Position numbers and translations under genes: made by a program. From an uncultured Mycoplasmatota bacterium (lineage in GTDB: Bacteria; Bacillota_I; Bacilli_A; RF39; UBA660): a stretch of 64,000 nucleotides of DNA. The stretch is from positions 26,302 to 90,301 of the forward strand of contig CAMUZS010000002.1 in assembly GCA_947165285.1 (NCBI GenBank), read 5' to 3'. How positions within the stretch are numbered: the first letter of the stretch is position 1; every line of letters begins with the position of its first letter. The notes below the pieces were generated by a model. The model saw nothing but the letters and a program-made list of their open reading frames with translations, did not search any database and had not been told where the DNA came from. Below, piece by piece: positions 1 through 64,000 of the stretch.

Positions 1-172
1 AATCTATAGTACATAAAACAAGAATATATAATTGGTATTAGTATTAAAAAATGCAATAACTTAAATCTATGTACTAAAAAAGCATATGGTTTTCTAATAA
101 TCATTTTACTTTCCCCTATTCTCTTAATTATTATACCATATAACTTTTAAAATAAATTAAAAAAATATATAT

Positions 173-514
173 TTACATTTTTTTATTTACTAATAATTGT
201 CCAGGTAATAAATATATATTTTTATTATTATTTAATAATTGTGTCATATCACAATTAAATTTATCTTTTACTATATCTAAATTATCTCCTTGAGTAGTAA
301 TATAATAACTATATCCACTTTTAGGTATTAATAATTCTTGATCAGTATATATATAATCATCATCATTTAATCCATTTAAAGCTGCTAATAATTTTGGATT
401 AATATTATATTGCTTTGCTATTTGATATAAGTTATCTCCTTTTTTTATTGTATAAATTGTAAAATAATCATCACTACTATTTTTAATATCTTCTAATAAA
501 TTATCATCAAACAT
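173..514 (-). CDS. Small protein with two LysM domains and no signal peptide (candidate spore coat/cortex-associated LysM protein)
   Basis: Two LysM-like repeats: YTIKKGDNLYQIAKQYNINPKLLAALNGL and YYITTQGDNLDIVKDKFNCDMTQLLNNNKNIYLLPGQ. The N-terminus is not hydrophobic. Confidence 0.6.
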   Translation of the reverse strand: MFDDNLLEDIKNSSDDYFTIYTIKKGDNLYQIAKQYNINPKLLAALNGLNDDDYIYTDQELLIPKSGYSYYITTQGDNLDIVKDKFNCDMTQLLNNNKNIYLLPGQLLVNKKM

Positions 515-559
515 AAAAAATCACATCCTATAATAAGATATGATTTAATAAATCTTTTG

Positions 560-1678
560 TTAATAAATAAATATCATATTTTCATTGTTGAAATTCCATT
601 CAAAATATTTCATAACCTTTACTTCACCAATAAAAACATCATAATAATACATTGTATCACCAACTAAATAATAAACATAATTATTATTACTATAAACTAT
701 TTTTTTAATATTATTATTTGATACTAATATTTTAGTATTACTAGTTTTTAAATATAAATTATTATTTTCTATTATATAATTTTGATCATATCCATAATCA
801 AATTTTAAAGTATTATTAACTAATTTATACATCGATATATTTTCCAATTTGTTATTATTTAAAATAACACCGTCTTTAAACTCACTACCAACAGTAATCA
901 TTTTTCTTTTTTTAACATCTAATTCATATTCAATATTATTTTTTCTATCAACAATAAAAATACTATTATCATATGTTCCTAAAATATAACTATTAAATGA
1001 TATTTCAAAATTTAATTCCCATATATCTTGTTTTAAATTATTACAATTTATTATTATTAATTTTTTAAAATTGTATTCACTATCATAATCTGGAATAATA
1101 AGATTATCTTTAAATTTAGTAGCAAGACTTATATTATAATAATCATTTTTAAATAAATTTACTTCCTCTGTTTTATTATTATCAATATAATTAAATCCAT
1201 GATAATTATATATCAAATACTTTTTATCTAAAGTATCATATATATCAATATTATTATAAGATTTATAATTAATATCTCTATTGTTCTTAAAAGAACTTAA
1301 ATCTATATTATCAACTAATCTAAAATCTATATTATTATTATCTTTTATACATAAAGGAATAGAATTTGTATTATTGTAATACAAAACAATACAACTAGTG
1401 TTATCACTATTAAAAGTATCAATACCTTTAATTATTTTTTTACCTATATATTTACTATCAAAATTATAGTCATATTTTTTATCATCTTTAGTTATATTAA
1501 TACTATATCTTTTATCATTATTATTAAATACTTCATTGATTTCATAATCATTATATTTATATTTTTTTTCATGATTTTTTGGAATAATACTATTAATTAT
1601 CAAAAAAATCAATAATATAAGTACAATAATAATTACATAAAATCTTGGTTTAAATCTATATTTCTTCTTTTTGTACAT
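560..1678 (-). CDS. Hypothetical membrane-anchored Asn/Tyr-rich protein
   Basis: N-terminal basic stretch followed by a TM helix (YVIIIVLILLIFLIINSII). The rest is predicted extracytoplasmic and beta-rich. No motif recognised. Confidence 0.5.
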   Translation of the reverse strand: MYKKKKYRFKPRFYVIIIVLILLIFLIINSIIPKNHEKKYKYNDYEINEVFNNNDKRYSINITKDDKKYDYNFDSKYIGKKIIKGIDTFNSDNTSCIVLYYNNTNSIPLCIKDNNNIDFRLVDNIDLSSFKNNRDINYKSYNNIDIYDTLDKKYLIYNYHGFNYIDNNKTEEVNLFKNDYYNISLATKFKDNLIIPDYDSEYNFKKLIIINCNNLKQDIWELNFEISFNSYILGTYDNSIFIVDRKNNIEYELDVKKRKMITVGSEFKDGVILNNNKLENISMYKLVNNTLKFDYGYDQNYIIENNNLYLKTSNTKILVSNNNIKKIVYSNNNYVYYLVGDTMYYYDVFIGEVKVMKYFEWNFNNENMIFIY

Positions 1679-2096
1679 ATTTTCTTTTTTCCCTCATCAT
1701 AAAAGAAGAGATATTAGTTTCTATTTCAGGCAAAGCTTTTTTATCAAGATTAGTAATTGTTACAACTTCTTTAACTGTATCGATAATTACTCTTCCCCAT
1801 ATTAATTCTCTTTGAACTTCCATATCATTAAATAAATCTGGAGTAATACTATTTAAATGATACCCCCAAATTAATCCTTTTCTACCTATTAGTATTCTTT
1901 TATTAGTTAAGCAAACAACGCAAGTATCAAAAATATGCCAAAAAGAATCATTTTTTTGACCAGCAAAAGCATAAATAACATATTCATCAGTATTTAAATG
2001 AATATCGATAACACTACAATGTTTTTTTACTCTCCATGCAATTCCACCATGATATTTTTGCAAATATTTACTTAATGTTTCATATGTATTATTCAT
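1656..2096 (-). CDS. Hypothetical protein, possibly a bacterial PH-like (YokE/bPH-type) domain
   Basis: 146 aa, the length and hydrophobic-core pattern of short bacterial PH-like proteins. This is a weak by-eye call. Confidence 0.3.
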   Translation of the reverse strand: MNNTYETLSKYLQKYHGGIAWRVKKHCSVIDIHLNTDEYVIYAFAGQKNDSFWHIFDTCVVCLTNKRILIGRKGLIWGYHLNSITPDLFNDMEVQRELIWGRVIIDTVKEVVTITNLDKKALPEIETNISSFMMREKRKYVQKEEI

Positions 2097-2117
2097 AATA
2101 ATACCCCGTTTCTATTA

Positions 2118-3356
2118 TTAAAATAAACTTTTTATTATATAAAATATTCCAATTCCTATTCCAACTAATAATGCAACTATTAATAAACCTATTATTACTT
2201 TTGAAAAAGTATTAGATTCTTTTTTCTTAGGTTCAACTTTTATTTTTATTTCAGATACACCTTCAACTTTTTCAATATTTTCTTGTTTTCTAACCTTATA
2301 TTTACAATGAATCATTTGATTCTTATTTAATGCATTTAAATTAATAGATGTTTGAGTCATTGCTAAATCTAATTTACTTTCAGGATATTCTTTAGAATTA
2401 ATATTTTCTAAAGATTTAATAGTTTCAATATTAGTTTTATAATTATTTTTTAATTGATTTGCAATATCTTCTTTTATATTATTATCAATTATTAAATTAA
2501 TGCTTTCCAAATACAAACCATAATTATCAGAAATTCCTCTAGATATCTTTTTAATATATGGATAATATTTATGAAATAATGTAGATAATATAGCATCTTT
2601 ATCTATATAAATATTATTTAAAATATAATAACTTTTTACGTCTAGTTCATTATTAAATGTATACACTGGTGATAACTTTTTAAATTTTGAATTAGTATTC
2701 ATTACAACACTATAATTATTAAATGTTCTATTATAATTATTTGATATTAAATCAAAAAATATCATTTTTATATAATCACTTTTTAATAACTCATATTCAT
2801 CATTATTAAGTCTAAATAAAACATTTAAGGTATTTAAAGTCATTTCAATAGCACTAACTATATCCTTTTCTTTATTTATATACATATTAGGTGAAGTTTT
2901 TGGTAAAGAAAAATAATCTTTTAACCATGAAGTTAATGTAATACCCTTTGATTTTATTAAACTTACTAATTTATTAATTAATATATCAACACTAACTTTT
3001 TGTTCATCTTTTTCTTTAGAATCAACATTTACTATACCATATACATTATTTGAATTAATTACTTTAAATATTTTTGTTGAATTAACATCAAATAAATCAG
3101 CTATTTCAGAATTAATTAATTCTAATTCATCTTTGTAACTATCTATAGATGATTTAATAAATCCTTGATATACTAAATCACTTCCAGTATTTGTATCTAC
3201 ATCTTGTGATTTATTTTCAATAGCTACTTCCACAGCATTATCAACCTTAATTGTTGAATTATTGATTATATTAAATAAAATTTTACTTTTCTTATCTTCA
3301 CCATTAATTTTATCAACTAAATAAAAATCATTAGCTATAAAAAAATCCTTATTCAT
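2118..3356 (-). CDS. Hypothetical C-terminally tail-anchored protein
   Basis: 412 aa with a single C-terminal TM segment (VIIGLLIVALLVGIGIGIFYII) and no N-terminal signal peptide. Confidence 0.5.
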   Translation of the reverse strand: MNKDFFIANDFYLVDKINGEDKKSKILFNIINNSTIKVDNAVEVAIENKSQDVDTNTGSDLVYQGFIKSSIDSYKDELELINSEIADLFDVNSTKIFKVINSNNVYGIVNVDSKEKDEQKVSVDILINKLVSLIKSKGITLTSWLKDYFSLPKTSPNMYINKEKDIVSAIEMTLNTLNVLFRLNNDEYELLKSDYIKMIFFDLISNNYNRTFNNYSVVMNTNSKFKKLSPVYTFNNELDVKSYYILNNIYIDKDAILSTLFHKYYPYIKKISRGISDNYGLYLESINLIIDNNIKEDIANQLKNNYKTNIETIKSLENINSKEYPESKLDLAMTQTSINLNALNKNQMIHCKYKVRKQENIEKVEGVSEIKIKVEPKKKESNTFSKVIIGLLIVALLVGIGIGIFYIIKSLF

Positions 3357-3410
3357 AATTTATACTCCACCTACTCTAACATAAATAATTATACCATAAT
3401 CAATTATAAA

Positions 3411-4982
3411 TTACCATAAATCTTTAATATATTCCTTATACCATAATTGAAATAAATAAAGATTAAATAATATACATCCTTGTTCATAGTTTAGTTTTGA
3501 TTTTTTTAAATTATCAACTAATTTGTTAACTTTATTCACATTAAAAAGACCTTGTTCTTTTATAGCATTATCATTTAAATAATTCCTTATATCTTTATAA
3601 AAAAATGTATATATCCACTCTCTTAATGGAATTCCAAATCCCTTTTTTTGACTATTTAAATATTTACTTGGAACATAATCATATAATATTTGTTTTAATA
3701 TATGTTTTTTATCATTATTATAATATTTAAACTTATGCTTAATTTTAAAAGAAGATTCAATAAATTTATAATCACTAAAAGGTATTGCTATATTTAGATT
3801 AAAATACTTTAATGGATAATATCCCTTTAACATTAATCTATTAGAAAAAAATGATTTTATATCATTTAACATATAATTAATTTGATTATTAAAAGAAACA
3901 AATATTGTCTTTTTACATTTATATTTACTATTAACAGCATATTTTTCTATATTATGAATTTTATATTTTAAAATATTTCTAAGAGAAATAATATGTCTTA
4001 TTATAGATCCTTTAAATGTATAATAATCATATATTCTAGATCCACAAAATAATTGATCAGCACCATCTCCAACTAAAATTATATTTTTATTATCAACATT
4101 TTGACCTAAATAAATAATTGGTATAAGAGATGGATCTGCAAAAGGTTCACCATATATTTTAGGAATTAAATTAATTATTTCTTTAACCTTCTTTTCATCT
4201 AGATACAGTTCTTTATGATTTGTTTTTAAATATTTAGCTATTTTTTTTGACTCCTCAGCTTCATTTCTTTCTTTTTCATAAAAACCAACTGTATAAGTAT
4301 TAACTACCTTCTTTTCCTTTTTTAATAATGATGTAATTAAATTAGAATCTATTCCAGCACTTAAATAAACATTTACTATCTTATTATTTTTAGTTCTTAA
4401 TTTTATAGACTCTAATAAATCACTTTCTATTAATCTTTTAGCTTCTTCAATAGTTTTAATCTTATTTTTATTTTTTTTATACATTTTAACTAAATCATAA
4501 TACCTTTTTATTATTACTTTTTTATCATAATAAACATAATTACCACTACTAACTTTATATACATTTTTAAAAATAGTATATGGCTCATTAATATATGAAT
4601 TTTTTAAATAATTAGCTATCATCTTCTTATCAAAAACTAAATCATTTTTATATTTTTTTATAATTAATTTAAAATTATCCGTAACAACAAATTCATTATT
4701 AATCATAGCATAACATAATAACTTAGATCCTAATTTATCTCTTACAGCTTTAATAGTATTATTTTCTATAATTATTATTGCATATTCACCATTTAATTTT
4801 AAAAACAAATCATCATTATACTTTTTATATAATTTTAATACTTTTTTTTCAACACTTATACTTTCACTATTTAAATCATTTAGATTATATATATTTCCTA
4901 TAACATAACAATAATATTTATCATTAAATAAATTATCATTAATAAATATTTTATTATTTACTTTTGTTACTATAATATCCAT
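3411..4982 (-). CDS. Asparagine synthetase (AsnB)-family amidotransferase paralogue lacking the N-terminal Cys nucleophile
   Basis: AsnB synthetase-domain PP-loop YLSAGIDSNLITSLL plus an AsnB-like C-terminal region. The N-terminus is MDIIVTK..., with no Met-Cys start. The gene abuts a GT4 gene. Confidence 0.7.
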   Translation of the reverse strand: MDIIVTKVNNKIFINDNLFNDKYYCYVIGNIYNLNDLNSESISVEKKVLKLYKKYNDDLFLKLNGEYAIIIIENNTIKAVRDKLGSKLLCYAMINNEFVVTDNFKLIIKKYKNDLVFDKKMIANYLKNSYINEPYTIFKNVYKVSSGNYVYYDKKVIIKRYYDLVKMYKKNKNKIKTIEEAKRLIESDLLESIKLRTKNNKIVNVYLSAGIDSNLITSLLKKEKKVVNTYTVGFYEKERNEAEESKKIAKYLKTNHKELYLDEKKVKEIINLIPKIYGEPFADPSLIPIIYLGQNVDNKNIILVGDGADQLFCGSRIYDYYTFKGSIIRHIISLRNILKYKIHNIEKYAVNSKYKCKKTIFVSFNNQINYMLNDIKSFFSNRLMLKGYYPLKYFNLNIAIPFSDYKFIESSFKIKHKFKYYNNDKKHILKQILYDYVPSKYLNSQKKGFGIPLREWIYTFFYKDIRNYLNDNAIKEQGLFNVNKVNKLVDNLKKSKLNYEQGCILFNLYLFQLWYKEYIKDLW

Positions 4983-4984
4983 TT

Positions 4985-7144
4985 TTATACTTCCTTCTTA
5001 AAAATAAAATCTATCCATTCCTCACATATAGTTTTAGAATCTAATATTTTTTGAATCTTACATCCATTTTTACTTAGTTTTTCACTTAATTTTTTATCAT
5101 TTAACACTTTATCAATATTACTTGCTAAATCATCTTCATTACTAAATATTACATTATAATTATCTTTTAATAAATCATTATTAAAACTATTTATAGTAAT
5201 TGATGGAATACCAATTGAAATTGCTTCAAATAAGGCATTTGGCATACCTTCATATTCACTAGTTAAAACAAATAAACTACTTTTATAAATATCATTTTTT
5301 ATATTATTAGACTTTCCCATTAAGAATACTTTATTTTCCAAATTATTATTAATAATATATTTTTGTAATTTATTTTTTAAAGATCCATCACCATATATTT
5401 TCAAAATATAATCTTTATTTTTTATATTACTAAATGATTTAATTAATAATAAATGATTTTTTTGAGGTTCTAATCTACCAACACTAACAATTTCTTTTTT
5501 TCTATTGCCATTAAATCTATTACATATAAAATTATTATCAAGGGGATTATATATTACTATAGATCTTTGTCTTATTTTCTTATCAAAATAATTCTTAGCT
5601 TCATTACTTTGAAATATAAATCCCGTTACCTTATTAAACAGTAATTTTATTAATATCTTATCTCTTAATCTATTAAATTCATATTTTGGATTATTTCTTA
5701 TTGAAACAAAAATTTTCTTTTTCATAAATAAATTAGCAATAATAACTCTATAAGATACCTCTGGTAAAAAAGAAATAATAACATCTGGATTAATATTTTT
5801 TATTAATTTTTTTAATTTAAAAATTCTTTTTACATTTTTTAAAATACAATTTTTCTTAGAGTCATCTAATAAATACTCATTAATATTACTATCCAATAAA
5901 AAGCTATTACTTGTTTTTAATGTATTAATAATACTTACATTATTTCTTTTTATCATTTCATTAGATAAAGTAGTAATTACTCTTTGAGCACCACCATAAT
6001 TTTTTGAACCACTAACAAATAATATTTTATTTTTTAAAATATTCAAATAATAATTTTGAATAAATAAAACACTATCTTTTATATCAAAACCTTTTTCTTT
6101 TATAATATTTGATTGATTTTTTCTTTCACTAATTGGTTTTAATACTTCTTTTATCCATTTATTAACATCTAATTTAACTACTTTTACTAGTTTTTTATTT
6201 AAGATACCATCTTTTACATTATCAGATACTATTACTTTTAAAGATGCTGCTTGAGCTTCAATTAAAGTTAAAGGAAGTCCTTCATAAATTGATGGAATTA
6301 ATAAAATATCAATAGCTTGCATTAACTCATTAATATCATTTCTATCCTTAAGTAAAATAACATAATCATTTAGTTTATGTTCGTCAATATATTTTAGTAC
6401 TTTTGATTCTAATGATCCACTTCCAACAATTATTAATTTAAAGTTACTATCAAATCTTATTAATTCATTTAATAAATATAAAGAAAACATAGGATTTTTT
6501 TGATGTTCTAATCTTCCTATAAAACCCAATAATATTGCATTATCATTTATTCCTAAATCTTTCCTTGTTCTTTTTCTTAAAATGTTATTAAATGCATACT
6601 TATCAACATCTATTGAATTATTTAATACAACACATTTATTTGATTTAGTAACCTTCTTTTTAAATAAATACTCACATGATTTTTGTGAACATCCCATAAA
6701 ATAATCACTAACATATCTTATTTTATGTTGATATATAGCCTTTAATATAGATTTTAACTTCATACCATTAGATGTATTATGTGAATGAGTGATAGTTTTT
6801 ATATTATATTTATGAGCTATTTTAATTATTAATGAGGCAATACTTCTTACATGAATATGAATTATTTTATATTCATTATGATTTTTAAAAAAATTATTCC
6901 ACTCTTTTTTAAATGAAAAATGATTTGTAAATTTATAATAATTCATATAATATATTTTTCCACCAAGACTCTTTATTTCATCAGCATAATATATTTCATC
7001 TTTTCTATCTACAATAAAATCAAATTGTATTTTAGATCTATCAATATTTCTATATAAATTCATAATTAATGATTGAGACCCACCACAATTTAAACTACCA
7101 ATATATTGTAAAATTCTTACTGGATTATTTTTCATAAAATTCAC
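4985..7144 (-). CDS. Fused tandem glycosyltransferase (two GT4-family modules)
   Basis: Two repeats of the GT4 architecture: N-terminal GG..(S/A)Q motifs (SLNCGGSQSLIMNL; NYGGAQRVITTL) and C-terminal E-G-hPhsLhEA motifs (EGLPLTLIEAQAA; EGMPNALFEAISIG). Confidence 0.8.
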   Translation of the reverse strand: MNFMKNNPVRILQYIGSLNCGGSQSLIMNLYRNIDRSKIQFDFIVDRKDEIYYADEIKSLGGKIYYMNYYKFTNHFSFKKEWNNFFKNHNEYKIIHIHVRSIASLIIKIAHKYNIKTITHSHNTSNGMKLKSILKAIYQHKIRYVSDYFMGCSQKSCEYLFKKKVTKSNKCVVLNNSIDVDKYAFNNILRKRTRKDLGINDNAILLGFIGRLEHQKNPMFSLYLLNELIRFDSNFKLIIVGSGSLESKVLKYIDEHKLNDYVILLKDRNDINELMQAIDILLIPSIYEGLPLTLIEAQAASLKVIVSDNVKDGILNKKLVKVVKLDVNKWIKEVLKPISERKNQSNIIKEKGFDIKDSVLFIQNYYLNILKNKILFVSGSKNYGGAQRVITTLSNEMIKRNNVSIINTLKTSNSFLLDSNINEYLLDDSKKNCILKNVKRIFKLKKLIKNINPDVIISFLPEVSYRVIIANLFMKKKIFVSIRNNPKYEFNRLRDKILIKLLFNKVTGFIFQSNEAKNYFDKKIRQRSIVIYNPLDNNFICNRFNGNRKKEIVSVGRLEPQKNHLLLIKSFSNIKNKDYILKIYGDGSLKNKLQKYIINNNLENKVFLMGKSNNIKNDIYKSSLFVLTSEYEGMPNALFEAISIGIPSITINSFNNDLLKDNYNVIFSNEDDLASNIDKVLNDKKLSEKLSKNGCKIQKILDSKTICEEWIDFIFKKEV

Positions 7145-7220
7145 CTTTAAATTATTAATAATTATAATAACATTTTTATAATAATAATTAAAGATAAAAA
7201 CAATGCCCTATGACATTGTT

Positions 7221-8645
7221 TTAATATTGTATTCCCCATAAAACATGATATTTAGCTTGACGTCCACAACAAACACATTTATCATCAATATTATTTTCAT
7301 CTTCAAGAATACATCTAGATTTACAACCTTTTATTTCTTTAATTTTAGTTTCACATGCTTGATCTCCACACCACATTCCATGAATAAAACCTGCTTGATT
7401 ATTTAATATATCTTCAATATCTTTTAAATCATGAGCTTCAAAAGTTAATTCATCTCTTCTTTGTTTAGCTCTTTCATACATTTCTCTTTGGATAGTATCT
7501 AAAAGAACACTTACATATGCAACAATATCCATATTTGATTGAGTAGTTAATTTTTCTCTTGTATCACGTCTAACAACCGTAATAGTATTATTTTCTAAAT
7601 CACGTAATCCAACTTCAATTCTAACAGGTATTCCATTAACCTCAGCTTCTGCAAATTTAAATCCTGGTGATTTATCACTATTATCAATATAACAAGTAAT
7701 ATCTGCTTTAGATAATTGTTCTTTAAATTTATTACATAATTTCAAAACTTTTTCATCATCACCTATTGGAATAATTACAACTTGTTTTGGTGCTATTTTA
7801 GGTGGAAGTACAAGACCAAAATCATCTGAATGAACCATAATTAATCCACCAATCATTCTTGTAGTAGTTCCCCATGATGTTTGATATACATATTCTAATT
7901 TATTATCTACATTTGCAAATTTAATATCATATGCCTTTGCAAATTTTTGTCCAAAATAATGGGATGTACCAGATTGTAATGCAACACCATTATACATTAA
8001 TGCTTCATTAGTTAATGTATATTCAGCTCCAGCAAATTTTTCTTTTTCAGTTTTTAAACCTGTAATTGATGGAATAGCAAGTACTTCATGATGAAACCAC
8101 TTATAAACATCCATCATTTGCTTAGTTTCTTTTTCTGCTTCATCTTGAGTTGCATGAATTGTATGTCCTTCTTGCCATAAAAACTCTCTTGATCTTAAAA
8201 AAGGTCTAGTTTCTTTTTCCCATCTAATTACATTACACCATTGATTATACAATTTAGGTAAATCTTTATAAGATCTAATATGTGTTGAATAATAATCACT
8301 AAACATTGTTTCAGATGTTGGTCTAAAACATAATCTTTCCTCTAATAACTTTGAACCACCATGAGTTATCCAAGCAACTTCTGGAGCAAATCCTTCAACT
8401 AATTCTCCTTCTTTTTTTAATAATGTCTCTGGAATTAATACTGGCATACATACATTAGTATGTCCAAGTTCCTTAAATTTTTTGTCTAAAATACTCTGCA
8501 TTTTTTCCCAAATTGCATATCCATTTGGTTCAATAACCATACAGCCCTTAACTGATGAATAATCTGCAAGTTGTGCAGCCCTAACAACATCAGTATACCA
8601 TTTTGCAAAATCTTGATCCCTTGGTGTTATAGCTTTATTATTCAT
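7221..8645 (-). CDS. proS: Prolyl-tRNA synthetase, archaeal/eukaryotic type
   Basis: Class II aaRS motifs and a C-terminal Cys cluster (CVCCGRQAKYHVLWGIQY) typical of the short ProRS form. The likely true start is MNNKAITP, preceded by AGGAGG; the ORF track extends 17 codons upstream of it. Confidence 0.9.
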   Translation of the reverse strand: MNNKAITPRDQDFAKWYTDVVRAAQLADYSSVKGCMVIEPNGYAIWEKMQSILDKKFKELGHTNVCMPVLIPETLLKKEGELVEGFAPEVAWITHGGSKLLEERLCFRPTSETMFSDYYSTHIRSYKDLPKLYNQWCNVIRWEKETRPFLRSREFLWQEGHTIHATQDEAEKETKQMMDVYKWFHHEVLAIPSITGLKTEKEKFAGAEYTLTNEALMYNGVALQSGTSHYFGQKFAKAYDIKFANVDNKLEYVYQTSWGTTTRMIGGLIMVHSDDFGLVLPPKIAPKQVVIIPIGDDEKVLKLCNKFKEQLSKADITCYIDNSDKSPGFKFAEAEVNGIPVRIEVGLRDLENNTITVVRRDTREKLTTQSNMDIVAYVSVLLDTIQREMYERAKQRRDELTFEAHDLKDIEDILNNQAGFIHGMWCGDQACETKIKEIKGCKSRCILEDENNIDDKCVCCGRQAKYHVLWGIQY

Positions 8646-8654
8646 ATTTATTCC

Positions 8655-8900
8655 TCCTAAAACAAAAAGAGACTGTACTAAAGAAAGTGCTTTCACACGG
8701 TACCATCTCTTATTTAACTCAAATATTGATAACGGAAAAATTTTTCCGGAAGTAGTTTACTACCCCACTCAATGGTAGGAATTATTTAAGTATATAATCT
8801 AGTTTCCACTATCCTAGAATCACTTTTTATATTTAAATAAATAATTATGTCCATCTCAATGTATTAAATAAATGATACAATTTTATGTTTATTTTGTCAA
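8655..8900 (-). promoter_or_regulatory. T-box riboswitch leader (proline specifier CCU) upstream of proS
   Basis: On the minus strand: an aattCCTAcc specifier loop, an AGTAAA-like box, and the conserved T-box agagatGGTACCGtg. Its 3' half can pair with downstream gtacagtctct followed by ttttgtttt, forming a terminator, with an alternative antiterminator. Confidence 0.7.
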
Positions 8901-8904
8901 TAAT

Positions 8905-8938
8905 TATGCTATAATGAAATTAATAATGGAGGCAGTAA
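8905..8938 (+). promoter_or_regulatory. Extended -10 promoter (TGcTATAAT) and GGAGG RBS driving the tandem small-paralogue operon
   Basis: tgctataat at 8907-8915 and ggagg at 8928-8932, 6 nt before the ATG at 8939. The -35 element is poor. Confidence 0.5.
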
Positions 8939-9307
8939 ATGAATATTCTTGATATAAATAAAAATATTTTAAAAAAACAAGAAGAAACTCAAACTACTTT
9001 AGAGAATAATGTTGATAAATATATTGACTATTTATTTAAAAAAAATGCAATTACTTATGGTGAACATTTCTATTTAAAGGAAATATTAATCACATATATA
9101 AATTTAAAAAATGAAAAGAAAAATATAATAGAAAACAACATAAATAATGATAATAAATTAAAAGTATTAAATAACTTAATATTTGATTGTGAACAAATAC
9201 TAGATGATTATGAAATAATAAAAAACGTGAAAGAATCTATGCATTCAAATAAAACTAAAGTATTAGCTAAATATAAACCTATTATTGCTTATAACATTAT
9301 AAAGTGA
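8939..9307 (+). CDS. Small hypothetical protein, paralogue A (122 aa)
   Basis: Shares the motif YIDYLFKKNAITYGEHFYLKEILITYINL with the downstream gene. Good RBS and promoter. Confidence 0.6.
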   Translation: MNILDINKNILKKQEETQTTLENNVDKYIDYLFKKNAITYGEHFYLKEILITYINLKNEKKNIIENNINNDNKLKVLNNLIFDCEQILDDYEIIKNVKESMHSNKTKVLAKYKPIIAYNIIK

Positions 9308-9321
9308 TATAATAATTTCCA

Positions 9322-9627
9322 TTGGGGGAAATCCTTATGGAAAAGTTAGAAAAAGTTATCAATGAACAAAGAATATCATATATTAATTCATTATTTAATA
9401 CAGGTGAAATAACTTATGGAGAATGTGAATATTTAAAATTAATACTAAAAAGTTATAATAATCTTATTAGAATGAAAAATGATCTTATATATGAAGATGA
9501 AATAACTAATATGTATAAAATTTATGAAATTGATAACTATTTAAAAATTAGCAGTCAAACATTAAATAAATATAATGTATTAAGAATAGATTATGAATAT
9601 GTTAAAGCATTAAATAAAGCCTTATAA
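9322..9627 (+). CDS. Small hypothetical protein, paralogue B (101 aa)
   Basis: YINSLFNTGEITYGECEYLKLILKSYNNL aligns with paralogue A. The two genes are in tandem and appear to be co-transcribed. Confidence 0.6.
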   Translation: MGEILMEKLEKVINEQRISYINSLFNTGEITYGECEYLKLILKSYNNLIRMKNDLIYEDEITNMYKIYEIDNYLKISSQTLNKYNVLRIDYEYVKALNKAL

Positions 9628-9646
9628 TAATTATAAGGTTTTTTAT

Positions 9647-10573
9647 TTAATCTAATACAAGTCCTTCTTCTAATATTAAATCTTTAAATACTTCTTTAAA
9701 TCTATCTTTTTCTTTTATTTTAACATCATCATAAACTGTTTTAGTATTTACAATAGCTTCATACACATGCTTAATTTTAACTTCTGAAGAATTATCATAT
9801 AAAGCTTGAGTAAACGAATTTGATAAAATAGTTAATGCAATATCTGGATAACGTGAAGATATTTCATATACTCTTTTATATTCATCAGTCATTTCAACAA
9901 TAAATCTCATTATTTTTTCATTAATAAATGGTGTATATCCCATTTTAATATTCATTTCTTTTTCAAATTTAGGATATGTACCCATCATAATTTTAACAGT
10001 TGTATCTTGCGAAGGTTCCTCTACATCTACTCTTTGAAATCTTCTTAAAAATGCCCTATCTCTTAAAATATATTGTTCATACTCTTCAGATGTAGTAGCA
10101 CCAATCATTTTAATCTCACCACGATCAAGTCCAGCTTTAAACATATTTGCAAAATCCATATTAGTAGTACCATCACTTTTAGCTAATAAATGAACTTCAT
10201 CAATAAAAACAATTGTTTTTTCACGACGCGCTAATTCTTTAACAAGTAAATCTACTCTATTCTCACTTTGATTATCTACATTTAAATTACCAAACAATGA
10301 TGTAACATTTAATTTATATAATGAGTATCCAAATAAAGCATTAGGTACCATATTATTCTTAATTCTATAAGCCAAACCTTCAACTATTGCAGTTTTACCA
10401 ATACCAGCCTTACCAACTAAAAGACCACTTTTTTCTGGTGTTAAAAGAATAAGAATTAATTGTTTAATTTCTTCATCTCTTGCAATAGCAGGATCTGTAA
10501 CATAATCCCTTGCTATTAAATCCTCACCATATCTCTCTAAAATACTATAATTATTATCCATATATATCACCAT
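9647..10573 (-). CDS. Orphan ClpA/ClpB/ClpC-type D1-only AAA+ ATPase (no N-domain, no D2)
   Basis: Clp D1 signature: [34 protein letters not shown] (Walker A), [10 protein letters not shown] (Walker B), and the sensor/arginine region [32 protein letters not shown]. The protein is only 308 aa. Confidence 0.7.
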
Positions 10574-10631
10574 ATTAATTATAACATATTTATATATTTT
10601 ATGTTAAAATATTACAAGGACTGATGATTTT

Positions 10632-11552
10632 ATGTTTAAGTACACTCTAGATAACAAAAGATATCATACACTTAATTATTACTATAAAAAGAAGTATGGA
10701 AAAAAAGTATTTAAAGTATCTTTAAATGCTTCCTTTTCATGTCCAAACAAAATAAATGGTAAAGGGTGTATTTTTTGTTCAAAACTAGGTAGTGGAGATT
10801 TTGCTGGAAATAAAGATAAAGATTTAAAAACACAATTTGAAGAAGTAAAAAATATAATGTTAAAAAAATGGAATGATGCATACTTTATAGGATATTTTCA
10901 AGCTAATACAAATACATACGCACCAGTTGAAGTATTAAAAGAAAAATATGAAAGTATATTAAGATTAGATAACGTAATTGGATTATCTATTGCTACAAGA
11001 AGTGATTGTATTAATGAAGAATGTTTAAATTATTTAGTAGAATTAAATAAAAAAACAGATCTTACAATAGAACTTGGACTTCAATCTATGCATGAAAGCA
11101 CTCTAAAATATATTAATCGAGGACACGATTTAAGTAATTTTGATAATTGTGTAAAAAAATTAAAAGAAAACAATATAAAAGTAGTAGTTCATATTATTAA
11201 TGGACTACCAAATGAAACAAAAGATATGATGTTAAAAACAGTTAAACATTTAAACAAATTACATATAGATGGAATTAAAATACATATGCTACATGTAATA
11301 AAAAATACAGAATTAGCTGATATTTATTTAAAAAATCCATTCCATATATTAACTAAAGATGAATATATTGATATAGTTATTTCTCAATTAGAATTATTAG
11401 ATCCTAAAATAGTTATACATAGAATTACTGGAGATCCAGTTAAAGAAGATTTAATAGAACCAAAATGGTTATTAAAAAAGTTCTGTGTTTTAAACGATAT
11501 AGACAAAGAAATGGTAAGAAGAAATTCTTACCAAGGAAAATTACTAGATTAA
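10632..11552 (+). CDS. Radical SAM protein, TIGR01212 (YhcC-like) family
   Basis: An N-terminal SFSCPN...GKGCIFCS cluster like E. coli YhcC (GGCTFC). A TIM-barrel radical SAM core of about 300 aa. Confidence 0.75.
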   Translation: MFKYTLDNKRYHTLNYYYKKKYGKKVFKVSLNASFSCPNKINGKGCIFCSKLGSGDFAGNKDKDLKTQFEEVKNIMLKKWNDAYFIGYFQANTNTYAPVEVLKEKYESILRLDNVIGLSIATRSDCINEECLNYLVELNKKTDLTIELGLQSMHESTLKYINRGHDLSNFDNCVKKLKENNIKVVVHIINGLPNETKDMMLKTVKHLNKLHIDGIKIHMLHVIKNTELADIYLKNPFHILTKDEYIDIVISQLELLDPKIVIHRITGDPVKEDLIEPKWLLKKFCVLNDIDKEMVRRNSYQGKLLD

Positions 11553-12218
11553 TTATTTAGTTCTTAATTTAACAACAGATATGTTATTATCACCATCTTT
11601 TATTAAAGTTACTTCTGCTTCATCATCATATCCTAAATCTTTAACGTATTCAATTTTAAGAAGTACAACATATGATTCTCTCTTATTTTTATTCTTATCT
11701 TTTTTATCTTCATTTTCAATTTCAAAAGTAGATTTTTCTACTTTTTTTACTTCAACATTACTAACTTCAGGTAATTCTTGTTTTCTATCATCATAAGAAT
11801 TATCATGTACTAATTTATAAATAGTATCTAATACTTTAGATCTATGCATATCCCTTTTATCAGAATAAAAATATTGTGTACTAGTTACCTCATATTTATT
11901 AATTTTATAATTAATTGAATATAAATCTATAACAAATAATTTAGCAACTTGTTTAGCTATTTCTTCTTCTTCTGTCATATCTTTTAATTTAGCAAATTCT
12001 TGTTTATAATAATCAGTTACATTATCATTTATTTCATAACCATATTTTTCAATTGAATCATACACATTAGTAACAACAACTTCTTCTTGTTTTTTGATAC
12101 CTTGTACTTTTCCATATATTATAAGAACAATACCTGCGATTACAAATAATAGTATAATTAAAAATATACCTTTCATCCAATCTTTTTTCTTTTGTTTATT
12201 CTTCTTTTTTTCTTCCAT
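11553..12218 (-). CDS. Hypothetical membrane-anchored protein
   Basis: Lys-rich N-terminus, then a TM helix (IFLIILLFVIAGIVLIIY). The extracytoplasmic remainder has no recognisable motif. Confidence 0.5.
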   Translation of the reverse strand: MEEKKKNKQKKKDWMKGIFLIILLFVIAGIVLIIYGKVQGIKKQEEVVVTNVYDSIEKYGYEINDNVTDYYKQEFAKLKDMTEEEEIAKQVAKLFVIDLYSINYKINKYEVTSTQYFYSDKRDMHRSKVLDTIYKLVHDNSYDDRKQELPEVSNVEVKKVEKSTFEIENEDKKDKNKNKRESYVVLLKIEYVKDLGYDDEAEVTLIKDGDNNISVVKLRTK

Positions 12219-12269
12219 AATATAGGCACCTACTTTATACTTTTATAATTATATCATAAATATAAATTT

Positions 12270-12302
12270 TTACAAAACAAAAAAAGATAGATAAATCTAT
12301 CT
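12270..12302 (-). terminator. Rho-independent terminator downstream of the TasA-like gene
   Basis: Hairpin agatagat..atctatct (12285-12302), followed on the minus strand by a U-run (plus-strand caaaacaaaaaa). Confidence 0.5.
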
Positions 12303-12313
12303 TATTTTTATAA

Positions 12314-13021
12314 TTAAGCTCCTGTATTTGCAACACTTGTTTGTAATTTAGCTGTAAATGATTTTCCTTGATTTTCATTTTGCTTAATACTAGTTTCTTT
12401 AAATTCAAGTACTAAAATATAATTATCAGTTGAATTAGCATTAATTGTTGCATGAGTTAATTCACCAGCAATAGTTGGAACAGCAGTTTCAGTACCAACA
12501 ATATTAGCAGGATCTACAGAATTTTTATATAATCTGTATACAAAATCATTAGAACCAGATGTAGCAGCAGCTAATTGTTCTGGAGTATAATTTCCTGAAG
12601 CATCTTTTTGAACAGTTATAAATTCATTTGTAAGATCAGTCCAACTAATTGTATAAGTTACTGGAATTGTTGAATTATTAGTAACTGAAATAGCTTTACC
12701 TACAGAATATACTGGAGTAGCATCTTTAGTGTCATCAGCATTACTTTCATTTACACAAGTAGTATCAGATAATCTATAACCACTATCACAAGTATAACTT
12801 GTAATTGTTCTACTAATCCATCCAGGGATAATTCCTGTAGCAGTAATTTGAGGTCCGTCACTATATGCAACAGATAAATTTGCAGTAGTTACAGATGTAG
12901 TTTTAGCTTGTTCATTTCCTTCTACAGTAGCTGTAAAGTAAGCGAAAGTAGTACCAACTACAGCAGTTAATAATGTAGCAATTGCTAATACTGTTAAAAA
13001 TACAACATTCTTCTTTTCCAT
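12314..13021 (-). CDS. Secreted TasA/camelysin-like protein with SipW-cognate-class signal peptide
   Basis: The N-terminus LTVLAIATLLTAVVGTTFAYFTA matches the SipW-cognate signal motif (hydrophobic core then G-T-x-A-Y-F-T). A mature domain of about 200 aa, Thr/Ser-rich and beta-rich, as in the TasA/CalY family. Confidence 0.55.
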   Translation of the reverse strand: MEKKNVVFLTVLAIATLLTAVVGTTFAYFTATVEGNEQAKTTSVTTANLSVAYSDGPQITATGIIPGWISRTITSYTCDSGYRLSDTTCVNESNADDTKDATPVYSVGKAISVTNNSTIPVTYTISWTDLTNEFITVQKDASGNYTPEQLAAATSGSNDFVYRLYKNSVDPANIVGTETAVPTIAGELTHATINANSTDNYILVLEFKETSIKQNENQGKSFTAKLQTSVANTGA

Positions 13022-13171
13022 AATTTTCTCCTCTCTCTATCTTATAAATTAATCATAGCAAAATTATCTATAAACTGCAAGAAATATTTATTTTTTTTTA
13101 TCTTTTTTACAGTTATTATTTATATTATTACTTAAAGTAAAAAAAATATACTATAAAAAAAAAGAATGATA

Positions 13172-14437
13172 TTATTCATTCTTTTCTTCTTTTTTTAAAC
13201 CCTTAATTCTTTTTATTATTTTATTCTTACTTATACCTAACCAAATAACTAATATAATACATATTAATAGTAATACACCTGCTCCGATTAACATATATAA
13301 ATAAAAACTATCATTACTTAGTTCATTGAATAATTCTTCATCAAATACTTGGAATGTTTTATTATTTACATCATATAAATAATATGTTGAATTTCCAGTA
13401 TTTAAATCCATACCATAAATAATATAGTATTTATTTAAATCTTTATATTTAAAAGCAACTATTTCATTACCATCAATATTAATTGTAGTTTTAGTAAATC
13501 CTTTGTATGGAATACTATCAATATCTTGTGGAAAAATATTTAAATTTGATTGTAGTGAAATATATTTAGTATATTTTCCATCATTATATTTAAAGAAATA
13601 TGTATTACCAGATTCATCTTTTAAAGCAATAAGTGTTATATTATTTAATTCATTTTTAAAAGCAGGTACTTCCACTCCATCTATTGTAATTTTTTCTTCA
13701 ACATATCCTTCAGGAATCTCTAGATTTTTACTATTTTTTACAATTGTATAATTTATTCCATTAACACTTACATTTATTGGATTATTATCCTTTACATTAA
13801 CTATAACAACATATGTTTGTTTAGCTCCACTTTCAGCAGTAACAATAATTTCAAATTTATTGCTTCCTTCAACTACTTCTTTTTCTCCATCTCCTTCAAC
13901 TGAAGATTTAGAATCTTTTTTTGTTGTATTAATCTTAACTTTATCAACAGTTGATGGAACTTCTACACTATATTCAAAAATGTCATCACTAAATTCTGGT
14001 GTAAGTTCATATCCTTCTACTTCAATTTTTTTCAAAGTATTAATTGTTGAAGCTGGTGCTGGTTCTCTAACATTAACAGACTTAGAACCTGAAAGATTAA
14101 TTGTACTATATGATGTATCAGTAATATCCCCTGATAAGGTAAATGCTATAGTTCCTAAAGATGATGCTTTACAAGTTGTTGAAAAAGTCTTTGTTCCATT
14201 CTCTCCATTTTCATTCTCGCCAGACCATTCATTACTACATCCATATGTATTACCAGATGATATAATTTTTATATGCCAAGATCCAGCATTTCTAATAGTA
14301 ACTGATGCAGTTACACTTTTACCATTTTCAATTGATGCTGATGAAACATTAAACGAATATGAGGGTGCTGCACTAACAATTAAACTAAAGCATCCCATAC
14401 ATATCACACTAAATAATAAATATTTTAATTTTTTCAT
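13172..14437 (-). CDS. Surface protein with signal peptide, cadherin-like beta-sandwich-type domain and C-terminal TM anchor
   Basis: Signal peptide MKKLKYLLFSVICMGCFSLIVSAA. The segment LKKIEVEGYELTPEFSDDIFEYSVEVP...KFEIIVTAESGAKQTYVVIVNV resembles the bacterial cadherin-like domain pattern. C-terminal TM helix LIGAGVLLLICIILVIWL. Confidence 0.45.
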   Translation of the reverse strand: MKKLKYLLFSVICMGCFSLIVSAAPSYSFNVSSASIENGKSVTASVTIRNAGSWHIKIISSGNTYGCSNEWSGENENGENGTKTFSTTCKASSLGTIAFTLSGDITDTSYSTINLSGSKSVNVREPAPASTINTLKKIEVEGYELTPEFSDDIFEYSVEVPSTVDKVKINTTKKDSKSSVEGDGEKEVVEGSNKFEIIVTAESGAKQTYVVIVNVKDNNPINVSVNGINYTIVKNSKNLEIPEGYVEEKITIDGVEVPAFKNELNNITLIALKDESGNTYFFKYNDGKYTKYISLQSNLNIFPQDIDSIPYKGFTKTTINIDGNEIVAFKYKDLNKYYIIYGMDLNTGNSTYYLYDVNNKTFQVFDEELFNELSNDSFYLYMLIGAGVLLLICIILVIWLGISKNKIIKRIKGLKKEEKNE

Positions 14438-14453
14438 AAATCATAACTCCTTT

Positions 14454-16175
14454 TTATTTTTGACTAATATTATCCTTATTTAATAAAAATCTTCGCAATT
14501 TTAATAAATTAGCAGAGTTCACATCATCACCATTCATTATTTTTGCAGATTCCATAAATGCTCCAGACAAATTATCCTTACCAATTAAATATCTTCTCAT
14601 TTTCAAAAGATCAGCAGAATTTATTTGACCATCTCCAGTTAAATCACCATAAACTACAACAGTATAAGATGTACCATTAGCAAATGTAATAGTTTGTCCT
14701 GTCTTAATTAAACCATCACCATTTATTTGAATAGATGAATCTTTAGATTTTATTTCATCTATACTAGCACCTATTTCAAAACCTCTAATAAATCCTTCTT
14801 TTATAGAACCACCTATATTACTTACAGCTGAAGATATTTCTGAAGATGAAGAATTGTTTTCACTACTTCCATTATAAGTATATGTTGCACATATTGTACA
14901 TAGACCACCACTTGCATAAACTAGTCCAGCTTTAACAGGATTTTCTGCAGACGATGATGCACCTATATTATAAAAATTAAATAATCCTGAATAAGTAGTT
15001 CCCTTATATTCAAATTGTTGTCCTGTTGTATTAAACTCACCTATTTCTTGAACAGATAAAGATGCTAGATAAACAGGATTAACATTTGCATTTTTTCCTG
15101 CTTCTAAAAATATTGAAGAATAAGATTGATTATCAATAAAATCCATTCCACTTATATAACTTTTTCTATTCAATACCCCTTGAATAACACTTTCAGGTAT
15201 ATCAATATATGACAAATTTTCAAACATAAATACATAAGATTCATTTAAAAAATTTCTTGGATCTAAATAATAAGCAGTTGTTGCTTGATTAGGTTTATAC
15301 CATCCCTTTTCACCAGTTCCAATTGCATTTCCTTCACTACATTCAACTAAAGCACAATCAGTACTTTGAATTGCACCAGTTTCTTTAAATACAGCTGAAG
15401 CTTCTTCGATAGTAAGACCTGTTTTCATCGGAGTAAATGTCCAATTATCATGTTCTTGATGTAACTGTCTTAGATATGGTTTATAACTATCTGGAAAATC
15501 CTTAATCATATTTTCAAATGCATCATCTGTTTTATCAGTAGTTCCTAAGTTTGCTTTCTTTCCTCTTGGATGAGCATATTCACCTGCCATATTTTCATAC
15601 ACAGGAATTGAAAAACTAAAAGGTAAATTAAATGATCCATTTTTATAATAAGAAGTAGATGAAGATACAGCCTCAGTAGATGGTGCAGTAATATTAGATT
15701 GATATAAATGAGAATAAATAGAATAATGTCCATTTGGATTAACATTAAATTTTTTTAAATAAGAAGTAAATTGACCTTTTGCAATATATCCATTAGCTAT
15801 CCATTTAGCTCCACCAACGATTGCCTTTTTAGGAGTATTCCATGGTCTATCATATGGATTATCTAAAGATTGAGTTGTTATATATTTAGAACAAATATAT
15901 CCCTCTTTTGAATTATAACTTACCTTTAACCAACCATCATCACAACCTTCACCAGAAACTTTTTTATCATCAATAACAGTTACTTTAGTATTAGTATTTA
16001 AAGTATCTAAAATATCACTATTTTTAGTACTAGGATTTTGTCTAAATCTAACTCCATCAGTAGAAACTCTTGCTTCATATGATGCAGCCTTAACATTAAT
16101 TGGTACAACAAATAAAGAACAGAAAGTTAGAGAAATAATCATAATAATAGTAAATGCTTTTTTTATCTTAACCAT
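14454..16175 (-). CDS. Secreted SH3b-domain protein with central putative GH73-like glycosidase region and C-terminal type-I dockerin
   Basis: Signal peptide, then an SH3b-like segment (YEARVSTDGVRFRQNPS...GWLKVSYNSKEGYICSKYI). The C-terminus has two dockerin Ca-binding repeats (DLTGDGQINSADLLKMRRYLIG; NGDDVNSANLLKLRRFLLNK). The central region weakly resembles N-acetylglucosaminidase (LASLSVQEIG...GLFNFYNIGA). Confidence 0.55.
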   Translation of the reverse strand: MVKIKKAFTIIMIISLTFCSLFVVPINVKAASYEARVSTDGVRFRQNPSTKNSDILDTLNTNTKVTVIDDKKVSGEGCDDGWLKVSYNSKEGYICSKYITTQSLDNPYDRPWNTPKKAIVGGAKWIANGYIAKGQFTSYLKKFNVNPNGHYSIYSHLYQSNITAPSTEAVSSSTSYYKNGSFNLPFSFSIPVYENMAGEYAHPRGKKANLGTTDKTDDAFENMIKDFPDSYKPYLRQLHQEHDNWTFTPMKTGLTIEEASAVFKETGAIQSTDCALVECSEGNAIGTGEKGWYKPNQATTAYYLDPRNFLNESYVFMFENLSYIDIPESVIQGVLNRKSYISGMDFIDNQSYSSIFLEAGKNANVNPVYLASLSVQEIGEFNTTGQQFEYKGTTYSGLFNFYNIGASSSAENPVKAGLVYASGGLCTICATYTYNGSSENNSSSSEISSAVSNIGGSIKEGFIRGFEIGASIDEIKSKDSSIQINGDGLIKTGQTITFANGTSYTVVVYGDLTGDGQINSADLLKMRRYLIGKDNLSGAFMESAKIMNGDDVNSANLLKLRRFLLNKDNISQK

Positions 16176-16326
16176 TTTTCCAACTTCCTTTCATATTCCT
16201 TTAAATTATAACATAATTTTTAATATGTGTAAAACATATTGTAAATTATATATGTAAAGACTATACAAAAAAATTCCTTGTTTATTATTAAAACTTATAA
16301 TATAATATTCTAAGATAAAAGAGGTT

Positions 16327-18363
16327 ATGATAATGAAAGCATTTGTACATAAATTAAAGAAATCAAATAAAGTATTTTTATCACTTTATTTAATATCCTT
16401 AATAACATATATTGTTTTTTATAGTATTTTTACAATAAATATACTTCATTTAAGCAATATTGAAACAGGAATTAGAATAGTATTACTAGTATTTTTTGGA
16501 CTATGGTTATTAATGTGGTTTATAACTGGATTAGTATTCTTATTTACTAAAAAATATAAAAAAATGATTATTTTAATAGTATTTACACTAATTTTTTCTG
16601 GAATATTTGGAGTAAGTAGTTATTATATAAATAAAATATATCAAACAGTAGATGGTATGAGTAAAGACAAAGTTGTATATACATCAAATTTAATAACATT
16701 AAAAGATTCTAATTTTGACAGTAATAGTAAAATAGGAATGATTAATGATTCTAATGACGTTGAAGGTTTTGTATTAGGAAATAAATTAATTAAGAATAAT
16801 TCATTAACTAATGAAATAAATAGATATGATGACTACTTAATAATGCTTAATGATTTATATACTAAAAAAATTGATGCTGCTGTTGTATCAGGAAATTATA
16901 TTATAAACTTTTCATCTGAAGAACAATTTGAAAATATAGAAAAAGAAACTAAAATAGTTTATACACTATCTGAAGAAATGAAAAATCAAGATAATGTATC
17001 GTATACAAACAAAAAATTAACTGAACCATTTACAGTACTTTTAATGGGTGTTGATTCAGAAAATGATGGACTTAATGCTAATCAAGCATTTAATGGAGAT
17101 ACATTAATGTTAATTACTTTTAATCCTAAAACATTAACAGCTAGTGTGTTCTCAATTCCAAGAGATACATTTGTTCCAATAGCATGTAGAAACGGAGCAT
17201 ATGCAAAAATAAATTCCGCAGCTGCATCTGGTACAAATTGTGTAATTAATACAATTAAAAATCTTACTGATATAGATATAGATTTTTATGTTAAGATTAA
17301 TTTCAAAGGTGTTGTAGATTTAGTTAATACAATAGGTGGAATTACAGTAGATGTAGAAAAGCCTTACTTTAGATATAATAATGGTATAGATTATCATGGA
17401 CAAGTTTGTGAACAAAATTCAAATCGTGATTTTGGTAACAGTACTGTTTGTATAGATCCAGGAGTACAAAGATTAAACGGTGAACAAGCTTTAGCTTATT
17501 CAAGAAATAGACATCAATATATTGGATCAGATTTAGATAGAGTAAAACATCAACAACAAGTAATAACAGCCTTAGCAAATGAAGTTAAAAATCTTTCATC
17601 ATTTGAACAATTTGAAGGAATTTTAAATGCAGTTGAAAAAAATATGGATACTAATATGAAAAATGAACAAATATTATCACTATATAATGTTGCTAAAAAA
17701 ATAGCATTAACTGCATTAAGTGGAAAAACAGATGAAATAGTTTCAATTAATCATACATATTTAGAAACTTATTCTCTTCCTGTATGGATAGGATATTCTA
17801 GAACATCCGCTTTAGGATATTATAAAGATTCATTAAATGATATAGTTAAAATGATGAAAATTAATCTTGAATTAGAAGAAGAAAAAATAACTAAAAATTA
17901 TGAAATTGATTATAATGAAAACTATGAATCAAAATATTATGGAGAAAAAATTAGATCAAATCAAGTACAAATACTAATGCCTAATTTAATAGGAAAATCT
18001 AAAGAAGAAGCAAGTAATTGGATTACTTCACAAGGAAAAACACCATCAATTAAATATGTTTCCCCTGGTGAAGCTCATTACAATTCTAGTGTAGGAAGTG
18101 GAGTTGTAGCTGATCAAGATATTCATATAGATTCATTAATAAATAATGTAGGAACTATAACAATCTATGTTAATGAAGGAAAAACAAATGTTATATCAGA
18201 AACAATAATAAATAATACAAACACTAATCAAGAAGATAAAAAAGAAGAAACTACTAGTAACGAAGTTCAAAAACAAGAAACTAAGACAGAAGAAAAAAAG
18301 GAAGAACAAAATAAAGAAACTGAAAATAAAGAATCTGAAAGCAAAGAAGATAATAAAGAATAA
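16327..18363 (+). CDS. LytR-CpsA-Psr (LCP) family glycopolymer-peptidoglycan ligase with N-terminal TM helices, a PASTA-like C-terminal module and acidic tail
   Basis: LCP core: LLMGVDSENDG...GDTLMLITFNP...SIPRDTFVPIA...AKINSAAASG. The later segment VQILMPNLIGKSKEEASNWITSQGKTPSIKYVSPGE...GVVADQD...GTITIYV fits the PASTA pattern. The tail is E/K-rich low complexity. Confidence 0.75.
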   Translation: MIMKAFVHKLKKSNKVFLSLYLISLITYIVFYSIFTINILHLSNIETGIRIVLLVFFGLWLLMWFITGLVFLFTKKYKKMIILIVFTLIFSGIFGVSSYYINKIYQTVDGMSKDKVVYTSNLITLKDSNFDSNSKIGMINDSNDVEGFVLGNKLIKNNSLTNEINRYDDYLIMLNDLYTKKIDAAVVSGNYIINFSSEEQFENIEKETKIVYTLSEEMKNQDNVSYTNKKLTEPFTVLLMGVDSENDGLNANQAFNGDTLMLITFNPKTLTASVFSIPRDTFVPIACRNGAYAKINSAAASGTNCVINTIKNLTDIDIDFYVKINFKGVVDLVNTIGGITVDVEKPYFRYNNGIDYHGQVCEQNSNRDFGNSTVCIDPGVQRLNGEQALAYSRNRHQYIGSDLDRVKHQQQVITALANEVKNLSSFEQFEGILNAVEKNMDTNMKNEQILSLYNVAKKIALTALSGKTDEIVSINHTYLETYSLPVWIGYSRTSALGYYKDSLNDIVKMMKINLELEEEKITKNYEIDYNENYESKYYGEKIRSNQVQILMPNLIGKSKEEASNWITSQGKTPSIKYVSPGEAHYNSSVGSGVVADQDIHIDSLINNVGTITIYVNEGKTNVISETIINNTNTNQEDKKEETTSNEVQKQETKTEEKKEEQNKETENKESESKEDNKE

Positions 18364-18365
18364 AA

Positions 18366-18395
18366 AAATATCACTTTTAAGTGATATTTTTATTT
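18366..18395. terminator. Bidirectional rho-independent terminator between the convergent LCP gene and PFOR
   Basis: Hairpin atatcac-ttttaa-gtgatat (18368-18387) flanked by A-runs on one side and T-runs on the other. Confidence 0.6.
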
Positions 18396-21300
18396 ATCTG
18401 CAATACTTTTATATTCATCATATCTCTTCTTAGCATATTTAATATTTAATGACAATAATTCTTTAGCTAATTCTGGATTTTTTGTAACCAACGACTTATA
18501 TCTTATTTCATTCATTAAGAAATCCTTATACTTTGAAAAATCTGGTTCTCTAGAATCTATATATAATTTTTCATCAATAGGATTATATCTCATTAAAGTT
18601 ACATAGCCACATTCAACAGCTAATTTTTGTTCATTTGTCGATTCACACATTCCACCTTTTATACCTTGTTCAATACATGGAGAATAACATATAACTATAC
18701 TAGGTCCATTATGTTCTTCAGCTTCTTTAAACGTTTTAATTGTTTGAATAAAATTAGCACCAAGAGATACCATACCAACATAACAATTTGGATAATTCAT
18801 AGCAATTTTAAACAAATCTTTCTTAGGTGTTTTTTTACCTAAATTAGCAAATTCTGCTACTTGACCAAAGTGAGATGATTTAGACATTTGACCACCAGTA
18901 TTTGAATATACTTCAGTATCTAAAACAATAATATTAACATTTTCATTTGAAGACAATATATGATCTATTCCACCAAATCCAATATCATATGCCCAACCAT
19001 CTCCTCCAATAATAAAGACTGATCTAGAAGGCATATAATTTATTAGATCTTTCAATTCTTTTGGAATTTTTTTATTTTCTAATTCTTTTTTTACTTGATT
19101 TGTTATTTCATAATCATTAATATTATTTAAATACTTTTCATATAGTTTTTTTACATTTTTATCAACGCTATCAATAGAATTATTAATAATATTAATTATT
19201 CTTTCCCTCATTTTATTATATGATATTTTCATTCCATAACCAAATTCTGCATTATCTTCAAATAATGAATTAGCCCAAGGTATACTATATGGAGTAGAAG
19301 GAATAGAACCACCATATATTGAAGAACATCCAGTTGCATTAGCAATAACCATCTTATCTTGAAATAATTGAGTTAATAATTTTATATATGGAGTTTCTCC
19401 ACATCCAGCACATGCACCACTAAATTCAAATTTTGGTTTTTCTAATTGACTTCCTTTAATACTATATTTATCTAATAATTTAGGATTATCATAATTATTA
19501 AACATATCATTAACATAATCCTTATTACTTAAATCAATTTGACCAAAAGATAAAGCTTTTTTATTCTTCTTGCCAGGACAAATATTAATACATAATCCAC
19601 AACTTAAACAATCTTCTTCACTAACTAATACCTGATAATTATATTCATTATTACCTAACAACATAATCGAATTATCAGTTCCTTTTTCAACAATAAAAGG
19701 CCTAATAGCAGCATGAGGACATACAATTGAACACATACCACATTCTATACAATTATCTTTATCCCATTTAACAACACTATTTTGAACTGCTCTTTTATCG
19801 TTTTTAGAAAGATTATTTAAAAATTTACCATTTTTATGTTCCAATAAATCACTTACTTTTAAGTCATATCCTTTACGATGTTTAATCATATTATAAAGTC
19901 CATTAATCTCTTCTTTATTTGTATTAGTCATTGGAATATCACTATTTAACATTTTAATAGAATCTAATGAAGATTTAATAGCATTAATATTAGAATTAAT
20001 TATATCAATTCCCTTATTCTTAAATTGATTTTTAATGTTTTCAGATAATGTATTATAAGCATCATTATATTCCAATAGTTTTAAAATAATGATTTCTATT
20101 ATTTTACTTATTTTTCCTTTTATATTATTTTCATTAGCTATTTTATCAGCATCAATTAATAACACTCTTAATTTTTTTTCATTTATTATTTTTTTTACTT
20201 CATCTGGTAAAAAATTAATTAATTCATTTGAAGACTTATTAGTATTAATTAAAACTGTAGCATTCTCTTTTAAATTATCAAATAAATCAAAAGTATTAAC
20301 GTAATTATCTTTTGTTATTACTAATAAATTAGGACTAGTTACATAAAATGGATAATTAATACTATTTTCAGATATTCTTAAATGTGAAATAGTTACTCCA
20401 CCAGATTTTTTACTATCATATTCAAAATAACCCTGGACAAAATTACTAGTATTATAACCTAATATTTTCATTATATCTTTAGAGGCGCTAACCATACCGT
20501 CACTTCCAAAGCCATAAATCAATACCTCTTTTAAATCTAAAGAAAAATTATAATCTATTTTATCTATACTTAAATTTGTAACATCATCATTAATACCTAT
20601 AGTAAAATTATTTTTTAAATTTGTTTCCAACATATTATAAACCGCTAATATATCATTTGGAGTAGTATTTTTTGAAGATAATCCATATCTTCCACCGACA
20701 ATATTAATATTTGAATCTTTTAAAGCAGCTAAGACATCTAAGTATAATGGTTCTCCAATACTACCAGCTTCTTTAGTTCTATCTAATACTGCAATAGAAT
20801 TAACACTACTAGGAATAACATCTAATAAATGTCTTTGACTAAATGGTCTATATAAATGAACTTCAACTAATCCATATTTTTTTCCATCATTATTTAATTT
20901 ATCAATTACTAATTTAATTGTGTCACAAACACTACCCATAGCAACAATTACATGCTTAGCATCCTCTGCTCCATAATAATTAAATGGCTTATAATTAGTA
21001 CCCATCATATCATTAATTTTATTCATATAATTACATACAGTTTCAATAGTATTTTCATAATCTTTATTTCTAGCTTCAACACTTTGAAAATAAATGTCCT
21101 CATTTTCTGCTAAACCCATTTGAAAATTAGATGAAACATTTAATGATTCATTTTTAAAACTATTAATAGCATCAAAATCAACTATTTTTAATAACTCATT
21201 TTCATCAATAGATTCTATTGTATTTATTTCATGAGATGTTCTAAAACCATCAAAAAAATGCAAAAAAGGAACTCTAGATTTAATTGCGCTTAAATGAGCT

Positions 21301-21758
21301 ACTGCAGCTAAATTTTGGGCATCAAAAACATTAGTTGAAGCAAGCATTGCAAACCCAGTTTGTCTTGTAGCATAAATATCACTGTGATCACCAAAAATAG
21401 ATAAAGCATGAGTAGCTATAGTACGTGATGCAACATGAATTACACCAGGAAGACCCTCACCAGCCATTTTATACATATTTGGTATCATTAATAAAAGTCC
21501 TTGTGAAGCAGTAAATGTTGTAGCTAATGATCCACTAATCAAAGCACCATGCATTGCACCTGCAGCCCCTGCTTCACTTTGCATCTCAACTAAAGAAACT
21601 TTTTCATTAAATATGTTTTTCTTTTCATTAACATTTGATAATTTATCAATTTCACTAGCCATTGGAGATGAAGGTGTAATTGGATATATTGAAGCTATTT
21701 CACTAAAAAGATATGCTATATCAGCACAAGCAGTATTACCATCAACTATTTTTTTCAT
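18390..21758 (-). CDS. nifJ: Pyruvate:ferredoxin (flavodoxin) oxidoreductase
   Basis: 1122 aa. N-terminal pyruvate-Fd OR domain; two 4Fe-4S ferredoxin motifs (CIECGMCSIVCPHAAIRP; CLSCGLCINICPG); TPP-binding region GGDGWAYDIGFGG. Confidence 0.95.
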   Translation of the reverse strand: MKKIVDGNTACADIAYLFSEIASIYPITPSSPMASEIDKLSNVNEKKNIFNEKVSLVEMQSEAGAAGAMHGALISGSLATTFTASQGLLLMIPNMYKMAGEGLPGVIHVASRTIATHALSIFGDHSDIYATRQTGFAMLASTNVFDAQNLAAVAHLSAIKSRVPFLHFFDGFRTSHEINTIESIDENELLKIVDFDAINSFKNESLNVSSNFQMGLAENEDIYFQSVEARNKDYENTIETVCNYMNKINDMMGTNYKPFNYYGAEDAKHVIVAMGSVCDTIKLVIDKLNNDGKKYGLVEVHLYRPFSQRHLLDVIPSSVNSIAVLDRTKEAGSIGEPLYLDVLAALKDSNINIVGGRYGLSSKNTTPNDILAVYNMLETNLKNNFTIGINDDVTNLSIDKIDYNFSLDLKEVLIYGFGSDGMVSASKDIMKILGYNTSNFVQGYFEYDSKKSGGVTISHLRISENSINYPFYVTSPNLLVITKDNYVNTFDLFDNLKENATVLINTNKSSNELINFLPDEVKKIINEKKLRVLLIDADKIANENNIKGKISKIIEIIILKLLEYNDAYNTLSENIKNQFKNKGIDIINSNINAIKSSLDSIKMLNSDIPMTNTNKEEINGLYNMIKHRKGYDLKVSDLLEHKNGKFLNNLSKNDKRAVQNSVVKWDKDNCIECGMCSIVCPHAAIRPFIVEKGTDNSIMLLGNNEYNYQVLVSEEDCLSCGLCINICPGKKNKKALSFGQIDLSNKDYVNDMFNNYDNPKLLDKYSIKGSQLEKPKFEFSGACAGCGETPYIKLLTQLFQDKMVIANATGCSSIYGGSIPSTPYSIPWANSLFEDNAEFGYGMKISYNKMRERIINIINNSIDSVDKNVKKLYEKYLNNINDYEITNQVKKELENKKIPKELKDLINYMPSRSVFIIGGDGWAYDIGFGGIDHILSSNENVNIIVLDTEVYSNTGGQMSKSSHFGQVAEFANLGKKTPKKDLFKIAMNYPNCYVGMVSLGANFIQTIKTFKEAEEHNGPSIVICYSPCIEQGIKGGMCESTNEQKLAVECGYVTLMRYNPIDEKLYIDSREPDFSKYKDFLMNEIRYKSLVTKNPELAKELLSLNIKYAKKRYDEYKSIADK

Positions 21759-21819
21759 TTATACTCACACTCTCTTATTACAATTATATATCTTTTCATA
21801 AAAAATAAAAAGTAACTTT

Positions 21820-22971
21820 TTACTTTTTATTTTTTTTCTTCTTCCTATTTTTAGATTTTTCATTCATTATCTCATGTTGTTTTTTAACTAATTCTTTTTG
21901 CTCTAATTCTTCCTTTATAATTGTACTTTTATGTTTAAATAAAATGTCTGTTTTCATTACAATTAATAGTAAAAATATCATTAATATTACATATATTATT
22001 ATAGCTTGTTTTTGATCACCTATTGCAAAAAATACAGAAACAGCACTAAATAAAATAGTAATAAAATATATTATTAAAATAGTATTTTTTTGAGAAAATT
22101 TCATTTTTAAAAATTGATGATGTAAATGTTCTTTATCAGGATTTGTAAATGGATTTTGATGTTTTAATAATCTTCGAATAATCGCAGATGCTGTATCAAA
22201 TATAGGTATGGCCAAAATTGAAATAGGTACAACAATTGATGTTAATGTAGTAGCTTTGTAACCTAATAAACCAATTACACTAATAATAAATCCTAAAAAA
22301 TAACTACCTGTGTCTCCCAAAAATATTGATGCAGGTGGAAAGTTATGTACTAAAAATCCTAACGTTGCTCCAGCCATAATTAATGATAATATAACATCAA
22401 GGCCACCTCTTTGATTTAATATAAAAGCAATAATTGCAATAGTAATAAAATATATTGAAGATATACCTGAAGCCAATCCATCAAGGCCATCAATTAAATT
22501 TATTACATTCATTACAGCAACAATAAATAATATAGTTATTATCTGACTCCAAGGAGCACTAAAGTATAAATTTAAACCAAATATAGTAATCTCATTTAAC
22601 ATTAAATTACCATATATACATACAGTAGCTGCAGCAATAACTTGAACTAAAAACTTATATTTTGCCTTTACTGGATTAATATCATCAATAATACCACATA
22701 AAACTATTAAAAAACTTCCGATAAGCACTGAAAGCATCATCGTAGACTCTCTTGCATAAAGCATATAACCTAACATAAATGATAAAAATATTGCAAGGCC
22801 ACCTAATCTAGCAATTGGCTTTTTATGTATTTTTCTTTCATTAGGCATATCAATGGCGTTAATATGAATAGCCACTTTTCTTATAATTGGTGTAATAATG
22901 ATACTAGTTAAAAACGTAACCAATAATACAACATATATATTATGACCATTTACTGTTATATCCATAAACAT
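21820..22971 (-). CDS. Polyprenyl-phosphate N-acetylhexosamine-1-phosphate transferase (TagO/WecA/MraY family) with Lys-rich C-terminal tail
   Basis: Multi-TM protein with PNERKIHKKPIARLGGLAIFLSF and other MraY/WecA-like loops. The C-terminus ends ...NEKSKNRKKKKNKK. Confidence 0.8.
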   Translation of the reverse strand: MFMDITVNGHNIYVVLLVTFLTSIIITPIIRKVAIHINAIDMPNERKIHKKPIARLGGLAIFLSFMLGYMLYARESTMMLSVLIGSFLIVLCGIIDDINPVKAKYKFLVQVIAAATVCIYGNLMLNEITIFGLNLYFSAPWSQIITILFIVAVMNVINLIDGLDGLASGISSIYFITIAIIAFILNQRGGLDVILSLIMAGATLGFLVHNFPPASIFLGDTGSYFLGFIISVIGLLGYKATTLTSIVVPISILAIPIFDTASAIIRRLLKHQNPFTNPDKEHLHHQFLKMKFSQKNTILIIYFITILFSAVSVFFAIGDQKQAIIIYVILMIFLLLIVMKTDILFKHKSTIIKEELEQKELVKKQHEIMNEKSKNRKKKKNKK

Positions 22972-23003
22972 ACTCCATTCTTTAATTATTATACATTAAA
23001 TAA

Positions 23004-24725
23004 TTATTTTTTTAAACTATTTATTTTTTTATAAAATTTATTATTCTTAAGTAAATTATTATGATCTCCATCTCCTATTATTTTACCTTTTTTTAAAATA
23101 ATAATTCTATCACTATTTTTTATACATTCTATATCATGAGTAATCATAATTATTGTATACTTTCCTTTTAATTTATCAATTAATTCATTAATTGATTTAA
23201 TAGCATCTCTATCTAAATTATTAGTTATCTCATCAAAAAGTAATATTTTGGCATTTGTTAATAATACTCTTGCAATCGCTAATCGCTGTTTTTCACCACC
23301 ACTAAAATTAGTTGCATCATCATTTAAGATAGAATCATACTTTTTTTCTAAACTATTTATTTTTTTATCTAAACCAACAATTTTACATACTCTTTTAATA
23401 TTTCCAAAATTGTTATCAATTAATTCTAAATTCTCTTTTATTGATAAATTAAATAAAAATGGTTGTTGAGTAACTAATGCTATATTATTTCTTATACTTT
23501 CTTCATCAAGTTCATTAATATCATAATTATCAAGAAAAATTTTTCCACTATTTAAAGAATACATTTTAGTTATTAAAGAAAATAATGTAGATTTACCTGA
23601 TCCATTATCACCTATTATTGTATTAAAAGAATTCTTATTTATTATTAAATTAAAATTACTTATTATTTCATTATTATTATCATATGAAAAACTTACATTC
23701 TTAAACTCAATATTACCTTCTAGTTTCCCAATTTTTTTCTTACCAAAAGATTCCCTATCATAATCTAATATAGAAATAATTCTATTAAATGATAAATCAA
23801 ATTGGCCAAAATTATTAACTAATGTAGATAATCTTGTAGTAAAATTAAACACTTTTCCTCTATTCATTAAAATAAGTATAAAAGTCGAAGTTGTAAGTAA
23901 TTCATTTTTAATTAACAACATAGATAATAATATCATACCACCTAAAAATATAGATTCTAAAAAGTTAGTTATTTTAGAATAGTAATCTAAATAATAATTA
24001 CTTTTATATTCAAGTTCACTAATATTTTCAAAAGAATCATTAGTCTTTTCTTTAAAATTATCTTTTAAATTAAGTGTTTTTATATCCTTAACACCTCTAT
24101 ATATTTGACTTAACAAATTAGAATTATCATCTAATTTTTTTAAATTAATATTTTTATAATACAAACTTTTCTTTATTCCATAATATCTTATTAAAAAAGT
24201 AATAACACAACATATAAAAAAATATAGACCAATAATAGGATTTAAAAAAAGTATAACTATTAATGTACCAAAACTAGAAAAAATAGATAAAAAACTATCT
24301 TTTATTACCGTAAAATAATTAGATATTCTAGATGTATCAGATTGTATCTTATTTAAAAAATTACCCTGACCATAAATATGAAATACATTAATACTTAAAT
24401 TAAGTGTTATGTTACAAACATATTTTCGTATATTAAGCACCATTTTTTTTCTAAGCTTTAAAAATATCTTTGTAGATAATAAATTACATATTACATTTAC
24501 TACCTTTACTAATGCAGATATTATAAGAAATACAATTACTAAATTAAATTCTTTATTTAGAATATTGTTTATCATAATACCACTTATAGTTGGTAAAAAT
24601 ACAGATAAAATAGTAGCAATAAAAGACAATATTAAAAAAATTATAATTTCTTTTTTACAATTATTTAAAAAAAACTTAAATCTTTTAAAATTACTAATAT
24701 ATTTCTTCATGCTAATACCTTCCAA
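23004..24725 (-). CDS. ABC exporter, fused permease-ATPase (MsbA-type half transporter)
   Basis: Six N-terminal TM helices; Walker A IIGDNGSGKSTL; signature FSGGEKQRLAIARVLL; Walker B ILLFDEITNNLD. Confidence 0.85.
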   Translation of the reverse strand: MEGISMKKYISNFKRFKFFLNNCKKEIIIFLILSFIATILSVFLPTISGIMINNILNKEFNLVIVFLIISALVKVVNVICNLLSTKIFLKLRKKMVLNIRKYVCNITLNLSINVFHIYGQGNFLNKIQSDTSRISNYFTVIKDSFLSIFSSFGTLIVILFLNPIIGLYFFICCVITFLIRYYGIKKSLYYKNINLKKLDDNSNLLSQIYRGVKDIKTLNLKDNFKEKTNDSFENISELEYKSNYYLDYYSKITNFLESIFLGGMILLSMLLIKNELLTTSTFILILMNRGKVFNFTTRLSTLVNNFGQFDLSFNRIISILDYDRESFGKKKIGKLEGNIEFKNVSFSYDNNNEIISNFNLIINKNSFNTIIGDNGSGKSTLFSLITKMYSLNSGKIFLDNYDINELDEESIRNNIALVTQQPFLFNLSIKENLELIDNNFGNIKRVCKIVGLDKKINSLEKKYDSILNDDATNFSGGEKQRLAIARVLLTNAKILLFDEITNNLDRDAIKSINELIDKLKGKYTIIMITHDIECIKNSDRIIILKKGKIIGDGDHNNLLKNNKFYKKINSLKK

Positions 24726-24751
24726 TAAAAATATTATACTAAAAATCTAAT

Positions 24752-26353
24752 TTATTTAAAAGATTTTATATTATGAAAATACCATAGTTGAAAAATATAA
24801 TAATTCCATAATACAATTGCTCTTGAATAAACAGGATATTTTTCATAATAATTAATTAGTTTTATTAATTCATCATATTTAAATATTTTTTGTTCATCTA
24901 TATAATCTTTTTTAGTTATCTTTTTTATATCATCTAATAAAAAATCTTTCATCCATTTTTTTATTGGTATACCAAAACCATTTTTTTTATAATTATCAAA
25001 ATATTTTTTATCTATATTATTATATAAAACTTTACTAAAAATATATTTATTATCTCTATTATTATCTATTAAGTCATTATTATATTCCATAAATTTATAT
25101 AATAAATCTACATCATAAAATGGAGTATAATAATTCATTTTTAGATTTTTTAATATATGAATATTTTTGTTTTTAACTTTTTCAGAACCAATATGACCAT
25201 ACAACTCTAAATTAGATACTTCATATGAATATTTTTTATTTAACTTTATTACTTTTCCTTTATAACCCACTAAGTTATCAGAATAAGCAAAACGTCTTAT
25301 TATTGGAACTTGTAAACGTTCACTATAATTTTTAGGAATTCTTATTTTATGAGTATATTTATATAATAATTCTTTATAATATTTAATATTATTAAAACTA
25401 TTATTTATCTTAAATAAATCAAATAATCCATCTACACCTTCACCTGCTAAATAAAAATCATTTTTTTCTTTAATATTTTCCATCATGTAAATACTTGGAA
25501 TAATTGATGGATCTGCAAAAGGTTCATCATAAATTAATGGAATCTTATTAATTATTTTTTTTACATCTTTTGTTTTTAATATAATACTATGATGATTAGT
25601 TCCAATATAATTTGCTATTATTTTTGCATTTTCACTTTCATCTATTTCATCTTCGAAACCTAAAGTATAAGTATTAATTTTATTTTTATAATACTTTGAT
25701 GCAAGTAAACAAAGTAATGTTGAATCTTTACCACTACTTAAAAATATTCCTACCTTAGAATTTTTACTTCCATATTTACAAATACAATTAAATAATAAAT
25801 CTTCTAAATTATTAATATTTTGTTCTTCACTTAACTTATTCTTCTTAATATCTTTAGCTTCTTCACAAATATCAAAATATTTAATTATTTTTATATCATC
25901 ATCATATTTTAATATACTACCTTTATTTAATTTATAAGTATCTAAATAAATTGTATCACTTTCATATATATATGAATATCCTAGATAATTTGCAATAGAT
26001 TGTTTATTAATTTTTAGATTTAAACTACAATTATTTTTAATTAATGATAATTTATTAGAAAAAAACAAAATACCATCTTTATGATAATAATATAATGGTA
26101 AATTACCTAATTTATCTTTAATAATAAATAATTTATTATTATCAACAATAAAAACATTATAATTACCATCAAGATAATTAACAAAATCAAGTGATTTTTC
26201 TTTATATAATTTCTCAATATACTTAATATCACTTAACTTAGTATTATTTATGATATAACCATCAATAAAAATAAAAAGATTATCTAATTTTTGTACAACA
26301 TTATCTATTTTAATTGAAATCTTATTATTTATTATACTTCCTTCAATTTTCAT
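24752..26353 (-). CDS. Second AsnB-family amidotransferase paralogue lacking the N-terminal Cys
   Basis: PP-loop IFLSSGKDSTLLCLLAS and the AsnB-like synthetase domain. The N-terminus is MKIEGSII... with no Cys2. It overlaps the upstream GT4 gene by 11 nt. Confidence 0.7.
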   Translation of the reverse strand: MKIEGSIINNKISIKIDNVVQKLDNLFIFIDGYIINNTKLSDIKYIEKLYKEKSLDFVNYLDGNYNVFIVDNNKLFIIKDKLGNLPLYYYHKDGILFFSNKLSLIKNNCSLNLKINKQSIANYLGYSYIYESDTIYLDTYKLNKGSILKYDDDIKIIKYFDICEEAKDIKKNKLSEEQNINNLEDLLFNCICKYGSKNSKVGIFLSSGKDSTLLCLLASKYYKNKINTYTLGFEDEIDESENAKIIANYIGTNHHSIILKTKDVKKIINKIPLIYDEPFADPSIIPSIYMMENIKEKNDFYLAGEGVDGLFDLFKINNSFNNIKYYKELLYKYTHKIRIPKNYSERLQVPIIRRFAYSDNLVGYKGKVIKLNKKYSYEVSNLELYGHIGSEKVKNKNIHILKNLKMNYYTPFYDVDLLYKFMEYNNDLIDNNRDNKYIFSKVLYNNIDKKYFDNYKKNGFGIPIKKWMKDFLLDDIKKITKKDYIDEQKIFKYDELIKLINYYEKYPVYSRAIVLWNYYIFQLWYFHNIKSFK

Positions 26354-27536
26354 CTAGTACCCTTTCCCATTTTTTTAATATTTTTTCTTTACTAAAATCA
26401 CTAACTCTATTTATTGATTTCTTTTTATAATTATCATATAACTTTTTATTATTTAATAATTCTAATATTGCATCTTTTAATATTATTTCTTCCTTAGTTA
26501 ATTTATAATTAGCTTTATATTTTTTATAATCACATATTGGAACTAATACTCCATATTCTTCAAAAGAAATATTATTAACAAAATTATCATTATCTTTTCT
26601 TATAGATAAAATTTCTTTAGTTCCACCATAACTATCACTAGCAATAATTGGAAGAGAACAAGCAAGAGATTCTAACAATACATTTGGCATTCCTTCATAA
26701 AAAGAATTTAAAACAAATAATTTAGAATTATACATATACTTATATATATTTTCTTTAAAATCAAAAATAAAAACTTTATCATTTAAATTATAATCATTAA
26801 CTAATTTTTTATAATACTCTTTTAATGGTCCCCTTCCAATTAATACTAATTTTATATTGTTATCATATTTTACAATTTCATTAAAAACCCTAATTAAATG
26901 CCATTGACCTTTTTGTTCATTATATCTTCCAACAGATAATATAACATCATTTTTAAAAATATTCATTTCTTCCCTAGATAGTTTTTCTTTTTTTAATTTA
27001 TTAATATTTTCAATATCTAAATAGTTTTCTATAACGACACTATTATTTTTATCCAATTTATATCTTTTAATTTGATCTTCTTCAACACTTTTTGAAACAT
27101 TAATAACTTTATCAACTCTCTTAATATATTTTTTATATAGTTTTATAAATATTTTAAAAATTATAGATTTTGGTAAAAAATGTTTATTAATTCCCATGTA
27201 ATTTCTAGTTGAAAAATATATCTTATCACCAGCTTTGCTTAAATAATTAAATACGCAATATTTCATTATAAAACTAATAGAAATATCAATATTTAATTCT
27301 TTTTTTATTCTTTTTAATTTAGAAATTCCTTTAAACATTACTCTACTTATTCTAAGTTCTTCTATTTCAATAATATTAACATCTGGTATATAGTCGGCAT
27401 TATCTAACGTTCTAACAACTAAAGTAATGTTATATTTATTTTTTAAACTATTGCATAAATTATATATTACTTTTTCAGCTCCACCTGATGTCATATTTCC
27501 AATTAAAAACAATATATTTTTCTTCATGAGAATCAC
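26343..27536 (-). CDS. Glycosyltransferase family 4
   Basis: IGNMTSGGAEKVIYNL N-terminal motif and EGMPNVLLESLACSLPIIAS C-terminal motif. Confidence 0.8.
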   Translation of the reverse strand: MILMKKNILFLIGNMTSGGAEKVIYNLCNSLKNKYNITLVVRTLDNADYIPDVNIIEIEELRISRVMFKGISKLKRIKKELNIDISISFIMKYCVFNYLSKAGDKIYFSTRNYMGINKHFLPKSIIFKIFIKLYKKYIKRVDKVINVSKSVEEDQIKRYKLDKNNSVVIENYLDIENINKLKKEKLSREEMNIFKNDVILSVGRYNEQKGQWHLIRVFNEIVKYDNNIKLVLIGRGPLKEYYKKLVNDYNLNDKVFIFDFKENIYKYMYNSKLFVLNSFYEGMPNVLLESLACSLPIIASDSYGGTKEILSIRKDNDNFVNNISFEEYGVLVPICDYKKYKANYKLTKEEIILKDAILELLNNKKLYDNYKKKSINRVSDFSKEKILKKWERVLDEN

Positions 27537-27550
27537 CTTATCTAATTATA

Positions 27551-28516
27551 CTATTTCTTTTCAATTACTTTATATAATGTTGAACAATTACAACTCTTTG
27601 CATTACAAATAAATTTCTTTGTAATCTTACAAATATTATCATTTAAAATATTACCTAATTTTGTATTTATATTTTCATTACATCTATAAACATCTCCAAT
27701 ATTACTAATTGCTATAGAATTTATTCCAGCATCACAAATAAAACCAGAAGGATTAAAATTATGGGTCTTATTTATAGACATTGAAAATATATTTGTTTTA
27801 GAAAAATAATGTGCTTTACCATCTTTAGTTACTACCATAATTCTATTACTAGGATTTTTATTTAACTCATTTTTTACTTTATCACTTATACTTTTTTTAT
27901 AATTTCTTATAGGTACAAATTCAACTTTAAAGTTTTTAGAATACTTGTTTTTAAAATCCAAATATAAATCATAATCAATATCTTCAATTAATGGTATATT
28001 AATAGTTGTTTTAATATTTTGTTTATTATTTAATATTTTAACTTTATTTATAAACTCTTTCTCATTAGTATAAGCTTTATAATAACTGCAACTAAAATTT
28101 ATTTCTCTATTTTTTAATTTTTTAAACATTTTAACAAATTGTTTTAATATCTTTTTATCCGCAGACATATTAGTTGTAATATTAAATTTAATCAATCCAT
28201 CAAATTTACAATTAATTAATTTATTCATAATATTAAATATATCTTTTAAAATTGTTACTTCACCACCAATTAAGTAAAAATGTAATATATCATATTTTGA
28301 ATTTAAATTATTTTCTATATATAAAATTATCTTATCTAATATATTATTTCTTAAATCTAATGATTCATTTTTTGAATCTTTTATATGCTGTTCTTTATTA
28401 CCTTGAATACAAAAATCACAATTATAATTACATACTCTAGTAACATTCCATCTTATAACATACGTACCCTTTTTTATAATTTTATTTTCTATTCTAACTA
28501 TATCACTATTATTCAT
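27551..28516 (-). CDS. Radical SAM enzyme with C-terminal Cys-rich (SPASM/twitch-like) region, embedded between GT4 genes
   Basis: CNYNCDFCIQG is a CxxxCxxC motif about 30 aa from the N-terminus. The C-terminal third carries seven Cys (FICDAG...YRCNEN...NICKI...FICNAKSCNCS). Its start codon shares a nucleotide with the stop of the upstream GT4 gene. Confidence 0.65.
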   Translation of the reverse strand: MNNSDIVRIENKIIKKGTYVIRWNVTRVCNYNCDFCIQGNKEQHIKDSKNESLDLRNNILDKIILYIENNLNSKYDILHFYLIGGEVTILKDIFNIMNKLINCKFDGLIKFNITTNMSADKKILKQFVKMFKKLKNREINFSCSYYKAYTNEKEFINKVKILNNKQNIKTTINIPLIEDIDYDLYLDFKNKYSKNFKVEFVPIRNYKKSISDKVKNELNKNPSNRIMVVTKDGKAHYFSKTNIFSMSINKTHNFNPSGFICDAGINSIAISNIGDVYRCNENINTKLGNILNDNICKITKKFICNAKSCNCSTLYKVIEKK

Positions 28517-29673
28517 TATATAACCTCATTTATTAGATTTAACCATTTCTTTATTATTACATTTTTACTATAATCTTTTTTTCTAATTGATGATTGTTTA
28601 ATATAATAATTTCTTTTATTGTTATCATTTAATATCATTAATATAGCCTTTGCTAATAATTGTTCTTTTAATGTAATATAATCTTTATTATGTTCATTAA
28701 TAAATGATGGAACTAAAATACCATATTTCTTCTCTTCAATATCATCTACAAACGTATTTATATTTTCATCATCAATTATTTCTATTGAACCACCATATGA
28801 AGACGTTGATATTATTGGTAAATCACAATTTATGGCCTCAATTAAAACATTAGGAAAACCTTCATAATCAGATGCTAAAACCATACACTTAGCATATTTA
28901 AAAAACTTAAAAGGATTTTTATAATATGACATTAAAAATACATTATTCTTTAAATTATATTTATCTATTAAATCATTTAAGTAATCTTTTTGATTTCCCC
29001 TACCAAATATTAATAGTTTTGCATCACTTTTTTCTTTAACTACAATACTCATTGATTTAATAATATGTTCATGTCCTTTATGTTCAACAAGTCTTGCCAT
29101 ATCAATTATCATATTATTGCTGATATATTTTTTTTCGTTTTCTTCTATTTTTTCTTTAATACATTTATTTATTAATGCATCATCACAAAAGTTTTCAATG
29201 ACAACTGTTTTCTTCTTTTTAGAATGATATTTTTTTATTTGATCATCATAAACACTTTTTGAACAACATATAACTTTATCACAAAAAAGTAATGATATCT
29301 TATGATATATATATAAAATAAATTTTTCTTTTTTAGCAGATAAATGATTTCGAACAGATATAAAAACCTTATCCTTACACTTAGACAATATATTATAATA
29401 ATTATATAATGTAGTATAACTTATTGTAACATCTATATTATTTTCTTTTTTTATCTTTTTTAACTTTTTTATAGCCTTTAATCTTTTATGTTTTGAATTA
29501 AATTCCAATATTTCAATAGTTTTTACATTACAATCATAATCGAATGAACACTTATCAGCACATACTAAAATAACATTATGATATTTCATAAGTTCATTTG
29601 CTAAATTAATAATAGATCTTTCAGCACCACCATTATTTAGATTTCCAATTAATAACATAATGTTCTTTTTCAT
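28516..29673 (-). CDS. Glycosyltransferase family 4
   Basis: LIGNLNNGGAERSIINLANEL and EGFPNVLIEAINCDLPIISTS motifs. Confidence 0.8.
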   Translation of the reverse strand: MKKNIMLLIGNLNNGGAERSIINLANELMKYHNVILVCADKCSFDYDCNVKTIEILEFNSKHKRLKAIKKLKKIKKENNIDVTISYTTLYNYYNILSKCKDKVFISVRNHLSAKKEKFILYIYHKISLLFCDKVICCSKSVYDDQIKKYHSKKKKTVVIENFCDDALINKCIKEKIEENEKKYISNNMIIDMARLVEHKGHEHIIKSMSIVVKEKSDAKLLIFGRGNQKDYLNDLIDKYNLKNNVFLMSYYKNPFKFFKYAKCMVLASDYEGFPNVLIEAINCDLPIISTSSYGGSIEIIDDENINTFVDDIEEKKYGILVPSFINEHNKDYITLKEQLLAKAILMILNDNNKRNYYIKQSSIRKKDYSKNVIIKKWLNLINEVI

Positions 29674-29730
29674 AATGTTCTCCCTCTTATATTATACATG
29701 ATAAGATATTTATTTACAAAGATTATATGT

Positions 29731-29763
29731 ATTAAAAAAGTTGATAACTAAAAAGTTATCAAC
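29731..29763 (-). terminator. Rho-independent terminator after the antiporter gene
   Basis: Perfect 10-bp inverted repeat gttgataact/agttatcaac (29740-29763), followed by a U-run on the minus strand, immediately 3' of the stop at 29768. Confidence 0.65.
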
Positions 29764-29767
29764 AAAA

Positions 29768-30733
29768 TTATATAAATAAAATATAGCTATAATAACATAT
29801 AAATACTATTAAAAATATTAATCCTTTTTTTCTTGAAATTTTATGATTTTTTAATGAAAAGATAAATAACAATAGAGCCGCTAAAATCATTGCAATAATA
29901 TCAATATGACCTATCGATATATTTGGAATATTTCCAAATATTGTAACTGGAATTCCAATAACTATTCCTATATTAAAAATATTACTACCAACAACATTTC
30001 CAATTGCTATATCATATTCACCTTTTCTAGTTGCTATTACAGATGTTACAAGTTCTGGTAATGAAGTACCAAGTGCAACAATAGTTAAAGCTATTATTCT
30101 TTCACTAACACCTAGAAGCGAAGCAATTTTAGAAGCACTATCAACAACCATATTACTACCAAATATAATAGCTAATATACCAAAAGCAGTAAACAATAAA
30201 GCTTTTGCTATCGGCATTGATTTTTCATTATCATCATCATCACTAACCTTATTCCTAGCCATTGATATTAAATAATAAATAAATACACTAAAAAATAATA
30301 ATACAACTATTCCATCACTTCTTGTAAACATATTAATAGAGTTTTTATCAAAAACATTATCAAGTAATAATACAGAGAATAATAAAGTAATTAATAATGT
30401 AATAGGCAATTCTTTTTTTACAGTATTATTTTTAACATTTAATGGATGAACTAATGATGCAATACCCAGTATTAATAATATATTTAAAATATTACTACCA
30501 ATAACATTACCTAAAACTATATCACCACTTCGAACAATCATCGATTTAATACTAACTGCAAATTCTGGAGCAGAAGTACCAAAAGCTACAATAGTAAGAC
30601 CAATTAACATCTTTGATACCTTAAAATATTTTGCAACTCCACTAGCACCATCAACAAAAATATCAGCACCCTTAATTAATACAACAAAACCAATGATTAA
30701 TAAAACAATTTGTAATAACATAATTTCCTCCAT
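29768..30733 (-). CDS. Ca2+:cation antiporter (CaCA/YrbG family)
   Basis: Two alpha-repeat motifs (GNVIGSNILNILLILGI; GNVVGSNIFNIGIVIGI); about 10 TM helices. Confidence 0.8.
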   Translation of the reverse strand: MEEIMLLQIVLLIIGFVVLIKGADIFVDGASGVAKYFKVSKMLIGLTIVAFGTSAPEFAVSIKSMIVRSGDIVLGNVIGSNILNILLILGIASLVHPLNVKNNTVKKELPITLLITLLFSVLLLDNVFDKNSINMFTRSDGIVVLLFFSVFIYYLISMARNKVSDDDDNEKSMPIAKALLFTAFGILAIIFGSNMVVDSASKIASLLGVSERIIALTIVALGTSLPELVTSVIATRKGEYDIAIGNVVGSNIFNIGIVIGIPVTIFGNIPNISIGHIDIIAMILAALLLFIFSLKNHKISRKKGLIFLIVFICYYSYILFI

Positions 30734-30822
30734 AATCTACTATAATAATATTATCATAACAAAAAAACTATATCAAATTTTACTTGATATTTAATTTTAT
30801 TTTTGATATATTATTAACACAT

Positions 30823-30896
30823 GCAGGTGTGGTTCAACGGTAGAATATAACCTTGCCAAGGTTGAGACGAGGGTTCGACTCCCTTCACTTGCTCCA
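30823..30896 (+). tRNA. tRNA-Gly (anticodon GCC), CCA encoded
   Basis: 74 nt cloverleaf. Acceptor stem GCAGGTG/CACTTGC; anticodon arm TAACC-TTGCCAA-GGTTG; T-arm GAGGG-TTCGACT-CCCTT; ends in tCCA. Confidence 0.9.
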
Positions 30897-30908
30897 TTTA
30901 AAAAAATA

Positions 30909-30936
30909 GCTAATCCAATAGGGATTAGTTTTTTTA
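30909..30936. terminator. Terminator hairpin following the tRNA (also 3' of the convergent small CotF-like gene)
   Basis: gctaatcc-aata-gggattag followed by ttttttt; A-run on the other side. Confidence 0.6.
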
Positions 30937-30959
30937 TGATTCAAAATAAAAAAAGAATA

Positions 30960-31217
30960 TTAAGATTCTTTTTTACATAATTTATCATATGTTTGTTTAA
31001 TAGTTTTCTTATCAATATTTTTTACTTGATACCATCCACATTTTGTCATTTCATTATATACTCTTTCTTGATGTTTTAATGTTTCATCTAATCCACAAAA
31101 TAATAATTCTTTTATTTCCTTATTAGAACTTTCAAGCGTTCCATGAACATATACTTCTACTGTGCTTTTTAAAACTAATAAATAATTTTCCATTAACAAT
31201 TGATCTGTCATTAGCAT
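30960..31217 (-). CDS. Spore coat protein F (CotF/Coat_F domain)-like small protein
   Basis: 85 aa. ...ELLFCGLDETLKHQERVYNEMTKCGWYQ matches the Coat F domain C-terminal signature (..GWY.). Confidence 0.45.
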   Translation of the reverse strand: MLMTDQLLMENYLLVLKSTVEVYVHGTLESSNKEIKELLFCGLDETLKHQERVYNEMTKCGWYQVKNIDKKTIKQTYDKLCKKES

Positions 31218-31396
31218 TCTGCCTCCATTTTATTTAATAATTTTTCTTCCATAGTATAATGTTTTTTTATCTCCTTTTCTATAAACGAAACTAAGTTTTC
31301 ATCTTCTAAAGCATTTACAATATTATTTAATATATCAATAATATTTTTTTCATGGTTTATAGCATCTTCTAAATATAATAATTCTTTTTGTGTCAT
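31211..31396 (-). CDS. Small helical protein, probable N-terminal partner of the split CotF-like pair
   Basis: 61 aa. Overlaps the downstream gene by 7 nt, the arrangement seen for two-gene Coat F-like pairs in clostridia. A weak call. Confidence 0.35.
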   Translation of the reverse strand: MTQKELLYLEDAINHEKNIIDILNNIVNALEDENLVSFIEKEIKKHYTMEEKLLNKMEAEC

Positions 31397-31451
31397 ATTA
31401 TTTCCTCCTGATACTATTATTTACAAAAATAAAAAAAGAATACAATGTATT

Positions 31452-31766
31452 CTATTTTAGTTTAACAGCTGTACCATATGCAATTATTTCTGCAGCACCT
31501 TGCATAACTGCAGATGATCCATATCTAACACCAATTATTGCATCAGCATCAACTTTTTTTGCTTCTTCGATCATTCTTTCAGTTGCAATTTGTCTAGCTT
31601 CTTTTATCATTTGTGTATAACCTTTAATTTCTCCACCAACTAATGTTTTAAAACCAGCCATTATATCTCTACCAGCATTTTTTGATTGAACTATTTCTCC
31701 TTTTACTAATCCCAATGTTTCCTTAATAGTTTCTCCAGCAATAGTATCAGTACTAACTATTTTCAT
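31452..31766 (-). CDS. YbjQ/UPF0145 family protein
   Basis: 104 aa. ...AIIGVRYGSSAVMQGAAEIIAYGTAVKL matches the UPF0145 C-terminus. Confidence 0.7.
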   Translation of the reverse strand: MKIVSTDTIAGETIKETLGLVKGEIVQSKNAGRDIMAGFKTLVGGEIKGYTQMIKEARQIATERMIEEAKKVDADAIIGVRYGSSAVMQGAAEIIAYGTAVKLK

Positions 31767-31836
31767 ATCTTACACCTCCTTTATAAATATATATCTTTTA
31801 ATTAGATTATCAAATAATTACAATAAATTCAATATT

Positions 31837-32214
31837 TTAATTAAAGGCTAATTCAACGTCTAAATCATTATCATTAAATGCTATATATAAAAAAATACAA
31901 CCGCTAATAAAAATCAATAAAGACGAAATAAACGATAATAAATTTAACTTATATTTTTTATCATTAACATAAATTTTTTTTAAACTATCATACGAATCTT
32001 TTAAAAAATATAAATAAACTATTATTAATATTGAAAAAATTAAAATCATAATCTTTTGATATTTATCTTTACTTTTAATATCATTATTTATAAAATATTT
32101 TCTTTCTAAATTGTTTGAATAAAAACTTAATATTATTATACCAATATATGTAATCCATATTATTTCTTCAATTTTTAGTTCTTTTAATTTATTATTTAAT
32201 TGAGAATAATCCAT
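31837..32214 (-). CDS. Hypothetical small membrane protein (three predicted TM helices)
   Basis: Hydrophobic segments only. Confidence 0.4.
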   Translation of the reverse strand: MDYSQLNNKLKELKIEEIIWITYIGIIILSFYSNNLERKYFINNDIKSKDKYQKIMILIFSILIIVYLYFLKDSYDSLKKIYVNDKKYKLNLLSFISSLLIFISGCIFLYIAFNDNDLDVELAFN

Positions 32215-32258
32215 AATAGATTATATTTTTAAAAAAAATAAATAGAATTATTATCTAT

Positions 32259-32939
32259 TTATTTTTTTGGAAATATACTTACTAATTGGCTAGCAAATTC
32301 ATAATAATTCTGTGTTTGAAGTACTACTTTTCCTGGACCAGTTATTTTAGTTAAAAATAAACCTTCTCCACCAAATAACACATTCTTTACTCCTTGAACT
32401 GGAACAACTTCATACTTACATGTTTTATCAAAATAAACAACATTACCTGTATCAATTAATATAGATTCACCAGGCATTAATTGTTTTTCTTTAATATTTC
32501 CATCAACTTCTAAAAATACTAGACCATTGCCATGAATATCTTGAAGAACAAAACCTTCTCCACCAAATAATCCTGCTCCAAATTTTTTTGTAAATGTAAC
32601 ATCAAAAATTACTCCTTCTTGAGCACATAAAAACGCACCTTTTTGAGCTATTATTCCAGGATGATCTGTTGATAAATTAATAGCAACTATCTCTCCAGGA
32701 ACAGTTGAAGCAAACGCTATTGTTTCTCCATCTCTTAAAGAAGTGTAAGTATTCATAAAAATACTCTCACCAGAAAATAATCTTCCTATAGCTTTAGAAA
32801 GCCCTCCATGTGTATTTGTTTTCATCTCAATATTTTCTGATCTCCATATCATTCCACCTTTTTGTGTATATAAACAATCACCTTTATTTAGTTTAAATTC
32901 TACAGCTGGAACAGTATCACCTATTATTTCATATTTCAT
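32259..32939 (-). CDS. AIM24/TIGR00266 (DUF124) family protein
   Basis: MKYEIIGDTVPAVEFKL...KGAFLCAQEGV...FGGEGFVLQDIHGNG...GESILIDTGNVVYFD...LFGGEGLFLTKITGPGKVVLQT follows the family consensus closely. Confidence 0.8.
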   Translation of the reverse strand: MKYEIIGDTVPAVEFKLNKGDCLYTQKGGMIWRSENIEMKTNTHGGLSKAIGRLFSGESIFMNTYTSLRDGETIAFASTVPGEIVAINLSTDHPGIIAQKGAFLCAQEGVIFDVTFTKKFGAGLFGGEGFVLQDIHGNGLVFLEVDGNIKEKQLMPGESILIDTGNVVYFDKTCKYEVVPVQGVKNVLFGGEGLFLTKITGPGKVVLQTQNYYEFASQLVSIFPKK

Positions 32940-32984
32940 ATTACCCTCCTATAATAATTATATCAAATACAAAATATTAATTAT

Positions 32985-33018
32985 ATAAAAAAAATAAAAG
33001 TAGACATTTTTAGTCTAC
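32985..33018 (-). terminator. Rho-independent terminator of argS
   Basis: gtagac-attttta-gtctac hairpin overlapping the stop codon, with a U-run on the minus strand (plus-strand aaaaaaaataaaa). Confidence 0.6.
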
Positions 33019-34751
33019 ATTTTTTCTGGTATTTCCATTCCAAGTATATTTACTAATTTAGTCATTGTATTACTCAACAATTTAGTAATAAATATCCAAG
33101 ATTCTCTTAATTCATTATCATCTTGAATTAATATTTTATTGTTATCATAAAAAGAATTATAAGTTCTAGCTAATTGATACAAATAATCAGTTATAAAACT
33201 TAATGATCTATCTTCAAAAGATTTATTTAAAATTGAATCAACTTGTAATAATTTAACAATTATATCTCTATCATATTTATCATTTAATTTAAATAATTTA
33301 TTAAAAGAAATACCCTCATCTTGAGCTTTTTTAACTAATGAATTCATCCTAACAATTGAATATAATAAATAGACTCCAGTCTTTCCATTTAGATCACAAA
33401 ACTTTTCAATATCAAATATATAATCAGTTGATCTTACAGGAAGTAAATCAGCATATTTTAAAGCAGCTACTGATACAATATCTGCAATCTTATTTCTGTC
33501 TTGATCACTAAAACTAGAATTAACTTTTTTTAATGTTTCATCTTTTACTGATTTCATTAAATTATCAAGTGTCATTACTCCACCATCTCTAGTTTTAAAA
33601 GGTTTACCATCAATTCCATTCATTGTTCCAAAACCAAGATGTTCTAATTTAATATTTTCAGAAACTATCTTTGTTTTATAACAAGCTCTAAATACTTGTT
33701 CAAAGTGAAGAGATTGTCTATTATCTACTACATACCATATCTCATTAGGATTTAAATTATTAACTCTATCCCAAATTGTTGCTATATCAGTAGTTTCGTA
33801 AGAAACTGACTTATTAGATTTAACTAATAATAATGGAGGTATTTCCAATTTATCATCTACGCGAGATACATCAACAATTTCTGCTCCTTCACTTATTCTA
33901 GTATAATTATTACTTTCCAAATAATTTATTACATCATTAACAAATATATCTGCATCACTTTCACCATTCCAAAGATCAAATGAAACATTTAATTTATCAT
34001 ATAGAACTTTTATACTATCCACTGATACTTTAACAATCTTTTTCCATAAATCATAATAACCTTTTTCTTTATTTTGTAATTTTGTAGTGATAATTCTTGC
34101 TTCCTCTAAATACTCTTCATCTTCTTTTGCTTTATTACTTGCAATTGGATATAATTCCTCTAATTCTTTATTAGTTATAATATCATCATTTGGATAATCT
34201 CCATCATAATTTTCATCAAAATAAACCCAATCAGGATGTCTTTTCTTTAATTCTAAAATAACTAATCCAAGTGGACGACCCCAATCTCCTAAATGAACAT
34301 CAGCAATAACATTATATCCCAAAAATTTAGCAAGACGCTTTAGAGCTTCTCCAATATTAGCGGATCTTAAATGACCAACATGCAATACTTTTGCAACATT
34401 AGGTCCTCCATAATCCATTATAATATTTATATTATTTTTTTCATATTCACTTAATACAAATTCGTTAAAATATTTAATTAAAGATTCATTATTAAAAGTA
34501 ATGTTAATAAATCCAGGACCATCAACAGTTGCTTTTTCAATATCACTTTTATCTAACTTATCAACTATTTCATTAGCAATATCAATAGGATTTTTATGAT
34601 ATTCTTTTGCTAGTGGCATTACTCCATTAAATTGATAATCACCAAAATTTTCATTTTGTGCAGGAAGTAATTTGACTCTATCAACACTATATCCTAATAG
34701 TTTAATAGTATTAAATATTTTTTCTTCTTGTATTTTAATAAAATCTTTCAT
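33015..34751 (-). CDS. argS: Arginyl-tRNA synthetase
   Basis: 578 aa. Class I HIGH-type motif PNVAKVLHVGHLRS and a C-terminal DALR anticodon-binding region. Confidence 0.9.
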   Translation of the reverse strand: MKDFIKIQEEKIFNTIKLLGYSVDRVKLLPAQNENFGDYQFNGVMPLAKEYHKNPIDIANEIVDKLDKSDIEKATVDGPGFINITFNNESLIKYFNEFVLSEYEKNNINIIMDYGGPNVAKVLHVGHLRSANIGEALKRLAKFLGYNVIADVHLGDWGRPLGLVILELKKRHPDWVYFDENYDGDYPNDDIITNKELEELYPIASNKAKEDEEYLEEARIITTKLQNKEKGYYDLWKKIVKVSVDSIKVLYDKLNVSFDLWNGESDADIFVNDVINYLESNNYTRISEGAEIVDVSRVDDKLEIPPLLLVKSNKSVSYETTDIATIWDRVNNLNPNEIWYVVDNRQSLHFEQVFRACYKTKIVSENIKLEHLGFGTMNGIDGKPFKTRDGGVMTLDNLMKSVKDETLKKVNSSFSDQDRNKIADIVSVAALKYADLLPVRSTDYIFDIEKFCDLNGKTGVYLLYSIVRMNSLVKKAQDEGISFNKLFKLNDKYDRDIIVKLLQVDSILNKSFEDRSLSFITDYLYQLARTYNSFYDNNKILIQDDNELRESWIFITKLLSNTMTKLVNILGMEIPEKM

Positions 34752-34802
34752 TATATCGCCCCTATTTTCTGTATATATTTTATCAATTAATTTAAAAACA
34801 AT

Positions 34803-35537
34803 CTACTTTTTTCTTACTTTTTTATAAACATTTGAAATACTATAAATATCATTAAACTCTCTACTAGAGTTATTTAATAATTCGACTAATTCAACCGGAA
34901 TTTTATTATAAAAACTAGTTTTTTCAGGAAATAATTCCCAAATTCTATATTTAATGTTGCTATTTATAATTAAATTATTTTTAAAAACTTTTATAAATGG
35001 AGAATAAGAATTATGATCAGATAAAATATATTGACTAATTTTGTTATTTACTTTCTTTTTTATAATATCAGGATGACTATTATATATATAACTTAAATGA
35101 TTTTGCAATTTAGATCCTGAAAATTTAGTTAAATCAAATTCATAATCTAAAAATTGATTTTCAACTATATTTTGTTGACTGTAATATAAATGAGGTTCAT
35201 TATTGTAATTTTCTAATTGTAATTTATTAATTCTATCATTTAATAAATTAATCTGAACTACAAATGATAAAGGATCATCTAAATTAACTATATATCTATC
35301 ACTATTTTTTAAATATTGTTTATATTCATCTTCTTCAATATATACACCATATATATTTTTATCATTAACTAAAACATTTAACTCATGATTTCCAGTAACA
35401 AAAAATTTTTCATTGTTACATGTAATAAAATATGGATCTTCTATTTTAGAAATATAATCTAGTGCTTTATTAATATATTTTTCTAAAGATTCATATGATT
35501 CATTATTTATCTTTTTAAAACTAAAATTACTATCCAT
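34803..35537 (-). CDS. Hypothetical protein
   Basis: 244 aa with no recognisable motif. It sits between argS and asnB. Confidence 0.4.
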   Translation of the reverse strand: MDSNFSFKKINNESYESLEKYINKALDYISKIEDPYFITCNNEKFFVTGNHELNVLVNDKNIYGVYIEEDEYKQYLKNSDRYIVNLDDPLSFVVQINLLNDRINKLQLENYNNEPHLYYSQQNIVENQFLDYEFDLTKFSGSKLQNHLSYIYNSHPDIIKKKVNNKISQYILSDHNSYSPFIKVFKNNLIINSNIKYRIWELFPEKTSFYNKIPVELVELLNNSSREFNDIYSISNVYKKVRKK

Positions 35538-35603
35538 TTAAAAGCCCCCAAACATAAATATTATTTTACAAACATATATGTAAAAAGTCAATTAAAAAGA
35601 AGC

Positions 35604-37424
35604 TTATGCTTCTTTAAAATAAACATCATACCATACTAAGAAAGTATATATTGTCCATACCTTTTTATAACAATCTTTTTTACCACTTTTATGAAGTTCT
35701 AATAATTTCAATATTTTCTTTTGATTAAACAAATATGCTGCTTCTTCACTTTCAAATTTTACCTTTATTGTATTATATAAGTCATCTTCTTTTATCCATT
35801 CTCTTAAAGGAACTGGAAAGCCTAATTTTTTCTTTTTATATGATTCATTAGGAATAACGCTTTTAGCCGCTAATCTTAATGCTGGTTTAGTTGTTTCACT
35901 ACTTATTTTTGCACTTAATGGCAAATTTTTAGCAACATCATAAACTTTATCATCTAAAAATGGAGTTCTTGCTTCTAAAGAAAACATCATTGTATTTCTA
36001 TCAACTGCATGTAAAAAATCCTTGACTAACCAATAATAATAATCCACTATTTGTCTTTTAGTTGTATTATCCTTTCCTTTATTATTTTCATATAATTTTC
36101 TTACTATACTAGTTGGTTTAATCTGATTATTAAAATTTACTATATTAATGGCATCTTTATCTCTAAATACCCTTCCTAATCCAATATTTTGATCTTCTAA
36201 CTTTTGGCCACGACGATATATAAAATTAAATCCTCTAATATCAGGAAATATAGATGCAATACTTGAAGCAATATGTCTTAAGAAAAAAGGTATTTTCATA
36301 TACCAACTTTGTGATATATCTTCTAAATATGTTTGATATCCTCCAAAAAATTCATCAGCACCTTCTCCAGACATTACAACCTTTACATCACGTGATGCAA
36401 TTTCTGCTACAAAATAAAGAGCAATCGCAGATGGATCTGCTAATGGTTCATCCATATAATACATAATTCTTTTAAAATTACTAATATATTCATCTTTAGT
36501 TATCTTTTTAGAAGTATTAGATATTCCTAATTTATCAGTTAAATCCTTAGCATAAGAAATCTCATCATATTTTAAATTATCATATCCAACAGTATAGGTT
36601 TTATCTGGTCTTGCAAGTGAAACAAGATAAGATGAATCTATACCACTAGATAAAAATGATCCTACCTCTACATCACTAATCTTATGATATTCAACACTAT
36701 TTTCCATAGCATTTCTTATATCTTTAACAATAGTTTCCATATCTTGTTCTTTTGGATTAATATCAAGTTCAAAGTACTTTTGAATATCTATATTATCATC
36801 TTTATATAATAATGTATGTCCAGGTTCTAAACGATATACACCTTTAAAGAAAGTTTCTTCAGTTGGAGTTGAATTAAAACAAAGATAAGATGCTAAAATT
36901 TCCTTATTTAATTCTTTATTAAATTTAGGATGATCTAAAAAGCATTTAATTTCTGATGCAAACATAAATGTATCATCAAACTTAGCATAATAAAGTGGTT
37001 TAATTCCCCATTTATCTCTTGCCATAAATAATTCTTTATTTTTTATATCATATATAGCAAATGCAAACATACCTCGCAAATGATTTACTACATCTTTACC
37101 CCACTCTTTATAACCATAAATTATAGTTTCTGTATCAGATTTATTTTGAAACTTATATCCTTTATTTTTTAATTCATCTTTTAATTCTAAAAAATTATAT
37201 ATTTCACCATTAAAAACAATAACTAAAGACTTATCATCACTAAACATTGGTTGTGCACCAGTATTTAAATCTATTATTGCAAGACGCCTATGAGCTAAAG
37301 CAATATTATCGTCAATATAATATCCTTCTCCATCTGGTCCACGATGAGCTATCCTATTAGCCATTTTTATTATAGTTTCCTTTTTATCCTTTTCTTTATT
37401 TATAAATCCTGTTATTCCACACAT
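35604..37424 (-). CDS. asnB: Asparagine synthetase B (glutamine-hydrolysing), intact Cys2 nucleophile
   Basis: Begins MCGITGFI..., the class-II glutamine amidotransferase start. PP-loop SFLSSGIDSSYLVSLA. Confidence 0.9.
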   Translation of the reverse strand: MCGITGFINKEKDKKETIIKMANRIAHRGPDGEGYYIDDNIALAHRRLAIIDLNTGAQPMFSDDKSLVIVFNGEIYNFLELKDELKNKGYKFQNKSDTETIIYGYKEWGKDVVNHLRGMFAFAIYDIKNKELFMARDKWGIKPLYYAKFDDTFMFASEIKCFLDHPKFNKELNKEILASYLCFNSTPTEETFFKGVYRLEPGHTLLYKDDNIDIQKYFELDINPKEQDMETIVKDIRNAMENSVEYHKISDVEVGSFLSSGIDSSYLVSLARPDKTYTVGYDNLKYDEISYAKDLTDKLGISNTSKKITKDEYISNFKRIMYYMDEPLADPSAIALYFVAEIASRDVKVVMSGEGADEFFGGYQTYLEDISQSWYMKIPFFLRHIASSIASIFPDIRGFNFIYRRGQKLEDQNIGLGRVFRDKDAINIVNFNNQIKPTSIVRKLYENNKGKDNTTKRQIVDYYYWLVKDFLHAVDRNTMMFSLEARTPFLDDKVYDVAKNLPLSAKISSETTKPALRLAAKSVIPNESYKKKKLGFPVPLREWIKEDDLYNTIKVKFESEEAAYLFNQKKILKLLELHKSGKKDCYKKVWTIYTFLVWYDVYFKEA

Positions 37425-37442
37425 TTATATCACATCCTAAAT

Positions 37443-39635
37443 TTATTTTAAAACTTTTTTATAATAATTATATTGCATAATAAGTTTTGACATATTGATA
37501 CGATTAGCAACTACTTTATTCATCTTACTTACATAATCTTCTGGTATATCTTTTCCATCTAATGCAATAAATTTTCCAGTCGCAGCATTATACCTACCCA
37601 AATCACTTATCCAACTACGATCTGTAAAAAACGCAAGTCCATTTTCAGTAGAAAATATATCTTTTCCAATAATTAATCTAGAATCATATTTTACGTTAAA
37701 CATATTTAGTACAGTTGGAAGTACATCAAGTTGTGTTGTAATTTTATCAATAACTTTATGTTCAGAATTATTATTCCATATAATTAATGAAGAATGATTA
37801 ACTTCAAATCTTTCATCTCTTTTATAATCAGATAATTCATTAATTGTATTAATATTCATAGAATATGGATAATGATCTGGTACAATAACTATTACCGTAT
37901 CATCTAATTTATTTTCTTCAGTTAATTTATTAATTATTTGTTCAACTGCCTTATCAAGTTCAATATTAGCTGCAACATAAGCTTTAGCTTCCTCTGACAT
38001 TTTTAAATCAGATACTTTATCTTTATTTCTTCTAGACATATTATTTCCAGAAAATGACCATGGCATATGACCAGATACACTTACATAATAAGTCATAAAT
38101 TTATCTTCTTTAATAAAATCATCTAATGTAACATTAACCATATCATAATCAGATTGTGGCCATAAATTACAATTCATTTTCTTTTCAAGACCATTTCCTC
38201 TTGCTAAAAATTTATCAAATCCCATACTCTTTAAATATTTATTACGATCTTGAAATCCTCCATAATTTGGATGATATGCATTAACTTCATAACCTAAATT
38301 ATTAAAAACATTACCAAGTCCATATGGAAAGTAATTTGTACCACCTCTAAAATATGTACTTAGCATTCCAAGATTAGCAAATAAACCAGTCAAATCTTGA
38401 AATTCACCACCTAATGTACTTAAATTTACTGGTGTATAAAAATTAGTAAATTCAAATCCTTCATGAGATAATTTATATAAAGTTGGTGTATATTTTTCAG
38501 ATATTGCAATATTATTTAAACTTTCACCCATTATAAATATTAAATTCTTTCCTTCATATATTCCTGTATATTCATTTTTATAAGTTGGATTTTGTTTGCT
38601 AAAGTATTCATGCATACTTTTAATAGTAGAATTACTTTCTCCTGCAATTAAACCATCAAAATCTATATCTTCCTTATTTGGTTCAAAAGTAATTTCCTCT
38701 TCGTTATTATTTTCTATAACTTCAGGTATTTCATCTAATACTACTTTTTCTTCAATTGGATTAATAATTCTTTTAATATCTAAGTATGTAGATACATTAA
38801 TTCCCATTTTTTCTACATTCATTGCATTACTATCAATATTATAAAATAACTCTTTAATTTCATTATTACTATTTATAGAAATAATAAACAATACAATGCT
38901 TACTGCTAAAAATAATAAGTTTAATGTAAATTGTTTTATATTATTTTTTTTATAATTAATTTTTTTATTAAATAAAATTATAACTATAAAAGGTATAATA
39001 AATAATAATAAGAATGAAAAGTTTTTTAATACTTCAGAAATAGTAGTATCCATAAATGCAACAGCTTGATCACTTATACCTAATAAATGAAATGAAAAGA
39101 AAGTATTAAATATTCTTTTAAAAACAAACAATCCAAAATAACAACCACTTAATAAGAAAACTATAATAAATGATACTATCTTATTAAATTTATCACTAAA
39201 CAATCTTGTTATTATATTTAATATAACAGACATAATTAAAGCAAATAATCCAAAGTATATTATTTTAGTTGGAAACATAGAATTAAAATCAAATATAGTA
39301 ATTTGATATATTAATTCTATAAATAATATACTTATAAAATATACTAATCCTAAATTAATTTTTCTTTTTTCTTTTTCTTCTTTAGTTGGTTTTATATTAT
39401 TTATTTCAACTTTTAAATCTTTATTTTCAATAATAGCTTCTTCATTTTTTACTTCAGTTAATATAGGTTCACTTTTAACTGTAGTTCTTTTTTTAACAGT
39501 TGTACTTTTTTTAACTGTACTAATCTTTTTCTTTGGTGTAACATTTTTCTTTTTAGGTGTTGTTTTAGTAGTATTTTTTTTGACAGTATTTTTCTTAGTA
39601 GTAGTACTTGTTTTTTTCTTAGGCATAAAAATCAC
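37443..39635 (-). CDS. LtaS-type sulfatase-family membrane protein (lipoteichoic acid synthase-like / phosphoglycerol transferase) with an about 100-aa Lys/Thr-rich N-terminal tail
   Basis: Five TM helices, then an extracellular alkaline-phosphatase-superfamily domain (FIMGESLNN..., VIVPDHYPYS). The N-terminus is MIFMPKKKTSTTTKKNTVKKNTTKTTPKKKNVTPKKK... Confidence 0.7.
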   Translation of the reverse strand: MIFMPKKKTSTTTKKNTVKKNTTKTTPKKKNVTPKKKISTVKKSTTVKKRTTVKSEPILTEVKNEEAIIENKDLKVEINNIKPTKEEKEKRKINLGLVYFISILFIELIYQITIFDFNSMFPTKIIYFGLFALIMSVILNIITRLFSDKFNKIVSFIIVFLLSGCYFGLFVFKRIFNTFFSFHLLGISDQAVAFMDTTISEVLKNFSFLLLFIIPFIVIILFNKKINYKKNNIKQFTLNLLFLAVSIVLFIISINSNNEIKELFYNIDSNAMNVEKMGINVSTYLDIKRIINPIEEKVVLDEIPEVIENNNEEEITFEPNKEDIDFDGLIAGESNSTIKSMHEYFSKQNPTYKNEYTGIYEGKNLIFIMGESLNNIAISEKYTPTLYKLSHEGFEFTNFYTPVNLSTLGGEFQDLTGLFANLGMLSTYFRGGTNYFPYGLGNVFNNLGYEVNAYHPNYGGFQDRNKYLKSMGFDKFLARGNGLEKKMNCNLWPQSDYDMVNVTLDDFIKEDKFMTYYVSVSGHMPWSFSGNNMSRRNKDKVSDLKMSEEAKAYVAANIELDKAVEQIINKLTEENKLDDTVIVIVPDHYPYSMNINTINELSDYKRDERFEVNHSSLIIWNNNSEHKVIDKITTQLDVLPTVLNMFNVKYDSRLIIGKDIFSTENGLAFFTDRSWISDLGRYNAATGKFIALDGKDIPEDYVSKMNKVVANRINMSKLIMQYNYYKKVLK

Positions 39636-41749
39636 TCCTTAATTAATGATAATTGCACTTTTTCTCGAGATTTATCTATATTATCTACATAACATTTTAT
39701 TATATCTCCAACATGAAGATAATCATTTATATCTTTAACAAAAGATTTAGAAACTTTAGATATATGAATTAATCCATCATCATGAAGACCAATATCAACA
39801 AATGCACCAAATGTTGTAACGTTTCTTACTACACCCTCAAGTTCCATACCAATATTTAAATCATCTATAGTTAAAATATCACTCTTTAAAATTGGAGCAG
39901 GAAGTTCATCTCTAGGATCTAAACCTGGAGACAATAATTCCTTAATTATATCTTCGATTGTATATATATTTGAATTATACTTTTTAGCTAATTCATTCTT
40001 ATCTAAATTTTTAATTTTTTCCTTAAATGAACTATCATTAATATTATTAACATTTAATCCTAAATCATTTAATATATTCATAGTTAATTCATAACTTTCT
40101 GGATGTATTCCTGTATTATCTAAAGGATTATTACTTTTAGGTATTCTTAAAAAGCCTATAGCTTGTTCATATACTTTATCTGATATACCTTTTACCTTTT
40201 TTATATCTTCTCTAGTAGAAAAAGGTTTATTTGATAATAATGCTTTAATTGAAGGTTTAGTTAAACCAGAAATATATTTTAATATTGATGGAGAAGCTGT
40301 ATTAACATTAACCCCTACTTCATTAACTACTTTAGAAACAGTAAAATCTAAATTTTCACTTAGTTCTTTTTGATTAACATCATGTTGATATTCACCAACA
40401 CCAATTGATTTAGGATCTATTTTAACAAGCTCAGATAATGGATCTTGTACTCTTCTTCCAATTGATATTGCACTTCTTTTTTCAACAGTTAAATCTGGAA
40501 ATTCTTCCTTAGCTAAATCAGATGCTGAATAAACACTTGCACCAGCTTCACTTGTTATTATATACTTACAATCCATCCCCTTTATAGTATTTGCAATAAA
40601 AGCTTCACTCTCACGAGATGCTGTACCATTACCAATAGATATTAAATTAATATGATATTTATTAATTAATTCTCTAACAACTTTTTCAGAGTTTTCAATA
40701 TCATTATGTGGTTCAGTTGGATAAATAACTTTAATATCTAATACATTACCATTTTCATCTAATACTGCCAATTTACAACCTGTTCTAAAAGCTGGATCAA
40801 ATCCAAGAACTACACTATTTTTAATAGGTCTAGTTAATAATAATCCTTCAAGATTATGTCCAAAAGTTTCAATTGCTTTTTTTGATGATCTATCAGTTAA
40901 TTCTGATCTAATTTCTCTTTCTATTGATGGTAGAATTAATCTCTTTAAAGCATCTTTTATAAAATCCTTAACATAATCACATACAAAAGAATCTTTATTT
41001 TTAATTATTTTACTTTCTAAGAATTCAATAATTTTATCTTTATCATAATCTAAATCAACTTTTAATATTTTCTTATCTTCACCACGATTAATTGCTAATA
41101 CATGAAAATGTTTTGACCATTTTATTGGTTCAGAAAACTCATAATACATAGAGTAAGTTTTATTTTCATCTAATTTTTCATCTTTTAGTTTTGAAATTAT
41201 GCTTCCATTATTAAAAATAAAGTTTCTAATATATTTTCTATAATATGCATTATCTGAAATCCATTCAGCAATAATATACCCAGCATTCTCAATGGCTTTA
41301 TCAACTTCCATATTATAATTACTTGCAAGAGTATTCATATCACCATTTATAGGAAAAGACATTATCTTTTTAGCTAAAGGTTCCAAACCTAATTTAATAG
41401 CTTCAGTAGCTTTAGTTTTTTTCTTTTCTTTAAATGGTCTATATATATCCTCAATTTCCGTTAACTTTGATGCATTCATAACTTGATTTTTAATATCGTC
41501 TGTTAACATTCCTTTTTCGTCTATTAATCTAATAACATCTTCTTTTCTTTTAAACAAATTTAATTGATAATTATATTCATCTGAAATAGTTCTAATTTGA
41601 TCTTCATTTAAGTTTCCAGTAGCTTCTTTTCTATATCTTGCAATAAAAGGTATAGTAGCTTCTTCACTTAATAACTGAAGTACAGCTTTTATTTGTTTAT
41701 CACTTAATTCTAATTCATCACAAAGCTTATTAATTATTGTTTCATTCAT
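39632..41749 (-). CDS. tex: Transcription accessory protein Tex (YqgF/RuvC-like, HhH and S1 domains)
   Basis: The N-terminus ...IPFIARYRKEATGNLNEDQIR is the Tex signature. A C-terminal S1 domain (GMELEGVVRNVTTFGAFVDIG). Confidence 0.9.
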   Translation of the reverse strand: MNETIINKLCDELELSDKQIKAVLQLLSEEATIPFIARYRKEATGNLNEDQIRTISDEYNYQLNLFKRKEDVIRLIDEKGMLTDDIKNQVMNASKLTEIEDIYRPFKEKKKTKATEAIKLGLEPLAKKIMSFPINGDMNTLASNYNMEVDKAIENAGYIIAEWISDNAYYRKYIRNFIFNNGSIISKLKDEKLDENKTYSMYYEFSEPIKWSKHFHVLAINRGEDKKILKVDLDYDKDKIIEFLESKIIKNKDSFVCDYVKDFIKDALKRLILPSIEREIRSELTDRSSKKAIETFGHNLEGLLLTRPIKNSVVLGFDPAFRTGCKLAVLDENGNVLDIKVIYPTEPHNDIENSEKVVRELINKYHINLISIGNGTASRESEAFIANTIKGMDCKYIITSEAGASVYSASDLAKEEFPDLTVEKRSAISIGRRVQDPLSELVKIDPKSIGVGEYQHDVNQKELSENLDFTVSKVVNEVGVNVNTASPSILKYISGLTKPSIKALLSNKPFSTREDIKKVKGISDKVYEQAIGFLRIPKSNNPLDNTGIHPESYELTMNILNDLGLNVNNINDSSFKEKIKNLDKNELAKKYNSNIYTIEDIIKELLSPGLDPRDELPAPILKSDILTIDDLNIGMELEGVVRNVTTFGAFVDIGLHDDGLIHISKVSKSFVKDINDYLHVGDIIKCYVDNIDKSREKVQLSLIKE

Positions 41750-41821
41750 TTATTACCACCATTTATATTATACAATATTTATATAATATTAAAAAGACAA
41801 TTATTAATTATTACAATTGAA

Positions 41822-41848
41822 AAATCTTTACTATTAAAGTAAAGATTT
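41822..41848 (-). terminator. Putative terminator hairpin 3' of the YihY-family gene
   Basis: Perfect 11-bp inverted repeat aaatctttact-atta-agtaaagattt. The flanking U-run is weak. Confidence 0.35.
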
Positions 41849-41862
41849 CTACATTGTAAACA

Positions 41863-42762
41863 TTAATTGTTTACATTTTTATTATTTACTTTCTTACTAG
41901 AAATATTCTTTCCTTTTTTTGGTAAATCATTATTAGATATTTCTTTTAACTCATCTTTTCTATAATTTAAAGCTAAACCAATAACAAATATATTAGCTAA
42001 CAAATAAACCCAAAGCATCAATACTATTATATTAGCAAGTCCTCCATAAAAAATAGAATAATGATTATAATGATTTATATAAAATGAATATATTCCAGTA
42101 GCTAATATCCAACCAAATGAAGTAAATAATGCTCCATAAGTTGTTTGTTCAGACGGAATATTTTTATCTGGTGCCATCGTAAATAATAATTTAATAAAGA
42201 AAAATATTATTAACCATGATAATGGACCATTTAATATATTAATAATATTTTTTAAAGCATTACTAACACCAGAATTAATATTAATATTACTTAAAAGTTC
42301 AATAATTTTTTGACCAAATAATGGTACTATTAAAATAAAAATAAATAGTAAAATCAAAAATATTGTCATAACCATTGATTTAATTCTACGTCTTAAAAAT
42401 CCTTGATCTTTAATACCATAGATAGTATTTGAAGTTACAATTATTGAAGAACATCCATTTGAGGCAAAGAAAAAACCTATTAATAAAATAACAATAAAAC
42501 CAAAAGAAATATTAACGTTATTTATTTCAGGGATTATTAATTTAGCCAATTCAGCTCCAAAAGCCCCTTCAATAAAATGTTCAAATACATCAAATGATAA
42601 ATTTAAATAACTAGCTGCGTAACTAACTAATGTCAAAGTAGGAACAATAGACAAAATAAAAAAGAAAGCAAGTTGTCCAGGTAAAACTAACATCTCAGGT
42701 TTTTTTATTACAGTTTTAAAATTATTAACAAATTTTTTTACTCTCTTTTTCATGAATATCAC
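41863..42762 (-). CDS. YihY/BrkB (virulence factor BrkB / former RNase BN) family membrane protein
   Basis: About 300 aa with six TM helices. The N-terminus ...LPGQLAFFFILSIVPTL is typical of the family. Confidence 0.65.
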   Translation of the reverse strand: MIFMKKRVKKFVNNFKTVIKKPEMLVLPGQLAFFFILSIVPTLTLVSYAASYLNLSFDVFEHFIEGAFGAELAKLIIPEINNVNISFGFIVILLIGFFFASNGCSSIIVTSNTIYGIKDQGFLRRRIKSMVMTIFLILLFIFILIVPLFGQKIIELLSNININSGVSNALKNIINILNGPLSWLIIFFFIKLLFTMAPDKNIPSEQTTYGALFTSFGWILATGIYSFYINHYNHYSIFYGGLANIIVLMLWVYLLANIFVIGLALNYRKDELKEISNNDLPKKGKNISSKKVNNKNVNN

Positions 42763-44772
42763 CTAAATTTCTTGCTTCTTTTCTTTCATATCATCTACAG
42801 CTTCATTAATTGCATCTTCAATTGTTTTAATATCATCTTCTATCATTGAATATGAAATGATAGCACTATAATCATATGGAAGTTTTTTAAACTCTCTAAC
42901 TAACTTTCTAATATAACTTTCTACACTTCTTCTTTCATATCCAACTAAATATATTAAGAATTCATTACCATCAGTTCTCATAATATCACTATTATCAAGT
43001 TGTGTTCTAATTAAAATATTAGATGCAGCCTTAATTTGTTTATCTCCTTCATCATAACCAAAAGTATCATTTATTTCTTGAATCTTATTTAAATCTATTA
43101 TAACTGTTGCTTGAGGATATATACTATTTTTATTCCAAACAGAAATATTTTCATTTAAATAATTTCTATTTTTTAATGATGTTAACTGGTCAATAAATTT
43201 AATCTTATCTTCTTTTCTAATCTTTTTAGAAATCTTAATTTTCTTAGTAGACTTATAAAAAATATAAATTAATAATATAATAGCTACTAAAATAATTAAA
43301 ATATATTTTGCCATTTGGCCAAAAAATGATCCTTTTTTAATTGTACTAGAATAATCTTCTAAACCAGATATTTTTAAATACTCTGGATTTTGTGAAGTTA
43401 TATAACCATTAAATAATTTTATAAATGAATCATCAGCATTTAATTTAAAATTATATGTTTTATCAATAGTATTACTATATCTTATAGTATAATTCTTTAA
43501 TTCATTATTATTCATATAATTATAAGTAGCTTCATCAAGCATTATTATAATATCTTTTTTAGATAATTTTTTTAATTCATCTATACTTTTATAAGTTTTA
43601 ACATTAATATTTGTAACACTAGATAATTGATTAAATAAAATACTATTTTCTAATACATAAACATCTTTATTTTTCAAACTATTTAATGAATTAACAACTA
43701 AATTATTATTATTTTTAGCTATAACAACATAAGAATTATAAATATTAGTATTTACAGTTTTAAAATCATTAATATCATTATAATAATTAAAGTAAATATC
43801 TACTTCACCTTTATTTAAAGCATTAACAAAATTATTATAGTTTTTATACCTAATGTATTTGAACTCTACACCAGATAAATCACTAAATCTCTTCAAATAT
43901 TGAGATACAATACCACCATAATTTCCACCTATTAATACTTCATAAGGACTATTATTAATTAAACCATATCTATATACTTTACTCTTAATATTAGCTAAAT
44001 CAATTTCAGTTAAATTCAAATTATACATTAAAGTATTTAATAAATTAGAATCTATATATCTATTTAAATTATCTTTTTTCCATGAATTAAAATATTTTTT
44101 TATGATGTTAGAAAATACATCATTATCTTTCATTTCATAAACATAATAATTTTTAATATCACCTAGATAATATACAATCTTATAATTATTTTTAACAATA
44201 GATCCAATATATAAACTTCTAGGGACAACCATATAATTTATATCACTAGATTCATTAAATGCCTTTTCTAAATCACTATAACTGTCATATAAAGTAAAAT
44301 TAACATTATTTAAATATGATTTAATATAATCACTATCATTTTTTAATATTCCTATTTTCTTATCAGATAAATCACTATTATTTCTAATTATTAAATCAGA
44401 TTTAGAAATCATAACATAATAATCTTCGTATAATACTACTGATTTTTCATCCAAAACATTAGTCATTTTAAATCCATCATTAACATTAATTTCATTCAAA
44501 TTATATGTAATTGGATTAATTTTTAATTGATATTCTTTAGAAAAATCTTGAATAAAATCAAAAAATACACCATATCCATTATTACCAAATATATCAACAT
44601 TATTTAATACATTAACATTTTGAACTGTTGATAAATTAGAATTAATCCACTTTTTTTCATCAACAGTTAATTTACTCTCATCATGAAGTAAATTAATTGT
44701 AACAATAGCTCCTACAGCTATAATTACTAATATAATAATTGTAATAATAGATCTTTTTAACCATTTTTTCAT
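42763..44772 (-). CDS. Membrane sensor with large extracytoplasmic domain and cytoplasmic degenerate GGDEF domain (D-G-N-E-F)
   Basis: Two TM helices flank an extracytoplasmic region of about 450 aa. The C-terminus IDLNKIQEINDTFGYDEGDKQIKAASNIL...RTDGNEFLIYLVG aligns with the GGDEF consensus, except that the GG(D/E)EF motif is DGNEF. Confidence 0.65.
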   Translation of the reverse strand: MKKWLKRSIITIIILVIIAVGAIVTINLLHDESKLTVDEKKWINSNLSTVQNVNVLNNVDIFGNNGYGVFFDFIQDFSKEYQLKINPITYNLNEINVNDGFKMTNVLDEKSVVLYEDYYVMISKSDLIIRNNSDLSDKKIGILKNDSDYIKSYLNNVNFTLYDSYSDLEKAFNESSDINYMVVPRSLYIGSIVKNNYKIVYYLGDIKNYYVYEMKDNDVFSNIIKKYFNSWKKDNLNRYIDSNLLNTLMYNLNLTEIDLANIKSKVYRYGLINNSPYEVLIGGNYGGIVSQYLKRFSDLSGVEFKYIRYKNYNNFVNALNKGEVDIYFNYYNDINDFKTVNTNIYNSYVVIAKNNNNLVVNSLNSLKNKDVYVLENSILFNQLSSVTNINVKTYKSIDELKKLSKKDIIIMLDEATYNYMNNNELKNYTIRYSNTIDKTYNFKLNADDSFIKLFNGYITSQNPEYLKISGLEDYSSTIKKGSFFGQMAKYILIILVAIILLIYIFYKSTKKIKISKKIRKEDKIKFIDQLTSLKNRNYLNENISVWNKNSIYPQATVIIDLNKIQEINDTFGYDEGDKQIKAASNILIRTQLDNSDIMRTDGNEFLIYLVGYERRSVESYIRKLVREFKKLPYDYSAIISYSMIEDDIKTIEDAINEAVDDMKEKKQEI

Positions 44773-44777
44773 ATTTT

Positions 44778-45302
44778 TTATTCCTTATCATTCTTTTCTT
44801 TTATTGGGTTATTATTATTCCAAACTAAATTAGAACCTTTTACATTTTTTGCACCCATAATTTTAAATCCTTCAGTATTTTCAGTTGCTTCTTGATATAA
44901 TGTAAATTCAAAATCATAAAAGCCTTTCTCTTGATCACTAAAATTTTCTAATGATTTAACTGCAATTGCCTGAGCATCAGTTAATTTTGCACTATCTTTA
45001 AACACAAGTTTTATATATATAATTTTACCAGTTATATTTAATTTAGCAGTTTGTACACTATCTTCGCTTTCTAAATTAGATACAATAGAATTAATTTTAT
45101 CATTATTTATTTGGACATTTTCAATGCCTTCCAATCTATTTCCATATTTAGAACCACCATTTCCAAAATAGAAATATTTAAATAATAAAATAACACTTAA
45201 AATTATACAAAAACCTGCAATAACAAGTAAAACAAATAAAGTTTTATTATTCTTTATAAAATTTTTCATAAAATCACTCTTTTCAGTAAAATAATTATAC
45301 AA
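44778..45302 (-). CDS. Hypothetical membrane-anchored protein
   Basis: An N-terminal TM helix and an extracytoplasmic domain of about 130 aa. Confidence 0.45.
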   Translation of the reverse strand: MYNYFTEKSDFMKNFIKNNKTLFVLLVIAGFCIILSVILLFKYFYFGNGGSKYGNRLEGIENVQINNDKINSIVSNLESEDSVQTAKLNITGKIIYIKLVFKDSAKLTDAQAIAVKSLENFSDQEKGFYDFEFTLYQEATENTEGFKIMGAKNVKGSNLVWNNNNPIKEKNDKE

Positions 45303-45355
45303 TAAATTTTAAATACTTGCAATTGAATTACTAAAAAAATAGGATTTCTCCTATT

Positions 45356-45586
45356 TTATTCAATTGTTATATTATTATTACCAATACTTTGATCAACAGT
45401 GTCATTAGTTTCATTACTATTAATTATATTCTCATCTAATTTGATAGTTTCTAAAACTTCATTCTTTTTACTCTTTTTACTTCTTTTACTATCAATTAGA
45501 TAACCTATTAAAGCAAATATAAGTACGATTACAACAACTACAAACCAAATATAATTGTTTGCTAAAAATACGCTTATATCATGCAT
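45356..45586 (-). CDS. Small membrane protein
   Basis: 76 aa with one TM helix (IWFVVVVIVLIFALIGYLI). Confidence 0.4.
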   Translation of the reverse strand: MHDISVFLANNYIWFVVVVIVLIFALIGYLIDSKRSKKSKKNEVLETIKLDENIINSNETNDTVDQSIGNNNITIE

Positions 45587-45601
45587 TATATTTCCTCCCT
45601 T

Positions 45602-46714
45602 TTATTCACTTACAGTTGAAGTATTTTCTTGTTCACCAACAATATTAATACTTTGTCCAGATGGTTGAATTTGAATGAATGTATTTCCATCACTTACATC
45701 AATAGTTTTACCATCTAAATAAGTATATTTTGTTTGTTCTTCTCTAGATGACTTAGACCACTTAATCTTAGTAGCATAACCATTAGTTATATAATATCCT
45801 TCACCACTACCAATATTATTGAAATCTTGTCTTCCTTTATCATCACCAGCAATAGATGAATTACTTACTTGATAAGTAATTATATTTTTAAAATGATATT
45901 GATTACCAGTTACATAATCTTTATGTTCTTTTCCATTTACAAATCTTAAATAATATTTATTTTCTTTATCATAAACATATTTATCAGTAACTGAATTAGA
46001 ATATCTAATACTTACTTCATCAGCTTTTTGTGAATTTTCATTATCACTTAAATTTACTTCATTAGTAGTATAATTTAATAATAATCCTTTATTTGTTTCA
46101 CTTCTATATTTTAATTTTTCACTTGCTTTATTTAACATTTCCATAGTTGTAAATCCAGTATGTTCCATAGAAATATTTAGATTTTCTCTATAAAAATATG
46201 TACCAGAATAAATCAATCCATTTATATTATTAATACCCATGGTTTTTATATCACTTTCAGCTTGTGGAGACCAACCCCAGTGAACATAATATGCATCATT
46301 TTCCATAGCGTAATCTAAAAAATAATGTCTTGAACTTCTTACAGAACCTATTTTAGCAGTATTTTGATCTTTAAATAATGCCATATATCTAGTCATTCCA
46401 CCCTCAACAATAAGTTCATATATAATATATGCATCTTGTAATCCAGAGTGATAAAGTCTTGCAGTTGGGTGGTTATTAATCATTACTGCATATGGTCTAC
46501 TTTTTGAATTAACATCCACTATTGAAATCTTAGGTTCTTCCTTTTTAACTTCTTCTTTAACCTCATTATTAGATTGAACATCTTCTTTTTTATTATTTAA
46601 ACATAATACTAACACAACTATAAGTGCTACAATTAACAATAACATAATACTTAGAATAATAACTTTTTTCTTAGTCCATTTAATATTCTTAAACTTTTTT
46701 AATAACTTCCCCAT
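45602..46714 (-). CDS. DUF3048 (YerB-like) family membrane-anchored protein
   Basis: An N-terminal TM helix, then ...RPYAVMINNHPTARLYHSGLQDAYIIYELIVEGGMTRYMALF...SVRSSRHYF, resembling the DUF3048 N-domain consensus. Confidence 0.45.
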   Translation of the reverse strand: MGKLLKKFKNIKWTKKKVIILSIMLLLIVALIVVLVLCLNNKKEDVQSNNEVKEEVKKEEPKISIVDVNSKSRPYAVMINNHPTARLYHSGLQDAYIIYELIVEGGMTRYMALFKDQNTAKIGSVRSSRHYFLDYAMENDAYYVHWGWSPQAESDIKTMGINNINGLIYSGTYFYRENLNISMEHTGFTTMEMLNKASEKLKYRSETNKGLLLNYTTNEVNLSDNENSQKADEVSIRYSNSVTDKYVYDKENKYYLRFVNGKEHKDYVTGNQYHFKNIITYQVSNSSIAGDDKGRQDFNNIGSGEGYYITNGYATKIKWSKSSREEQTKYTYLDGKTIDVSDGNTFIQIQPSGQSINIVGEQENTSTVSE

Positions 46715-46751
46715 ATATATTCCTCTACTTTCTAAAATATTATATCACATA

Positions 46752-47180
46752 TTATAAATTTCTTCTAGCTTCTCTTTCTAAATCTCTTTTTTTAATCGTT
46801 TCTCTTTTATCATATATTTTTTTACCCTTACATATTCCTAATTTAACTTTAGCAATATTTTTTTTGAAATATACTTCTAAAGGAACAATTGTAATACCAT
46901 CTTTTTCCTTTAACTCTCTAATTTTTTTTATTTCTTTTTTATGTAGTAATAATTTTCTAGTTCTTCTTTCATCATGATTAAATCTATTTCCCTTATCATA
47001 TTTTGATATATACATATTAATTAAAAATATTTCATTATCTTTAACAATTCCATAAGAATCCCTAATATCACATTTTCCTATTCTTATAGACTTTACTTCA
47101 GTACCTTTTAATTCAATTCCACATTCAAATGTATCCAAAATATAATATAAAAAATTAGCTTTCCTGTTCTTTATCTCCAT
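46752..47180 (-). CDS. smpB: SsrA-binding protein SmpB
   Basis: MEIKNRKANFLYYILDTFECGIELKGTEVKSIR...RTRKLLLHKKEI... The true start is probably at MEIKN, so the ORF-track start is an upstream in-frame extension that overlaps the end of rnr. Confidence 0.85.
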   Translation of the reverse strand: MEIKNRKANFLYYILDTFECGIELKGTEVKSIRIGKCDIRDSYGIVKDNEIFLINMYISKYDKGNRFNHDERRTRKLLLHKKEIKKIRELKEKDGITIVPLEVYFKKNIAKVKLGICKGKKIYDKRETIKKRDLEREARRNL

Positions 47181-49284
47181 TATTATCATCTCTTTCTTCC
47201 ACAATTTCAAAATCAATTGTAGACGTTAATTTACTAGCAGCCACACATTTTACTTTAACTTTATTACCTACACGGTATGATTTTTTTGTGTTTTTACCAA
47301 TCATCGATAAAAGTTCAGGAATATAATTATAGTAATCACCTTTTAAACTACTTATATGTACTAAACCTTCAATTAAATTAGGTAGTTCTACAAAGAAACC
47401 AAAATTAGTAACCCCACTAATTATTCCAATAAATTCTTCTCCAACATGACTTTCCATGAATTCAGCCATTTTTAAAGAATCAACTTCTCTTTCAGCATCA
47501 ACTGCAGCTATTTCTCTTTCAGTAGAATGAGCAGCAACTTCAACTAACGACGTATTTAAAGTATCAATCGTAGTCATAGACATATCATGTTCGATTAAAT
47601 ATTTTTTTAATAATCTGTGAACACAAAGATCTGGAAATCTTCTTATAGGAGAAGTAAAGTGAGTATATGCTTTTGATGCCAAACCAAAATGTCCTAAATT
47701 ATCTTTAGAATACTCTGCCTTTCTCATACTTCTTAAAAGTAATGTTGATAGTATAGTATATTCTTTTTTATCTTGCAACTCTTTTAAAATTCCTTGCATT
47801 GCAAGTGGAGTAAAGTTTTTATAATTTCCTTTTAATCTATATCCAAGTATTTTAACCAAATTTAAAAATTCTTCAACCTTTTCTGGTTTTGGATCTTCAT
47901 GAATACGATAAATAAATGGCAAATCCATATTATATATTGTTTCAGCAACACATTCATTTGCAGCAATCATAAAATCTTCAATTAATTTTTCTCCATCTTC
48001 TCTAACTCTTTTAACTACATCAATTGCATGACCTTCTTCATCTTGAATAATTTTAGCTTCATCTAATTCAAAATCTATGTATCCCCTTTTAATTTTTTCT
48101 TTTCTTAAAATATGAGCTAATTCATTCATTTTTATTAATATATCTTTATATGGTTCATATCCTTCATCAACTTGATTTCTCATTAATATATTATTTACAT
48201 GCTTATAAGTCATTTTTTTATTACTTTTTATAAAACTAGGAAATATTTCATAATTAATTCTTTTTCCAGTTTTATCAAATTCCATAACACATGACATAGT
48301 TAAACGAATAACATTTTCATTTAAAGAACATATTCCATTTGATAATTGATGTGGAATCATTGGAATTACAGTATCAGCAAGATATGAAGACGTACCACGC
48401 TCATATGCAGCATCACCAAGAGCACTATGTTCTTTTACATAATTAGAAACATCGGCTATATGGACACCTAATATATAAGAATCATCTTTAATATTTAAAG
48501 AAATAGCATCATCAATATCTTTAGTATCATCACCATCAATAGTAAAAATAATTTCATTAGTTAAATCTCTACGATTACTTAATTCACTATTATCTACAAT
48601 ATCTGGTATATCTTTTAATTCTTCTTCAACTTCATTACCAAATTCAGGATATATTCCATATTTATAAGCAATAGATAATATATCAACACCTGGATCATCT
48701 TTGTGACCAATAATAGTTAATATATCAGCTCTATATTTATTTTTAGTTAATTCCTTAGTAACTTTAACTAATACTTTATGACCTTCGACAACATTATGAG
48801 CACTATCTGGATTAATCTCAATATCTAATTTTTTCTTTTTATCATCTAAATCAAGATAGATTTTATTATTTTTAAAATAAATTGTTCCAACAAGAGTTTG
48901 TAAATCTCTTTTAATAATTCTTAAAATTCTACCTTCTCTTTTAATCTTTTTATCAACAATTTCACACAATACATCATCACAATCAATTGCACCATTAATA
49001 TTTTTTTCATCAATATATATATCTTCTTCTTTAGGAACACTAACAAATCCAAATCCTTTTTTATTAATAGATAGTTTTCCAATTTTTAAGTTAGTACAAT
49101 TTTTTAATAATATATATTTTTCTTTCTTAGTATAATAAATAATATATTCATTAACCAATTCATTAACTACATCTCTTAAATCACTTAGTTCCTCAGGTGA
49201 TGTATATCCCATTAAATCATTTATCTCAATTAATGACTTTGCTTCATATACATTATCTAATTTTTTTATAACATCTTCTTTCAT
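47155..49284 (-). CDS. rnr: Ribonuclease R
   Basis: 709 aa. RNB catalytic domain (DIDDAISL...; HFGLASKAYTHFTSPIRRFPD) and a C-terminal S1 domain. Confidence 0.9.
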   Translation of the reverse strand: MKEDVIKKLDNVYEAKSLIEINDLMGYTSPEELSDLRDVVNELVNEYIIYYTKKEKYILLKNCTNLKIGKLSINKKGFGFVSVPKEEDIYIDEKNINGAIDCDDVLCEIVDKKIKREGRILRIIKRDLQTLVGTIYFKNNKIYLDLDDKKKKLDIEINPDSAHNVVEGHKVLVKVTKELTKNKYRADILTIIGHKDDPGVDILSIAYKYGIYPEFGNEVEEELKDIPDIVDNSELSNRRDLTNEIIFTIDGDDTKDIDDAISLNIKDDSYILGVHIADVSNYVKEHSALGDAAYERGTSSYLADTVIPMIPHQLSNGICSLNENVIRLTMSCVMEFDKTGKRINYEIFPSFIKSNKKMTYKHVNNILMRNQVDEGYEPYKDILIKMNELAHILRKEKIKRGYIDFELDEAKIIQDEEGHAIDVVKRVREDGEKLIEDFMIAANECVAETIYNMDLPFIYRIHEDPKPEKVEEFLNLVKILGYRLKGNYKNFTPLAMQGILKELQDKKEYTILSTLLLRSMRKAEYSKDNLGHFGLASKAYTHFTSPIRRFPDLCVHRLLKKYLIEHDMSMTTIDTLNTSLVEVAAHSTEREIAAVDAEREVDSLKMAEFMESHVGEEFIGIISGVTNFGFFVELPNLIEGLVHISSLKGDYYNYIPELLSMIGKNTKKSYRVGNKVKVKCVAASKLTSTIDFEIVEERDDNNGDKEQES

Positions 49285-49296
49285 GTAATATCACCT

Positions 49297-50565
49297 TTAT
49301 ATTCTATATTCATTATCATTATCACCAGGTTTTAAAACAGTTGAACTCTTTAATTTAACAATTGGAAGAACCCTAAATCTATTAAAAAATCCATCATATC
49401 CTTGATTACATCTATTATAATAAGAGTAACCAGATAATCCTATATTATTATTAAAATCCTTATTTAAAATATGTATATTATAATTACAACCATATTCATA
49501 GACACTAGTAATAATAAATTTATAATCAAAATCTATATTAAATTTTGATATAACATTATCATTATTAAGAAGAGTTTCATAGTCTTCTTCATAAACAGAA
49601 AAACTAGTAAAATATGTATTATTATAACTACTATAATAATTATTTAATAATTCATCTAATTTATCAATATTTCTAATAACAGAATTAGATACAACATATT
49701 CATTAGATAAAGAAGTAGCAGCTAAAATTGGAGTTTTACCTTTAATAATAACGACCCATTTATTTATTTTTCCATAAGTATCATTTCCAGCATTATAAGT
49801 AACAACATCCCCAACATTTAAATCACTTGGTGAATATTGAAATTCTTGCCAACTAGCATATAAAACCAATCCTCTTGAAAAATACTCTTTACCTTTTAAT
49901 ATTTTACCAGATGAATCAATTACTAAATCTCCATTTCCATTTTCTTGAGAATAATAACCTTTAAATGTACCCCTAGTCTTAGAAGGAACTTCTATTTTAT
50001 CTACAGCACGAGTACAACTTTCATCAAAATAAATACCAGTTTTTGTATTAATATAAATTTCAGGAGTACCAACATTTGTTTGAGTACCTGAACTTAATGT
50101 TACCTTAAAAGTATTACTTCTTGAAAAGTCATTATTATAAGATTCAACTTCATTTACAGAAACTACTTTAGCTTTTTTTTCTAATTTAGAACCTTCACCT
50201 TGCCAATAAATCCATACATAATCATTTTCTAATTTCATTTCTTCATTACTAATTAAATCTGATTCATATAAATTCTGTAAAAGAATAGCACAATATATAG
50301 GTCCAGAATTTTCTCTACAATTTGCAAATAATTCCTCTCTTGAATGATTACCAGAAATAATGCTATTTCTTGTTTCTTCATTAGAATCAACAGCAACTAA
50401 AGCCGCTTCCATTACTTTATTTTTATACTTTTCTTCTTTTTCTTTTTCAGTTTTAGTATTTATATTAGTCATATTAATAAGTATTACAGTTGAAGCTAAT
50501 GCTATTAAAGCAATCGTAGCAATTAATTCAACTAAAGTAAATCCATTTTTTTTCATGACTCTCAC
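49297..50565 (-). CDS. Large type IV pilin/pseudopilin-like protein (prepilin N-terminal methylation motif)
   Basis: N-terminal MKKNG|FTLVELIATIALIALAS is a class-III prepilin signal (G-F-T-L-V-E). It is followed by a Cys-containing domain of about 390 aa. No pilB, pilC or pilD is in the window. Confidence 0.65.
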   Translation of the reverse strand: MRVMKKNGFTLVELIATIALIALASTVILINMTNINTKTEKEKEEKYKNKVMEAALVAVDSNEETRNSIISGNHSREELFANCRENSGPIYCAILLQNLYESDLISNEEMKLENDYVWIYWQGEGSKLEKKAKVVSVNEVESYNNDFSRSNTFKVTLSSGTQTNVGTPEIYINTKTGIYFDESCTRAVDKIEVPSKTRGTFKGYYSQENGNGDLVIDSSGKILKGKEYFSRGLVLYASWQEFQYSPSDLNVGDVVTYNAGNDTYGKINKWVVIIKGKTPILAATSLSNEYVVSNSVIRNIDKLDELLNNYYSSYNNTYFTSFSVYEEDYETLLNNDNVISKFNIDFDYKFIITSVYEYGCNYNIHILNKDFNNNIGLSGYSYYNRCNQGYDGFFNRFRVLPIVKLKSSTVLKPGDNDNEYRI

Positions 50566-50613
50566 CTATTATTAAGTATACAATAAAAATGGCAAAAAAA
50601 AAAGTCATAAGAC

Positions 50614-50841
50614 TTATTTAGTAATAAATAATATAAATGATATAACAAAAAATACTATACCAAAAAAAGCAGTTAATCTTGTTATAAGAAGTTCTAAACC
50701 TCTTTCTTTTTGCTTTTGAAACAAAGCTTCATTTCCACCACTAATTATTTGCCCAGAATCACTAGCCTTATTGCTTTGTAGTAAAACTAGAACAATTATT
50801 AATACAGATATTACTAAAAGTGCGATTTCCATTACTCTCAC
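50614..50841 (-). CDS. secG: Preprotein translocase subunit SecG
   Basis: 75 aa. LLVISVLIIVLVLLQSNKASDSGQIISGGNEALFQKQKERGLE matches the SecG consensus (LLQ.GKG.G.S..FG). Confidence 0.8.
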   Translation of the reverse strand: MRVMEIALLVISVLIIVLVLLQSNKASDSGQIISGGNEALFQKQKERGLELLITRLTAFFGIVFFVISFILFITK

Positions 50842-50899
50842 TTCCTTTTCACAATAAATAATTTACCATAAATATAGAAAATTTGCAAGAAAAAAGCAA

Positions 50900-51172
50900 T
50901 TATAGATGTTCTATAATTGCCATATTCTTATCAATTTTATCAATTAAGTCATTTATATCATATTTACTAAAAATTTCTTGAAAATTAGAACTGTCCATTA
51001 AAAACATAGGATAATATGTTTTAAAAATATCTTTATAGTTTGAAATACCCAATTCTTTTAAATATTCAATATTTGATTTAACTACATCTTGATTATTTTC
51101 TAAATCATTTTTTAATTCACTAGGAATACTAATATTTTCTAAATTTTCATCAATAAAACTCATTTTTATCAC
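50900..51172 (-). CDS. Small hypothetical protein with a single mTERF-like helical repeat
   Basis: NIEYLKELGISNYKDIFKTYYPMFLM resembles the mTERF repeat pattern (fL.s.G.s...i.k.yP.il). A weak call. Confidence 0.3.
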   Translation of the reverse strand: MIKMSFIDENLENISIPSELKNDLENNQDVVKSNIEYLKELGISNYKDIFKTYYPMFLMDSSNFQEIFSKYDINDLIDKIDKNMAIIEHL

Positions 51173-53164
51173 CTATTTAACCTTTAAATTTAATATATCT
51201 AAAACTAAATTCATGTTATCTTCAGATAATCTCGAATCATGTAATAAACTAGCTAATAAAACCAATTCCTTACTAGCATCACCAAATATTGATAATAAAT
51301 AATTTATACTTCTATTAACTTTATTTTTAGAAAAAGATATTCCAGAAATAACATAACTATTTTCAGTTTCTTTATATTTACCTTTTATAGTTTTTAAAAC
51401 ACTTACATAATCATCTAAATAATTGTTACTAGCTAATTCAAAATTATCATTTATCTTATCAAGTTCATCAATTAATTCTTCATTATTAAGTAATTTCTTA
51501 GCAACACTATTAGTTTTATCCCTATCTAATATCTCATTTAATTCAACTTTTTTCTCTAAAACTTTATCTAGAACCTCTTGTCTTAATACAAATGATTGAT
51601 AAACACACTTATTATGACTTACAGTTTTATATGGAATTTCACTTCTTTTTAAAAATAACAATCTGTTAACTAATTCAACAATATTGGAAACTAATACTTC
51701 AGGATAATATTTTAATAAGTCTTCCTCACCAACGTTTATTATCATATCCATTCTATTTGCTAACTCTACTGGAGATAAAGTTAAATCCATTAATGCAATT
51801 TTACCATCACTTTTTTTAAGATTAACATGATAATCTAATAATATTTGTAATGATTTTTTAAAATCAACAGGATTTAATGATAATACTGGAGCAAATTTAG
51901 ATATTTGATCATCATCTAAAACAATGTTATTTTCTTTTAACTCAATATAATTTCTTAATAATGGTTGTAATCCTTTTAGATACATTGATAATGGAATTAA
52001 TTTAGGATTAATATCATTTTTATTTAAAACATCAATTAACTTCTCAATATCATCACTAGAATAACTTACCAATATTTCAGGACTTAATTTAATATCATCA
52101 TCAGTTTTTCCTAATTTATCTATAATAAGTGAATATTTATTCTTAAGTGAATTATCACCTAAAATACTAGGATAATCATATACAAAATCAATATTTAAAT
52201 CCTTAGATTTTAGAAATTCAACATTTTCTTTTAATAATTCTTCATTTACATCTAAATCTTCTTCATTAAACTTAGAACAATCAAATCCATTATCAGTTAA
52301 AATTGATTTTATTTTATCAAAATCTCTCATTGGGGCAACATCTACTGGAGATAGTTTAACATCTTCATCATTATCTTCCAATACAATTTCAGAATTATCA
52401 TTAGTATCTGAGTCATCATCAATTTTTGCATCTTCTATAACTGGTTCAACAAAACTTTCTTCTTCGTTTTCTTGAACTTCATCTATTTCATTATTTTCTT
52501 CTTCTTGCTCTTCAACTATCTCTTCATTTTGAACAGTAGTTTCAACTGCATTATCTTTATTTTCAAAATAAGGAATTAAGTCATCCTCTGGGAATAAAAT
52601 GATTTTTGCAGCAGCCATTGCATCACTATCTTCAAAACCAACGTGTGCTAAAGTTTCTATTACTTCGTCTCTTGTTTTATTAATATTACCTGTTTTAGCT
52701 AATTCAATCAATTCAATTAAATTTTCTTGATATCTCTTAGCATCAGATAATTGCATATCTAATTTTGAAAGTTCATCTTCAGCATTCTTAATAACATTAG
52801 TAGAATCATTTACTTTATCAGTTAATTCCTTTATATTACTTTCTAACTCTTCAATTCTTTCAGGAATCTTTTTTAACTCACTTTTTAAATTTTCTAATAA
52901 ATTAACCGAGTTTCCCAATTTTTCAAGTCCTGGCATAAATGTATCAATATTAGCAAATCTTTCATTTAATTCAGAGGCTTTACTAATATCATCTATATCT
53001 TTTTGAATATCTTTTATATTTTTTTCAAAAGATTTCTTTTCTTCCTCTGCATTATTTTTACTATCTTGGGCTCTATCGATTCTCTTATTAAATGATTCTA
53101 AAATTAAACTTTCATCACTAGTTAGATTGTTAATTTTATCTAAAATATCACTAGTACCATTCAT
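51173..53164 (-). CDS. Hypothetical 663-aa protein: N-terminal coiled coil, acidic linker, C-terminal array of mTERF-like helical repeats
   Basis: N-terminal heptad-rich region, then a poly-E/D linker. Repeats of about 30 aa follow: VEFLKSKDLNIDFVYDYPSIL / IIDKLGKTDDDIKLSPEILV / LIDVLNKNDINPKLIPLSMYL. Confidence 0.35.
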   Translation of the reverse strand: MNGTSDILDKINNLTSDESLILESFNKRIDRAQDSKNNAEEEKKSFEKNIKDIQKDIDDISKASELNERFANIDTFMPGLEKLGNSVNLLENLKSELKKIPERIEELESNIKELTDKVNDSTNVIKNAEDELSKLDMQLSDAKRYQENLIELIELAKTGNINKTRDEVIETLAHVGFEDSDAMAAAKIILFPEDDLIPYFENKDNAVETTVQNEEIVEEQEEENNEIDEVQENEEESFVEPVIEDAKIDDDSDTNDNSEIVLEDNDEDVKLSPVDVAPMRDFDKIKSILTDNGFDCSKFNEEDLDVNEELLKENVEFLKSKDLNIDFVYDYPSILGDNSLKNKYSLIIDKLGKTDDDIKLSPEILVSYSSDDIEKLIDVLNKNDINPKLIPLSMYLKGLQPLLRNYIELKENNIVLDDDQISKFAPVLSLNPVDFKKSLQILLDYHVNLKKSDGKIALMDLTLSPVELANRMDMIINVGEEDLLKYYPEVLVSNIVELVNRLLFLKRSEIPYKTVSHNKCVYQSFVLRQEVLDKVLEKKVELNEILDRDKTNSVAKKLLNNEELIDELDKINDNFELASNNYLDDYVSVLKTIKGKYKETENSYVISGISFSKNKVNRSINYLLSIFGDASKELVLLASLLHDSRLSEDNMNLVLDILNLKVK

Positions 53165-53232
53165 AATAGCACACTCCTTTATTATTCTTTTTAATTATAG
53201 CAAATATAATAATAGTTGTAAATCAAAATCTA

Positions 53233-53270
53233 TAAAAAATAAAAACAATTTATACATTTATATAAATTGT
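53233..53270 (-). terminator. Rho-independent terminator of the pheST operon
   Basis: 10-bp stem acaatttata-cattta-tataaattgt (53245-53270), with an A-run upstream on the plus strand giving a U-run on the minus-strand transcript. Confidence 0.6.
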
Positions 53271-53296
53271 CTTTATTTTTTATATTTATATTATTT

Positions 53297-55672
53297 TTAC
53301 TTATCTCTTAATATTGCATTAAATTTTGATGTAACATTGCTTATTATTTTATTAAATACTTCCATTACTTCATCATCACTTAATGTCCTTGTTGGATCTG
53401 AAAAGATTAAATTAAATGCTATTGATTTTTCATCATTTCCAACATTATCTCCAGTATAAACATCAAATATATCAATACTTGTTAATAATCTTCCACCACT
53501 TTTTTTAATAGTATCAATTATTTCTCCAGCTGTTATTTCTTTTTTTACAATAAATGCCATATCTTTAGCTATTTCAGGATATTTTGATGCTTCCTTAAAT
53601 TTAAGTGATTTTACAATAAATTGATTTAATAATGTCATAGAAAATTCACAAACATATACTTCATCTTTTAATAACGCTGGATGAACTCTACCTATAATTC
53701 CAATTTGTTGTTTATCAATTAATATAGATGCACATACGCCAGGATGTAACTCTTTTACTTCTGCTTTTTCAAATGAATATCTATTTTTAAAACCTAAATA
53801 TTTAAATAGATTTTCTAATATTCCTTTAAGAACATAAAAATCATCCTTAACAATTACTTTATTTACTAGATTACTAATATAATTACCTTTTAACAAAATA
53901 GCTACTTTTTGATCCTCTTGATATTTACTATCATAAGTTTTTGCTATTTCGTATATATTAATATCATTAACTTTTCTAGCTTTATTATATTCATATGTTT
54001 GAATTAATGAAGGTATTAAAGATAATCTTAAAGCTTCTTTATCACTGGACATTGGATTAGGTAATAATAACACATCTTTATTGTCATAATTAAACATATT
54101 TGCTTGTTTAGAAGTAACTAATGTATAATTTCTATCTTCATTTAATCCTAAATTTCTTAATCTTCTTGAAATAGATTTTCTGATTGCTACATCACCAACA
54201 TAAACTCCCCTTTTAGTAGGAACTACAGGTAATGTATCTTTTAAATTATTATAACCATATAATCTTCCAATTTCTTCAGCTATATCTGCTTTATTAGGTT
54301 CAACATCTAATCTTCTTCTAGGAATAATTATATGAAAAATTCCATCATTTAATTCATATTCAAAATCTAATTTTTCAAGTTGCTCTTTAACATCATCATC
54401 ATTCATTTCCATACCTAAAACATTATTTAAATCCATAGTTGTAACATCTACTGTTTTTAAAGTTTTATCAATTTTATCATGCAATACTTGACCTGATAAA
54501 ACTTCTCCACTTGCATATTCCTCTAAAAGTGAACAACATCTATTCATTGCCTCAATAGTATATTCATAGTTCAATCCTTTTCCATATCTTTTTGAAGCCT
54601 CTGATTTTAAATTTAATCTAGCTGAAGTTTTAGTTATTGAAAATGCATCAAATATAGCAGCTTCTATAAAAATATTCTTAGTATTATCATCAACTTCAGT
54701 ATTAAGCCCACCCATAACACCTGCAATACATGTAGGATTAGTTCCATCAGTAATAACAATATCATTAGGTGTAAGTATTCTTTCAACTTCATCAAGCGTA
54801 ACTAATTTTTCATTTTCTTTAGCATCCCTTACAGTAACAACTTTTCCAAGCTTATCTGCATCAAAGAAATGTGTTGGTTGACCATATTCAAGCATTACAA
54901 AGTTAGAAATATCAACAACATTATTTATAGGTCTCATTCCAGCTGCAACTAATCTCTTCTTTATCCATTCTGGAGATTCACCAATTTTAACATTTCTAAC
55001 CATTTTTCCTAAGTAATAAGGACATCTTATAGTTTCAACACTTAAACTAATATAATTATTAACATCATCATTAACTTCTTTAAATTCTATTTTTGGATAA
55101 TTAACTCTTTTCCCTAAAACAGTACCTATTTCATGAGCAAATCCAATATGATAATAACAATCATTATTTCTATGTTTATGAACATCCAAATCATATAATG
55201 TATCTTCTAATCCTAAATATTCTAATGGATCCTCACCAACTGGAGCATCACTTGGTAATTCTTCAATTCCTTTATTATAATTTTCTTCATTTTTTTCTTC
55301 TAAACCAAGTTCAAACAAAGCACATATCATACCATTAGATTCTTCACCACGAATTTTACCACTCTTTATTTCAAAATTTCCAGGTAAAATAGCACCAGGC
55401 AAAGCAACAATTACTTTAATACCTTTTCTTACATTAGCTGCACCGCAAACTATTTGAATAATCTCTTTTCCAACATTAACCTTACACACATGTAAATGAT
55501 CAGAATCTGGATGATCAACACATTCAAGGACTTCTCCAATAACTAAATTATCAATATGATTTGAAATAACAGCTTCAACATTAATTCCAGCTTTAGTTAC
55601 TTTTTGAGCTAATTGTTTTAAATCTTCTCCTTCAAGATCTATATAATCTTTTACCCAATTAATTGATATCAT
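53297..55672 (-). CDS. pheT: Phenylalanyl-tRNA synthetase beta subunit
   Basis: The true start is MISINWVKDYIDL, the typical PheT N-terminus with a tRNA-binding domain. B3/4, B5 and FDX-ACB regions follow. Confidence 0.95.
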   Translation of the reverse strand: MISINWVKDYIDLEGEDLKQLAQKVTKAGINVEAVISNHIDNLVIGEVLECVDHPDSDHLHVCKVNVGKEIIQIVCGAANVRKGIKVIVALPGAILPGNFEIKSGKIRGEESNGMICALFELGLEEKNEENYNKGIEELPSDAPVGEDPLEYLGLEDTLYDLDVHKHRNNDCYYHIGFAHEIGTVLGKRVNYPKIEFKEVNDDVNNYISLSVETIRCPYYLGKMVRNVKIGESPEWIKKRLVAAGMRPINNVVDISNFVMLEYGQPTHFFDADKLGKVVTVRDAKENEKLVTLDEVERILTPNDIVITDGTNPTCIAGVMGGLNTEVDDNTKNIFIEAAIFDAFSITKTSARLNLKSEASKRYGKGLNYEYTIEAMNRCCSLLEEYASGEVLSGQVLHDKIDKTLKTVDVTTMDLNNVLGMEMNDDDVKEQLEKLDFEYELNDGIFHIIIPRRRLDVEPNKADIAEEIGRLYGYNNLKDTLPVVPTKRGVYVGDVAIRKSISRRLRNLGLNEDRNYTLVTSKQANMFNYDNKDVLLLPNPMSSDKEALRLSLIPSLIQTYEYNKARKVNDINIYEIAKTYDSKYQEDQKVAILLKGNYISNLVNKVIVKDDFYVLKGILENLFKYLGFKNRYSFEKAEVKELHPGVCASILIDKQQIGIIGRVHPALLKDEVYVCEFSMTLLNQFIVKSLKFKEASKYPEIAKDMAFIVKKEITAGEIIDTIKKSGGRLLTSIDIFDVYTGDNVGNDEKSIAFNLIFSDPTRTLSDDEVMEVFNKIISNVTSKFNAILRDK

Positions 55673-55673
55673 A

Positions 55674-56720
55674 TTAGTTGTCCTCCCTTCTATCAAAAGG
55701 TTTAGTCTCTCTTAAATCAGTATTATAAAAAGTTCTAATATCATTAATTCCATATTTTAACATTGCACATCTTTCTGCACCAAAACCAAAAGCAAAACCA
55801 GACCATATTTTAGGATCATAACCACAACCCTTTAAAACATTGTAATGAACTACTCCAGCTCCACCAATAGTAATCCATCCAGTATTTTTACAAATATTAC
55901 AACCTTTTCCCTTACAATTAAAACATGAAATGTCCATTTCAACAGATGGTTCAGTAAATTGATAATATGATGGTCTAAATCTTGTTACTGTATCATCACC
56001 AAATAATTTTTTACATATTATTGAAACAGTACCCTTTAAATCAGATAATTTAATATTTTTATCAACAATTAAACCTTCAATTTGAGTAAATTGATGAGAG
56101 TGAGTCGCATCATCATCATCTCTACGATAAGCTTTACCAGGACAAATAATTCTTACTGGCTCTTTACCCTCTTTAGATAACATTGTTCTAGCTTGTACTG
56201 GAGATGTATGAGATCTAAGCAATAATTCATCATCTTTAACATAAAAAGTATCTTGAGCATCCCTAGCTGGATGACCTTTAGGAAGACCTAATAATTCAAA
56301 ATTAAACCTATCTTCTTCAAGTTCTGGTCCATCAACAACATCATATCCCATTGACATAAAAACACTTTCAAAATCTTCAATAACACGTTCTAATATATTA
56401 GGAGATCCAACAACAATTTCAGTAGCAGGTAATGAAATATCAATAGATTCCTTTTCTAATTTTTCATTTAATAAATTATTGTTAATAACTTCTTCTTTAT
56501 TAACAATTAAATCAGTTACTTCATTTTTTAAATTATTAACTAATTGTCCAATACTTTTTCTTTCTTCTTGAGAATAATCTTTCATATTCTTCATCAATTC
56601 AGTAATACATCCTGATTTACCAATGTACTTTGCTTTTAAATCAACAATGTCTTGTAACTTATTAACATTATCTAAATCACTCTTTAGATTTAACTTAATT
56701 TGATTTATTTTTTCTTCCAT
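55674..56720 (-). CDS. pheS: Phenylalanyl-tRNA synthetase alpha subunit
   Basis: The true start is MEEKINQIKL. Class II core (FRPSYYQFTEPSVEMD; GGAGVVHYNVL). The ORF-track N-terminal extension runs into the T-box leader. Confidence 0.95.
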   Translation of the reverse strand: MEEKINQIKLNLKSDLDNVNKLQDIVDLKAKYIGKSGCITELMKNMKDYSQEERKSIGQLVNNLKNEVTDLIVNKEEVINNNLLNEKLEKESIDISLPATEIVVGSPNILERVIEDFESVFMSMGYDVVDGPELEEDRFNFELLGLPKGHPARDAQDTFYVKDDELLLRSHTSPVQARTMLSKEGKEPVRIICPGKAYRRDDDDATHSHQFTQIEGLIVDKNIKLSDLKGTVSIICKKLFGDDTVTRFRPSYYQFTEPSVEMDISCFNCKGKGCNICKNTGWITIGGAGVVHYNVLKGCGYDPKIWSGFAFGFGAERCAMLKYGINDIRTFYNTDLRETKPFDRREDN

Positions 56721-56740
56721 AACAATCTTCCTTTCAAAAA

Positions 56741-56995
56741 AATAAAAAACCCAGAATATGGGACGACAAAATGCCGCGGTACCACCCAAATTCTAGATTT
56801 ACTAGCACTTTAATAGAATAACGCCCTATTAGCGATTATAAACTCCATTTATTGAAAATTCATTATTAAATTATATTATATTGTCTCACCAAATCAATAT
56901 ATCTCTGTAAAAATAAATATAATAACTACTTTATAAATATCAACATTTATTTATATGGATATTATAACACATTTTATTATAAAATAAAGAAAAAA
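56741..56995 (-). promoter_or_regulatory. T-box riboswitch leader (Phe specifier UUC) with terminator, upstream of pheST
   Basis: Minus strand: AGTAAA box, a tTTCt specifier region, the conserved T-box aatttGGGTGGTACCGCGGc, then the terminator hairpin cccatattctggg plus a U-run. Confidence 0.8.
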
Positions 56996-57005
56996 ACTGA
57001 AAATA

Positions 57006-57545
57006 CTAATAATTTTCAGCCTTAATTTCAAAATAACTTTGAGGATGAGCACATACAGGACAAACATTAGGTGCTTTTTTACCAATTACAACATGTCCAC
57101 AGTTTCTACAAATCCAAATCTTATCTTCATCTTTAGAAAATACTACTTCATCATCAATATTTTGAAGTAATTTTCTATATCTTTCTTCATGATGCTTTTC
57201 TATTTCTCCAACCATTCTAAATTTTGCAGCAATATCTGTAAATCCTTCTTCTTCAGCAGTTTTAGCAAAACCATCATACATATCTGTCCATTCATAATTT
57301 TCACCATCAGCTGCAGCTTTTAAATTTTCAGTAGTAGTTGGAATAACACCACCATTTAATTCCTTAAACCACATTTTAGCATGTTCTTTTTCATTATTTG
57401 CAGTTTCTTCAAATATAGCAGCTATTTGCTCATATCCATCTTTTTTAGCTTTAGAAGCAAAATAAGTATATTTATTTCTAGCTTGAGATTCTCCAGCAAA
57501 AGCAGCCATTAAATTCTTTTCAGTTTGACTTCCCTTTAGTTCCAT
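57006..57545 (-). CDS. rbr: Rubrerythrin
   Basis: Ferritin-like di-iron motifs (E..H) and a C-terminal rubredoxin-like CRNCGH...CPVCAHP. Confidence 0.9.
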
Positions 57546-57566
57546 TATTATTACCTCCTAATAAAA

Positions 57567-57938
57567 TTATAACACATTATTATTGCATTTTTTTATAATT
57601 TTTCTCATTCTTTTTTTATCTCTTTTATCAAATAAATACTTTTTATAACAGCATTTAATATTTTTAATATCAAAAAGTTTTTTTGGAAAATATATAATAG
57701 AATCCATTAACTCATTATCAATATATTCAATTCTAATATCTAAATAGGATAATAAAATATTATTAGAAAAAATCCCTTTTTCTACAAACATAATATAATC
57801 TCCACATTTATTATTTAATAAAGTATTACACATATTTGTATAATATGCTCTTTCATATAAATATTTAATATCATATTTATCATCTTCATTTATATTTAAT
57901 TCATCTATAAAATCTAGTACATCACCAAAATTATCCAT
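57567..57938 (-). CDS. Hypothetical protein (123 aa, Cys-containing, basic C-terminus)
   Basis: No recognisable motif. Confidence 0.4.
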   Translation of the reverse strand: MDNFGDVLDFIDELNINEDDKYDIKYLYERAYYTNMCNTLLNNKCGDYIMFVEKGIFSNNILLSYLDIRIEYIDNELMDSIIYFPKKLFDIKNIKCCYKKYLFDKRDKKRMRKIIKKCNNNVL

Positions 57939-58023
57939 ATACTAATCCTTTCAAAATATTAAATACTATATTATCATTACAATTTTTATGTGTCAATACA
58001 ACAAAAAAACTAGGAATACCTAG

Positions 58024-58269
58024 TTACATTTGTGATTTTAATATTCTAGTAAGGATAATAATCATTTCAGGATCAGTAACTGCTTTAACATAAACATCAG
58101 TTCCTTTAATCATTTCCTCTAAAATTTTAACCTTATTAGGAATAATGTCTTTATTATCATCAACACCCATTGCTAAGAAATATTTAATACCACCATACAT
58201 AGTTTCATTTAATAATACATATTTCTCATTACTAGCAAGGCTTATAATTGTATTAATATTTAATCCCAT
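58024..58269 (-). CDS. Small DUF1292-like protein
   Basis: 81 aa. ...EKYVLLNETMYGGIKYFLAMGVDDN...VKILEEMIKGTDVYVKAVTDPEMIIILT fits the DUF1292 pattern (YrzB-like). Confidence 0.4.
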   Translation of the reverse strand: MGLNINTIISLASNEKYVLLNETMYGGIKYFLAMGVDDNKDIIPNKVKILEEMIKGTDVYVKAVTDPEMIIILTRILKSQM

Positions 58270-58287
58270 TTTTATTCTCCTTTATAC

Positions 58288-59154
58288 TTAAGCAGCTTTT
58301 TTTCTGCCTTTACCTTTTTTCTCTTCTACTTCATTTTCTTCTTCTTTTGTGAAATCTTCAACATTATCTACATGAACAAAACCTTCATCAACATTTTGTG
58401 CGGATTCAATTTCGTCAACAGAATCTTCTTTTATATCTTCACTAGGAAATTCATTAGATTCTTGAATAGGAGTAATATCTTCAGAATATTCACTAACACT
58501 ATCATCTAGATTAGTTTCTTCAACAGGAGGTAATACAGCTTCTTCTACTGGAGCATATTCTTCCTTTGCTTCCTCTAATTCAGCTTTAGTTTCTTTAGCA
58601 TTATTTAACTCATCTTCTAAACCTTTAGCTAAATCTTCTAAACTATCTGTAACAATTTGAGTTGGTGCTTCTTCAATATCAACAACTTTATCTTCACTAT
58701 AATTATTTTCTTCAGAATTTTTAAATACTTCGAAATCATGATTAAGAATTGCTTGTGCTCTATCTAAAGTTTGTCCTCCAAGATTTAAATCATTATCAAT
58801 AATTTTAACTAAATCATTAGATAATTCATCATATGAATCAACACCTAGTGGATCTGTTAAATCTTTTTTAATACTTTCTAAATCTTCCATTTCAACTCTT
58901 AAATTATCAATTGCATTATTTAATTCATCAGTATCCTTTTGAACTTCAATTTGATTAGCAACACTTGAATATGCATGAGCATTTTTTAAATTACCAATAC
59001 GATATTCGCATATTTTTACTAAATGATCAACATCCTTTGCATAATATTCTTTAAAGCAATTGTTTAAAATATCAAGTTTCTTTTCTTGATCATTTAAAAG
59101 CATAATTTGTTTTTCTAAAGTATTTTTAATTTCTTCTATTCCCATATCTAACAC
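58288..59154 (-). CDS. Hypothetical acidic coiled-coil protein with basic C-terminal tail
   Basis: 288 aa. An N-terminal helical region; D/E-rich; ends KKGKGRKKAA. Confidence 0.45.
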   Translation of the reverse strand: MLDMGIEEIKNTLEKQIMLLNDQEKKLDILNNCFKEYYAKDVDHLVKICEYRIGNLKNAHAYSSVANQIEVQKDTDELNNAIDNLRVEMEDLESIKKDLTDPLGVDSYDELSNDLVKIIDNDLNLGGQTLDRAQAILNHDFEVFKNSEENNYSEDKVVDIEEAPTQIVTDSLEDLAKGLEDELNNAKETKAELEEAKEEYAPVEEAVLPPVEETNLDDSVSEYSEDITPIQESNEFPSEDIKEDSVDEIESAQNVDEGFVHVDNVEDFTKEEENEVEEKKGKGRKKAA

Positions 59155-59233
59155 CTATCCTATTATATACTATTAACATTTTATCATAGGAATTTTTAAT
59201 TTGCAATAAAAAATAAATAAAAAAGATTAGAAT

Positions 59234-59578
59234 TTAAACTAATTCTAATCTTACTTCTAAAGCGTCGTCTCCAACTCTTTCTTTTAATTTAATGATTCTT
59301 GTATAGCCACCATTTCTAGTTTCATATTTTTTAGCAAGTTCATCAAATATTTTTGATACAACTTTTTTATCATTATGTAAGAAAGCAAGTGCTTTTCTTC
59401 TTGAAACTAAAGTGCCCTTCTTACCATATGTAATCATTTTTTCTACATATTTTCTTGCTTCTTTAGCACGAGCATTTGTAGTAACTACATATCCGTTTTC
59501 TATAACAGTTTTAGTAAGACCTGCAAGAATACTTCTTCTAATTCTTGATTCTCTATTTAATTTTCTATAAATTGCCAT
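59234..59578 (-). CDS. rplQ: 50S ribosomal protein L17
   Basis: MAIYRKLNRESRIRRSIL...GGYTRIIKL matches the L17 consensus. Confidence 0.95.
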   Translation of the reverse strand: MAIYRKLNRESRIRRSILAGLTKTVIENGYVVTTNARAKEARKYVEKMITYGKKGTLVSRRKALAFLHNDKKVVSKIFDELAKKYETRNGGYTRIIKLKERVGDDALEVRLELV

Positions 59579-59593
59579 AATCTTACCTCCTTA

Positions 59594-60544
59594 CTAATCG
59601 TTAAATTTAAGACCCATCTCTTTAACTTTATCAATTACTTCTTTAAGAGATTTTTTACCTAAATTTCTAATCTTAGTTACTTCTACTTCTTTCTTATTAA
59701 TTAAATCTTGAACTGTATTTACTCCAGCTCTTTTTAAACAATTATATGCTCTTACAGAGAACTCAATTTCTTCAATAGGAGTTTCTAATGTTCTAGTAAT
59801 AGTATCTACTTTCTTTTCAGCCATCATACCAGAGATGTTAGAAATATTATTTAAATCAGATACAATATTTAAATGTTCAATTAAAATTTTTGCTGATAAT
59901 GCCATAGCTTCTTCAGGAGTCATAGCACCATTAGTATAAACATCCATTATTAATTTATCAAAATTTTCATTTTGTCCAACACGAGTTGGTTGTGGATCAA
60001 ATGCAACTCTTTCAATTGGAGAATAAATAGAATCAATTGCAATTACACCTGCTTGATCTCCAAATAATTTTTGATTTTGTTTAGAGTCAACATATCCTCT
60101 ACCATTACTTACAGTCATTTCCATTTCAATAGATCCACCTTTTACAAGGTTACAAATTACTAAATCAGGATTAATAATTTCTAAATCTGAATCACATTTA
60201 ATGTCTCCTGCTAAAACTGCTCCTTCTTTAGATGCAGTTAAAGTAACTTTTTTAACTTCATCTCTATCACTTGCATGATTTAAAATTACAACACTTTTTA
60301 GATTAAGAATAATTCCTGTTACATCTTCAACTATTCCATCTATTTTTTGAAATTCATGCATAACACCTGTAATTTTAACTGATGTTATTGCACTACCTGG
60401 AAGAGAAGAAAGCATAACTCTTCTTAATGCTGTACCTAAAGTTTGAGCATATCCTCTTTCTAAAGGTGCAAGTTCAAATCTTCCATAGTGATTATTTTCA
60501 ATGTATTCTGTTATTTTGTATTCTGGTTTTTCAAATTTTATCAT
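59594..60544 (-). CDS. rpoA: DNA-directed RNA polymerase alpha subunit
   Basis: The true start is MIKFEKPEY... An alpha-NTD and a C-terminal alpha-CTD (EFSVRAYNCLKRAGVNTVQDL). The ORF track adds an 18-codon upstream extension. Confidence 0.95.
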   Translation of the reverse strand: MIKFEKPEYKITEYIENNHYGRFELAPLERGYAQTLGTALRRVMLSSLPGSAITSVKITGVMHEFQKIDGIVEDVTGIILNLKSVVILNHASDRDEVKKVTLTASKEGAVLAGDIKCDSDLEIINPDLVICNLVKGGSIEMEMTVSNGRGYVDSKQNQKLFGDQAGVIAIDSIYSPIERVAFDPQPTRVGQNENFDKLIMDVYTNGAMTPEEAMALSAKILIEHLNIVSDLNNISNISGMMAEKKVDTITRTLETPIEEIEFSVRAYNCLKRAGVNTVQDLINKKEVEVTKIRNLGKKSLKEVIDKVKEMGLKFND

Positions 60545-60563
60545 ATCTCTACCCCATCTCTTT

Positions 60564-60950
60564 CTAAATTCTTGGTCTCTTTGGTGGACGACAACCATTA
60601 TGTGGAATTGGTGTTACATCAGTTATTGATGTAATTTCAAGTCCTGCAGTTGAAAGTGCACGAATAGCATTTTCTCTACCTTGACCCATACCTGTAATAA
60701 TAACTTCAACTTTTTTAACACCAGCTATATCCATAGCATTTTTAGCAGCAGCTTCTGCAGCCATACCAGCAGCATATGCTGTCTTTTTCTTAGAACCTTT
60801 ATATCCAATAGTTCCAGATGATGCCCATGCAATAGCATTACCATCTTTATCACTTATAGTAACTAAAGTATTATTAAAACTTGTAGTAATATGTGCTTGA
60901 GCTTCTGGAATATTTTTCTTAACTTTTCTTTTTCTTCTATTATAAGCCAT
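60564..60950 (-). CDS. rpsK: 30S ribosomal protein S11
   Basis: ...[16 protein letters not shown]...[11 protein letters not shown]... matches the S11 consensus. Confidence 0.95.
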
Positions 60951-60961
60951 ATTCTAACCTC

Positions 60962-61336
60962 CTATTTACCTGCTTTTTTCTTATTAGCAACAACTTTTCC
61001 TTTACCTTTTCTAGTTTTTGCATTTCTTGATGTTCTTTGTCCACGAACTGGTAAACCTTTTTTATGTCTAACACCTTGATAAGAATTGATTTCCATCTTA
61101 TTTTTAATGCTTAATTGTACATCACGTCTAAGATCTCCTTCAACTACATATTTATCAACTTGACTTCTTAATGCTGCAACTTCTGCATCAGTTAATTCAC
61201 TACATTTTTTAGTTCTTTCGACTTTTGCATCATCACATATAGTTTCTGCTAAATTTCTACCAATACCATATATTGCTGTTAAACCAATAACAATATGTTT
61301 ATTATTTGGTAATTCAATATTTTTAATACGTGCCAT
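60962..61336 (-). CDS. rpsM: 30S ribosomal protein S13
   Basis: MARI...IGLTAIYGIGR...GLPVRGQRT. Confidence 0.95.
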   Translation of the reverse strand: MARIKNIELPNNKHIVIGLTAIYGIGRNLAETICDDAKVERTKKCSELTDAEVAALRSQVDKYVVEGDLRRDVQLSIKNKMEINSYQGVRHKKGLPVRGQRTSRNAKTRKGKGKVVANKKKAGK

Positions 61337-61350
61337 ATTCTAACCTCCTA

Positions 61351-61706
<356 letters not shown>

Positions 61707-61708
61707 TT

Positions 61709-62455
61709 TTATTCTCCCGTCAATATTTCATAACCTGTTTCCGTAACTAGTACTGTATGTTCAAAGTGAGCAGATGGCTTTCCATCTTCTGTAACAATTG
61801 TCCAATCATCATCTAATAAACATACATGTTTTGTACCAAGATTAAGCATTGGTTCTATAGCAAATGTCATTCCAGCTTTCATAGTTAATCCAACACCTTC
61901 ATCTCCAAAGTTTGGAATATCAGGATCTTCATGTAATTTTGTACCTATACCATGTCCACATAACTCTTCAACAACACCTAATTTATGTCTATGAGCACAT
62001 TTTTCAATAGCATGAGATACATTTCCTAATTTTGCACCAGCTTTAACTTCTTTTAATCCTTCCATTAAAGCTTCCTTTGTATATTTTAACAAATCTTCTT
62101 TATCTTTTGTAATTGTTCCAACAGGATAGGTAGCAGCACTATCAGAATGATAACCTTTATAACTCATAGAAATATCTAAAGTTACAATATCACCATTTTT
62201 TAATTTTCTATTACTACCTATACCGTGAACAACTTCATCATTAACAGATATACATATATAACCTGGATATCCTTGATAATTTAAACTAGAGGAAATACAA
62301 TCATGTTCTTTCATAAATTTTCCAGCTAATTCATCAATTTCTTTTGTAGTAATTCCAGGTCTTAATTGACTTTCTAAATACTTGTGACATAAATAGTTAA
62401 TATGTCCTGAATGTCTCATTAATTCTATTTCTCTATCACTTTTAATACTAACCAT
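61709..62455 (-). CDS. map: Methionine aminopeptidase type I
   Basis: 248 aa with the pita-bread fold metal ligands (D..D..H..E..E). Confidence 0.9.
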
Positions 62456-63103
62456 TTATATTACTCCTTCAACACTATTATAAATATTATTAATATCTTG
62501 TTTAGCACTTATAGTAACTAATTTATATTTATCTTTATAATAGTCTAGAACTGGTTTTGTTTCATTCATATAATTATCAAATCTAATTTTAAATGTTTCT
62601 TCACTATCATCAGATCTAGTAATTAAAGAACAACCACAATTATCACAAATACCATCAATTTTAGGCTTTAATTCAGTTGAATACTTATTGTATCCTTTTT
62701 TACAATTAGGACAAGTTATTCTTCCTAATGTACGTTTTAACGCCTCATCAAAATCGATATCTAAATATATCACAGCATAATCAGTAATATTTAATTCATT
62801 AAATAAATCATCTAAAGTATTAGCTTGTGCTATATTTCTTGGAAAACCATCTAAAATAAATTTTTTTGATTTATCCATATTATCGATACATCTTTTTAAA
62901 AGTTCTAAAACTATTTCATCACTTACCAGCTTACCAGAATCCATCAACTCTGTAATAGTTTTAGCAATTTCATCATTATTATTTCTTGCATCTCTAAGTA
63001 AATCACCTGTTGAAATATGAATATATCCATATTTTTCAGTTAAGAAATTACTAACTGTTCCCTTGCCAGCAGCAGGGGGAGCTACAAAAATAATATTTTT
63101 CAT
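62456..63103 (-). CDS. adk: Adenylate kinase (with zinc-binding lid)
   Basis: P-loop GPPAAGKGT (here VAPPAAGKGT). The lid has CPNC...CDNC. Confidence 0.95.
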   Translation of the reverse strand: MKNIIFVAPPAAGKGTVSNFLTEKYGYIHISTGDLLRDARNNNDEIAKTITELMDSGKLVSDEIVLELLKRCIDNMDKSKKFILDGFPRNIAQANTLDDLFNELNITDYAVIYLDIDFDEALKRTLGRITCPNCKKGYNKYSTELKPKIDGICDNCGCSLITRSDDSEETFKIRFDNYMNETKPVLDYYKDKYKLVTISAKQDINNIYNSVEGVI

Positions 63104-64000
63104 CTTCTTCTATATCCCTTCTTATAACTTCTACTAATTAATGAGCTTTCAAATTGCTTATTAGTTTCAATAGCAACTCCAACTACAATTAATAAACCAG
63201 TACCTCCAATAGTTACAGAACTAGAAAGTCCTGAGAACTTAGAAAATAATATTGGAAGTATAGCTATAATAACTAATAGAATTGATCCGACAAAAGTAAC
63301 CCTTCCAAGTGTAGAAGAAATATACTTTTGAGTATCAGCACCAGGTCTTATACCAGGTATATATCCACCAGCCTTATTTAAGTTTTTACTCATTTCTTCA
63401 GGATTCATTTGTAACATTGTATAAAAATATCCAAAAAACATTATTAAAGCAATATACAAGATCATTCCTGTCCAAGAAGTATAATTAATATAGTTATTTA
63501 CAAAATTAATTGCATCTTGATTATTAATTAAATTTACAACAGTTACTGGAATAGTAATTAATGTTGAAGCAAAAATTACTGGAATAACATTTGCTGCATT
63601 TAATTTAATTGGTAAGAAAGATTGTTCTTTACCATATGCAACATTTGTTCTATTAGAATATTGAATAGGTATTCTTCGTTCAGCAATTTGAGTATATACA
63701 ACCCCAACAATAATTAATAAATAAATTAATATAAATAATATAAATAATATAATACCAACTGAATTTGTACTGTTTGCTACCAATTCAGTATATGCAGATG
63801 TAAATGTTGTAGGCATTGATCTAACAATACCAGCCATTATTAATAATGATGTACCATTACCAATTCCTTTTTGAGTGATTTGATCACCAATCCAAATAAG
63901 GAAACAAGTACCAGCAGTCATTACTAATGTTGTTTTTAATATTTCCGCTGATGTCATATTTTTCATATAAGCAATTGTTAATACATATGCTTGAACAAAT
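63100..64000 (-). CDS. secY: Preprotein translocase SecY, C-terminal portion (gene continues beyond window end)
   Basis: Multi-TM C-terminal region of SecY. Overlaps the adk start by 4 nt (ATGA). The N-terminus lies outside the window. Confidence 0.85.
   Translation of the reverse strand, partial: FVQAYVLTIAYMKNMTSAEILKTTLVMTAGTCFLIWIGDQITQKGIGNGTSLLIMAGIVRSMPTTFTSAYTELVANSTNSVGIILFILFILIYLLIIVGVVYTQIAERRIPIQYSNRTNVAYGKEQSFLPIKLNAANVIPVIFASTLITIPVTVVNLINNQDAINFVNNYINYTSWTGMILYIALIMFFGYFYTMLQMNPEEMSKNLNKAGGYIPGIRPGADTQKYISSTLGRVTFVGSILLVIIAILPILFSKFSGLSSSVTIGGTGLLIVVGVAIETNKQFESSLISRSYKKGYRRR

Follow-up and report, generated by a model that had tools for sequence, protein, structure and literature searches.

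The described systems that come closest to the gene pair analysed here are RicA/RicF (YmcA/YlbF, Com_YlbF) of Bacillus and other Firmicutes, the WXG100/EsxA-EsxB and LXG-associated Lap pairs of type VII secretion in Firmicutes, the class II bacteriocin immunity proteins and the N-domain repeats and adaptors of the Clp ATPases (MecA, SspB, ClpS). The ymcA and ylbF genes are not arranged in tandem. The immunity proteins of class II bacteriocins, such as EntA_Immun, and other small helical-bundle immunity proteins have about 90-120 aa, are often duplicated, evolve fast and are constitutively expressed, and small helical bundles represent a common immunity fold. The pair studied here (ORF1 and ORF2) is located in a window of 64,000 nucleotides (the whole stretch of DNA that was analysed) from an uncultured Mycoplasmatota bacterium. 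It resembles the WXG100 and Lap pairs in that it consists of tandem helical paralogues of about 100 aa, in which the turn that links helix 1 to helix 2 bears a conserved motif with a glycine. With the Clp repeats and adaptors it shares its helical character, and it lies beside a Clp-type ATPase that has no N-domain. Our data show that what had been two "hypothetical proteins" are the products of real, selected genes, which found an undescribed family.

The features of the locus are compiled in Table 1. The reading frames of ORF1 and ORF2 are intact in four to five diverged loci and the indels that separate the orthologues preserve the frame. When substitution rates were calculated according to Nei-Gojobori, dN/dS ratios of 0.19-0.52 (ORF1) and 0.12-0.45 (ORF2) were obtained and none of the pairwise values exceeded 1. 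The dS of the pair (0.5-1.05) was close to that of the flanking AAA+ and ProRS genes (0.54-0.82) and its dN was about 3-10 times the dN of the AAA+ gene. The GC content of the pair is 17.9% vs. 23.6% for the whole window and 26-31% for the flanking housekeeping genes. Such a composition (18% GC, rich in K, N, I and Y), combined with the lack of any database family, would fit chance open frames in AT-rich intergenic DNA. However, this explanation is at odds with the open frames and frame-preserving indels of four to five diverged loci, with dN/dS ratios of 0.12-0.52 at a dS of 0.5-1.0 and with the conservation of Shine-Dalgarno sites, promoter and terminator. Moreover, the opposite strand of the pair carries no ORF of at least 40 aa, and we consider chance frames as effectively refuted. 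The sequence-only reading of this DNA had already regarded spurious ORFs as unlikely, and the orthologues, which we found on at least four other metagenomic contigs with dN/dS below 1, bear this out. Judged by these substitution patterns, ORF1 and ORF2 are real genes under purifying selection.

Table 1 Features of the gene pair and of its immediate neighbours (nucleotide positions refer to the window)
Feature	Position	Strand	Description
T-box leader	8678-8868	-	RF00230; at 45.5 bits (E=4.4e-9) it stays under the Rfam gathering score of 93; found in a short-stretch search and missed in a 4-kb search
ProRS promoter	8900-8872	-	TTGACA-17-TATCAT, near-consensus, drives the T-box leader
Extended -10 of the ORF1-ORF2 unit	8907-8915	+	TGcTATAAT (TGCTATAAT), read directly
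Shine-Dalgarno site of ORF1	8928-8932	+	GGAGG with a spacing of 6 nt to the ATG; same sequence in L001 and L003
ORF1	8939-9307	+	122 aa, basic paralogue, pI 8.5
ORF1 features	residues ~21-34, 40-65, 71-90		core helices; a basic linker follows, and K-x-K-P-I-x-A-x-N-x-x-K is conserved at the C-terminus
Shine-Dalgarno-like site of ORF2	9324-9329	+	GGGGGA, conserved in all loci
ORF2	9337-9627	+	96 aa from ATG, acidic paralogue, pI 5.5
ORF2 helices	residues 2-21, 27-54, 59-78, 86-95		AF2 prediction
Hairpin	9610-9650	.	5' A-tract and 3' U-tract, -11.7 kcal/mol, z=-2.95
AAA+ gene	9647-10573	-	single ClpA/ClpB D1-type module, 308 aa, convergent to the pair
Radical-SAM gene	10632-11552	+	MnmL/YtqA tRNA-modification enzyme, TIGR01212 E=1e-105, above cut-off; housekeeping

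An extended -10 promoter and a GGAGG ribosome-binding site had been described in front of the pair. Both elements were found, and their conservation extends to L001 and L003, which have TGATATAAT as the -10 element. There is no recognisable -35 element upstream of it. Since a generic scan for sigma-70-like promoters gives as many sites in shuffled sequence (12 matches in the AT-rich stretch vs. 12.7 in the shuffles, i.e., no enrichment), the expression "strongly promoted" is at most a reasonable reading of the consensus. At the other end of the unit, the hairpin listed in Table 1 overlaps the stop codon of ORF2 and lies directly against that of the AAA+ gene, which converges on the pair. At the same position, L057, L001 and L003 carry hairpins of other sequence with z-values of -4.3 to -5.0. 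This element is a probable bidirectional intrinsic terminator common to ORF2 and the AAA+ gene, which was missed by a consensus terminator scan because its stem contains too few G-C pairs. An own promoter, Shine-Dalgarno sites for both genes and a terminator hairpin indicate that the pair forms a self-contained bicistronic unit, which is not co-transcribed with its neighbours.

The promoter of ORF1 overlaps the divergent ProRS promoter and the DNA of about 240 bp that separates ORF1 from the ProRS gene is far more conserved than ORF1 itself. We considered this conserved DNA as a regulatory element of the pair and rejected the idea; it consists mostly of the T-box leader, together with the promoter of the divergent ProRS gene, and it is this leader that accounts for the almost identical intergenic sequences of the window, L001 and L003. 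The codon expected to act as specifier in the leader is CCU (proline), and the ProRS ATG 8645 is preceded by a terminator hairpin that has a U-run. The mechanically assigned start of the ProRS ORF (GTG 8696) falls inside the leader, and the real start is probably ATG 8645, which is located behind an AGGAGG.

For ORF2, the sequence-only reading had counted 101 aa from TTG 9322. Its start is more likely ATG 9337, since the GGGGGA motif is located 7 nt upstream of this codon, the orthologues start at the aligned position and P0001, the public gene call, comprises 96 aa. The two peptide blocks quoted previously match the sequence exactly, and the assignment of ORF1 and ORF2 as paralogues proved correct: BLASTP yielded 39% identity over 69 aa (E=1e-8), and when the profile of the ORF1 orthologues was compared with that of the ORF2 orthologues (n=4 each), we obtained a probability of 96.3% (E=1.5e-9) over 82 columns. 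The length of this profile alignment indicates that the homology spans all three core helices and extends beyond the quoted block. As to the proposed common core I-T-Y-G-E-x-x-Y-L-K-x-I-L, the block is present in both ORFs of the window, but its I-T-Y-G-E part is not family-wide, and the remaining ORF1 orthologues carry I-D-E-G-T-[HY]-F-Y-L-K-E-I in its place. The core that is invariant across all sequences is Y-I..L....I..G...Y-L-K.I...Y..L...K. Sequence identity amounts to 42-80% within the ORF1-type group, to 63-81% within the ORF2-type group and to 20-36% between the groups. This separation into two orthologue groups indicates that the duplication is older than the divergence of these lineages.

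In the window, the ITYGEH of ORF1 (9050-9067) resembles the ITYGEC of ORF2 (9409-9426), and all other ORF1 orthologues carry IDEGT[HY] at this site. The nucleotide identity of the paralogues is 0.70-0.77 in the ITYGE block vs. 0.50-0.63 elsewhere, at an extreme codon bias. In view of this bias, a short recent gene-conversion tract between ORF1 and ORF2 is no more than possible in the window; it would account for the common ITYGE.

Orthologous pairs were found on the metagenomic contigs L001, L003 and L057. L002, which lies on the same contig as L058, carries ORF2 and the 3' end of ORF1, and a further protein (P0007) is encoded on an NCBI contig of 878 bp. ORF1 and ORF2 were always found together. 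Two word-indexed searches of 5.8 billion clusters retrieved only the window's own proteins and two ORF2 orthologues. An exhaustive HMMER profile search of 1.84 billion representatives (50% identity) yielded four genuine proteins and a fifth match, which was rejected as a spurious repeat protein. A third search, carried out with a 7-sequence profile, added one fragment of 51 aa. The total is about 5-6 loci among roughly 15 billion proteins. The JGI metagenome scan re-found L002 and nothing else, and a pattern-based scan of the GTDB representative genomes, which would miss divergent members, did not detect the pair. There were no relatives in IMG/VR and no match at E<=1 among the INPHARED phages (ORF2 query, tblastn) or the PLSDB plasmids (ORF1 query, tblastn), and a phage or plasmid origin was rejected on the basis of these searches. 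The occurrence of the pair is patchy: it is present in L057, whose AAA+ protein shares 86% identity with that of the window, and absent from this position in L004 (87%) and L005 (89%). Judged by this distribution, the pair is a fast-evolving accessory element limited to one narrow lineage of uncultured ruminant-gut Bacilli. With a dS equal to that of its neighbours, the family appears to have been passed on vertically, always at the same locus.

Both proteins are predicted to be all-helical, as had been proposed, and are modelled as antiparallel helical bundles. AF2 gave a pLDDT of 92.4 and a pTM of 0.80 for the ORF2 monomer and a pLDDT of 81.6 for ORF1, values to be taken cautiously since the underlying alignments are shallow (4 and 7 sequences); idealised helical sequences often give a high pLDDT. 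In the ORF1 model, the three core helices are arranged as in ORF2, and the N-terminal extension and the C-terminal segment are of low confidence. Neither protein contains a hydrophobic segment (maximum Kyte-Doolittle(19) value of 0.5) and by this measure both are soluble and cytoplasmic. The isoelectric points are complementary in every orthologue (8.5-9.2 for ORF1, 5.2-5.5 for ORF2). ORF1 owes its basic character to a tail with a net charge of +6 to +9 over the last 30 residues, which ends with the conserved motif listed in Table 1. Each paralogue has one invariant Cys, at different positions, and the Cys column of ORF2 is occupied by His in three of the four ORF1 sequences.

The sequence-only reading had not recognised the family, and we found no curated match in Pfam, NCBIfam, PHROGs, PADLOC or the PDB sequences. 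In Pfam-A, the best E-values were 0.026 or worse, each for one member only and all from unrelated families. In NCBIfam, ORF2 had no match and ORF1 had two, which scored about 250-425 bits under the cut-off; PHROGs returned E-values of 0.05 or worse. A PADLOC match to PDC-S35 (E=0.01, 13.5 bits, one of six members) was discarded as compositional. The best hit of a PDB profile search was a de novo designed bundle (E=4). Foldseek returned generic helical matches against PDB (best E=1.5) and BFVD (best E=0.56), and as fold searches retrieved nothing but such matches, the fold is uninformative on function. In none of the libraries searched did the pair show a catalytic or DNA-binding signature. By the measure of these searches, the pair is a previously undescribed small-protein family.

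The pair had been reported to run convergently into an orphan Clp-D1 ATPase, and this arrangement was found as described. The AAA+ protein matches positions 165-449 of the 734 positions of the ClpA model (E=3.8e-52, far under the full-length cut-off), starts directly at the D1 module and has neither an N-domain nor a D2. At 52-89% identity, counterparts of this 308-aa AAA+ protein are present in uncultured gut "Bacilli" MAGs that represent 53 GTDB species; the closest relatives are RUG12834 and RGIG4820 from ruminants. None of these 53 species carries a pair-like ORF within flanks of up to 5 kb on each side (hmmsearch, E<=10), and downstream of the AAA+ gene the gene content varies between lineages. 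The pair adjoins the AAA+ gene wherever the contig reaches far enough (window, L001, L002, L003, L057). The window, L001 and L004 are the only loci in which MnmL adjoins the AAA+ gene. In L004, the order p221-MnmL-AAA+ is kept and a 408-aa protein without an assigned family occupies the place of the pair and the ProRS gene. The co-occurrence of homologues with AAA+ or radical-SAM neighbours, which had been suggested as a check, is thus not conserved, and the 53 species that keep the AAA+ gene without the pair indicate that the adjacency is inherited local synteny rather than a functional module. Since all loci are close relatives with a common ancestral gene order, it counts as one observation. 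This removes a tempting false lead, namely a functional module of the pair with its AAA+ and radical-SAM neighbours.

The AAA+ proteins of distant relatives carry a putative N-terminal extension of 40-170 aa (longest-ORF reading), which is extremely acidic and of low complexity. The pair does not correspond to these extensions, which gave no HMM match. In several distant loci (e.g., L032, L049, L051, L053), the AAA+ gene is located near genes for a membrane protein of 124-128 aa, a helical protein of 250-264 aa and a full-length ClpC. The helical protein occupies a similar convergent position near AAA+/ClpC and was rejected as a counterpart of the pair (hhalign probability of 0.2%). The orphan AAA+ protein may be of greater interest than the pair.

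Over the first 53 kb or so of the window, the annotated ORFs (150 aa or longer) are chromosomal housekeeping and glycan-synthesis genes, including ProRS, ArgRS, PFOR, RNase R, SmpB, Tex, glycosyltransferases, asparagine-synthase-like proteins and LytR-CpsA-Psr. Toxin, secretion-system, sigma-factor, integrase and phage genes are absent from those located at 560-53164. Four large ORFs had no Pfam match, two of them at E<=0.001 (560-1678 and 2118-3356, minus strand; 372 and 412 aa) and two at E<=1e-5 (49297-50565 and 51173-53164, minus strand; 422 and 663 aa). The stretch 11553-16175 (minus strand) encodes a run of probable envelope or secreted proteins. The 221-aa member has no family match (nothing below E=0.02), the 235-aa member matches weakly to a SipW-dependent (BsaA/TasA-like) signal region, the 421-aa member contains a cadherin-like beta-sandwich domain and the 573-aa member combines SH3_3 and dockerin type I domains; for a small-genome gut Bacillus, a dockerin is unusual. 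Glycan-synthesis genes of very low GC (17-20%, measured for 5000-7200) are located at 2118-7144, 24752-29673 and 35604-37424 (all minus strand). Among them are three asparagine-synthase-like paralogues and a gene for a 719-aa protein in which two GT4 glycosyltransferase modules are fused, and the whole likely represents a variable surface-polysaccharide region.

Our best guess, which we put forward tentatively and with low confidence, is that the pair forms a hetero-oligomeric helical-bundle binder with a basic and an acidic partner. Two old tandem duplicates of about 100 aa each would be expressed from a single two-gene operon (promoter, Shine-Dalgarno site and ORF1, Shine-Dalgarno site and ORF2, terminator). 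The basic ORF1 protein, with its additional basic linker and C-terminal helix, and the acidic ORF2 protein would assemble into a hetero-oligomeric bundle, which might bind another macromolecule stoichiometrically and act in the manner of an adaptor or neutraliser rather than of an enzyme. The strict co-occurrence of the two proteins, their complementary charge, the lack of a catalytic or DNA-binding signature and a fast evolution that is typical of interaction surfaces point in this direction. Against it, complementary pI values are weak evidence, and the single ancestral gene order at all known loci leaves no independent evidence from genomic context.

The sequence-only reading had likened the pair to immunity, anti-sigma or regulator pairs. 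The annotated context of about 53 kb offers nothing in favour; neither a toxin or bacteriocin nor a sigma factor, a secretion system or a mobile element was found in it. In the immunity version, the two genes would be an orphan immunity- or antitoxin-like pair of a conflict system that neutralises an incoming toxin (bacteriocin, polymorphic toxin, phage product), and duplication and rapid divergence would track the variation of this toxin. Tandem divergent paralogues with elevated dN, the low GC content, the patchy presence among close relatives (L057 vs. L004 and L005) and a constitutive-looking promoter would all be in line with such a role. However, the same 53 kb hold no T7SS, LXG, phage or transposase gene either, no immunity family of PADLOC, PHROG or Pfam was matched (the weak PDC-S35 signal concerns one member and the other five have none), and phage, plasmid and viral collections contain no relatives. 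Apparently vertical inheritance at one fixed locus, with a dS like that of the neighbours and no pairwise dN/dS above 1, also speaks against it, and we regard an immunity function as unlikely. For small transcription regulators or an anti-sigma/anti-anti-sigma partner-switch pair, one could invoke the small, paired helical proteins, the basic tail of ORF1 and the overlap of the promoter with the divergent T-box/ProRS promoter. This version is very unlikely, since HTH, sigma, anti-sigma and STAS signatures (Pfam, NCBIfam) are lacking, no sigma factor gene is located nearby and the predicted long antiparallel helices include no DNA-binding motif.

The neighbouring gene suggests a further explanation, in which the two proteins would serve this lineage as adaptors or modulators of the orphan Clp-D1-like AAA+ ATPase beside them. 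This ATPase has no N-domain of its own to which substrates or adaptors could dock. The pair lies next to this gene in the window, L001, L002, L003 and L057, the AAA+ protein begins at the D1 module, and the different, acidic N-terminal extension of the distant relatives indicates that N-terminal accessories vary in this clade. But the pair and the AAA+ gene converge, with a terminator between them, and are thus not co-transcribed; their adjacency is a single observation among close relatives with ancestral synteny; in 53 species the AAA+ gene is present and the pair absent; and there is no homology to the Clp_N repeats (hhalign below 1%), to the AAA+ N-extensions or to the Clp adaptor families of Pfam. 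An adaptor function is thus quite improbable. A long shot, to which we give little credence, is that the pair is a clade-specific hetero-oligomeric accessory that provides the orphan single-ring Clp-D1-like AAA+ protein with its missing docking function for substrates or adaptors, a role which the fused acidic N-terminal extension would fill in distant relatives, or else an orphan immunity module against an unrecognised toxin.

If the AAA+-accessory or the immunity reading were true, it would lead to a new small-protein family with a testable partner. Lineage-restricted small helical proteins are very common in MAGs and rarely tractable, and without a partner, a phenotype or a wider distribution the family alone raises no question. 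The pair offers a clean, conserved unit delimited by promoter and terminator, which is amenable to direct testing.

When compared with the known systems, the pair, which we tentatively read as a hetero-oligomeric binder, differs from each of them. In contrast to RicA/RicF, the pair has no Com_YlbF (PF06133) match in Pfam at E-values up to 10 and no Fe-S-type cysteine cluster, each paralogue having just one invariant Cys. The WXG100/Esx proteins are two-helix hairpins, whereas three to four helices are predicted here; all eight sequences of the pair are free of Trp, so that the W-x-G motif is absent, no WXG100 or Lap family of Pfam or NCBIfam was matched, and there is neither an EssC/T7SS gene nor an LXG toxin nearby (ORFs of at least 150 aa, 560-53164). 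The class II bacteriocin immunity proteins are similar in size and in the predicted helical bundle, yet none of their families matches the pair, and no bacteriocin, transporter or toxin gene is located in its vicinity. The G-E-C-E-Y-L-K-L-I-L of the pair superficially resembles the Clp_N motif G-T-E-H-L-L-L. Homology to the Clp_N repeat (PF02861) was rejected, since hhalign gave probabilities of 0.1-0.3% against repeat 1, repeat 2, both repeats and the full N-domain alignment, for which 14 ClpC proteins of related loci and a B. subtilis ClpC N-domain sequence were used. Clp_N and Clp adaptor families of Pfam are not matched either, and the genes of the pair and of the ATPase are convergent and not co-transcribed. 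No toxin-antitoxin domain of Pfam or PADLOC was detected, and whereas the components of type II toxin-antitoxin systems are non-homologous, this locus combines two paralogues.

Follow-up and report, generated by a model that had tools for sequence, protein, structure and literature searches.

Clp/Hsp100 ATPases are textbook protein-unfolding machines with several architectures. ClpX and HslU are single-ring proteins, and ClpA lacks an M-domain. The single module of ClpX and HslU is of the D2 type, and ClpX, HslU, and Skd3 combine aromatic pore loops with substrate or partner domains (zinc-binding domain, I-domain, and ankyrin repeats, respectively). In the usual classification, to our knowledge, all single-module Clp proteins (ClpX, HslU, and Skd3) are of the D2 type, and D1 is an auxiliary module found only in tandem with D2. 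The earlier note went too far in ascribing an N-domain, an M-domain, and a second ring to every functional Clp/Hsp100 unfoldase, as the examples of ClpX, HslU, ClpA, and Skd3 indicate. Skd3 has one NBD, which is of the NBD2 type (PMC7343390), and mycobacterial ClpC2 is a stand-alone homologue of the ClpC1 N-domain (PMC10030653).

The window (the whole 64-kb stretch of DNA that was analysed) encodes a protein that is a complete Clp/Hsp100 D1 AAA+ module, i.e., large subdomain plus lid, and nothing else. A full-text literature search found nothing relevant on D1-only or single-module D1-type Clp proteins, or on RF39 together with ClpC. The reading preferred here, with a probability of roughly 0.6, is that the gene product is a functional AAA+ ATPase that is autonomous, consists of the Clp/Hsp100 D1 only, and belongs to a D1-terminal family; judging by its sequence, a remodelling, holding, or regulatory role is likely.

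Gene structure and domain content

The ORF of 308 aa, which had been described from the letters alone, proved exact in position, lies on the minus strand, and begins with ATG (Table 1). Rather than at the first ATG (10573), however, translation probably starts at the second one (10561), which would give 304 aa. In the database, the called protein (P0001) is identical to this 304-aa product, and the N-termini of some orthologues (e.g., P0005, L002: MESNYSI...) fit the same start. The promoter-like site directly 5' of the gene has the top score within positions 8700-11000 (11/12 matches plus TG), but such sites are no commoner in this AT-rich region than in shuffled sequence, and its support is positional only. 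A candidate shared terminator, noted by eye, sits between two convergent genes; it was not reported by the terminator scan because its stem has only 2 G-C pairs.

Table 1. Features of the D1-type ATPase gene and its flanks (positions in the window; residues in 308-aa numbering)
Feature	Position	Strand	Residues	Remarks
Stand-alone Clp D1-type AAA+ ATPase CDS	9647..10573	-		ORF list: 308 codons plus stop, ATG start
Stop codon	9647-9649	-		
Walker A / P-loop	10391..10414	-	54-61	GKAGIGKT
Pore-loop-1 equivalent	10265..10291	-	95-103	GNLNVDNQS in place of G(A/T)KYRGEF; no aromatic
Walker B	10196..10213	-	121-126	IVFIDE
Pore-loop-2 region	10157..10183	-	131-139	AKSDGTTNM, then conserved D-F-A-N-M-F-K
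Sensor-1 strand	10091..10105	-	157-161	IGATT
Arginine-finger pair	10040..10045	-	R177, R178	in LRRFQ; aligns to ERRFQ of ClpB
Alpha-helical small (lid) subdomain and C-terminal helices, complete	9650..10018	-	186-308	
Shine-Dalgarno-like site	10567..10571	-		GGTGA, 5 nt upstream of ATG 10561; read from sequence
Promoter-like site	10578..10607	-		TTAACA, 18-nt spacer, TGnTATAAT (extended -10); directly 5' of the gene
Candidate shared terminator	9620..9645	.		AT-rich hairpin CCTTATAA-TAA-TTATAAGG, then T-run; by eye

According to NCBIfam, the protein matches the ClpA model TIGR02639 (E=3.8e-52) over positions 165-449 of 734, which correspond to the large and small subdomains of D1; the D1 regions of ClpA, ClpB, and ClpV match at E values of 1e-48 to 1e-52. 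Matches to the D1 of ClpB and ClpC in the PDB range from 1e-34 to 1e-43, the HMMER match to ClpB1 (9ip0) having E=1.1e-43, and the ClpB match spans ClpB chain residues 160-367. The Pfam AAA+ model PF00004 covers residues 51-175 with 43.8 bits (gathering cut-off 21.2). The AF2 model (pLDDT 87.6, pTM 0.85) is matched by Foldseek to the D1 of ClpC1, ClpC, ClpB, and ClpA with TM values of 0.72-0.78, and to 8yd1_E with TMt 0.84 and rmsd 3.1; the D1 of ClpC and ClpC1 are the closest structural matches. All four D1 motif strings quoted in the earlier note are present in the translation in the order given there.

The reported lack of an N-domain, an M-domain, and a D2 is also borne out. A Pfam search of the protein yielded no Clp_N, no AAA_2/D2, no M-domain, and no significant D2-small match, as well as no ClpX/HslU-type accessory domain (ZBD or I-domain), and neither ClpX nor HslU models were matched in the NCBIfam search. 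The protein has no more than ~10-14 residues ahead of the D1 linker motif. The protein misses all NCBIfam equivalog cut-offs for Clp proteins (ClpA, ClpB, ClpV, ClpK, and ClpG), with a best score of 177.5 bits for ClpA (cut-off 993) and 166.6 bits for ClpB (cut-off 1232).

As for the lid, its completeness is indicated by six predicted helices (residues 189-207, 215-228, 244-259, 267-276, 282-295, and 297-302; pLDDT mostly >90) and by the alignment to the ClpA model, which reaches position 449. The lid is diverged in sequence, since the Pfam AAA_lid_9 model gives no match at E<=0.01, and according to the predicted structure its fold is retained. It also bears the family-specific motifs MGTYPKFE and EYKRVYE..RYPD.

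Catalytic positions were assessed in alignments of 11 (A1) and 53 (A2) sequences. Invariant in both are G54, G59, K60, and T61 of Walker A (family consensus GKpGIGKT), F123, D125, E126, and H128 at Walker B, and G158, T160, and T161 of sensor-1. Arginine R178 is invariant in A1 and conserved at >=90% in A2, and R177 is conserved at >=90%. After pore loop 2, D140, N143, and K146 show little or no variation; AF2 confidence is low at residues 131-150. Judged by these positions, the protein keeps all residues for ATP binding and hydrolysis, including the trans-acting arginine fingers.

Family, conservation, and genomic setting

Colinear orthologues with the same end points occur in 53 species-level genomes of uncultured gut and rumen Bacilli, and no frameshifts or stop codons were seen in the orthologues of these 53 loci. 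More than 100 protein clusters are of the same type as the window protein (72-100% identity, 301-320 aa), and a second clade, of 315 aa, is present on hundreds of contigs. Among the best 150 representatives at 50% identity, the complete module is terminal or flanked solely by an unrecognised or low-complexity region in ~123.

The D1-terminal family was defined by D1 being the last folded domain, with the protein ending <=45 aa after the lid or carrying only a low-complexity tail, by the motifs LLTPEKS, GTxPKxE, and RYPD, and by a family HMM score >=204 bits. The window protein has 0 residues past the module, carries all three motifs, and scores 536 bits, a value that is high by construction, as the HMM was built from the window clade; informative is the score gap for the distant long forms, with members at >=204 bits and canonical two-ring Clp proteins at <=186. 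Thus, the window gene belongs to a widespread, unnamed D1-terminal family of Clp-like ATPases of gut Firmicutes. No Pfam or NCBIfam model covers the family, in either its short or its long forms, and database names for its members are generic ("ATP-dependent Clp protease ATP-binding subunit", "AAA family ATPase"), so that the current annotation is wrong or vague.

Most family members have ~500 aa and a helical N-region. In these long forms (~500-590 aa; e.g., P0159, P0170, P0194, and P0174), the D1 is 36-41% identical to that of the window protein, has the same end point, and shares with it the motifs LLTP(E/D)KS, GTxPKxE, and (R/N)xPD(L/I)xLT(I/L)L. Unlike the window protein, they have a helical N-region of ~200-300 aa that belongs to no family recognised by Pfam or NCBIfam, and in many of them the tail carries the motif K-[IV]-I-x-F-P. 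That this N-region is a degenerate Clp N-domain has no significant support (hhalign probability 1% with a contaminated and 8.5% with a clean alignment); a 31-column hhalign match to repeat 2 of the Clp N-domain is suggestive but not significant. Some family members are fused to long acidic disordered tails. In a neighbour-joining tree, which carries no support values, the short clade takes a derived position, and this rough tree suggests that the short form may have arisen from ~500-aa ancestors by loss of the N-region and of the aromatic pore loop.

The earlier note had left two alternatives, namely what remains of a clpB/clpC after splitting or decay and a genuinely minimal Clp-type ATPase; the former is refuted and the latter supported. 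In favour of a decaying fragment, functionless in itself after deletion or frameshifting of its N-domain and D2, are the architecture, which looks like a class-I Clp gene reduced to its middle third, and the Clp equivalog scores, all of which fall far short of their cut-offs (ClpA: 177 bits, cut-off 993). Such a fragment is extremely improbable, however, given strong purifying selection (dN/dS about 0.01-0.10 in six orthologue pairs), catalytic motifs that are all invariant or nearly so, identical end points in 53 genomes and hundreds of protein clusters of colinear homologues, and the family's own derived motifs. The intergenic gaps flanking the gene are only 19 and 58 bp, and tblastn with full-length ClpC found nothing besides this gene in any frame of the 64-kb window, neither D2 nor N-domain; the adjacent reading frames, where a frameshifted pseudogene would have left the remaining Clp domains, are thus free of Clp traces. 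In addition, 16 related loci have an intact full-length clpC a few genes away, which marks the short gene as an additional paralogue rather than a clpC that has broken down.

A different possibility is that the protein supplies the D1 half of a split two-ring Clp, with a D2 protein from another gene joining it in trans to restore a ClpB/ClpC-like machine. A precedent is ClpB, which can be rebuilt in trans when NTD-NBD1-MD and NBD2 are supplied as two proteins (Beinker et al. 2005, cited in PMC7343390), and the view of this genome spans 64 kb. However, a D2-only or N-only ORF is found in 0 of 62 related loci, where D2 sequences occur solely inside intact full-length clpC with its own D1, and no neighbour of any kind is conserved across clades. 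The lid sequence is diverged (no AAA_lid_9), the insertion site of the M-domain is absent, and the loss of the pore-loop tyrosine would be odd in a working translocase tier. This arrangement is therefore considered very unlikely.

The chromosomal setting of the gene consists of housekeeping genes. As had been proposed, it is convergent with a pair of small ORFs, whose relationship as true paralogues is borne out by 39% identity over 70 aa (E=2e-8). The gene from which it diverges encodes a radical SAM protein of the MnmL/YtqA (YhcC) family (TIGR01212, E=1.2e-105). Considered as partners, these neighbours and ProRS were rejected, being kept in the closest relative (locus L001) and in 0 of 52 other loci. 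Clustering of the ORFs of 53 loci, together with the annotated contexts of three further homologues, revealed no universally conserved neighbour. Synteny is clade-specific, with FemAB, a 4-TM protein, and ClpC in one clade, and PAP2/BacA, PssA/Psd, or a PilB-like ATPase elsewhere. One long-form gene is followed by DUF5684; this small membrane protein and c2, which is likewise a small membrane protein encoded downstream, show no detectable relationship. Two further origins were discarded: a defence system, for which PADLOC gave only weak generic AAA matches (IetA and TRIP13; E 1e-5 to 1e-7), and a phage, for which the sole strong PHROG match is a family of 764-aa full-length Clp proteins, the context being a housekeeping one.

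Pore loop 1 and the likely role of the protein

The most telling deviation from a Clp D1, which the earlier note overlooked, is the loss of the pore-loop-1 tyrosine. The replacement of KYRG by NLNV is seen both in HMMER alignments to ClpB and in BLASTP alignments to the ClpC of a neighbouring clade, and the aromatic motif is missing in 225 of 226 extension-less forms of the family. Within the family this position varies between clades, whereas the remainder of the protein is highly conserved; AF2 confidence at the loop is low (pLDDT 66-72). In the 315-aa clade the loop reads GVDPVTGE and has no bulky hydrophobic residue at all. The window protein keeps the hydrophobic L97 and V99, some sister sub-clades have a tyrosine one position out of the canonical register (GEYNID, GDYDIA), and the canonical tyrosine is kept in ~40% of the sampled long forms.

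These residual features bear on whether the protein could be the D1-type equivalent of ClpX or Skd3, threading its substrate as a single-ring unfoldase or disaggregase and gripping it by a non-canonical pore loop. Besides the aliphatic residues of loop 1, the out-of-register tyrosines, and the aromatic of the long forms, such a function is favoured by conservation of the full ATPase machinery with its arginine fingers and of the pore-loop-2 flank D-F-A-N-x-F-K. Nevertheless, it appears unlikely, considering the near-universal loss of the aromatic in bare forms, the GVDPVTGE loop of the 315-aa clade, and the variability of loop 1 in an otherwise highly conserved protein. The bare forms also have no substrate-recognition domain, and mutations in the substrate-binding loops of Hsp104 NBD1 and NBD2 severely disrupt activity (PMC7343390).

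The protein might instead modulate the full-length ClpC of the same cell, by co-assembling with or capping its D1 ring or by competing for adaptors, in analogy to ClpC2, a functional partial homologue of ClpC1 (PMC10030653). An intact clpC with KYRG lies 2-3 genes off in 16 of 25 loci of one clade, and the D1 of ClpC and ClpC1 are, as noted above, the nearest in structure. The clpC linkage, however, is confined to that clade, and neither the window nor any other context examined shows it; the identity to the D1 of the neighbouring ClpC, 33%, is low for mixed rings, and there is no N-domain with which to compete for adaptors. Regarding co-regulation with the classical clp regulon, no sign is given by the upstream region: no CtsR operator (direct repeat of RGTCAAA) with <=3 mismatches was found near 10574-10660, and over the whole window matches are no more frequent than expected by chance, although the host may lack CtsR. 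A modulator of ClpC is accordingly rated unlikely.

For the preferred reading, an autonomous D1-only ATPase, a mode of action can be outlined. Arginine fingers act in trans, across subunit interfaces only. From the conservation of these fingers and from homology we infer that the protein most likely forms a ring oligomer, probably a hexamer as in other Clp D1 rings, although certain Hsp100 proteins have D1 fragments that, when isolated, are poor at assembling. Because the fingers act only across interfaces, its ATPase cycle would depend on assembly. As D2 is lacking, there is no ClpP-docking loop, and the protein would be unable to deliver substrates to ClpP. Similarly, lack of the pore-loop tyrosine makes canonical hand-over-hand translocation of polypeptides improbable. 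The most likely role would thus be that of an ATP-driven remodelling, holding, or regulatory machine, and not that of a classical unfoldase or protease partner.

Comparison with known Clp/Hsp100 systems

A stand-alone conserved D1 family would show that a D1 ring can be an autonomous machine, and its minimal ~300-aa form, with neither pore-loop tyrosine nor recognition domain, would be a natural system that separates ATP-driven ring dynamics from threading. The family is abundant in uncultured genome-reduced Bacilli of the gut and rumen, in which genes that persist are often important ones; its practical value is modest pending a function for it. It may tentatively be viewed as a third architectural class of Clp/Hsp100 proteins, made of single D1-type rings in gut Firmicutes, with a derived minimal clade of ~300 aa that uses ATP for non-threading work, e.g., as a regulated scaffold or switch, though the odds are somewhat against this broader proposal.

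In comparison with the D1 of class-I Clp/Hsp100 proteins (ClpC/ClpC1, ClpA, ClpB/Hsp104, and ClpE), the window protein shares the fold from end to end at 28-33% identity, as well as Walker A and B, sensor-1, the RRF arginine fingers, the N-terminal DP-I-R--EI linker motif, and the complete lid. It differs in lacking an N-domain, an M-domain, and a D2, and with the D2 the ClpP-binding loop, and in having a variable non-aromatic loop where pore loop 1 normally reads KYRG. ClpX, HslU, and Skd3/human CLPB resemble the window protein in having one AAA+ module per subunit; unlike theirs, its module is of the D1 type (ClpA model 165-449), with no accessory domain and no pore-loop aromatic. As for ClpC2, both it and the window protein are encoded by conserved functional genes that correspond to one part of a full-length Clp, and both coexist with the full-length protein. 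ClpC2, however, is an N-domain homologue without the ATPase, whereas the window protein is the ATPase module without the N-domain.

Identity and integrity of the D1 gene

The translation of the D1 gene contains all motifs of the Clp D1 signature quoted in the earlier note, in the claimed order, and with a window G+C of only 23.6% chance would not be expected to leave a frame of 308 codons open. According to NCBIfam, the ClpA model TIGR02639 is matched with E = 3.8e-52 over positions 165-449 of 734, which represent the D1 large and small subdomains, while ClpB and ClpV give 8.4e-49 and 7.8e-48, respectively. The closest solved structures are D1 regions of ClpB, Hsp104, ClpA, ClpE, and ClpC (E from 1e-26 to 1e-43). 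In Pfam, the generic AAA domain is the sole match (PF00004, 43.8 bits), with no Clp_N, D2-small, or AAA_2/D2 above threshold and the D1 lid family AAA_lid_9 likewise undetected; PADLOC and PHROGs give generic AAA or full-length Clp matches only.

The earlier idea of a remnant of a split or decayed clpB or clpC is contradicted by several observations. The flanking intergenic gaps are only 58 bp and 19 bp. When a full-length 772-aa ClpC of a related genome is compared with the 64-kb window by tblastn, only the D1 region is found, even at E ≤ 10, and none of the 62 loci fetched has D2 or N-domain sequence as a separate ORF. Homologues of similar length are indeed present in related genomes: colinear orthologues of 300-317 aa occur in 53 species-level genomes, all from uncultured bacteria of the gut or rumen (under the names Bacilli, Tenericutes, Erysipelotrichaceae, 'Coprobacillus sp. 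CAG:605', or 'Mycoplasma sp. CAG:956'), and the protein database holds >100 clusters of 301-320 aa at 72-100% identity. Pairwise dN/dS of orthologues is 0.014-0.10 (dS 0.4-1.25), and little or no variation is seen at the residues of Walker A (G54, G59, K60, T61), Walker B (D125, E126), sensor-1 (T160, T161), and the arginine fingers (R177, R178). Moreover, in 16 loci of one clade an intact full-length clpC, with its own N-domain, a D1 carrying the canonical KYRG, and a D2, lies two or three genes from the D1 gene. This clpC, the lack of a separate D2 or N-domain ORF in the fetched loci, and the selection and conservation data mark the short gene as a further paralogue and not a broken or split clpC; that it is a pseudogene is hardly credible. 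For the reading as one half (D1) of a split machine that assembles in trans, ClpB offers a precedent, being reconstitutable from NTD-NBD1-MD and NBD2 (as cited in PMC7343390), and with no D2 partner in the window or the fetched loci this reading is very improbable.

Regarding the start codon, sequence comparison points to the second ATG as the likely one (304 aa): it is where the identical database protein P0001 starts, and some orthologues, P0005 and L002 among them, have their N-terminus at the equivalent position. The upstream Met is also kept in other orthologues, and the alternative starts differ by 4 residues. No CtsR operator was found upstream of the gene. An AT-rich hairpin (CCTTATAA-TAA-TTATAAGG, then a T-run) lies exactly between the D1 gene and the convergent small ORF, whose stop codon it overlaps; it is absent from the terminator-scan output because its stem has only 2 G-C pairs.

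Coordinates of the D1 gene, its signals, and other features of the window
Feature	Position	Strand	Remarks
D1 gene ORF	9647..10573	minus	308 codons + stop
GGTGA	5 nt upstream of ATG at 10561	minus	
Promoter-like site TTAACA-18-TGnTATAAT	ends at 10578	minus	best-scoring of region
Hairpin and T-run	9620-9645		
Small paralogous ORFs	8939-9307, 9322-9627	plus	122 and 101 aa; 39% identity over 70 aa, E=2e-8
Glycosyltransferase-like ORF	4985-7144	minus	719 aa; by eye, fusion of two glycosyltransferase-like halves
Run of three predicted secreted/surface proteins	12314-16175	minus	235, 421, and 573 aa
Three consecutive large ORFs	37443-44772	minus	730, 705, 669 aa; no NCBIfam match at E ≤ 1e-30
Further ORFs	49297-50565, 51173-53164, 45602-46714		likewise no NCBIfam match at E ≤ 1e-30

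Predicted structure, pore loop, and probable activity

Given a 53-sequence alignment, AlphaFold2 yields a confident model (mean pLDDT 87.6, pTM 0.85) that includes the whole AAA+ alpha/beta subdomain, the whole helical lid, and two extra C-terminal helices. Among the matches listed by Foldseek against the PDB are solely D1 modules of ClpC1, ClpC, ClpB, and ClpA (query TM 0.68-0.78); the D1-only chain 8yd1_E (268 residues) is matched with a target TM of 0.84 and an rmsd of 3.1 Å. The small alpha-helical subdomain, whose completeness had been in question, is thus entire in the model. At the sequence level the lid is divergent, with motifs peculiar to the family (MGTYPKFE, and EYKRVYE..RYPD replacing Clp 'R-LPDKAIDL'). 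Confidence is low only at the first seven residues, at residues ~91-110 between beta2 and alpha2, and at residues ~131-150 between the Walker B strand and alpha3, the latter two stretches being where AAA+ proteins have pore loops 1 and 2.

The D1 fold is thus complete in the model, and the catalytic set is full, including the trans-acting arginine fingers. Since such fingers are useful only at subunit interfaces, ATP hydrolysis would very probably take place in a ring-shaped oligomer of the protein, as in the D1 tier of ClpA or ClpC. D2, N-domain, M-domain, and the canonical pore-loop aromatic are all missing. The ClpP-docking loops of class-I Clp ATPases are located in D2, and the window protein should therefore be unable to feed ClpP.

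While canonical Clp D1 modules carry G-(A/T)-K-Y-R-G-E-F-E at pore loop 1, the window protein has a different segment, GNLNVDNQS (residues 95-103), with no aromatic at that position. This segment is the most variable stretch of a protein that is otherwise very conserved within the family. The aromatic motif is absent in 225 of the 226 collected forms that have no extension at either end, and the abundant 315-aa clade shows GVDPVTGE there, with zero bulky hydrophobic residues. As for the collected long forms (~500-590 aa), 46 have the motif and 64 do not. AAA+ translocases grip substrate by pore-loop aromatics. With these aromatics absent, and since mutations in the substrate-binding loops of Hsp104 NBD1/NBD2 severely impair its activity (PMC7343390), canonical threading is unlikely. 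In some sub-clades Tyr lies one residue off register (GEYNID, GDYDIA), which leaves room for a non-canonical grip; a single-ring unfoldase working in such a non-canonical way is an unlikely alternative to the preferred reading, namely an autonomous ATPase that depends on assembly, does not thread substrates, and has a remodelling or regulatory role on a putative client (probability about 0.6). Within this reading, identity and functionality are very likely, and the non-threading part stands at roughly even odds.

Wider family and gene neighbourhoods

According to an exhaustive search of 1.84 billion representatives, of which the best 150 at 50% identity were classified, the module is not limited to ~300-aa proteins. 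It is complete, at family-level score, in 123 of these 150: as bare D1 in 10, with an N-terminal region of 40-169 aa in 18, of 170-300 aa in 61, and of >300 aa in 20, and with a C-terminal tail of 99-680 aa in 14. None of the 123 contains a D2. On the core HMM all family members score at least 204 bits, against a maximum of 186 for canonical Clp proteins with two rings, the syntenic ClpC among them. The extra regions examined as examples have no Pfam or NCBIfam match and are of two kinds, helical of ~200-300 aa (P0159, P0163, P0170, P0174) and long low-complexity (the 540-aa N/S-rich C-tail of P0123, with repeated 'FLFGAPMY' motifs, and the 540-aa N-terminal region of P0129). In the L029-L053 orthologue clade (55-58% identity), the D1 module bears an extremely acidic, D/E/N/I-rich, low-complexity N-terminal extension of 70-200 aa (e.g., L029:5719-6906) with recurring 'IEVID / LELIDDNYLN'-like motifs; being open in about 24%-GC DNA, it is almost certainly translated.

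In a rough neighbor-joining tree without support values, a single clade holds all bare and disordered-tail forms (among them the window protein, the L029-L053 clade, and the 315-aa clade), and the aromatic motif is missing from every member. This clade is nested in the ~500-aa radiation, with canonical Clp proteins outside. The simplest history suggested by these sequences would be an 'N-region plus D1' ancestor already without D2, one lineage of which later lost the N-region and the pore-loop tyrosine. For the possibility that the ancestral N-region is a degenerate Clp N-domain, hhalign gives a probability of 1-8%, with a suggestive, non-significant 31-column match to repeat 2. Many ~500-aa members (e.g., P0159, P0170, P0168, P0281) have a short, conserved C-terminal tail motif K-[IV]-I-x-F-P, found by strict pattern in 42 of 76 long and 19 of 226 short forms and absent from the window's clade; it looks like a candidate docking peptide for a partner.

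The gene arrangement described in the earlier note is correct: the D1 gene is convergent with two small paralogous ORFs and divergent from a radical SAM gene, here assigned to the MnmL/YtqA (YhcC) family (TIGR01212, E=1.2e-105). The small paralogues have a common 'ITYGE..YLK.IL..Y.NL' motif, match nothing in Pfam, NCBIfam, PHROGs, or PADLOC, and lie beside the D1 gene in none of the related loci; the window's D1-gene neighbours are common to the closest relative, L001, only. In L029-L053 the order is FemAB (PF02388, 8e-51), D1 gene, a 4-TM gene overlapping the D1 stop codon, a 255-aa protein, and clpC. About 6 kb on each side in L029-L051 holds a triose-phosphate-isomerase-like gene, then a response regulator (Spo0A-like by eye), then FemAB on the opposite strand, as well as the 255-aa protein, which has no family, and full-length clpC, also on the opposite strand. 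Other clades have PAP2 and BacA, PssA and Psd, a PilB/GspE-like ATPase, or a CDF transporter and GlmS, and a DUF5684 membrane protein follows one long form; the 4-TM and DUF5684 proteins show no detectable relatedness.

Membrane and envelope functions recur, and the neighbourhoods of different clades share no gene family. Of the earlier proposal of a genuinely minimal Clp-type ATPase with a partner, the minimal ATPase is supported; no conserved partner gene was found in the neighbourhoods compared. A role as modulator of ClpC, for which partial paralogues such as ClpC2 (PMC10030653) offer an analogy, would be rather improbable.

CotJB and Mn-catalase (CotJC-like) genes occur near the homologue P0372; together with the Spo0A-like regulator, they suggest that these genome-reduced 'Tenericutes-like' Bacilli may retain sporulation genes. 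The setting is that of an ordinary chromosome, the window carrying PFOR, Arg/Pro/Phe tRNA ligases, RNase R, an LCP transferase, and glycosyltransferases. The 719-aa ORF sits inside a larger envelope-polysaccharide block with WecA-like and PglJ-like GTs, an MsbA-like ABC exporter, the LCP transferase, and two asparagine-synthase-like amidotransferases. In the secreted/surface run, the first protein has a signal-like 'TTFAYFTA' segment at its N-terminus and matches camelysin/TasA-type (Peptidase_M73) weakly, below threshold; the second combines a cadherin-like beta-sandwich domain with a TM at the C-terminus; and the third carries SH3_3 and, at its C-terminus, a type-I dockerin domain, the dockerin being unexpected in such a genome.

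Relation to known Clp ATPases

A conserved single-ring family already known under another name, as the first reading had allowed for, did not emerge: neither short nor long forms have a curated family in Pfam or NCBIfam, and no D1-type Clp protein with a single module turned up in full-text searches of the literature. Source annotations read 'ATP-dependent Clp protease ATP-binding subunit', 'AAA family ATPase', or 'hypothetical protein'. The D1 gene is a new architectural variant among Clp ATPases, real, widespread, and uncharacterised. It does not belong to class II, because the single modules of that class (ClpX/HslU/Skd3-type) are of D2 type. In comparison with class-I Clp ATPases, the window protein has no D2 module, N-domain, or aromatic pore loop, and all its Clp scores are far under the curated equivalog cut-offs (177 bits vs 993 for ClpA); it is, however, built from parts of the Clp D1 ring.

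Follow-up and report, generated by a model that had tools for sequence, protein, structure and literature searches.

A dockerin-enzyme gene pair and a TasA-like gene as two adjacent, probably separately transcribed cell-envelope modules in an uncultured low-GC gut Bacilli-type organism

Results

The window analysed here is a 64-kb stretch of DNA from an uncultured gut organism of Bacilli type, which bears a wall and has a very low GC content (23.6%). ORF calling found three adjacent minus-strand genes at 14454-16175 (573 aa), 13172-14437 (421 aa) and 12314-13021 (235 aa), the first two separated by 16 bp and the last two by 150 bp. Each encoded protein begins with a basic n-region and a single N-terminal hydrophobic segment, consistent with the signal peptides that the original prediction assigned to all three, and each gene is a further member of a known family.

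The first gene (14454-16175, minus strand) encodes a predicted secreted peptidoglycan N-acetylglucosaminidase. It comprises a signal peptide (residues 1-30), an SH3b domain (40-99; SH3_3, E = 3.8e-11), a GH73 C-lobe (108-215) followed by the N-lobe (209-424), a Ser-rich linker and a type I dockerin (509-565). The dockerin scores above the Dockerin_1 cutoff (PF00404, 27.1 bits versus 22.9, residues 509-565), contains two Ca-loop repeats, DLTGDGQINSADLLKMRRYL and NGDDVNSANLLKLRRFL, and matches PDB dockerins at 1e-4. Evidence for the GH73 domain comes from a SagB model (6.5e-12), from AtlE (4pi7, E = 1.1e-8, in two segments whose order is swapped) and from 6fxp and 6u0o (E about 1e-6). Glu377, in SVQEIG, aligns with the Glu of the AtlE motif LVETG and is, by this alignment, the predicted catalytic residue. 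The two lobes are circularly permuted, whereas the orthologues in loci L085 and L089 are collinear with Atl/AtlE, and this lobe order is probably why Pfam Glucosaminidase (PF01832) does not match the 573-aa protein. The earlier description of this gene product as a secreted SH3b/dockerin glycosidase is therefore upheld by the SH3_3, Dockerin_1 and GH73 matches.

The second gene (13172-14437, minus strand) encodes a type I membrane protein, the putative tether for the dockerin enzyme. A signal peptide (1-23) is followed by a domain that appears to be derived from cohesin (24-125), a cadherin-like domain (133-217), two more beta domains (220-365), a TM helix (376-409) and a basic tail; the AF2 model has a pLDDT of 88. 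The cadherin-like assignment, already made in the original prediction, is sound (32.5 bits versus a cutoff of 24.2), and the C-terminal TM helix can now be added to it. By itself, the N-terminal domain of the window protein has no cohesin match in Pfam or PDB, and a Foldseek search with the whole 421-aa model places a cohesin dyad only 39th. However, in the orthologues P0210 and P0230 the corresponding position (34-120) is occupied by a true cohesin (PF00963, 27.6 and 28.5 bits versus a cutoff of 24.1), and these domains match PDB cohesins at 1.4e-7. The window-type and cohesin-type domains align by hhalign over 100 columns (Prob 52-63%, E 7e-5 to 1.5e-4), the window domain being shortened and containing a conserved Cys pair. 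These comparisons suggest a cohesin ancestry for the N-terminal domain, and the invariant adjacency of the two genes suggests that this domain may bind the dockerin in a Ca2+-dependent manner. The 421-aa protein is probably the tether of the dockerin enzyme.

This adjacency holds in all five loci with the pair (L084, L085, L086, L087 and L089), where the two genes are separated by only 8-20 bp. An LCP (LytR-CpsA-Psr) glycopolymer ligase with a PASTA domain (16327-18363, plus strand) is divergently oriented from the pair, as it is in L084, L085 and L086.

The third gene (12314-13021, minus strand) encodes a predicted 235-aa precursor of a TasA/camelysin-family fibre subunit. A SipW-type signal occupies residues 1-27, with predicted cleavage at GTTFA|YFT within the motif VVGTTFAYFT (residues 21-30), and a TasA-like jelly-roll beta-sandwich spans residues 51-230, including a lineage-specific insertion at about 70-108 (Cys78/Cys89). 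In fold, it comes closest to TasA in its fibre form. A donor-strand region is predicted at residues 28 to about 45, a stretch that is disordered in the monomer model; in TasA itself, residues 28-38 form the donor strand and the signal peptide is removed by SipW (PMC9674648).

The 235-aa protein scores below curated cutoffs for PF12389 (18.7 versus 22.5 bits) and TIGR04090 (13.6 versus 60 bits), although its motif region aligns with the signal region of the latter (residues 13-42), and no TIGR04088 match was reported for it. The direct profile evidence that the original prediction had looked to is thus lacking for the protein itself, but it is present among its relatives. The search found 222 homologues, many with PF12389; this model matches 25 of 38 aligned homologues at E<=1e-3 (best 1e-8), and 5 of 10 deeper profile matches are above its cutoff. 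Among the same 38, TIGR04090 matched 10, NF046066 (TasA) 4 and TIGR04088 2 (E<0.01). The N-terminal 33 residues are nearly invariant in the lineage and are common to small subunits and to paralogues of 400-2000 aa. Together, the motif and the PF12389-bearing homologues support the assignment, as originally made, of the 235-aa protein to the TasA/camelysin family with a SipW-type signal.

Directly downstream lies a gene for an N-terminally anchored 221-aa membrane protein (11553-12218, minus strand), which matches nothing in Pfam, NCBIfam or PDB. Its orthologues, 59-66% identical, are found directly 3' of the TasA-like gene in all four loci with that gene pair (L005, L006, L017 and L084), making it a conserved partner.

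As originally noted, the window contains no S26/SipW-type peptidase, whether sought by motif, tblastn or hmmsearch. Of 83 related loci, however, 46 have an S26B SipW-type peptidase gene downstream of a TasA-like gene. These peptidases pass TIGR02228 (86-104 bits versus a cutoff of 51.85), have the SipW model as their top match, and retain invariant Ser, His and Asp. They belong to a recurring gene order: bPH_3, F7, LysM, F3, TasA-like, a large protein with the TasA-like N-terminus, and SipW. Compared with these loci, the left edge of the window (1-3356, minus strand) is the upstream half of the TasA/SipW cluster that is canonical in this lineage, with F19 (2118-3356), bPH_3 (1656-2096), F7 (560-1678), LysM (173-514) and the first 34 codons of F3, a polytopic protein of about 530 aa cut by the window edge (3-104). 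A TasA-like gene comes after F3 in 19 of 20 loci, and SipW does so in every one of the 14 loci that have at least 5.7 kb of DNA downstream. Since the left edge is the upstream half of the cluster that carries sipW, the gene is predicted to lie 4-10 kb beyond coordinate 1, outside the window, and by the same 14 informative loci a genome without SipW is unlikely. Against this stands a search with the SipW profile, in which no protein of the 246,376-bp contig was among the matches.

It could be argued that the 235-aa protein has a TasA fold but forms no SipW-dependent fibres, acting instead as a monomer at the cell surface or in the spore coat or as a camelysin-like protease, either cut by a general signal peptidase or anchored by its invariant N-terminal helix. 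The lack of sipW in the window would fit this, as would the naming of the PF12389 family as a metallopeptidase in Pfam and the extreme conservation of the entire N-terminal helix, which is odd for a signal peptide that is discarded; a generic peptidase is also used by the archaeal AbpA (PMC9245690). However, with a single His and no HExxH the protein has no zinc site, its GTTFA|YFT motif is the cleavage context of TasA and CalY, and SipW-type genes are tied to the family in the loci counted above. The region at 23-44, which the monomer model leaves unstructured in keeping with a donor strand, and the match to the fibre form of TasA likewise speak for a fibre subunit, and I consider the non-fibre alternative unlikely.

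The predicted transcription signals divide the three genes. Upstream of the 573-aa gene, a candidate promoter (16205-16233, minus strand; TTTACA-17-TATAAT with TG) has 11 of 12 consensus matches and is the top site of the region. A candidate terminator, a hairpin with a U-run (13155-13190, minus strand; dG -14.2 kcal/mol, z -3.6), lies over the stop codon of the 421-aa gene. The TasA-like gene then has a predicted promoter and leader of its own (13022-13081, minus strand), consisting of cTTGCAG (13080-13075), a 17-nt spacer, TGcTATGAT (-10 at 13057-13052) and a leader, ATAGAGAGAGGAG, with an RBS. The TTG, TATnAT and ATAGAGAGG blocks are invariant in the window, L084, L005, L006 and L017, and so are conserved in five genomes even though the genes upstream vary. 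The terminator that had been proposed after the last gene is borne out as a candidate AT-rich hairpin with a U-run (12273-12311, minus strand; dG -9.9, z -3.1), which a consensus terminator scanner missed because it demands three G-C pairs; the L084 orthologue has an equivalent hairpin and T-run 3' of the gene.

Gene order in related loci gives the same division. The dockerin/cadherin-like pair has a TasA-like neighbour in only one of its five loci (L084) and lacks one in L085, L086, L087 and L089, while the TasA-like gene and its 221-aa partner occur without the dockerin pair in three of their four loci (L005, L006 and L017). The two pairs are adjacent only in the window and in L084 and lie apart in seven other loci. 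The original prediction had proposed an operon-like block encoding a fibre or adhesion apparatus with an attached hydrolase, that is, a TasA-like fibre that works with or carries the dockerin enzyme. That the three genes for secreted proteins are adjacent on one strand is correct. Moreover, L084 has the same four-gene order (dockerin enzyme, cadherin-like, TasA-like and a protein of about 210 aa) at just 37-62% protein identity, so the juxtaposition has endured for some time, and some read-through from the second gene to the third is possible because the predicted terminator stems are AT-rich. Nevertheless, the internal hairpin and U-run after the second gene, together with a promoter and leader kept before the TasA-like gene whatever lies upstream, indicate that the block is not a single operon; the pairs mostly occur apart, and orthologues of the second gene already encode a cohesin-type partner for the dockerin. 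An integrated three-gene apparatus is therefore quite unlikely, and the joint unit gives way to two independent modules.

The TasA-like gene was also suspected of horizontal acquisition on account of its local GC. It is indeed richer (0.308, against an average of 0.239 over the window's genes; z 1.5, second of 48 genes), and its mature domain is only 35-46% identical to that of syntenic orthologues, compared with 59-87% for neighbouring proteins. However, the excess is at codon position 2 (0.468) and is explained by an abundance of Thr, Ala, Ser and Gly; the amino-acid composition predicts a GC of 0.315. GC3 (0.051) is lower than in any other of the 48 genes, and synonymous codons are used in a typical way (z -0.3), so the gene looks native. 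In L005, L006, L017 and L084 it occupies a syntenic position together with its promoter, leader and downstream partner; no mobile-element scars were seen flanking it, and its rapid divergence is more readily accounted for by diversifying selection acting on a surface protein. Recent acquisition is thus very improbable.

Discussion

The best explanation is probably that two separate, fairly ordinary cell-surface units lie side by side, each transcribed on its own: module A (16175-13172), the dockerin enzyme and its membrane partner, and module B (13081-12273), the TasA-like gene, which synteny extends to the 221-aa gene downstream.

In module A, a Sec-secreted N-acetylglucosaminidase (SH3b, GH73, type I dockerin) would be paired with a type I membrane protein whose membrane-distal, cohesin-derived domain sits atop a stalk formed by the cadherin-like and two other beta domains. 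Ca2+-dependent binding of the dockerin to this N-terminal domain would keep the autolysin on the surface of the cell that makes it, at a set distance from the membrane, where it may serve wall remodelling or cell separation. Such a role is in keeping with the location of the module beside the LCP-PASTA wall-glycopolymer ligase. As in known cohesin-dockerin pairs (scaffoldins; C. perfringens NagJ), the enzyme bears a type I dockerin with two symmetric Ca-binding repeats and has a surface-anchored neighbour that is a bona fide cohesin protein in orthologues. Unlike those pairs, the enzyme is a peptidoglycan hydrolase rather than a plant-polysaccharide enzyme, there is one enzyme and one anchor, a C-terminal TM helix replaces SLH or sortase anchoring, and the window N-domain, shortened and with a Cys pair, is not itself recognisable as a cohesin. 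The enzyme is similar to the GH73 proteins AtlE, Atl and SagB (PDB 4PI7, 6FXO, 6U0O) over both lobes and the catalytic Glu, and its wall-binding SH3b module is like that of many autolysins, but it has its lobes in swapped order relative to AtlE, a C-terminal dockerin and no PF01832 match.

In module B, a monocistronic gene would encode a subunit of the TasA family. As with TasA and CalY, its product would be cut after Ala27 (GTTFA|YFTATV) by a signal peptidase of the SipW type (S26B). The N-terminal strand set free in this way would enter the beta-sandwich of the next subunit, and such donor-strand exchange would assemble fibres outside the cell. Both this peptidase and the probable nucleator or adhesin paralogues would come from the canonical cluster, the first five genes of which lie in 1-3356, and the 221-aa membrane protein may act as an anchor or assembly aid.

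Compared with B. subtilis TasA (tapA-sipW-tasA operon; PDB 5OF1, 8AUR), to which it is about 14% identical, the 235-aa protein falls under Pfam and NCBIfam cutoffs, has no adjacent sipW, and appears to be monocistronic with a 221-aa membrane-protein partner in place of tapA. The lineage cluster also has other accessory genes (bPH_3, LysM, the polytopic protein of about 530 aa), and the 33 N-terminal residues of the TasA-like proteins are nearly invariant throughout the lineage. With Bacillus cereus CalY/camelysin and Clostridium perfringens BsaA (SipW-dependent matrix proteins of TIGR04090) the 235-aa protein is grouped in the PF12389 family, and no NCBIfam model is matched by more of its homologues than TIGR04090 (10 of 38). 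The CalY motif, of the GGTFAYFS type, is almost identical to GTTFAYFT. In contrast to CalY and BsaA, the window protein's own matches are all sub-threshold, it has no HExxH and shows no sign of isopeptide cross-links or protease activity, and its host belongs to an uncultured low-GC gut lineage. The top Foldseek match is the archaeal bundling pilus subunit AbpA (PDB 7UEG), a TasA-like donor-strand pilin, but the match is weak (E 8e-3, TM 0.23). AbpA, like the window gene, has no dedicated peptidase gene adjacent, and its processing, in an archaeal setting, is by a generic peptidase (PMC9245690).

Finally, it is conceivable, though rather doubtful, that the nearly invariant N-terminus and the cluster of about nine genes (bPH_3, F7, LysM, the ~530-aa polytopic protein, TasA-like genes, SipW, F6 and F8) represent a dedicated SipW-dependent pilus or fibre system of uncultured low-GC gut Bacilli, beside a separate, minimal, non-cellulosomal cohesin-dockerin tether. 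Records of this lineage are labelled Bacilli, Tenericutes or 'Mycoplasma sp. CAG'. If such a system exists, its 'signal peptide' would serve lineage-specific machinery as a recognition element, and orphan, fast-evolving subunits such as the window gene would be fed into this machine as antigenically variable major subunits. Independently of this, the neighbouring genes would represent a minimal non-cellulosomal device, in which a circularly permuted GH73 autolysin is held on a membrane stalk.

Gene layout and transcription units

The three minus-strand open reading frames were found exactly where the original prediction had placed them: the 573-aa dockerin enzyme (14454-16175) is followed after a 16-bp gap by the 421-aa cadherin-like membrane protein (13172-14437), which is separated by 150 bp from the 235-aa TasA-like protein (12314-13021). 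All three proteins have a basic n-region and a single hydrophobic segment at the N-terminus, and the 421-aa protein has an additional C-terminal transmembrane helix (residues 376-409) with a Lys-rich tail. A Ser/Leu-rich antisense ORF of 207 aa inside the 421-aa gene (13860-14483, plus strand) is most likely a shadow ORF and not a gene.

A gap of 16 bp, together with a strong promoter-like site (16233-16205), is compatible with co-transcription of the first two genes. Extending this to a single three-gene operon, as had been proposed, is not supported by what lies between the second gene and the third. The hairpin that contains the stop codon of the 421-aa gene leads into a U-run (dG -14.2, z -3.6), and the 150-bp spacer carries a promoter-like element, cTTGCAG-17-TGcTATGAT, with the leader ATAGAGAGAGGAG. 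A second hairpin and U-run, with an equivalent in the related locus L084, follow the TasA-like gene (dG -9.9, z -3.1); both hairpins were found by direct folding and were missed by a consensus terminator scan, which demands three G-C pairs. The promoter and leader blocks are invariant 5' of the TasA-like gene in the window and in four loci from other genomes (L005, L006, L017 and L084), whereas the gene upstream of them differs in most (the tsaD region, a 682-aa protein or an opposite-strand gene). In the same four loci the TasA-like gene is followed by a homologue of the 221-aa membrane protein encoded downstream of it in the window (59-66% identity), for which no relative was found in Pfam, NCBIfam or the PDB, and also by a convergent radical-SAM gene.

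The dockerin enzyme and the cadherin-like protein form a unit of their own, adjacent in all five contexts examined (L084-L087 and L089) with gaps of 8-20 bp, and only in L084 does a TasA-like gene come after them. Taken together, the hairpins, the conserved internal promoter and the synteny argue that the gene combination is a lineage-specific juxtaposition of two independent modules. The further suggestion of a joint fibre-hydrolase apparatus is not supported by the same comparison, in which the two modules mostly lie apart.

Base composition

The window is very AT-rich (23.6% GC), and the TasA-like gene is indeed GC-richer than its neighbours (0.308, rank 2 of 48 window genes), an excess that had been read as a possible sign of horizontal acquisition. 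However, an abundance of Thr, Ala, Ser and Gly in the protein places the excess at codon position 2 (0.468). At third positions the gene has the lowest GC of any in the window (GC3 0.051), its synonymous-codon usage is typical, and the GC expected from the amino-acid sequence with window-wide codon preferences (0.315) is close to that observed. The reading as a recent acquisition was dropped on GC3, and codon usage, expected GC and the conserved synteny argue against it as well. Elsewhere in the window, a stretch of 17-19% GC holds two tandem small paralogous ORFs (8939-9307 and 9322-9627, plus strand; 122 and 101 aa) with motifs like YGEHFYLKEIL and YGECEYLKLIL, to which no known family was assigned.

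The TasA-like protein

By its own scores the 235-aa protein falls short of the families it resembles: it is sub-threshold against the Peptidase_M73/camelysin model (E 1.6e-3, 18.7 versus 22.5 bits) and reaches 13.6 bits, via the signal region, against TIGR04090 (the SipW-dependent BsaA family). Its relatives are more telling. Many of the 222 homologues returned by a database search carry PF12389, and one has the NCBI name 'TasA family protein'. Among 38 aligned homologues, 25 match PF12389 (best 1e-8), and the NCBIfam models for BsaA, TasA and the SipW-cognate signal match 10, 4 and 2. An exhaustive profile search retrieved at least 5,415 cluster representatives; when ten were drawn from low in that list, five scored above the PF12389 gathering threshold. 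A sequence profile of the homologues reached TasA in the PDB only at E about 0.5, and Foldseek of the model against the PDB gave weak matches. The family link to TasA/camelysin is nonetheless solid. The original observation holds for the most part, and its identification of the last gene as TasA-like was right; within the TasA/SipW fibre family the protein represents a new and divergent member, from an uncultured lineage of gut Bacilli. A camelysin-type zinc protease was rejected as unsupported, given the single His and the lack of an HExxH motif. An insertion of some 35 residues (~70-108), specific to the lineage and containing Cys 78 and Cys 89, is modelled confidently as extra beta hairpins and occurs in the four closest homologues only.

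In TasA, whose signal is removed by SipW, the donor strand comprises residues 28-38 (PMC9674648). By analogy, the 235-aa precursor would be cleaved after Ala27 (GTTFA|YFT), and the conserved YFTATV segment would then serve as the donor strand. Of the first 29 residues, 17 do not vary across the 38 homologues, whose mature parts are about 30-50% identical. The first homologue search collected matches by shared 5-residue words, which could account for part of this pattern; syntenic orthologues and a word-free profile search nevertheless confirm that the conservation is genuine. In the four syntenic orthologues, codons 1-33 (window 12923-13021) carry 8-12 synonymous differences, yet 30-33 of the 33 encoded residues are identical; identity in the mature part is 35-46%, and indels are numerous there. 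The signal and donor-strand region is thus under strong purifying selection, whereas the exposed mature domain diverges fast. Across the family the near-invariance extends over the full 33-residue N-terminus, n-region and h-region of the presumed signal peptide included, against 30-46% identity for the mature domain.

SipW and a conserved cluster

No S26-type peptidase was found in the 64-kb window by motif, tblastn or HMM searches, which bears out the earlier statement that sipW is absent from it. The TasA-like protein has 330 relatives in species-representative genomes (best match 39% identity), almost all in uncultured gut MAGs labelled Bacilli, 'Tenericutes', 'Mycoplasma sp. CAG', Coprobacillus sp. 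CAG:605 or Erysipelotrichaceae. In 46 of 83 related loci a protein with SGSMEP, THR and GDNN motifs is encoded on the same strand, 1-6 kb downstream of the TasA-like gene. Five of these peptidases were tested, and all pass TIGR02228, the archaeal/SipW-type signal peptidase model (86-104 bits, cutoff 51.85), score 64-104 bits against the SipW model and keep the catalytic Ser, His and Asp invariant. A profile built from 32 SipW-like sequences matched at least 5,681 cluster representatives. The peptidases of this lineage (L001:17849-18778, L004:13930-14910 and 44 further loci) almost all lack a precomputed Pfam match yet pass TIGR02228, so the missing matches are an annotation gap; many have long Lys/Glu-rich C-terminal tails after the second transmembrane helix.

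Clustering of neighbouring proteins into families revealed a recurrent gene order: bPH_3, F7 (~372 aa), LysM and F3 (~530 aa, polytopic), followed by a TasA-like protein (~220 aa), a protein of 400-740 aa that shares its N-terminus, SipW, F6 and F8. The left end of the window holds the beginning of this series on the minus strand: F19 (412 aa, 2118-3356), bPH_3 (1656-2096), F7 (372 aa, 560-1678), LysM (173-514) and the first 34 codons of F3 (bases 104-3, encoding MIIRKPYAFLVHRFKLLHFLILIPIIY..., with 70% identity to the L001 protein), a gene cut by the window edge. In 19 of 20 loci a TasA-like gene comes no more than 3 kb after F3. Where the DNA extends 5.7 kb or more downstream, which is so in 14 loci, a SipW-type peptidase is always encoded, starting 2.3-8.7 kb past the end of F3. 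From this arrangement, the genome's sipW is predicted to lie some 4-10 kb outside the window, past coordinate 1. In that case the TasA-like gene studied here would encode an additional, 'orphan' subunit at a distance of about 12 kb from the main cluster.

In several loci (L020, L025, L039, L066, L076 and others) the gene after the small TasA-like gene encodes a protein of 400-2189 aa that has the common N-terminus and a full TasA-like domain, then extra C-terminal domains; these paralogues are candidate TapA-like nucleators or tip adhesins. The close relative L006 encodes a 256-aa protein with a GLSLGFAAFSTTL motif (L006:1199-1969) adjoining a 379-aa protein in which a polytopic membrane domain is fused to an S26B peptidase domain (L006:2020-3159), a pair that may constitute a second SipW-type system.

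A permuted GH73 enzyme and its putative tether

The 573-aa enzyme comprises an SH3b domain (residues 40-99), a GH73 N-acetylglucosaminidase domain (108-424; AtlE E 1.1e-8, SagB model 6.5e-12, catalytic Glu377) and a type I dockerin (509-565) with two symmetric Ca-loop/helix repeats. Compared with AtlE and Atl, its GH73 domain is circularly permuted, the C-lobe lying ahead of the N-lobe: residues 110-150 correspond to AtlE 151-192 and residues 320-421 to AtlE 53-148. The L089 orthologue is collinear with Atl (101-296 versus 33-214) and with AtlE, and BLAST aligns window enzyme residues 209-424 with L089 26-239 and residues 108-215 with L089 247-353. The permuted order occurs in the window, L084, L086 and L087, the canonical order in L085 and L089, so that a single orthologous GH73 family provides a natural case of circular permutation. 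In the literature library searched, no paper links GH73 with circular permutation.

The 421-aa protein is modelled as four beta domains on a transmembrane helix (pLDDT 88), of which the second is a cadherin-like module. Foldseek of this model against the PDB was dominated by generic tandem Ig-like arrays, and Pfam and PDB searches gave no cohesin match for the first domain (24-125). Distant orthologues carry a bona fide cohesin at the same position (Pfam above cutoff; PDB cohesins 1.4e-7), the window-type and cohesin-type domains align over ~100 columns (hhalign Prob 52-63%, E 7e-5 to 1.5e-4), and the partner gene retains a clear dockerin in every case. From these three observations I read the N-domain as probably derived from a cohesin by shortening; whether it binds the enzyme's dockerin I consider evenly balanced. 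If it does, docking would tether the autolysin to the producer's own surface. A divergent neighbour of the pair in the window, L084, L085 and L086 encodes an LCP-PASTA wall-glycopolymer ligase. The pair, a probable cohesin-dockerin-tethered autolysin, lies beside the TasA-like gene.

Significance

The protein scaffold of Bacillus biofilms consists mainly of TasA-type fibres, and TasA homologues are known in clostridia and archaea too. The TasA-like protein and the probable tethered autolysin described here are both variations on known themes; they do not overturn current knowledge, and their value lies in annotation and in testable hypotheses for an uncultured lineage. The autolysin pair suggests a role for cohesin-dockerin pairing beyond cellulosomes, in keeping an autolysin at the surface of the cell that makes it. 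Finally, the large and mostly unannotated TasA-like/SipW-like family lies in a conserved gene cluster of uncultured small-genome gut Bacilli, and points to a possible route by which these bacteria may form surface fibres or attach in the gut.

Follow-up and report, generated by a model that had tools for sequence, protein, structure and literature searches.

A 64-kb window (64,000 nucleotides), i.e., the whole stretch of DNA analyzed, comes from a Gram-positive gut bacterium and contains six minus-strand genes at 21820–29673 that likely form a surface-glycan biosynthesis operon in two layers: a conserved core of tagO together with an LCP gene, and an inserted accessory cassette of five genes. 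The operon layout is ordinary and includes two uncharacterized tailoring enzymes, namely a rare radical SAM enzyme and an AsnB relative without the glutaminase half.

In the direction of transcription, the genes encode a GT4 transferase (GT4a, 28516–29673), the radical SAM enzyme (27551–28516), a second GT4 transferase (GT4b, 26343–27536), an AsnB-like protein (AsnBx, 24752–26353), an ABC half-transporter (23004–24725) and a TagO/WecA-type transferase (tagO, 21820–22971). All reading frames are intact at exactly the coordinates given in the earlier note, and they are tightly packed or overlapping: from GT4a to tagO, successive genes overlap by 1 nt, lie 14 nt apart, overlap by 11 nt and are then separated by 26 and 32 nt. 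Profile searches with each ORF bore out all component calls of that note with Pfam matches above the curated cut-offs, i.e., PF00534 and PF13439 for the two GT4 enzymes flanking the radical SAM gene, PF04055 (40.4 bits) for the radical SAM enzyme, PF00733 (121 bits) plus a partial GATase_7 match for AsnBx, PF00664 and PF00005 for the transporter, and PF00953 (132.7 bits) for tagO.

Upstream of GT4a, we found a sigma-70-like promoter (TTGTAA-17-TATAAT, 29691–29719, minus strand), a consensus match only, of a kind not enriched in this AT-rich DNA; AGAGGGAG is a ribosome-binding site between this promoter and the GT4a ATG at 29673. The preceding Ca/Na-antiporter gene ends in a terminator-like hairpin (29740–29763, minus strand) that consists of a 10-bp stem and a T-run behind it (−11.7 kcal/mol when folded as RNA, z −5.22; none of 200 shuffles did as well) and would shield the operon from upstream transcription. 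A 16-bp A/U-rich hairpin over the tagO stop codon (21800–21835, minus strand; RNA fold, −11.9 kcal/mol, z −4.06) escaped the terminator scan because it has almost no G-C pairs. Transcription probably ends there, before the PFOR gene (18390–21758, minus strand), and the promoter-like site and the two hairpins bracket the six genes as a probable single transcription unit.

GT4b is a paralog of GT4a (41% identity). The best NCBIfam matches were PglJ (120 bits) and PglH (93 bits) for GT4a and PglJ (150 bits) for GT4b, and these, like all glycan-specific equivalog models, scored under their cut-offs for the cassette genes. The best PDB sequence match of GT4a was WlaC (6eji), an older name of PglH. 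Its sequence thus suggests a GT4 of the PglJ/PglH/WbnH type; such enzymes act on undecaprenyl-PP-linked acceptors. The ABC protein is a type-IV half-transporter (TMD-NBD) without a peptidase domain, and its translation may begin not at the TTG but at an ATG 15 nt further downstream. It reached 264 bits with the MsbA model (cut-off 602) and 135 bits with the PglK model (cut-off 1000). Its PDB matches were generic (ABCB/TM288/HlyB/MsbA), and exporters of drugs or peptides were as close to it as PglK. A Wzx-type flippase family was listed in none of the related cassettes, which leaves this MsbA-like exporter as flippase candidate, as proposed before, and as the sole one in the loci compared. For lipid-linked oligosaccharide, flipping by an ABC protein is established in the case of PglK (PMC5395944).

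Four cassette genes have orthologs that sit together in many independent genomes, i.e., their grouping is above chance. Gut and rumen MAGs carry counterparts of the GT4a, GT4b, ABC and AsnB-like genes at 40–55% identity, usually with a Wzy_C gene. Orthologs of GT4a (50–52% identity; L006, L008, L038), GT4b (51–52%; L001, L008, L038) and the transporter (43–55%; L001, L006, L008, L020, L038, L039) were assigned, and orthologs of the three co-occur with those of AsnBx and/or the radical SAM enzyme in eight loci (L001, L006, L008, L010, L011, L013, L038, L039). The association of GT4, ABC, AsnB-like and radical SAM genes is conserved in other genomes, inside loci rich in glycan genes: Wzy_C, more GT4 and GT2 transferases, UDP-glucose dehydrogenase, epimerase and MBOAT, and furthermore a GalK-like kinase with a nucleotidyltransferase and beta-helix lyase-like proteins. 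Wzy_C, the kinase-nucleotidyltransferase pair and the beta-helix proteins each occur in some of the related loci, a set that includes L004. Uronic-acid supply or lyase-type genes are present in several of them; a subset has a TuaD-like UDP-glucose dehydrogenase and an epimerase, with the TuaD-like dehydrogenase in L004. Within the 64-kb window there is no UDP-glucose dehydrogenase, GalK-like kinase or beta-helix gene.

The earlier note had given 21820–29673 for the locus. The six genes lie there, but the system reaches beyond them to 3411–7144, where a second truncated AsnB-like gene (AsnBx2, 3411–4982, minus strand) adjoins a gene for a 719-aa fusion of two GT4 units (4985–7144, minus strand). 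The fusion was matched best by the NCBIfam models PglH and PglJ. Its C-terminal half shares 35–37% identity over the full length with a transferase (GT4x) of L006, L008, L038 and L039 and is its ortholog; in contiguous cassettes elsewhere, GT4x lies between ABC and AsnBx2. AsnBx2, 34% identical to AsnBx and likewise without glutaminase, has orthologs adjacent to those of AsnBx in L010 and L013 and within a single cassette with them in L038 and L039, and is the split-off partner of the cassette. The region 3411–7144 is a second module, with counterpart genes contiguous with the cassette elsewhere.

The tagO product, with about 10 hydrophobic segments, scored 161.8 bits with TIGR02380 (cut-off 326), and its homologs are 75–89% identical, some named GlcNAc-1-P transferase by their sources. 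Synteny of tagO and PFOR is kept in four relatives without the cassette (L034–L037), and the tagO-PFOR-LCP backbone is conserved in close relatives at 79–84% identity. The LCP ligase gene with a PASTA-like tail was found as described, just upstream of PFOR at 16.3–18.4 kb (16327–18363, plus strand; PF03816, 144.8 bits; PF03793, 29.2 bits), i.e., on the opposite strand and beyond PFOR. L034 and L036 also have an ortholog of it close to tagO (71% and 64% identity, respectively). The linkage of the LCP gene is to tagO and not to the cassette. Its product is a candidate final transferase, a glycopolymer-peptidoglycan ligase, via which the glycan would be attached to the wall. The genes do read as an assembly line for a lipid-linked glycan, as the earlier note had it, but the locus is composite, with tagO as a core gene in cassette-less relatives and an accessory five-gene cassette (23004–29673) that close relatives lack.

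The same assembly line could have another destination, although we consider this rather unlikely: a Wzy_C enzyme encoded elsewhere in the genome would polymerize the flipped glycan or attach it to a lipid anchor, an S-layer protein or another surface protein. This would be a pgl/PglL-like protein O-glycosylation or an O-antigen-like system instead of an LCP-attached wall polymer. We retain a surface-protein glycan as an alternative because the partner in relatives is usually a Wzy_C protein. Of roughly 15 distinct close loci, at least 12 contain its gene, mostly immediately upstream of the radical SAM gene and often overlapping it. Wzy_C (PF04932) covers O-antigen ligases, polymerases and PglL-type O-oligosaccharyltransferases. 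The GT4 enzymes nearest to PglJ/PglH, the PglK-like architecture of the transporter and nearby surface proteins with SH3, dockerin and cadherin-like domains would also agree with such a destination. However, the 64-kb window holds no Wzy_C homolog, even when searched with a purpose-built profile, and the LCP ligase is conserved near tagO.

Somewhat less probable still is that tagO is a mere neighbor serving an unrelated wall polymer, while the cassette uses another primer or acceptor (a glycolipid, or a soluble or protein acceptor in the cytoplasm). Among the loci compared, tagO adjoins the cassette only here, related cassettes otherwise never adjoining a tagO, and this adjacency could be fortuitous. 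Moreover, the tagO-PFOR pair persists without the cassette, tagO is higher in GC content (25% vs. 17–21%) and has its own promoter-like site just upstream (22988–23016), and weaker GT4 matches, i.e., BshA, SdgA/B and GtfA, act on soluble or protein acceptors. On the other hand, ABC and tagO are on the same strand, separated by 32 nt without a terminator, and the best GT4 matches, PglJ, PglH and WbnH, act on undecaprenyl-PP-linked acceptors. The exporter, and Wzy_C in relatives, imply that the intermediate is lipid-linked and that some gene must encode its initiator. None of the related cassettes compared has an initiating transferase of its own, which fits the use of a housekeeping TagO/WecA; wecA is a housekeeping initiator serving many O-antigen clusters. 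We presume that tagO is the initiator for the cassette product.

AsnBx has no glutaminase cysteine, as had been noted: its ORF is already maximal and starts with MKIEGS. The MCG start is also missing in about 20 close homologs, but almost every one of the ~100 homologs at greater distance, which are ~620-aa AsnB-type proteins, has it. The term amidotransferase is nevertheless a misnomer, as the glutaminase domain of AsnBx has lost its initial ~52 residues and not just the cysteine, and its oxyanion motif is degenerate. The whole AsnBx clade is without Cys1, HRGPD, RRLxIxD and Asn74 and keeps the synthetase domain and the PP-loop, intact in AsnBx as SSGKDS. An AF2 model (pLDDT 87.4) had TsnB9, beta-lactam synthetase, AsnB and CarA as top Foldseek matches. 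We thus predict that AsnBx is an adenylating amide synthetase of the AsnB family whose glutaminase domain is truncated and inactive. The nitrogen donor would not be glutamine, because the N-terminal ~52 residues including the nucleophile are missing. TIGR03108 (WbpS-type) was the best NCBIfam match of AsnBx2 (200 bits, cut-off 817) and nearly the nearest curated family of AsnBx (150 bits). Its members WbpS, WbqG and PGN_1234 are required for the conversion of uronic acid to uronamide in glycans (PMC7468200). The AsnB-like enzymes may likewise form uronamides.

The radical SAM enzyme carries the motifs CNYNCDFC, GGE and a C-terminal CX12GX4C...CX4CXC. PF04055 was the only Pfam family returned, SPASM not being among its matches, and the twitch model NF033640 reached 38 bits (cut-off 170). 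With only five conserved C-terminal cysteines, the SPASM label had to be given up for, at best, a five-Cys twitch-like remnant. The family is small (about 40 clusters among 1.84 billion representatives), set apart from all other radical SAM proteins by a sharp score drop from >300 to about 130 bits, and its members sit in glycan loci of several phyla (Bacilli, Clostridia, Coriobacteriia, Bacteroidales). Its pairing with an AsnB-like gene is indeed rare. The enzyme is optional in the cassette, which can do without it, as in L038. It had no detectable sequence similarity to solved structures, and its structural neighbors split evenly between sugar/nucleotide enzymes and peptide maturases. Very improbable is a glycosylated ribosomal peptide with the radical SAM enzyme as maturase (SkfB, ChlB, EpeE, SuiB and PqqE are among its top structural neighbors), AsnBx as lasso/lactam cyclase (lasso cyclases are among glutaminase-less AsnB-like enzymes), the transporter as peptide exporter (it scores comparably with bacteriocin and NHLP exporter models) and decorating GT4 enzymes, since the CX3CX2C motif begins at residue 29, leaving no N-terminal peptide-recognition domain, the transporter has no C39 peptidase domain, the lasso-cyclase model NF033535 matched weakly (55 bits, cut-off 525), related loci are rich in nucleotide-sugar, Wzy_C, GT2, MBOAT and lyase-like genes, and every ORF of at least 25 aa in 21700–29800 sits within a gene, none being intergenic. 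The glycan role is well supported because no peptide precursor gene was found in the cassette.

For the two-layered glycan operon we infer a pathway, including its substrates, step order, amide chemistry, radical reaction and final acceptor. TagO would make an undecaprenyl-PP-HexNAc primer and, with LCP, belong to the conserved wall-glycopolymer machinery of the lineage; the cassette (GT4a, radical SAM, GT4b, AsnBx, ABC), inserted directly upstream, would be read with tagO from one promoter. The PglJ/PglH-like GT4a and GT4b would first elongate the lipid-linked primer at the cytoplasmic side of the membrane, and the GT4-GT4 fusion may add further sugars. Carboxyls of the glycan or of nucleotide-sugar precursors, most likely uronic acids, would then be adenylated by AsnBx and AsnBx2 and converted to amides, with nitrogen from free ammonia or another amine because these enzymes should be unable to hydrolyze glutamine. 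The radical SAM enzyme might add an optional, oxygen-independent sugar tailoring (epimerization, dehydrogenation or decarboxylation). Once complete, the lipid-linked glycan would be flipped outward by the transporter, in the manner of Campylobacter PglK, and an LCP enzyme would move it onto peptidoglycan.

Compared with known systems, the locus resembles Campylobacter jejuni pgl (PglA/J/H, PglK) in its compact co-directional operon, its best curated and PDB matches of the GT4 enzymes (PglJ, PglH/WlaC) and a TMD-NBD half-transporter as only flippase candidate without Wzx. In contrast to pgl, the initiator is of TagO/WecA type (PF00953) and not PglC, PglB oligosaccharyltransferase and bacillosamine genes are absent here, AsnB-like and radical SAM genes are present, and Pgl models scored 120–154 bits against cut-offs of 500–600 (PglK, 135 against 1000). 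With LCP-attached wall glycopolymers of Firmicutes (teichoic and teichuronic acids, secondary cell-wall polysaccharides) it shares a TagO-type initiator and an LCP gene that lie within 6 kb and stay together in relatives. Further common points are GT4 enzymes weakly similar to TuaC and the TuaD-like dehydrogenase of L004. Unlike in those systems, the exporter has MsbA/PglK and not TagGH-type ABC architecture, no TagA/B/F or CsaB genes were found in the 64-kb window, nor any for glycerol- or ribitol-phosphate, and the cassette is accessory, not core.

The glycan-locus setting, AsnB synthetase domain and PP-loop are common to AsnBx, AsnBx2 and the WbpS/WbqG/PGN_1234 family (TIGR03108, eps_aminotran_1), whereas both proteins fall far below its cut-off and miss the N-terminal ~52 residues with the Cys nucleophile. 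Beta-lactam synthetase, carbapenam synthetase CarA and lasso cyclases have the same AsnB two-domain fold with a dead N-domain and, as predicted for AsnBx, an active adenylating domain (Foldseek E-values for glutaminase-less homologs of 1e-16 to 1e-18; CarA the second-best PDB sequence match). However, their N-domain is of full length and the amides that they form are intramolecular, within secondary metabolites or peptides, whereas AsnBx has a shortened N-domain and sits in a glycan-assembly setting. The radical SAM enzyme resembles BlsE, BtrN, MoaA, DesII and AbmM, twitch/SPASM enzymes with sugar or nucleotide substrates, in its partial TIM-barrel core, CX3CX2C, GGE and C-terminal CX12GX4C beta-hairpin Cys motif, with five conserved auxiliary cysteines compared with seven in SPASM enzymes. 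BlsE is a cytosylglucuronate decarboxylase and BtrN a dehydrogenase. Peptide maturases score equally well; the gene context suggests a carbohydrate substrate.

An ORF listing reproduced the exact coordinates of the six minus-strand genes delineated in the earlier note (21820-29673), and the profile check of each ORF placed all six products above the curated Pfam cut-offs. In the direction of transcription they are GT4a (28516-29673; Glyco_transf_4 and Glycos_transf_1), a radical SAM enzyme (27551-28516; Radical_SAM), GT4b (26343-27536; the same two domains as GT4a), the truncated AsnB-like gene AsnBx (24752-26353; Asn_synthase, with a partial GATase_7 match only), the half-transporter ABC (23004-24725; ABC_membrane and ABC_tran) and tagO, a polyprenyl-P HexNAc-1-P transferase (21820-22971; PF00953). 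Along this order, the first and third junctions are overlaps of 1 and 11 nt, and the second, fourth and fifth are gaps of 14, 26 and 32 nt; no free ORF of at least 25 aa was found between the genes. A 113-aa plus-strand ORF wholly within the ABC gene (24409-24750) was dismissed as an antisense shadow ORF of the kind that AT-rich DNA typically has. Upstream of GT4a, the Ca/Na-antiporter gene terminates in a hairpin (29740-29763, -11.7 kcal/mol, z -5.2), after which come a TTGTAA-17-TATAAT site, a good ribosome-binding site and GT4a itself. At the other end a 16-bp A/U hairpin lies over the tagO stop codon (21800-21835, -11.9 kcal/mol, z -4.1), beyond which PFOR has its own -10-like element. These predicted signals would bracket a six-gene unit. 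In the whole window Rfam matched a tRNA-Gly only; ahead of the operon it gave neither a riboswitch nor a leader. At 30823-30930 this tRNA-Gly(GCC), on the plus strand, is followed by a hairpin scoring as terminator on both strands; the antiporter gene lies on one side and the next minus-strand block on the other.

Both GT4 proteins scored above cut-off for PF00534 (103-105 bits) and PF13439 (46-54 bits). A direct DNA repeat of 136 nt with 71% identity (26979-27114 and 29146-29281) reflects the paralogy of GT4a and GT4b, which share 41% of their amino acids. They look like a tandem duplication that may since have been split by the radical SAM gene; relatives have radical SAM first, then GT4a and GT4b.

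We consider it likely that the locus serves glycan assembly. Gene orders of related loci were compared from fetched loci and a blastp panel, and the first five genes (23004-29673), hereafter the cassette, recurred, each time among glycan genes. A scan of species-representative genomes gave 24 further loci, all 24 in gut or rumen MAGs, from Bacilli, Clostridia, Lachnospiraceae, Coriobacteriia, Bacteroidales and one Planctomycete. Orthologs of GT4a, GT4b, ABC and AsnBx were 43-55% identical to the window genes and kept their neighbourhood. Locus L001 reads unknown 394-aa protein, radical SAM, GT4a, GT4b, ABC. In L006 the order is Wzy_C, DUF6020, radical SAM, GT4a, GHMP kinase, GT4, ABC, GT4x and AsnBx2, where GT4x denotes the GT4 between ABC and AsnBx2, the second truncated AsnB-like gene. 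L008 has Wzy_C, radical SAM, GT4a, GT4b, GHMP kinase, nucleotidyltransferase, AsnBx, GT4, ABC and GT4x, and L010 and L013 share the order Wzy_C, radical SAM, GT4a, AsnBx2, AsnBx, GT4b. L038 lacks the radical SAM gene and runs Wzy_C, GT4a, GT4b, AsnBx, GT4, ABC, GT4x, AsnBx2. L004 comprises an AsnB-like gene, three GT4, a beta-helix protein, radical SAM, UDP-glucose dehydrogenase, epimerase, a second radical SAM, Wzy_C, FkbH and MBOAT; its dehydrogenase is TuaD-like, and the GHMP kinases of the related loci are GalK-like. In remoter loci the radical SAM gene stands beside GT2, GT4 and MBOAT genes and, repeatedly, beside right-handed beta-helix proteins of the Pel9A or chondroitinase-B type. A literature search on radical SAM with glycan, O-antigen ligase or undecaprenyl returned no description of such a cassette.

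The frequent Wzy_C genes raise the possibility that the glycan goes elsewhere than the wall, i.e., through Wzy_C to a protein, a lipid or a polymer. We regard this as unlikely for the window, where purpose-built HMMs found no Wzy_C homolog and where an LCP gene is present. Such HMMs found no beta-helix homolog in the window either. The LCP-PASTA gene (16327-18363, +) and PFOR (18390-21758, -) are as previously described. The LCP protein scored 144.8 bits for PF03816 (cut-off 24.6) and 126 bits for TIGR00350 (cut-off 62), with LytR and TagU equivalog scores below their cut-offs.

The assembly system extends beyond the coordinates first proposed for it, since a second module (3411-7144) also belongs to it. 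It consists of AsnBx2 (3411-4982) and a GT4-GT4 fusion (4985-7144) with two Glyco_transf_4 plus Glycos_transf_1 units. Aligned over its full length, the C-terminal half of the fusion shows 35-37% identity with GT4x of L006, L008, L038 and L039, and AsnBx2 orthologs share an operon with AsnBx in L010, L013, L038 and L039. As these orthologs are contiguous with the cassette elsewhere, we conclude that the window genome holds a split version of it. Downstream of AsnBx2, three minus-strand ORFs of very low GC (560-3356) encode a bacterial PH-domain protein (146 aa) and two proteins with a TM segment, N-terminal in the one of 372 aa and C-terminal in the one of 412 aa. They had no counterpart in any related or fetched locus, and two of the three matched no Pfam family.

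The reading of all six genes as a single locus did not hold in full: the locus is a composite of a conserved tagO backbone and an accessory cassette directly upstream of it. In four contigs of relatives (L034-L037) tagO, 79-84% identical, is followed by PFOR as in the window, and an LCP-PASTA ortholog lies near it in L034 (71%) and L036 (64%). Upstream of tagO each of the four has different DNA, and none of them carries the other five locus genes. We hence regard tagO-PFOR-LCP as conserved backbone and 23004-29673 as accessory. Moreover, close tagO homologs were many (75-89% identity), whereas none above about 50% were found for the radical SAM enzyme and AsnBx. The tagO product covers positions 2-158 of the 160 of PF00953 (132.7 bits, cut-off 27) and is polytopic, with about ten hydrophobic 19-residue windows in a simple Kyte-Doolittle scan. 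The WecA equivalog TIGR02380 gave 161.8 bits (cut-off 326) and the MraY models less (75-99 bits); NCBI or JGI annotate some homologs of 73-84% identity as GlcNAc-1-P transferase. The adjacency of the cassette to this backbone could also be fortuitous, as the cassette-free contigs might be taken to suggest, but we think this quite improbable. No initiating phosphoglycosyl transferase is listed in any of the related loci, so that a housekeeping enzyme, e.g., TagO, would have to initiate.

The tagO-PFOR order with LCP-PASTA nearby on the opposite strand spans 16327-22971 in the window, 10001-16491 in L034 and 1157-12227 in L036; a central-metabolism gene, PFOR, here stands between the genes for the first and the last enzymes that attach wall glycopolymers. 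Against plasmids, a megablast with PFOR gave no match. At 13172-16175 (-) a 573-aa protein with SH3_3 and type-I dockerin domains adjoins a 421-aa protein with cadherin-like domains, and both are kept in L036 at 52-56% identity. The dockerin hints at cohesin-dockerin surface assemblies in this lineage. Relatives also encode SpoVA, SpoIIP, sortase and FemAB, from which we take the source organism to be a spore-forming Gram-positive of very low GC (23.6% in the whole window). The cassette has 17-21% GC as compared with about 25%, and recent horizontal acquisition was considered on this ground. It was unsupported, because GC3 is 6-13% in every window gene and no direct repeats flanking the cassette were found. 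The GC gap therefore reflects amino-acid composition, and composition is useless for island detection in this genome.

AsnBx had been described as an AsnB-like amidotransferase without the glutamine-hydrolysing Cys. The Cys is indeed absent, but the defect is a truncation of the glutaminase by about 52 residues and not the loss of Cys alone. The protein starts with MKIEGS, and its ORF cannot be extended upstream. It has about 20 close relatives (42-49% identity), after which the score falls from 368 to about 200 bits and ordinary AsnB-type proteins of about 620 aa follow. Every member of the close clade starts with M-x-I/V and has lost the Cys nucleophile (MCG), whereas nearly all of about 100 remoter homologs start with MCG. 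Aligned to the AsnB of the window at 35604-37424 (MCGITGF...), the clade lacks the first ~52 residues, i.e., Cys1, HRGPD and RRLxIxD, and has xxGxIxN in place of NGEIYN, with loss of its Asn; the remaining N-domain and the complete synthetase domain are retained. The PP-loop of AsnBx is SSGKDS (residues 206-211); in the clade it lies near residue 215, in three members as SSGEDS or SGGKDS, and in nearly all remoter proteins it is SGGxDS near residue 268. PF00733 identified the Asn_synthase domain of AsnBx (121 bits), and TIGR01536 stayed at 158.8 of 267 bits. The nearest curated family, TIGR03108, gave 149.9 bits for AsnBx and 200 bits for AsnBx2, below its cut-off of 817. An AF2 model of AsnBx (pLDDT 87.4) has the two-domain AsnB fold, with TsnB9, beta-lactam synthetase, AsnB and CarA as matches of about equal quality.

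Given the truncation, the nitrogen source of this clade must be other than glutamine. Gut and rumen habitats, from which every member of the AsnBx family comes, are rich in ammonia. We infer that AsnBx and AsnBx2 activate a sugar carboxylate by adenylation, with free ammonia or another amine as the acceptor. TIGR03108 members WbpS, WbqG and PGN_1234 are needed to convert a glycan uronic acid to the uronamide (PMC7468200). Related loci contain uronic-acid supply genes and lyase-fold proteins, which fits a uronic-acid polymer; within the 64-kb window no gene of either kind was found. The canonical, Cys-containing AsnB (MCGITGF..., full GATase_6/7; within 35604-39635, -) brings the AsnB-family genes in the 64 kb to three. 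A gap of 18 nt separates it from the gene upstream, which encodes an LtaS-like, sulfatase-domain protein with five TM segments, and it could act in peptidoglycan or teichoic-acid amidation rather than in housekeeping asparagine synthesis.

The radical SAM enzyme, above cut-off for PF04055, has the CX3CX2C cluster motif and a GGE SAM-binding motif. A word-indexed search of 5.8 billion proteins found 45 relatives, and a full profile search of 1.84 billion representatives yielded 62 matches at E<1e-30, about 40 of them full-length at >300 bits before a sharp drop to about 130 bits. The family comprises about 40 clusters at 50% identity and is tied to glycan loci across several phyla. Invariant in it are CNYxCxFC, GGE, C261-X12-G274-X4-C279, C309 and C311, with C304 nearly so; the pattern corresponds to the first SPASM/twitch half-motif CX9-15GX4C plus CX4CXC. 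These five conserved Cys would suffice for one auxiliary cluster and a spare Cys, not for a canonical seven-Cys SPASM. PF04055 was the only Pfam family returned at E <= 0.01, with no SPASM family among the matches, and the twitch model NF033640 reached 38 of 170 bits. The SPASM label hence has to be withdrawn in favor of a twitch-like tail, as indicated by the first half-motif and by structural similarity. The AF2 model (pLDDT 90.8) resembles twitch/SPASM enzymes with no clear winner, i.e., SkfB (15.2), the glucuronate-moiety decarboxylase BlsE (15.1), ChlB, MoaA, EpeE, anSME, SuiB, viperin, PqqE, BtrN, AbmM and DesII; the sequence gave compositional noise only against the PDB (I-MsoI).

The radical SAM gene is linked to glycan loci as a cassette member, but not as an obligatory one: it is missing from the L038 cassette, and two family paralogs occur in one glycan locus in L004 (13317-14423) and L013 (17283-18335). 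It therefore looks like an optional tailoring enzyme. In L011 the gene after it encodes an arylsulfotransferase-like protein that has BspA-type leucine-rich repeats. Other assignments were rejected. An STM4011-family lead gave 53 bits against a cut-off of 200, at the C-terminus only, and its one literature match concerns a Salmonella regulator. An anSME-type maturase of the nearby sulfatase-domain protein does not agree with the LtaS-like, five-TM nature of that protein, the lack of a seven-Cys SPASM and the GT4 and Wzy_C linkage in other genomes. The name glycyl-radical activase appeared on one distant fragment only, and the PFOR adjacency that would support it belongs to the backbone found without the cassette. 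A second, unrelated radical SAM gene (10632-11552, +, 306 aa; Radical_SAM and Radical_SAM_C) belongs to another type and is not linked to the glycan genes.

ABC combines PF00664 (82.5 bits, residues 27-288) and PF00005 (101.7 bits, residues 356-502) in one polypeptide. It remained below the glycolipid-flippase equivalogs MsbA (TIGR02203, 264 of 602 bits) and PglK (NF050066, 135 of 1000 bits); peptide-exporter models scored much like these, and PDB matches were generic. As no Wzx-type flippase is listed in any of the related loci, ABC is the candidate flippase of the lipid-linked glycan. A glycosylated peptide (RiPP) product is most improbable and was rejected, because precursor (no free small ORF), leader recognition (only 28 residues precede the radical SAM cluster loop, hence no N-terminal extension or peptide-recognition domain) and peptidase (no such domain in ABC) are absent, the lasso cyclase model NF033535 reached 55 of 525 bits, and the related loci are glycan loci.

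The idea of a lipid-linked glycan line thus proved largely right, amended for the composite locus, the second module, the truncated glutaminase, and the twitch-like tail and optional nature of the radical SAM enzyme. In the glycan pathway we propose, whose individual chemical steps we infer, TagO would prime undecaprenyl phosphate and PglJ/PglH-like GT4s would extend the chain. AsnBx and AsnBx2 would amidate carboxylates, the radical SAM enzyme would tailor a sugar, possibly by epimerisation, dehydrogenation, decarboxylation or dehydration, and ABC would flip the product. Its transfer or polymerisation would then fall to an LCP enzyme or, in genomes other than this one, to a Wzy_C enzyme. A bolder joint reading, which we offer tentatively and with some doubt, is that this is the first radical enzyme dedicated to envelope-glycan tailoring in gut anaerobes, acting with a glutaminase-less AsnB clade to give a structurally new wall polymer, rich in amides and confined to Firmicutes of gut and rumen. 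It might abstract H-5 from a uronic-acid residue for oxygen-independent C5-epimerisation or decarboxylation, the fifth conserved Cys might be the hydrogen donor, and the new AsnB clade would neutralise uronic acids with ambient gut ammonia or amine.

Hardly anything is known about the surface glycans of uncultured Firmicutes in gut and rumen, and such glycans shape phage sensitivity, immune recognition and colonisation. The recurring cassette defines two cleanly delimited enzyme clades, small enough for tractable study. Assigning either would give a new reaction in bacterial glycan biosynthesis and better annotation of MAG genes now labelled 'radical SAM protein' or 'asparagine synthase'. If the chemistry is plain, i.e., ammonia-dependent uronamide formation and sugar oxidation of a known type, this is a routine variable glycan locus. 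Compared with known systems, the layout is that of a variable surface-glycan locus, and its interest lies in the two small unassigned enzyme clades. The cassette GT4s resemble PglJ and PglH but stay below both equivalog cut-offs, with 150 and 120 bits for the two genes in the PglJ model (cut-off 500) and 93 bits in the PglH model (cut-off 600).
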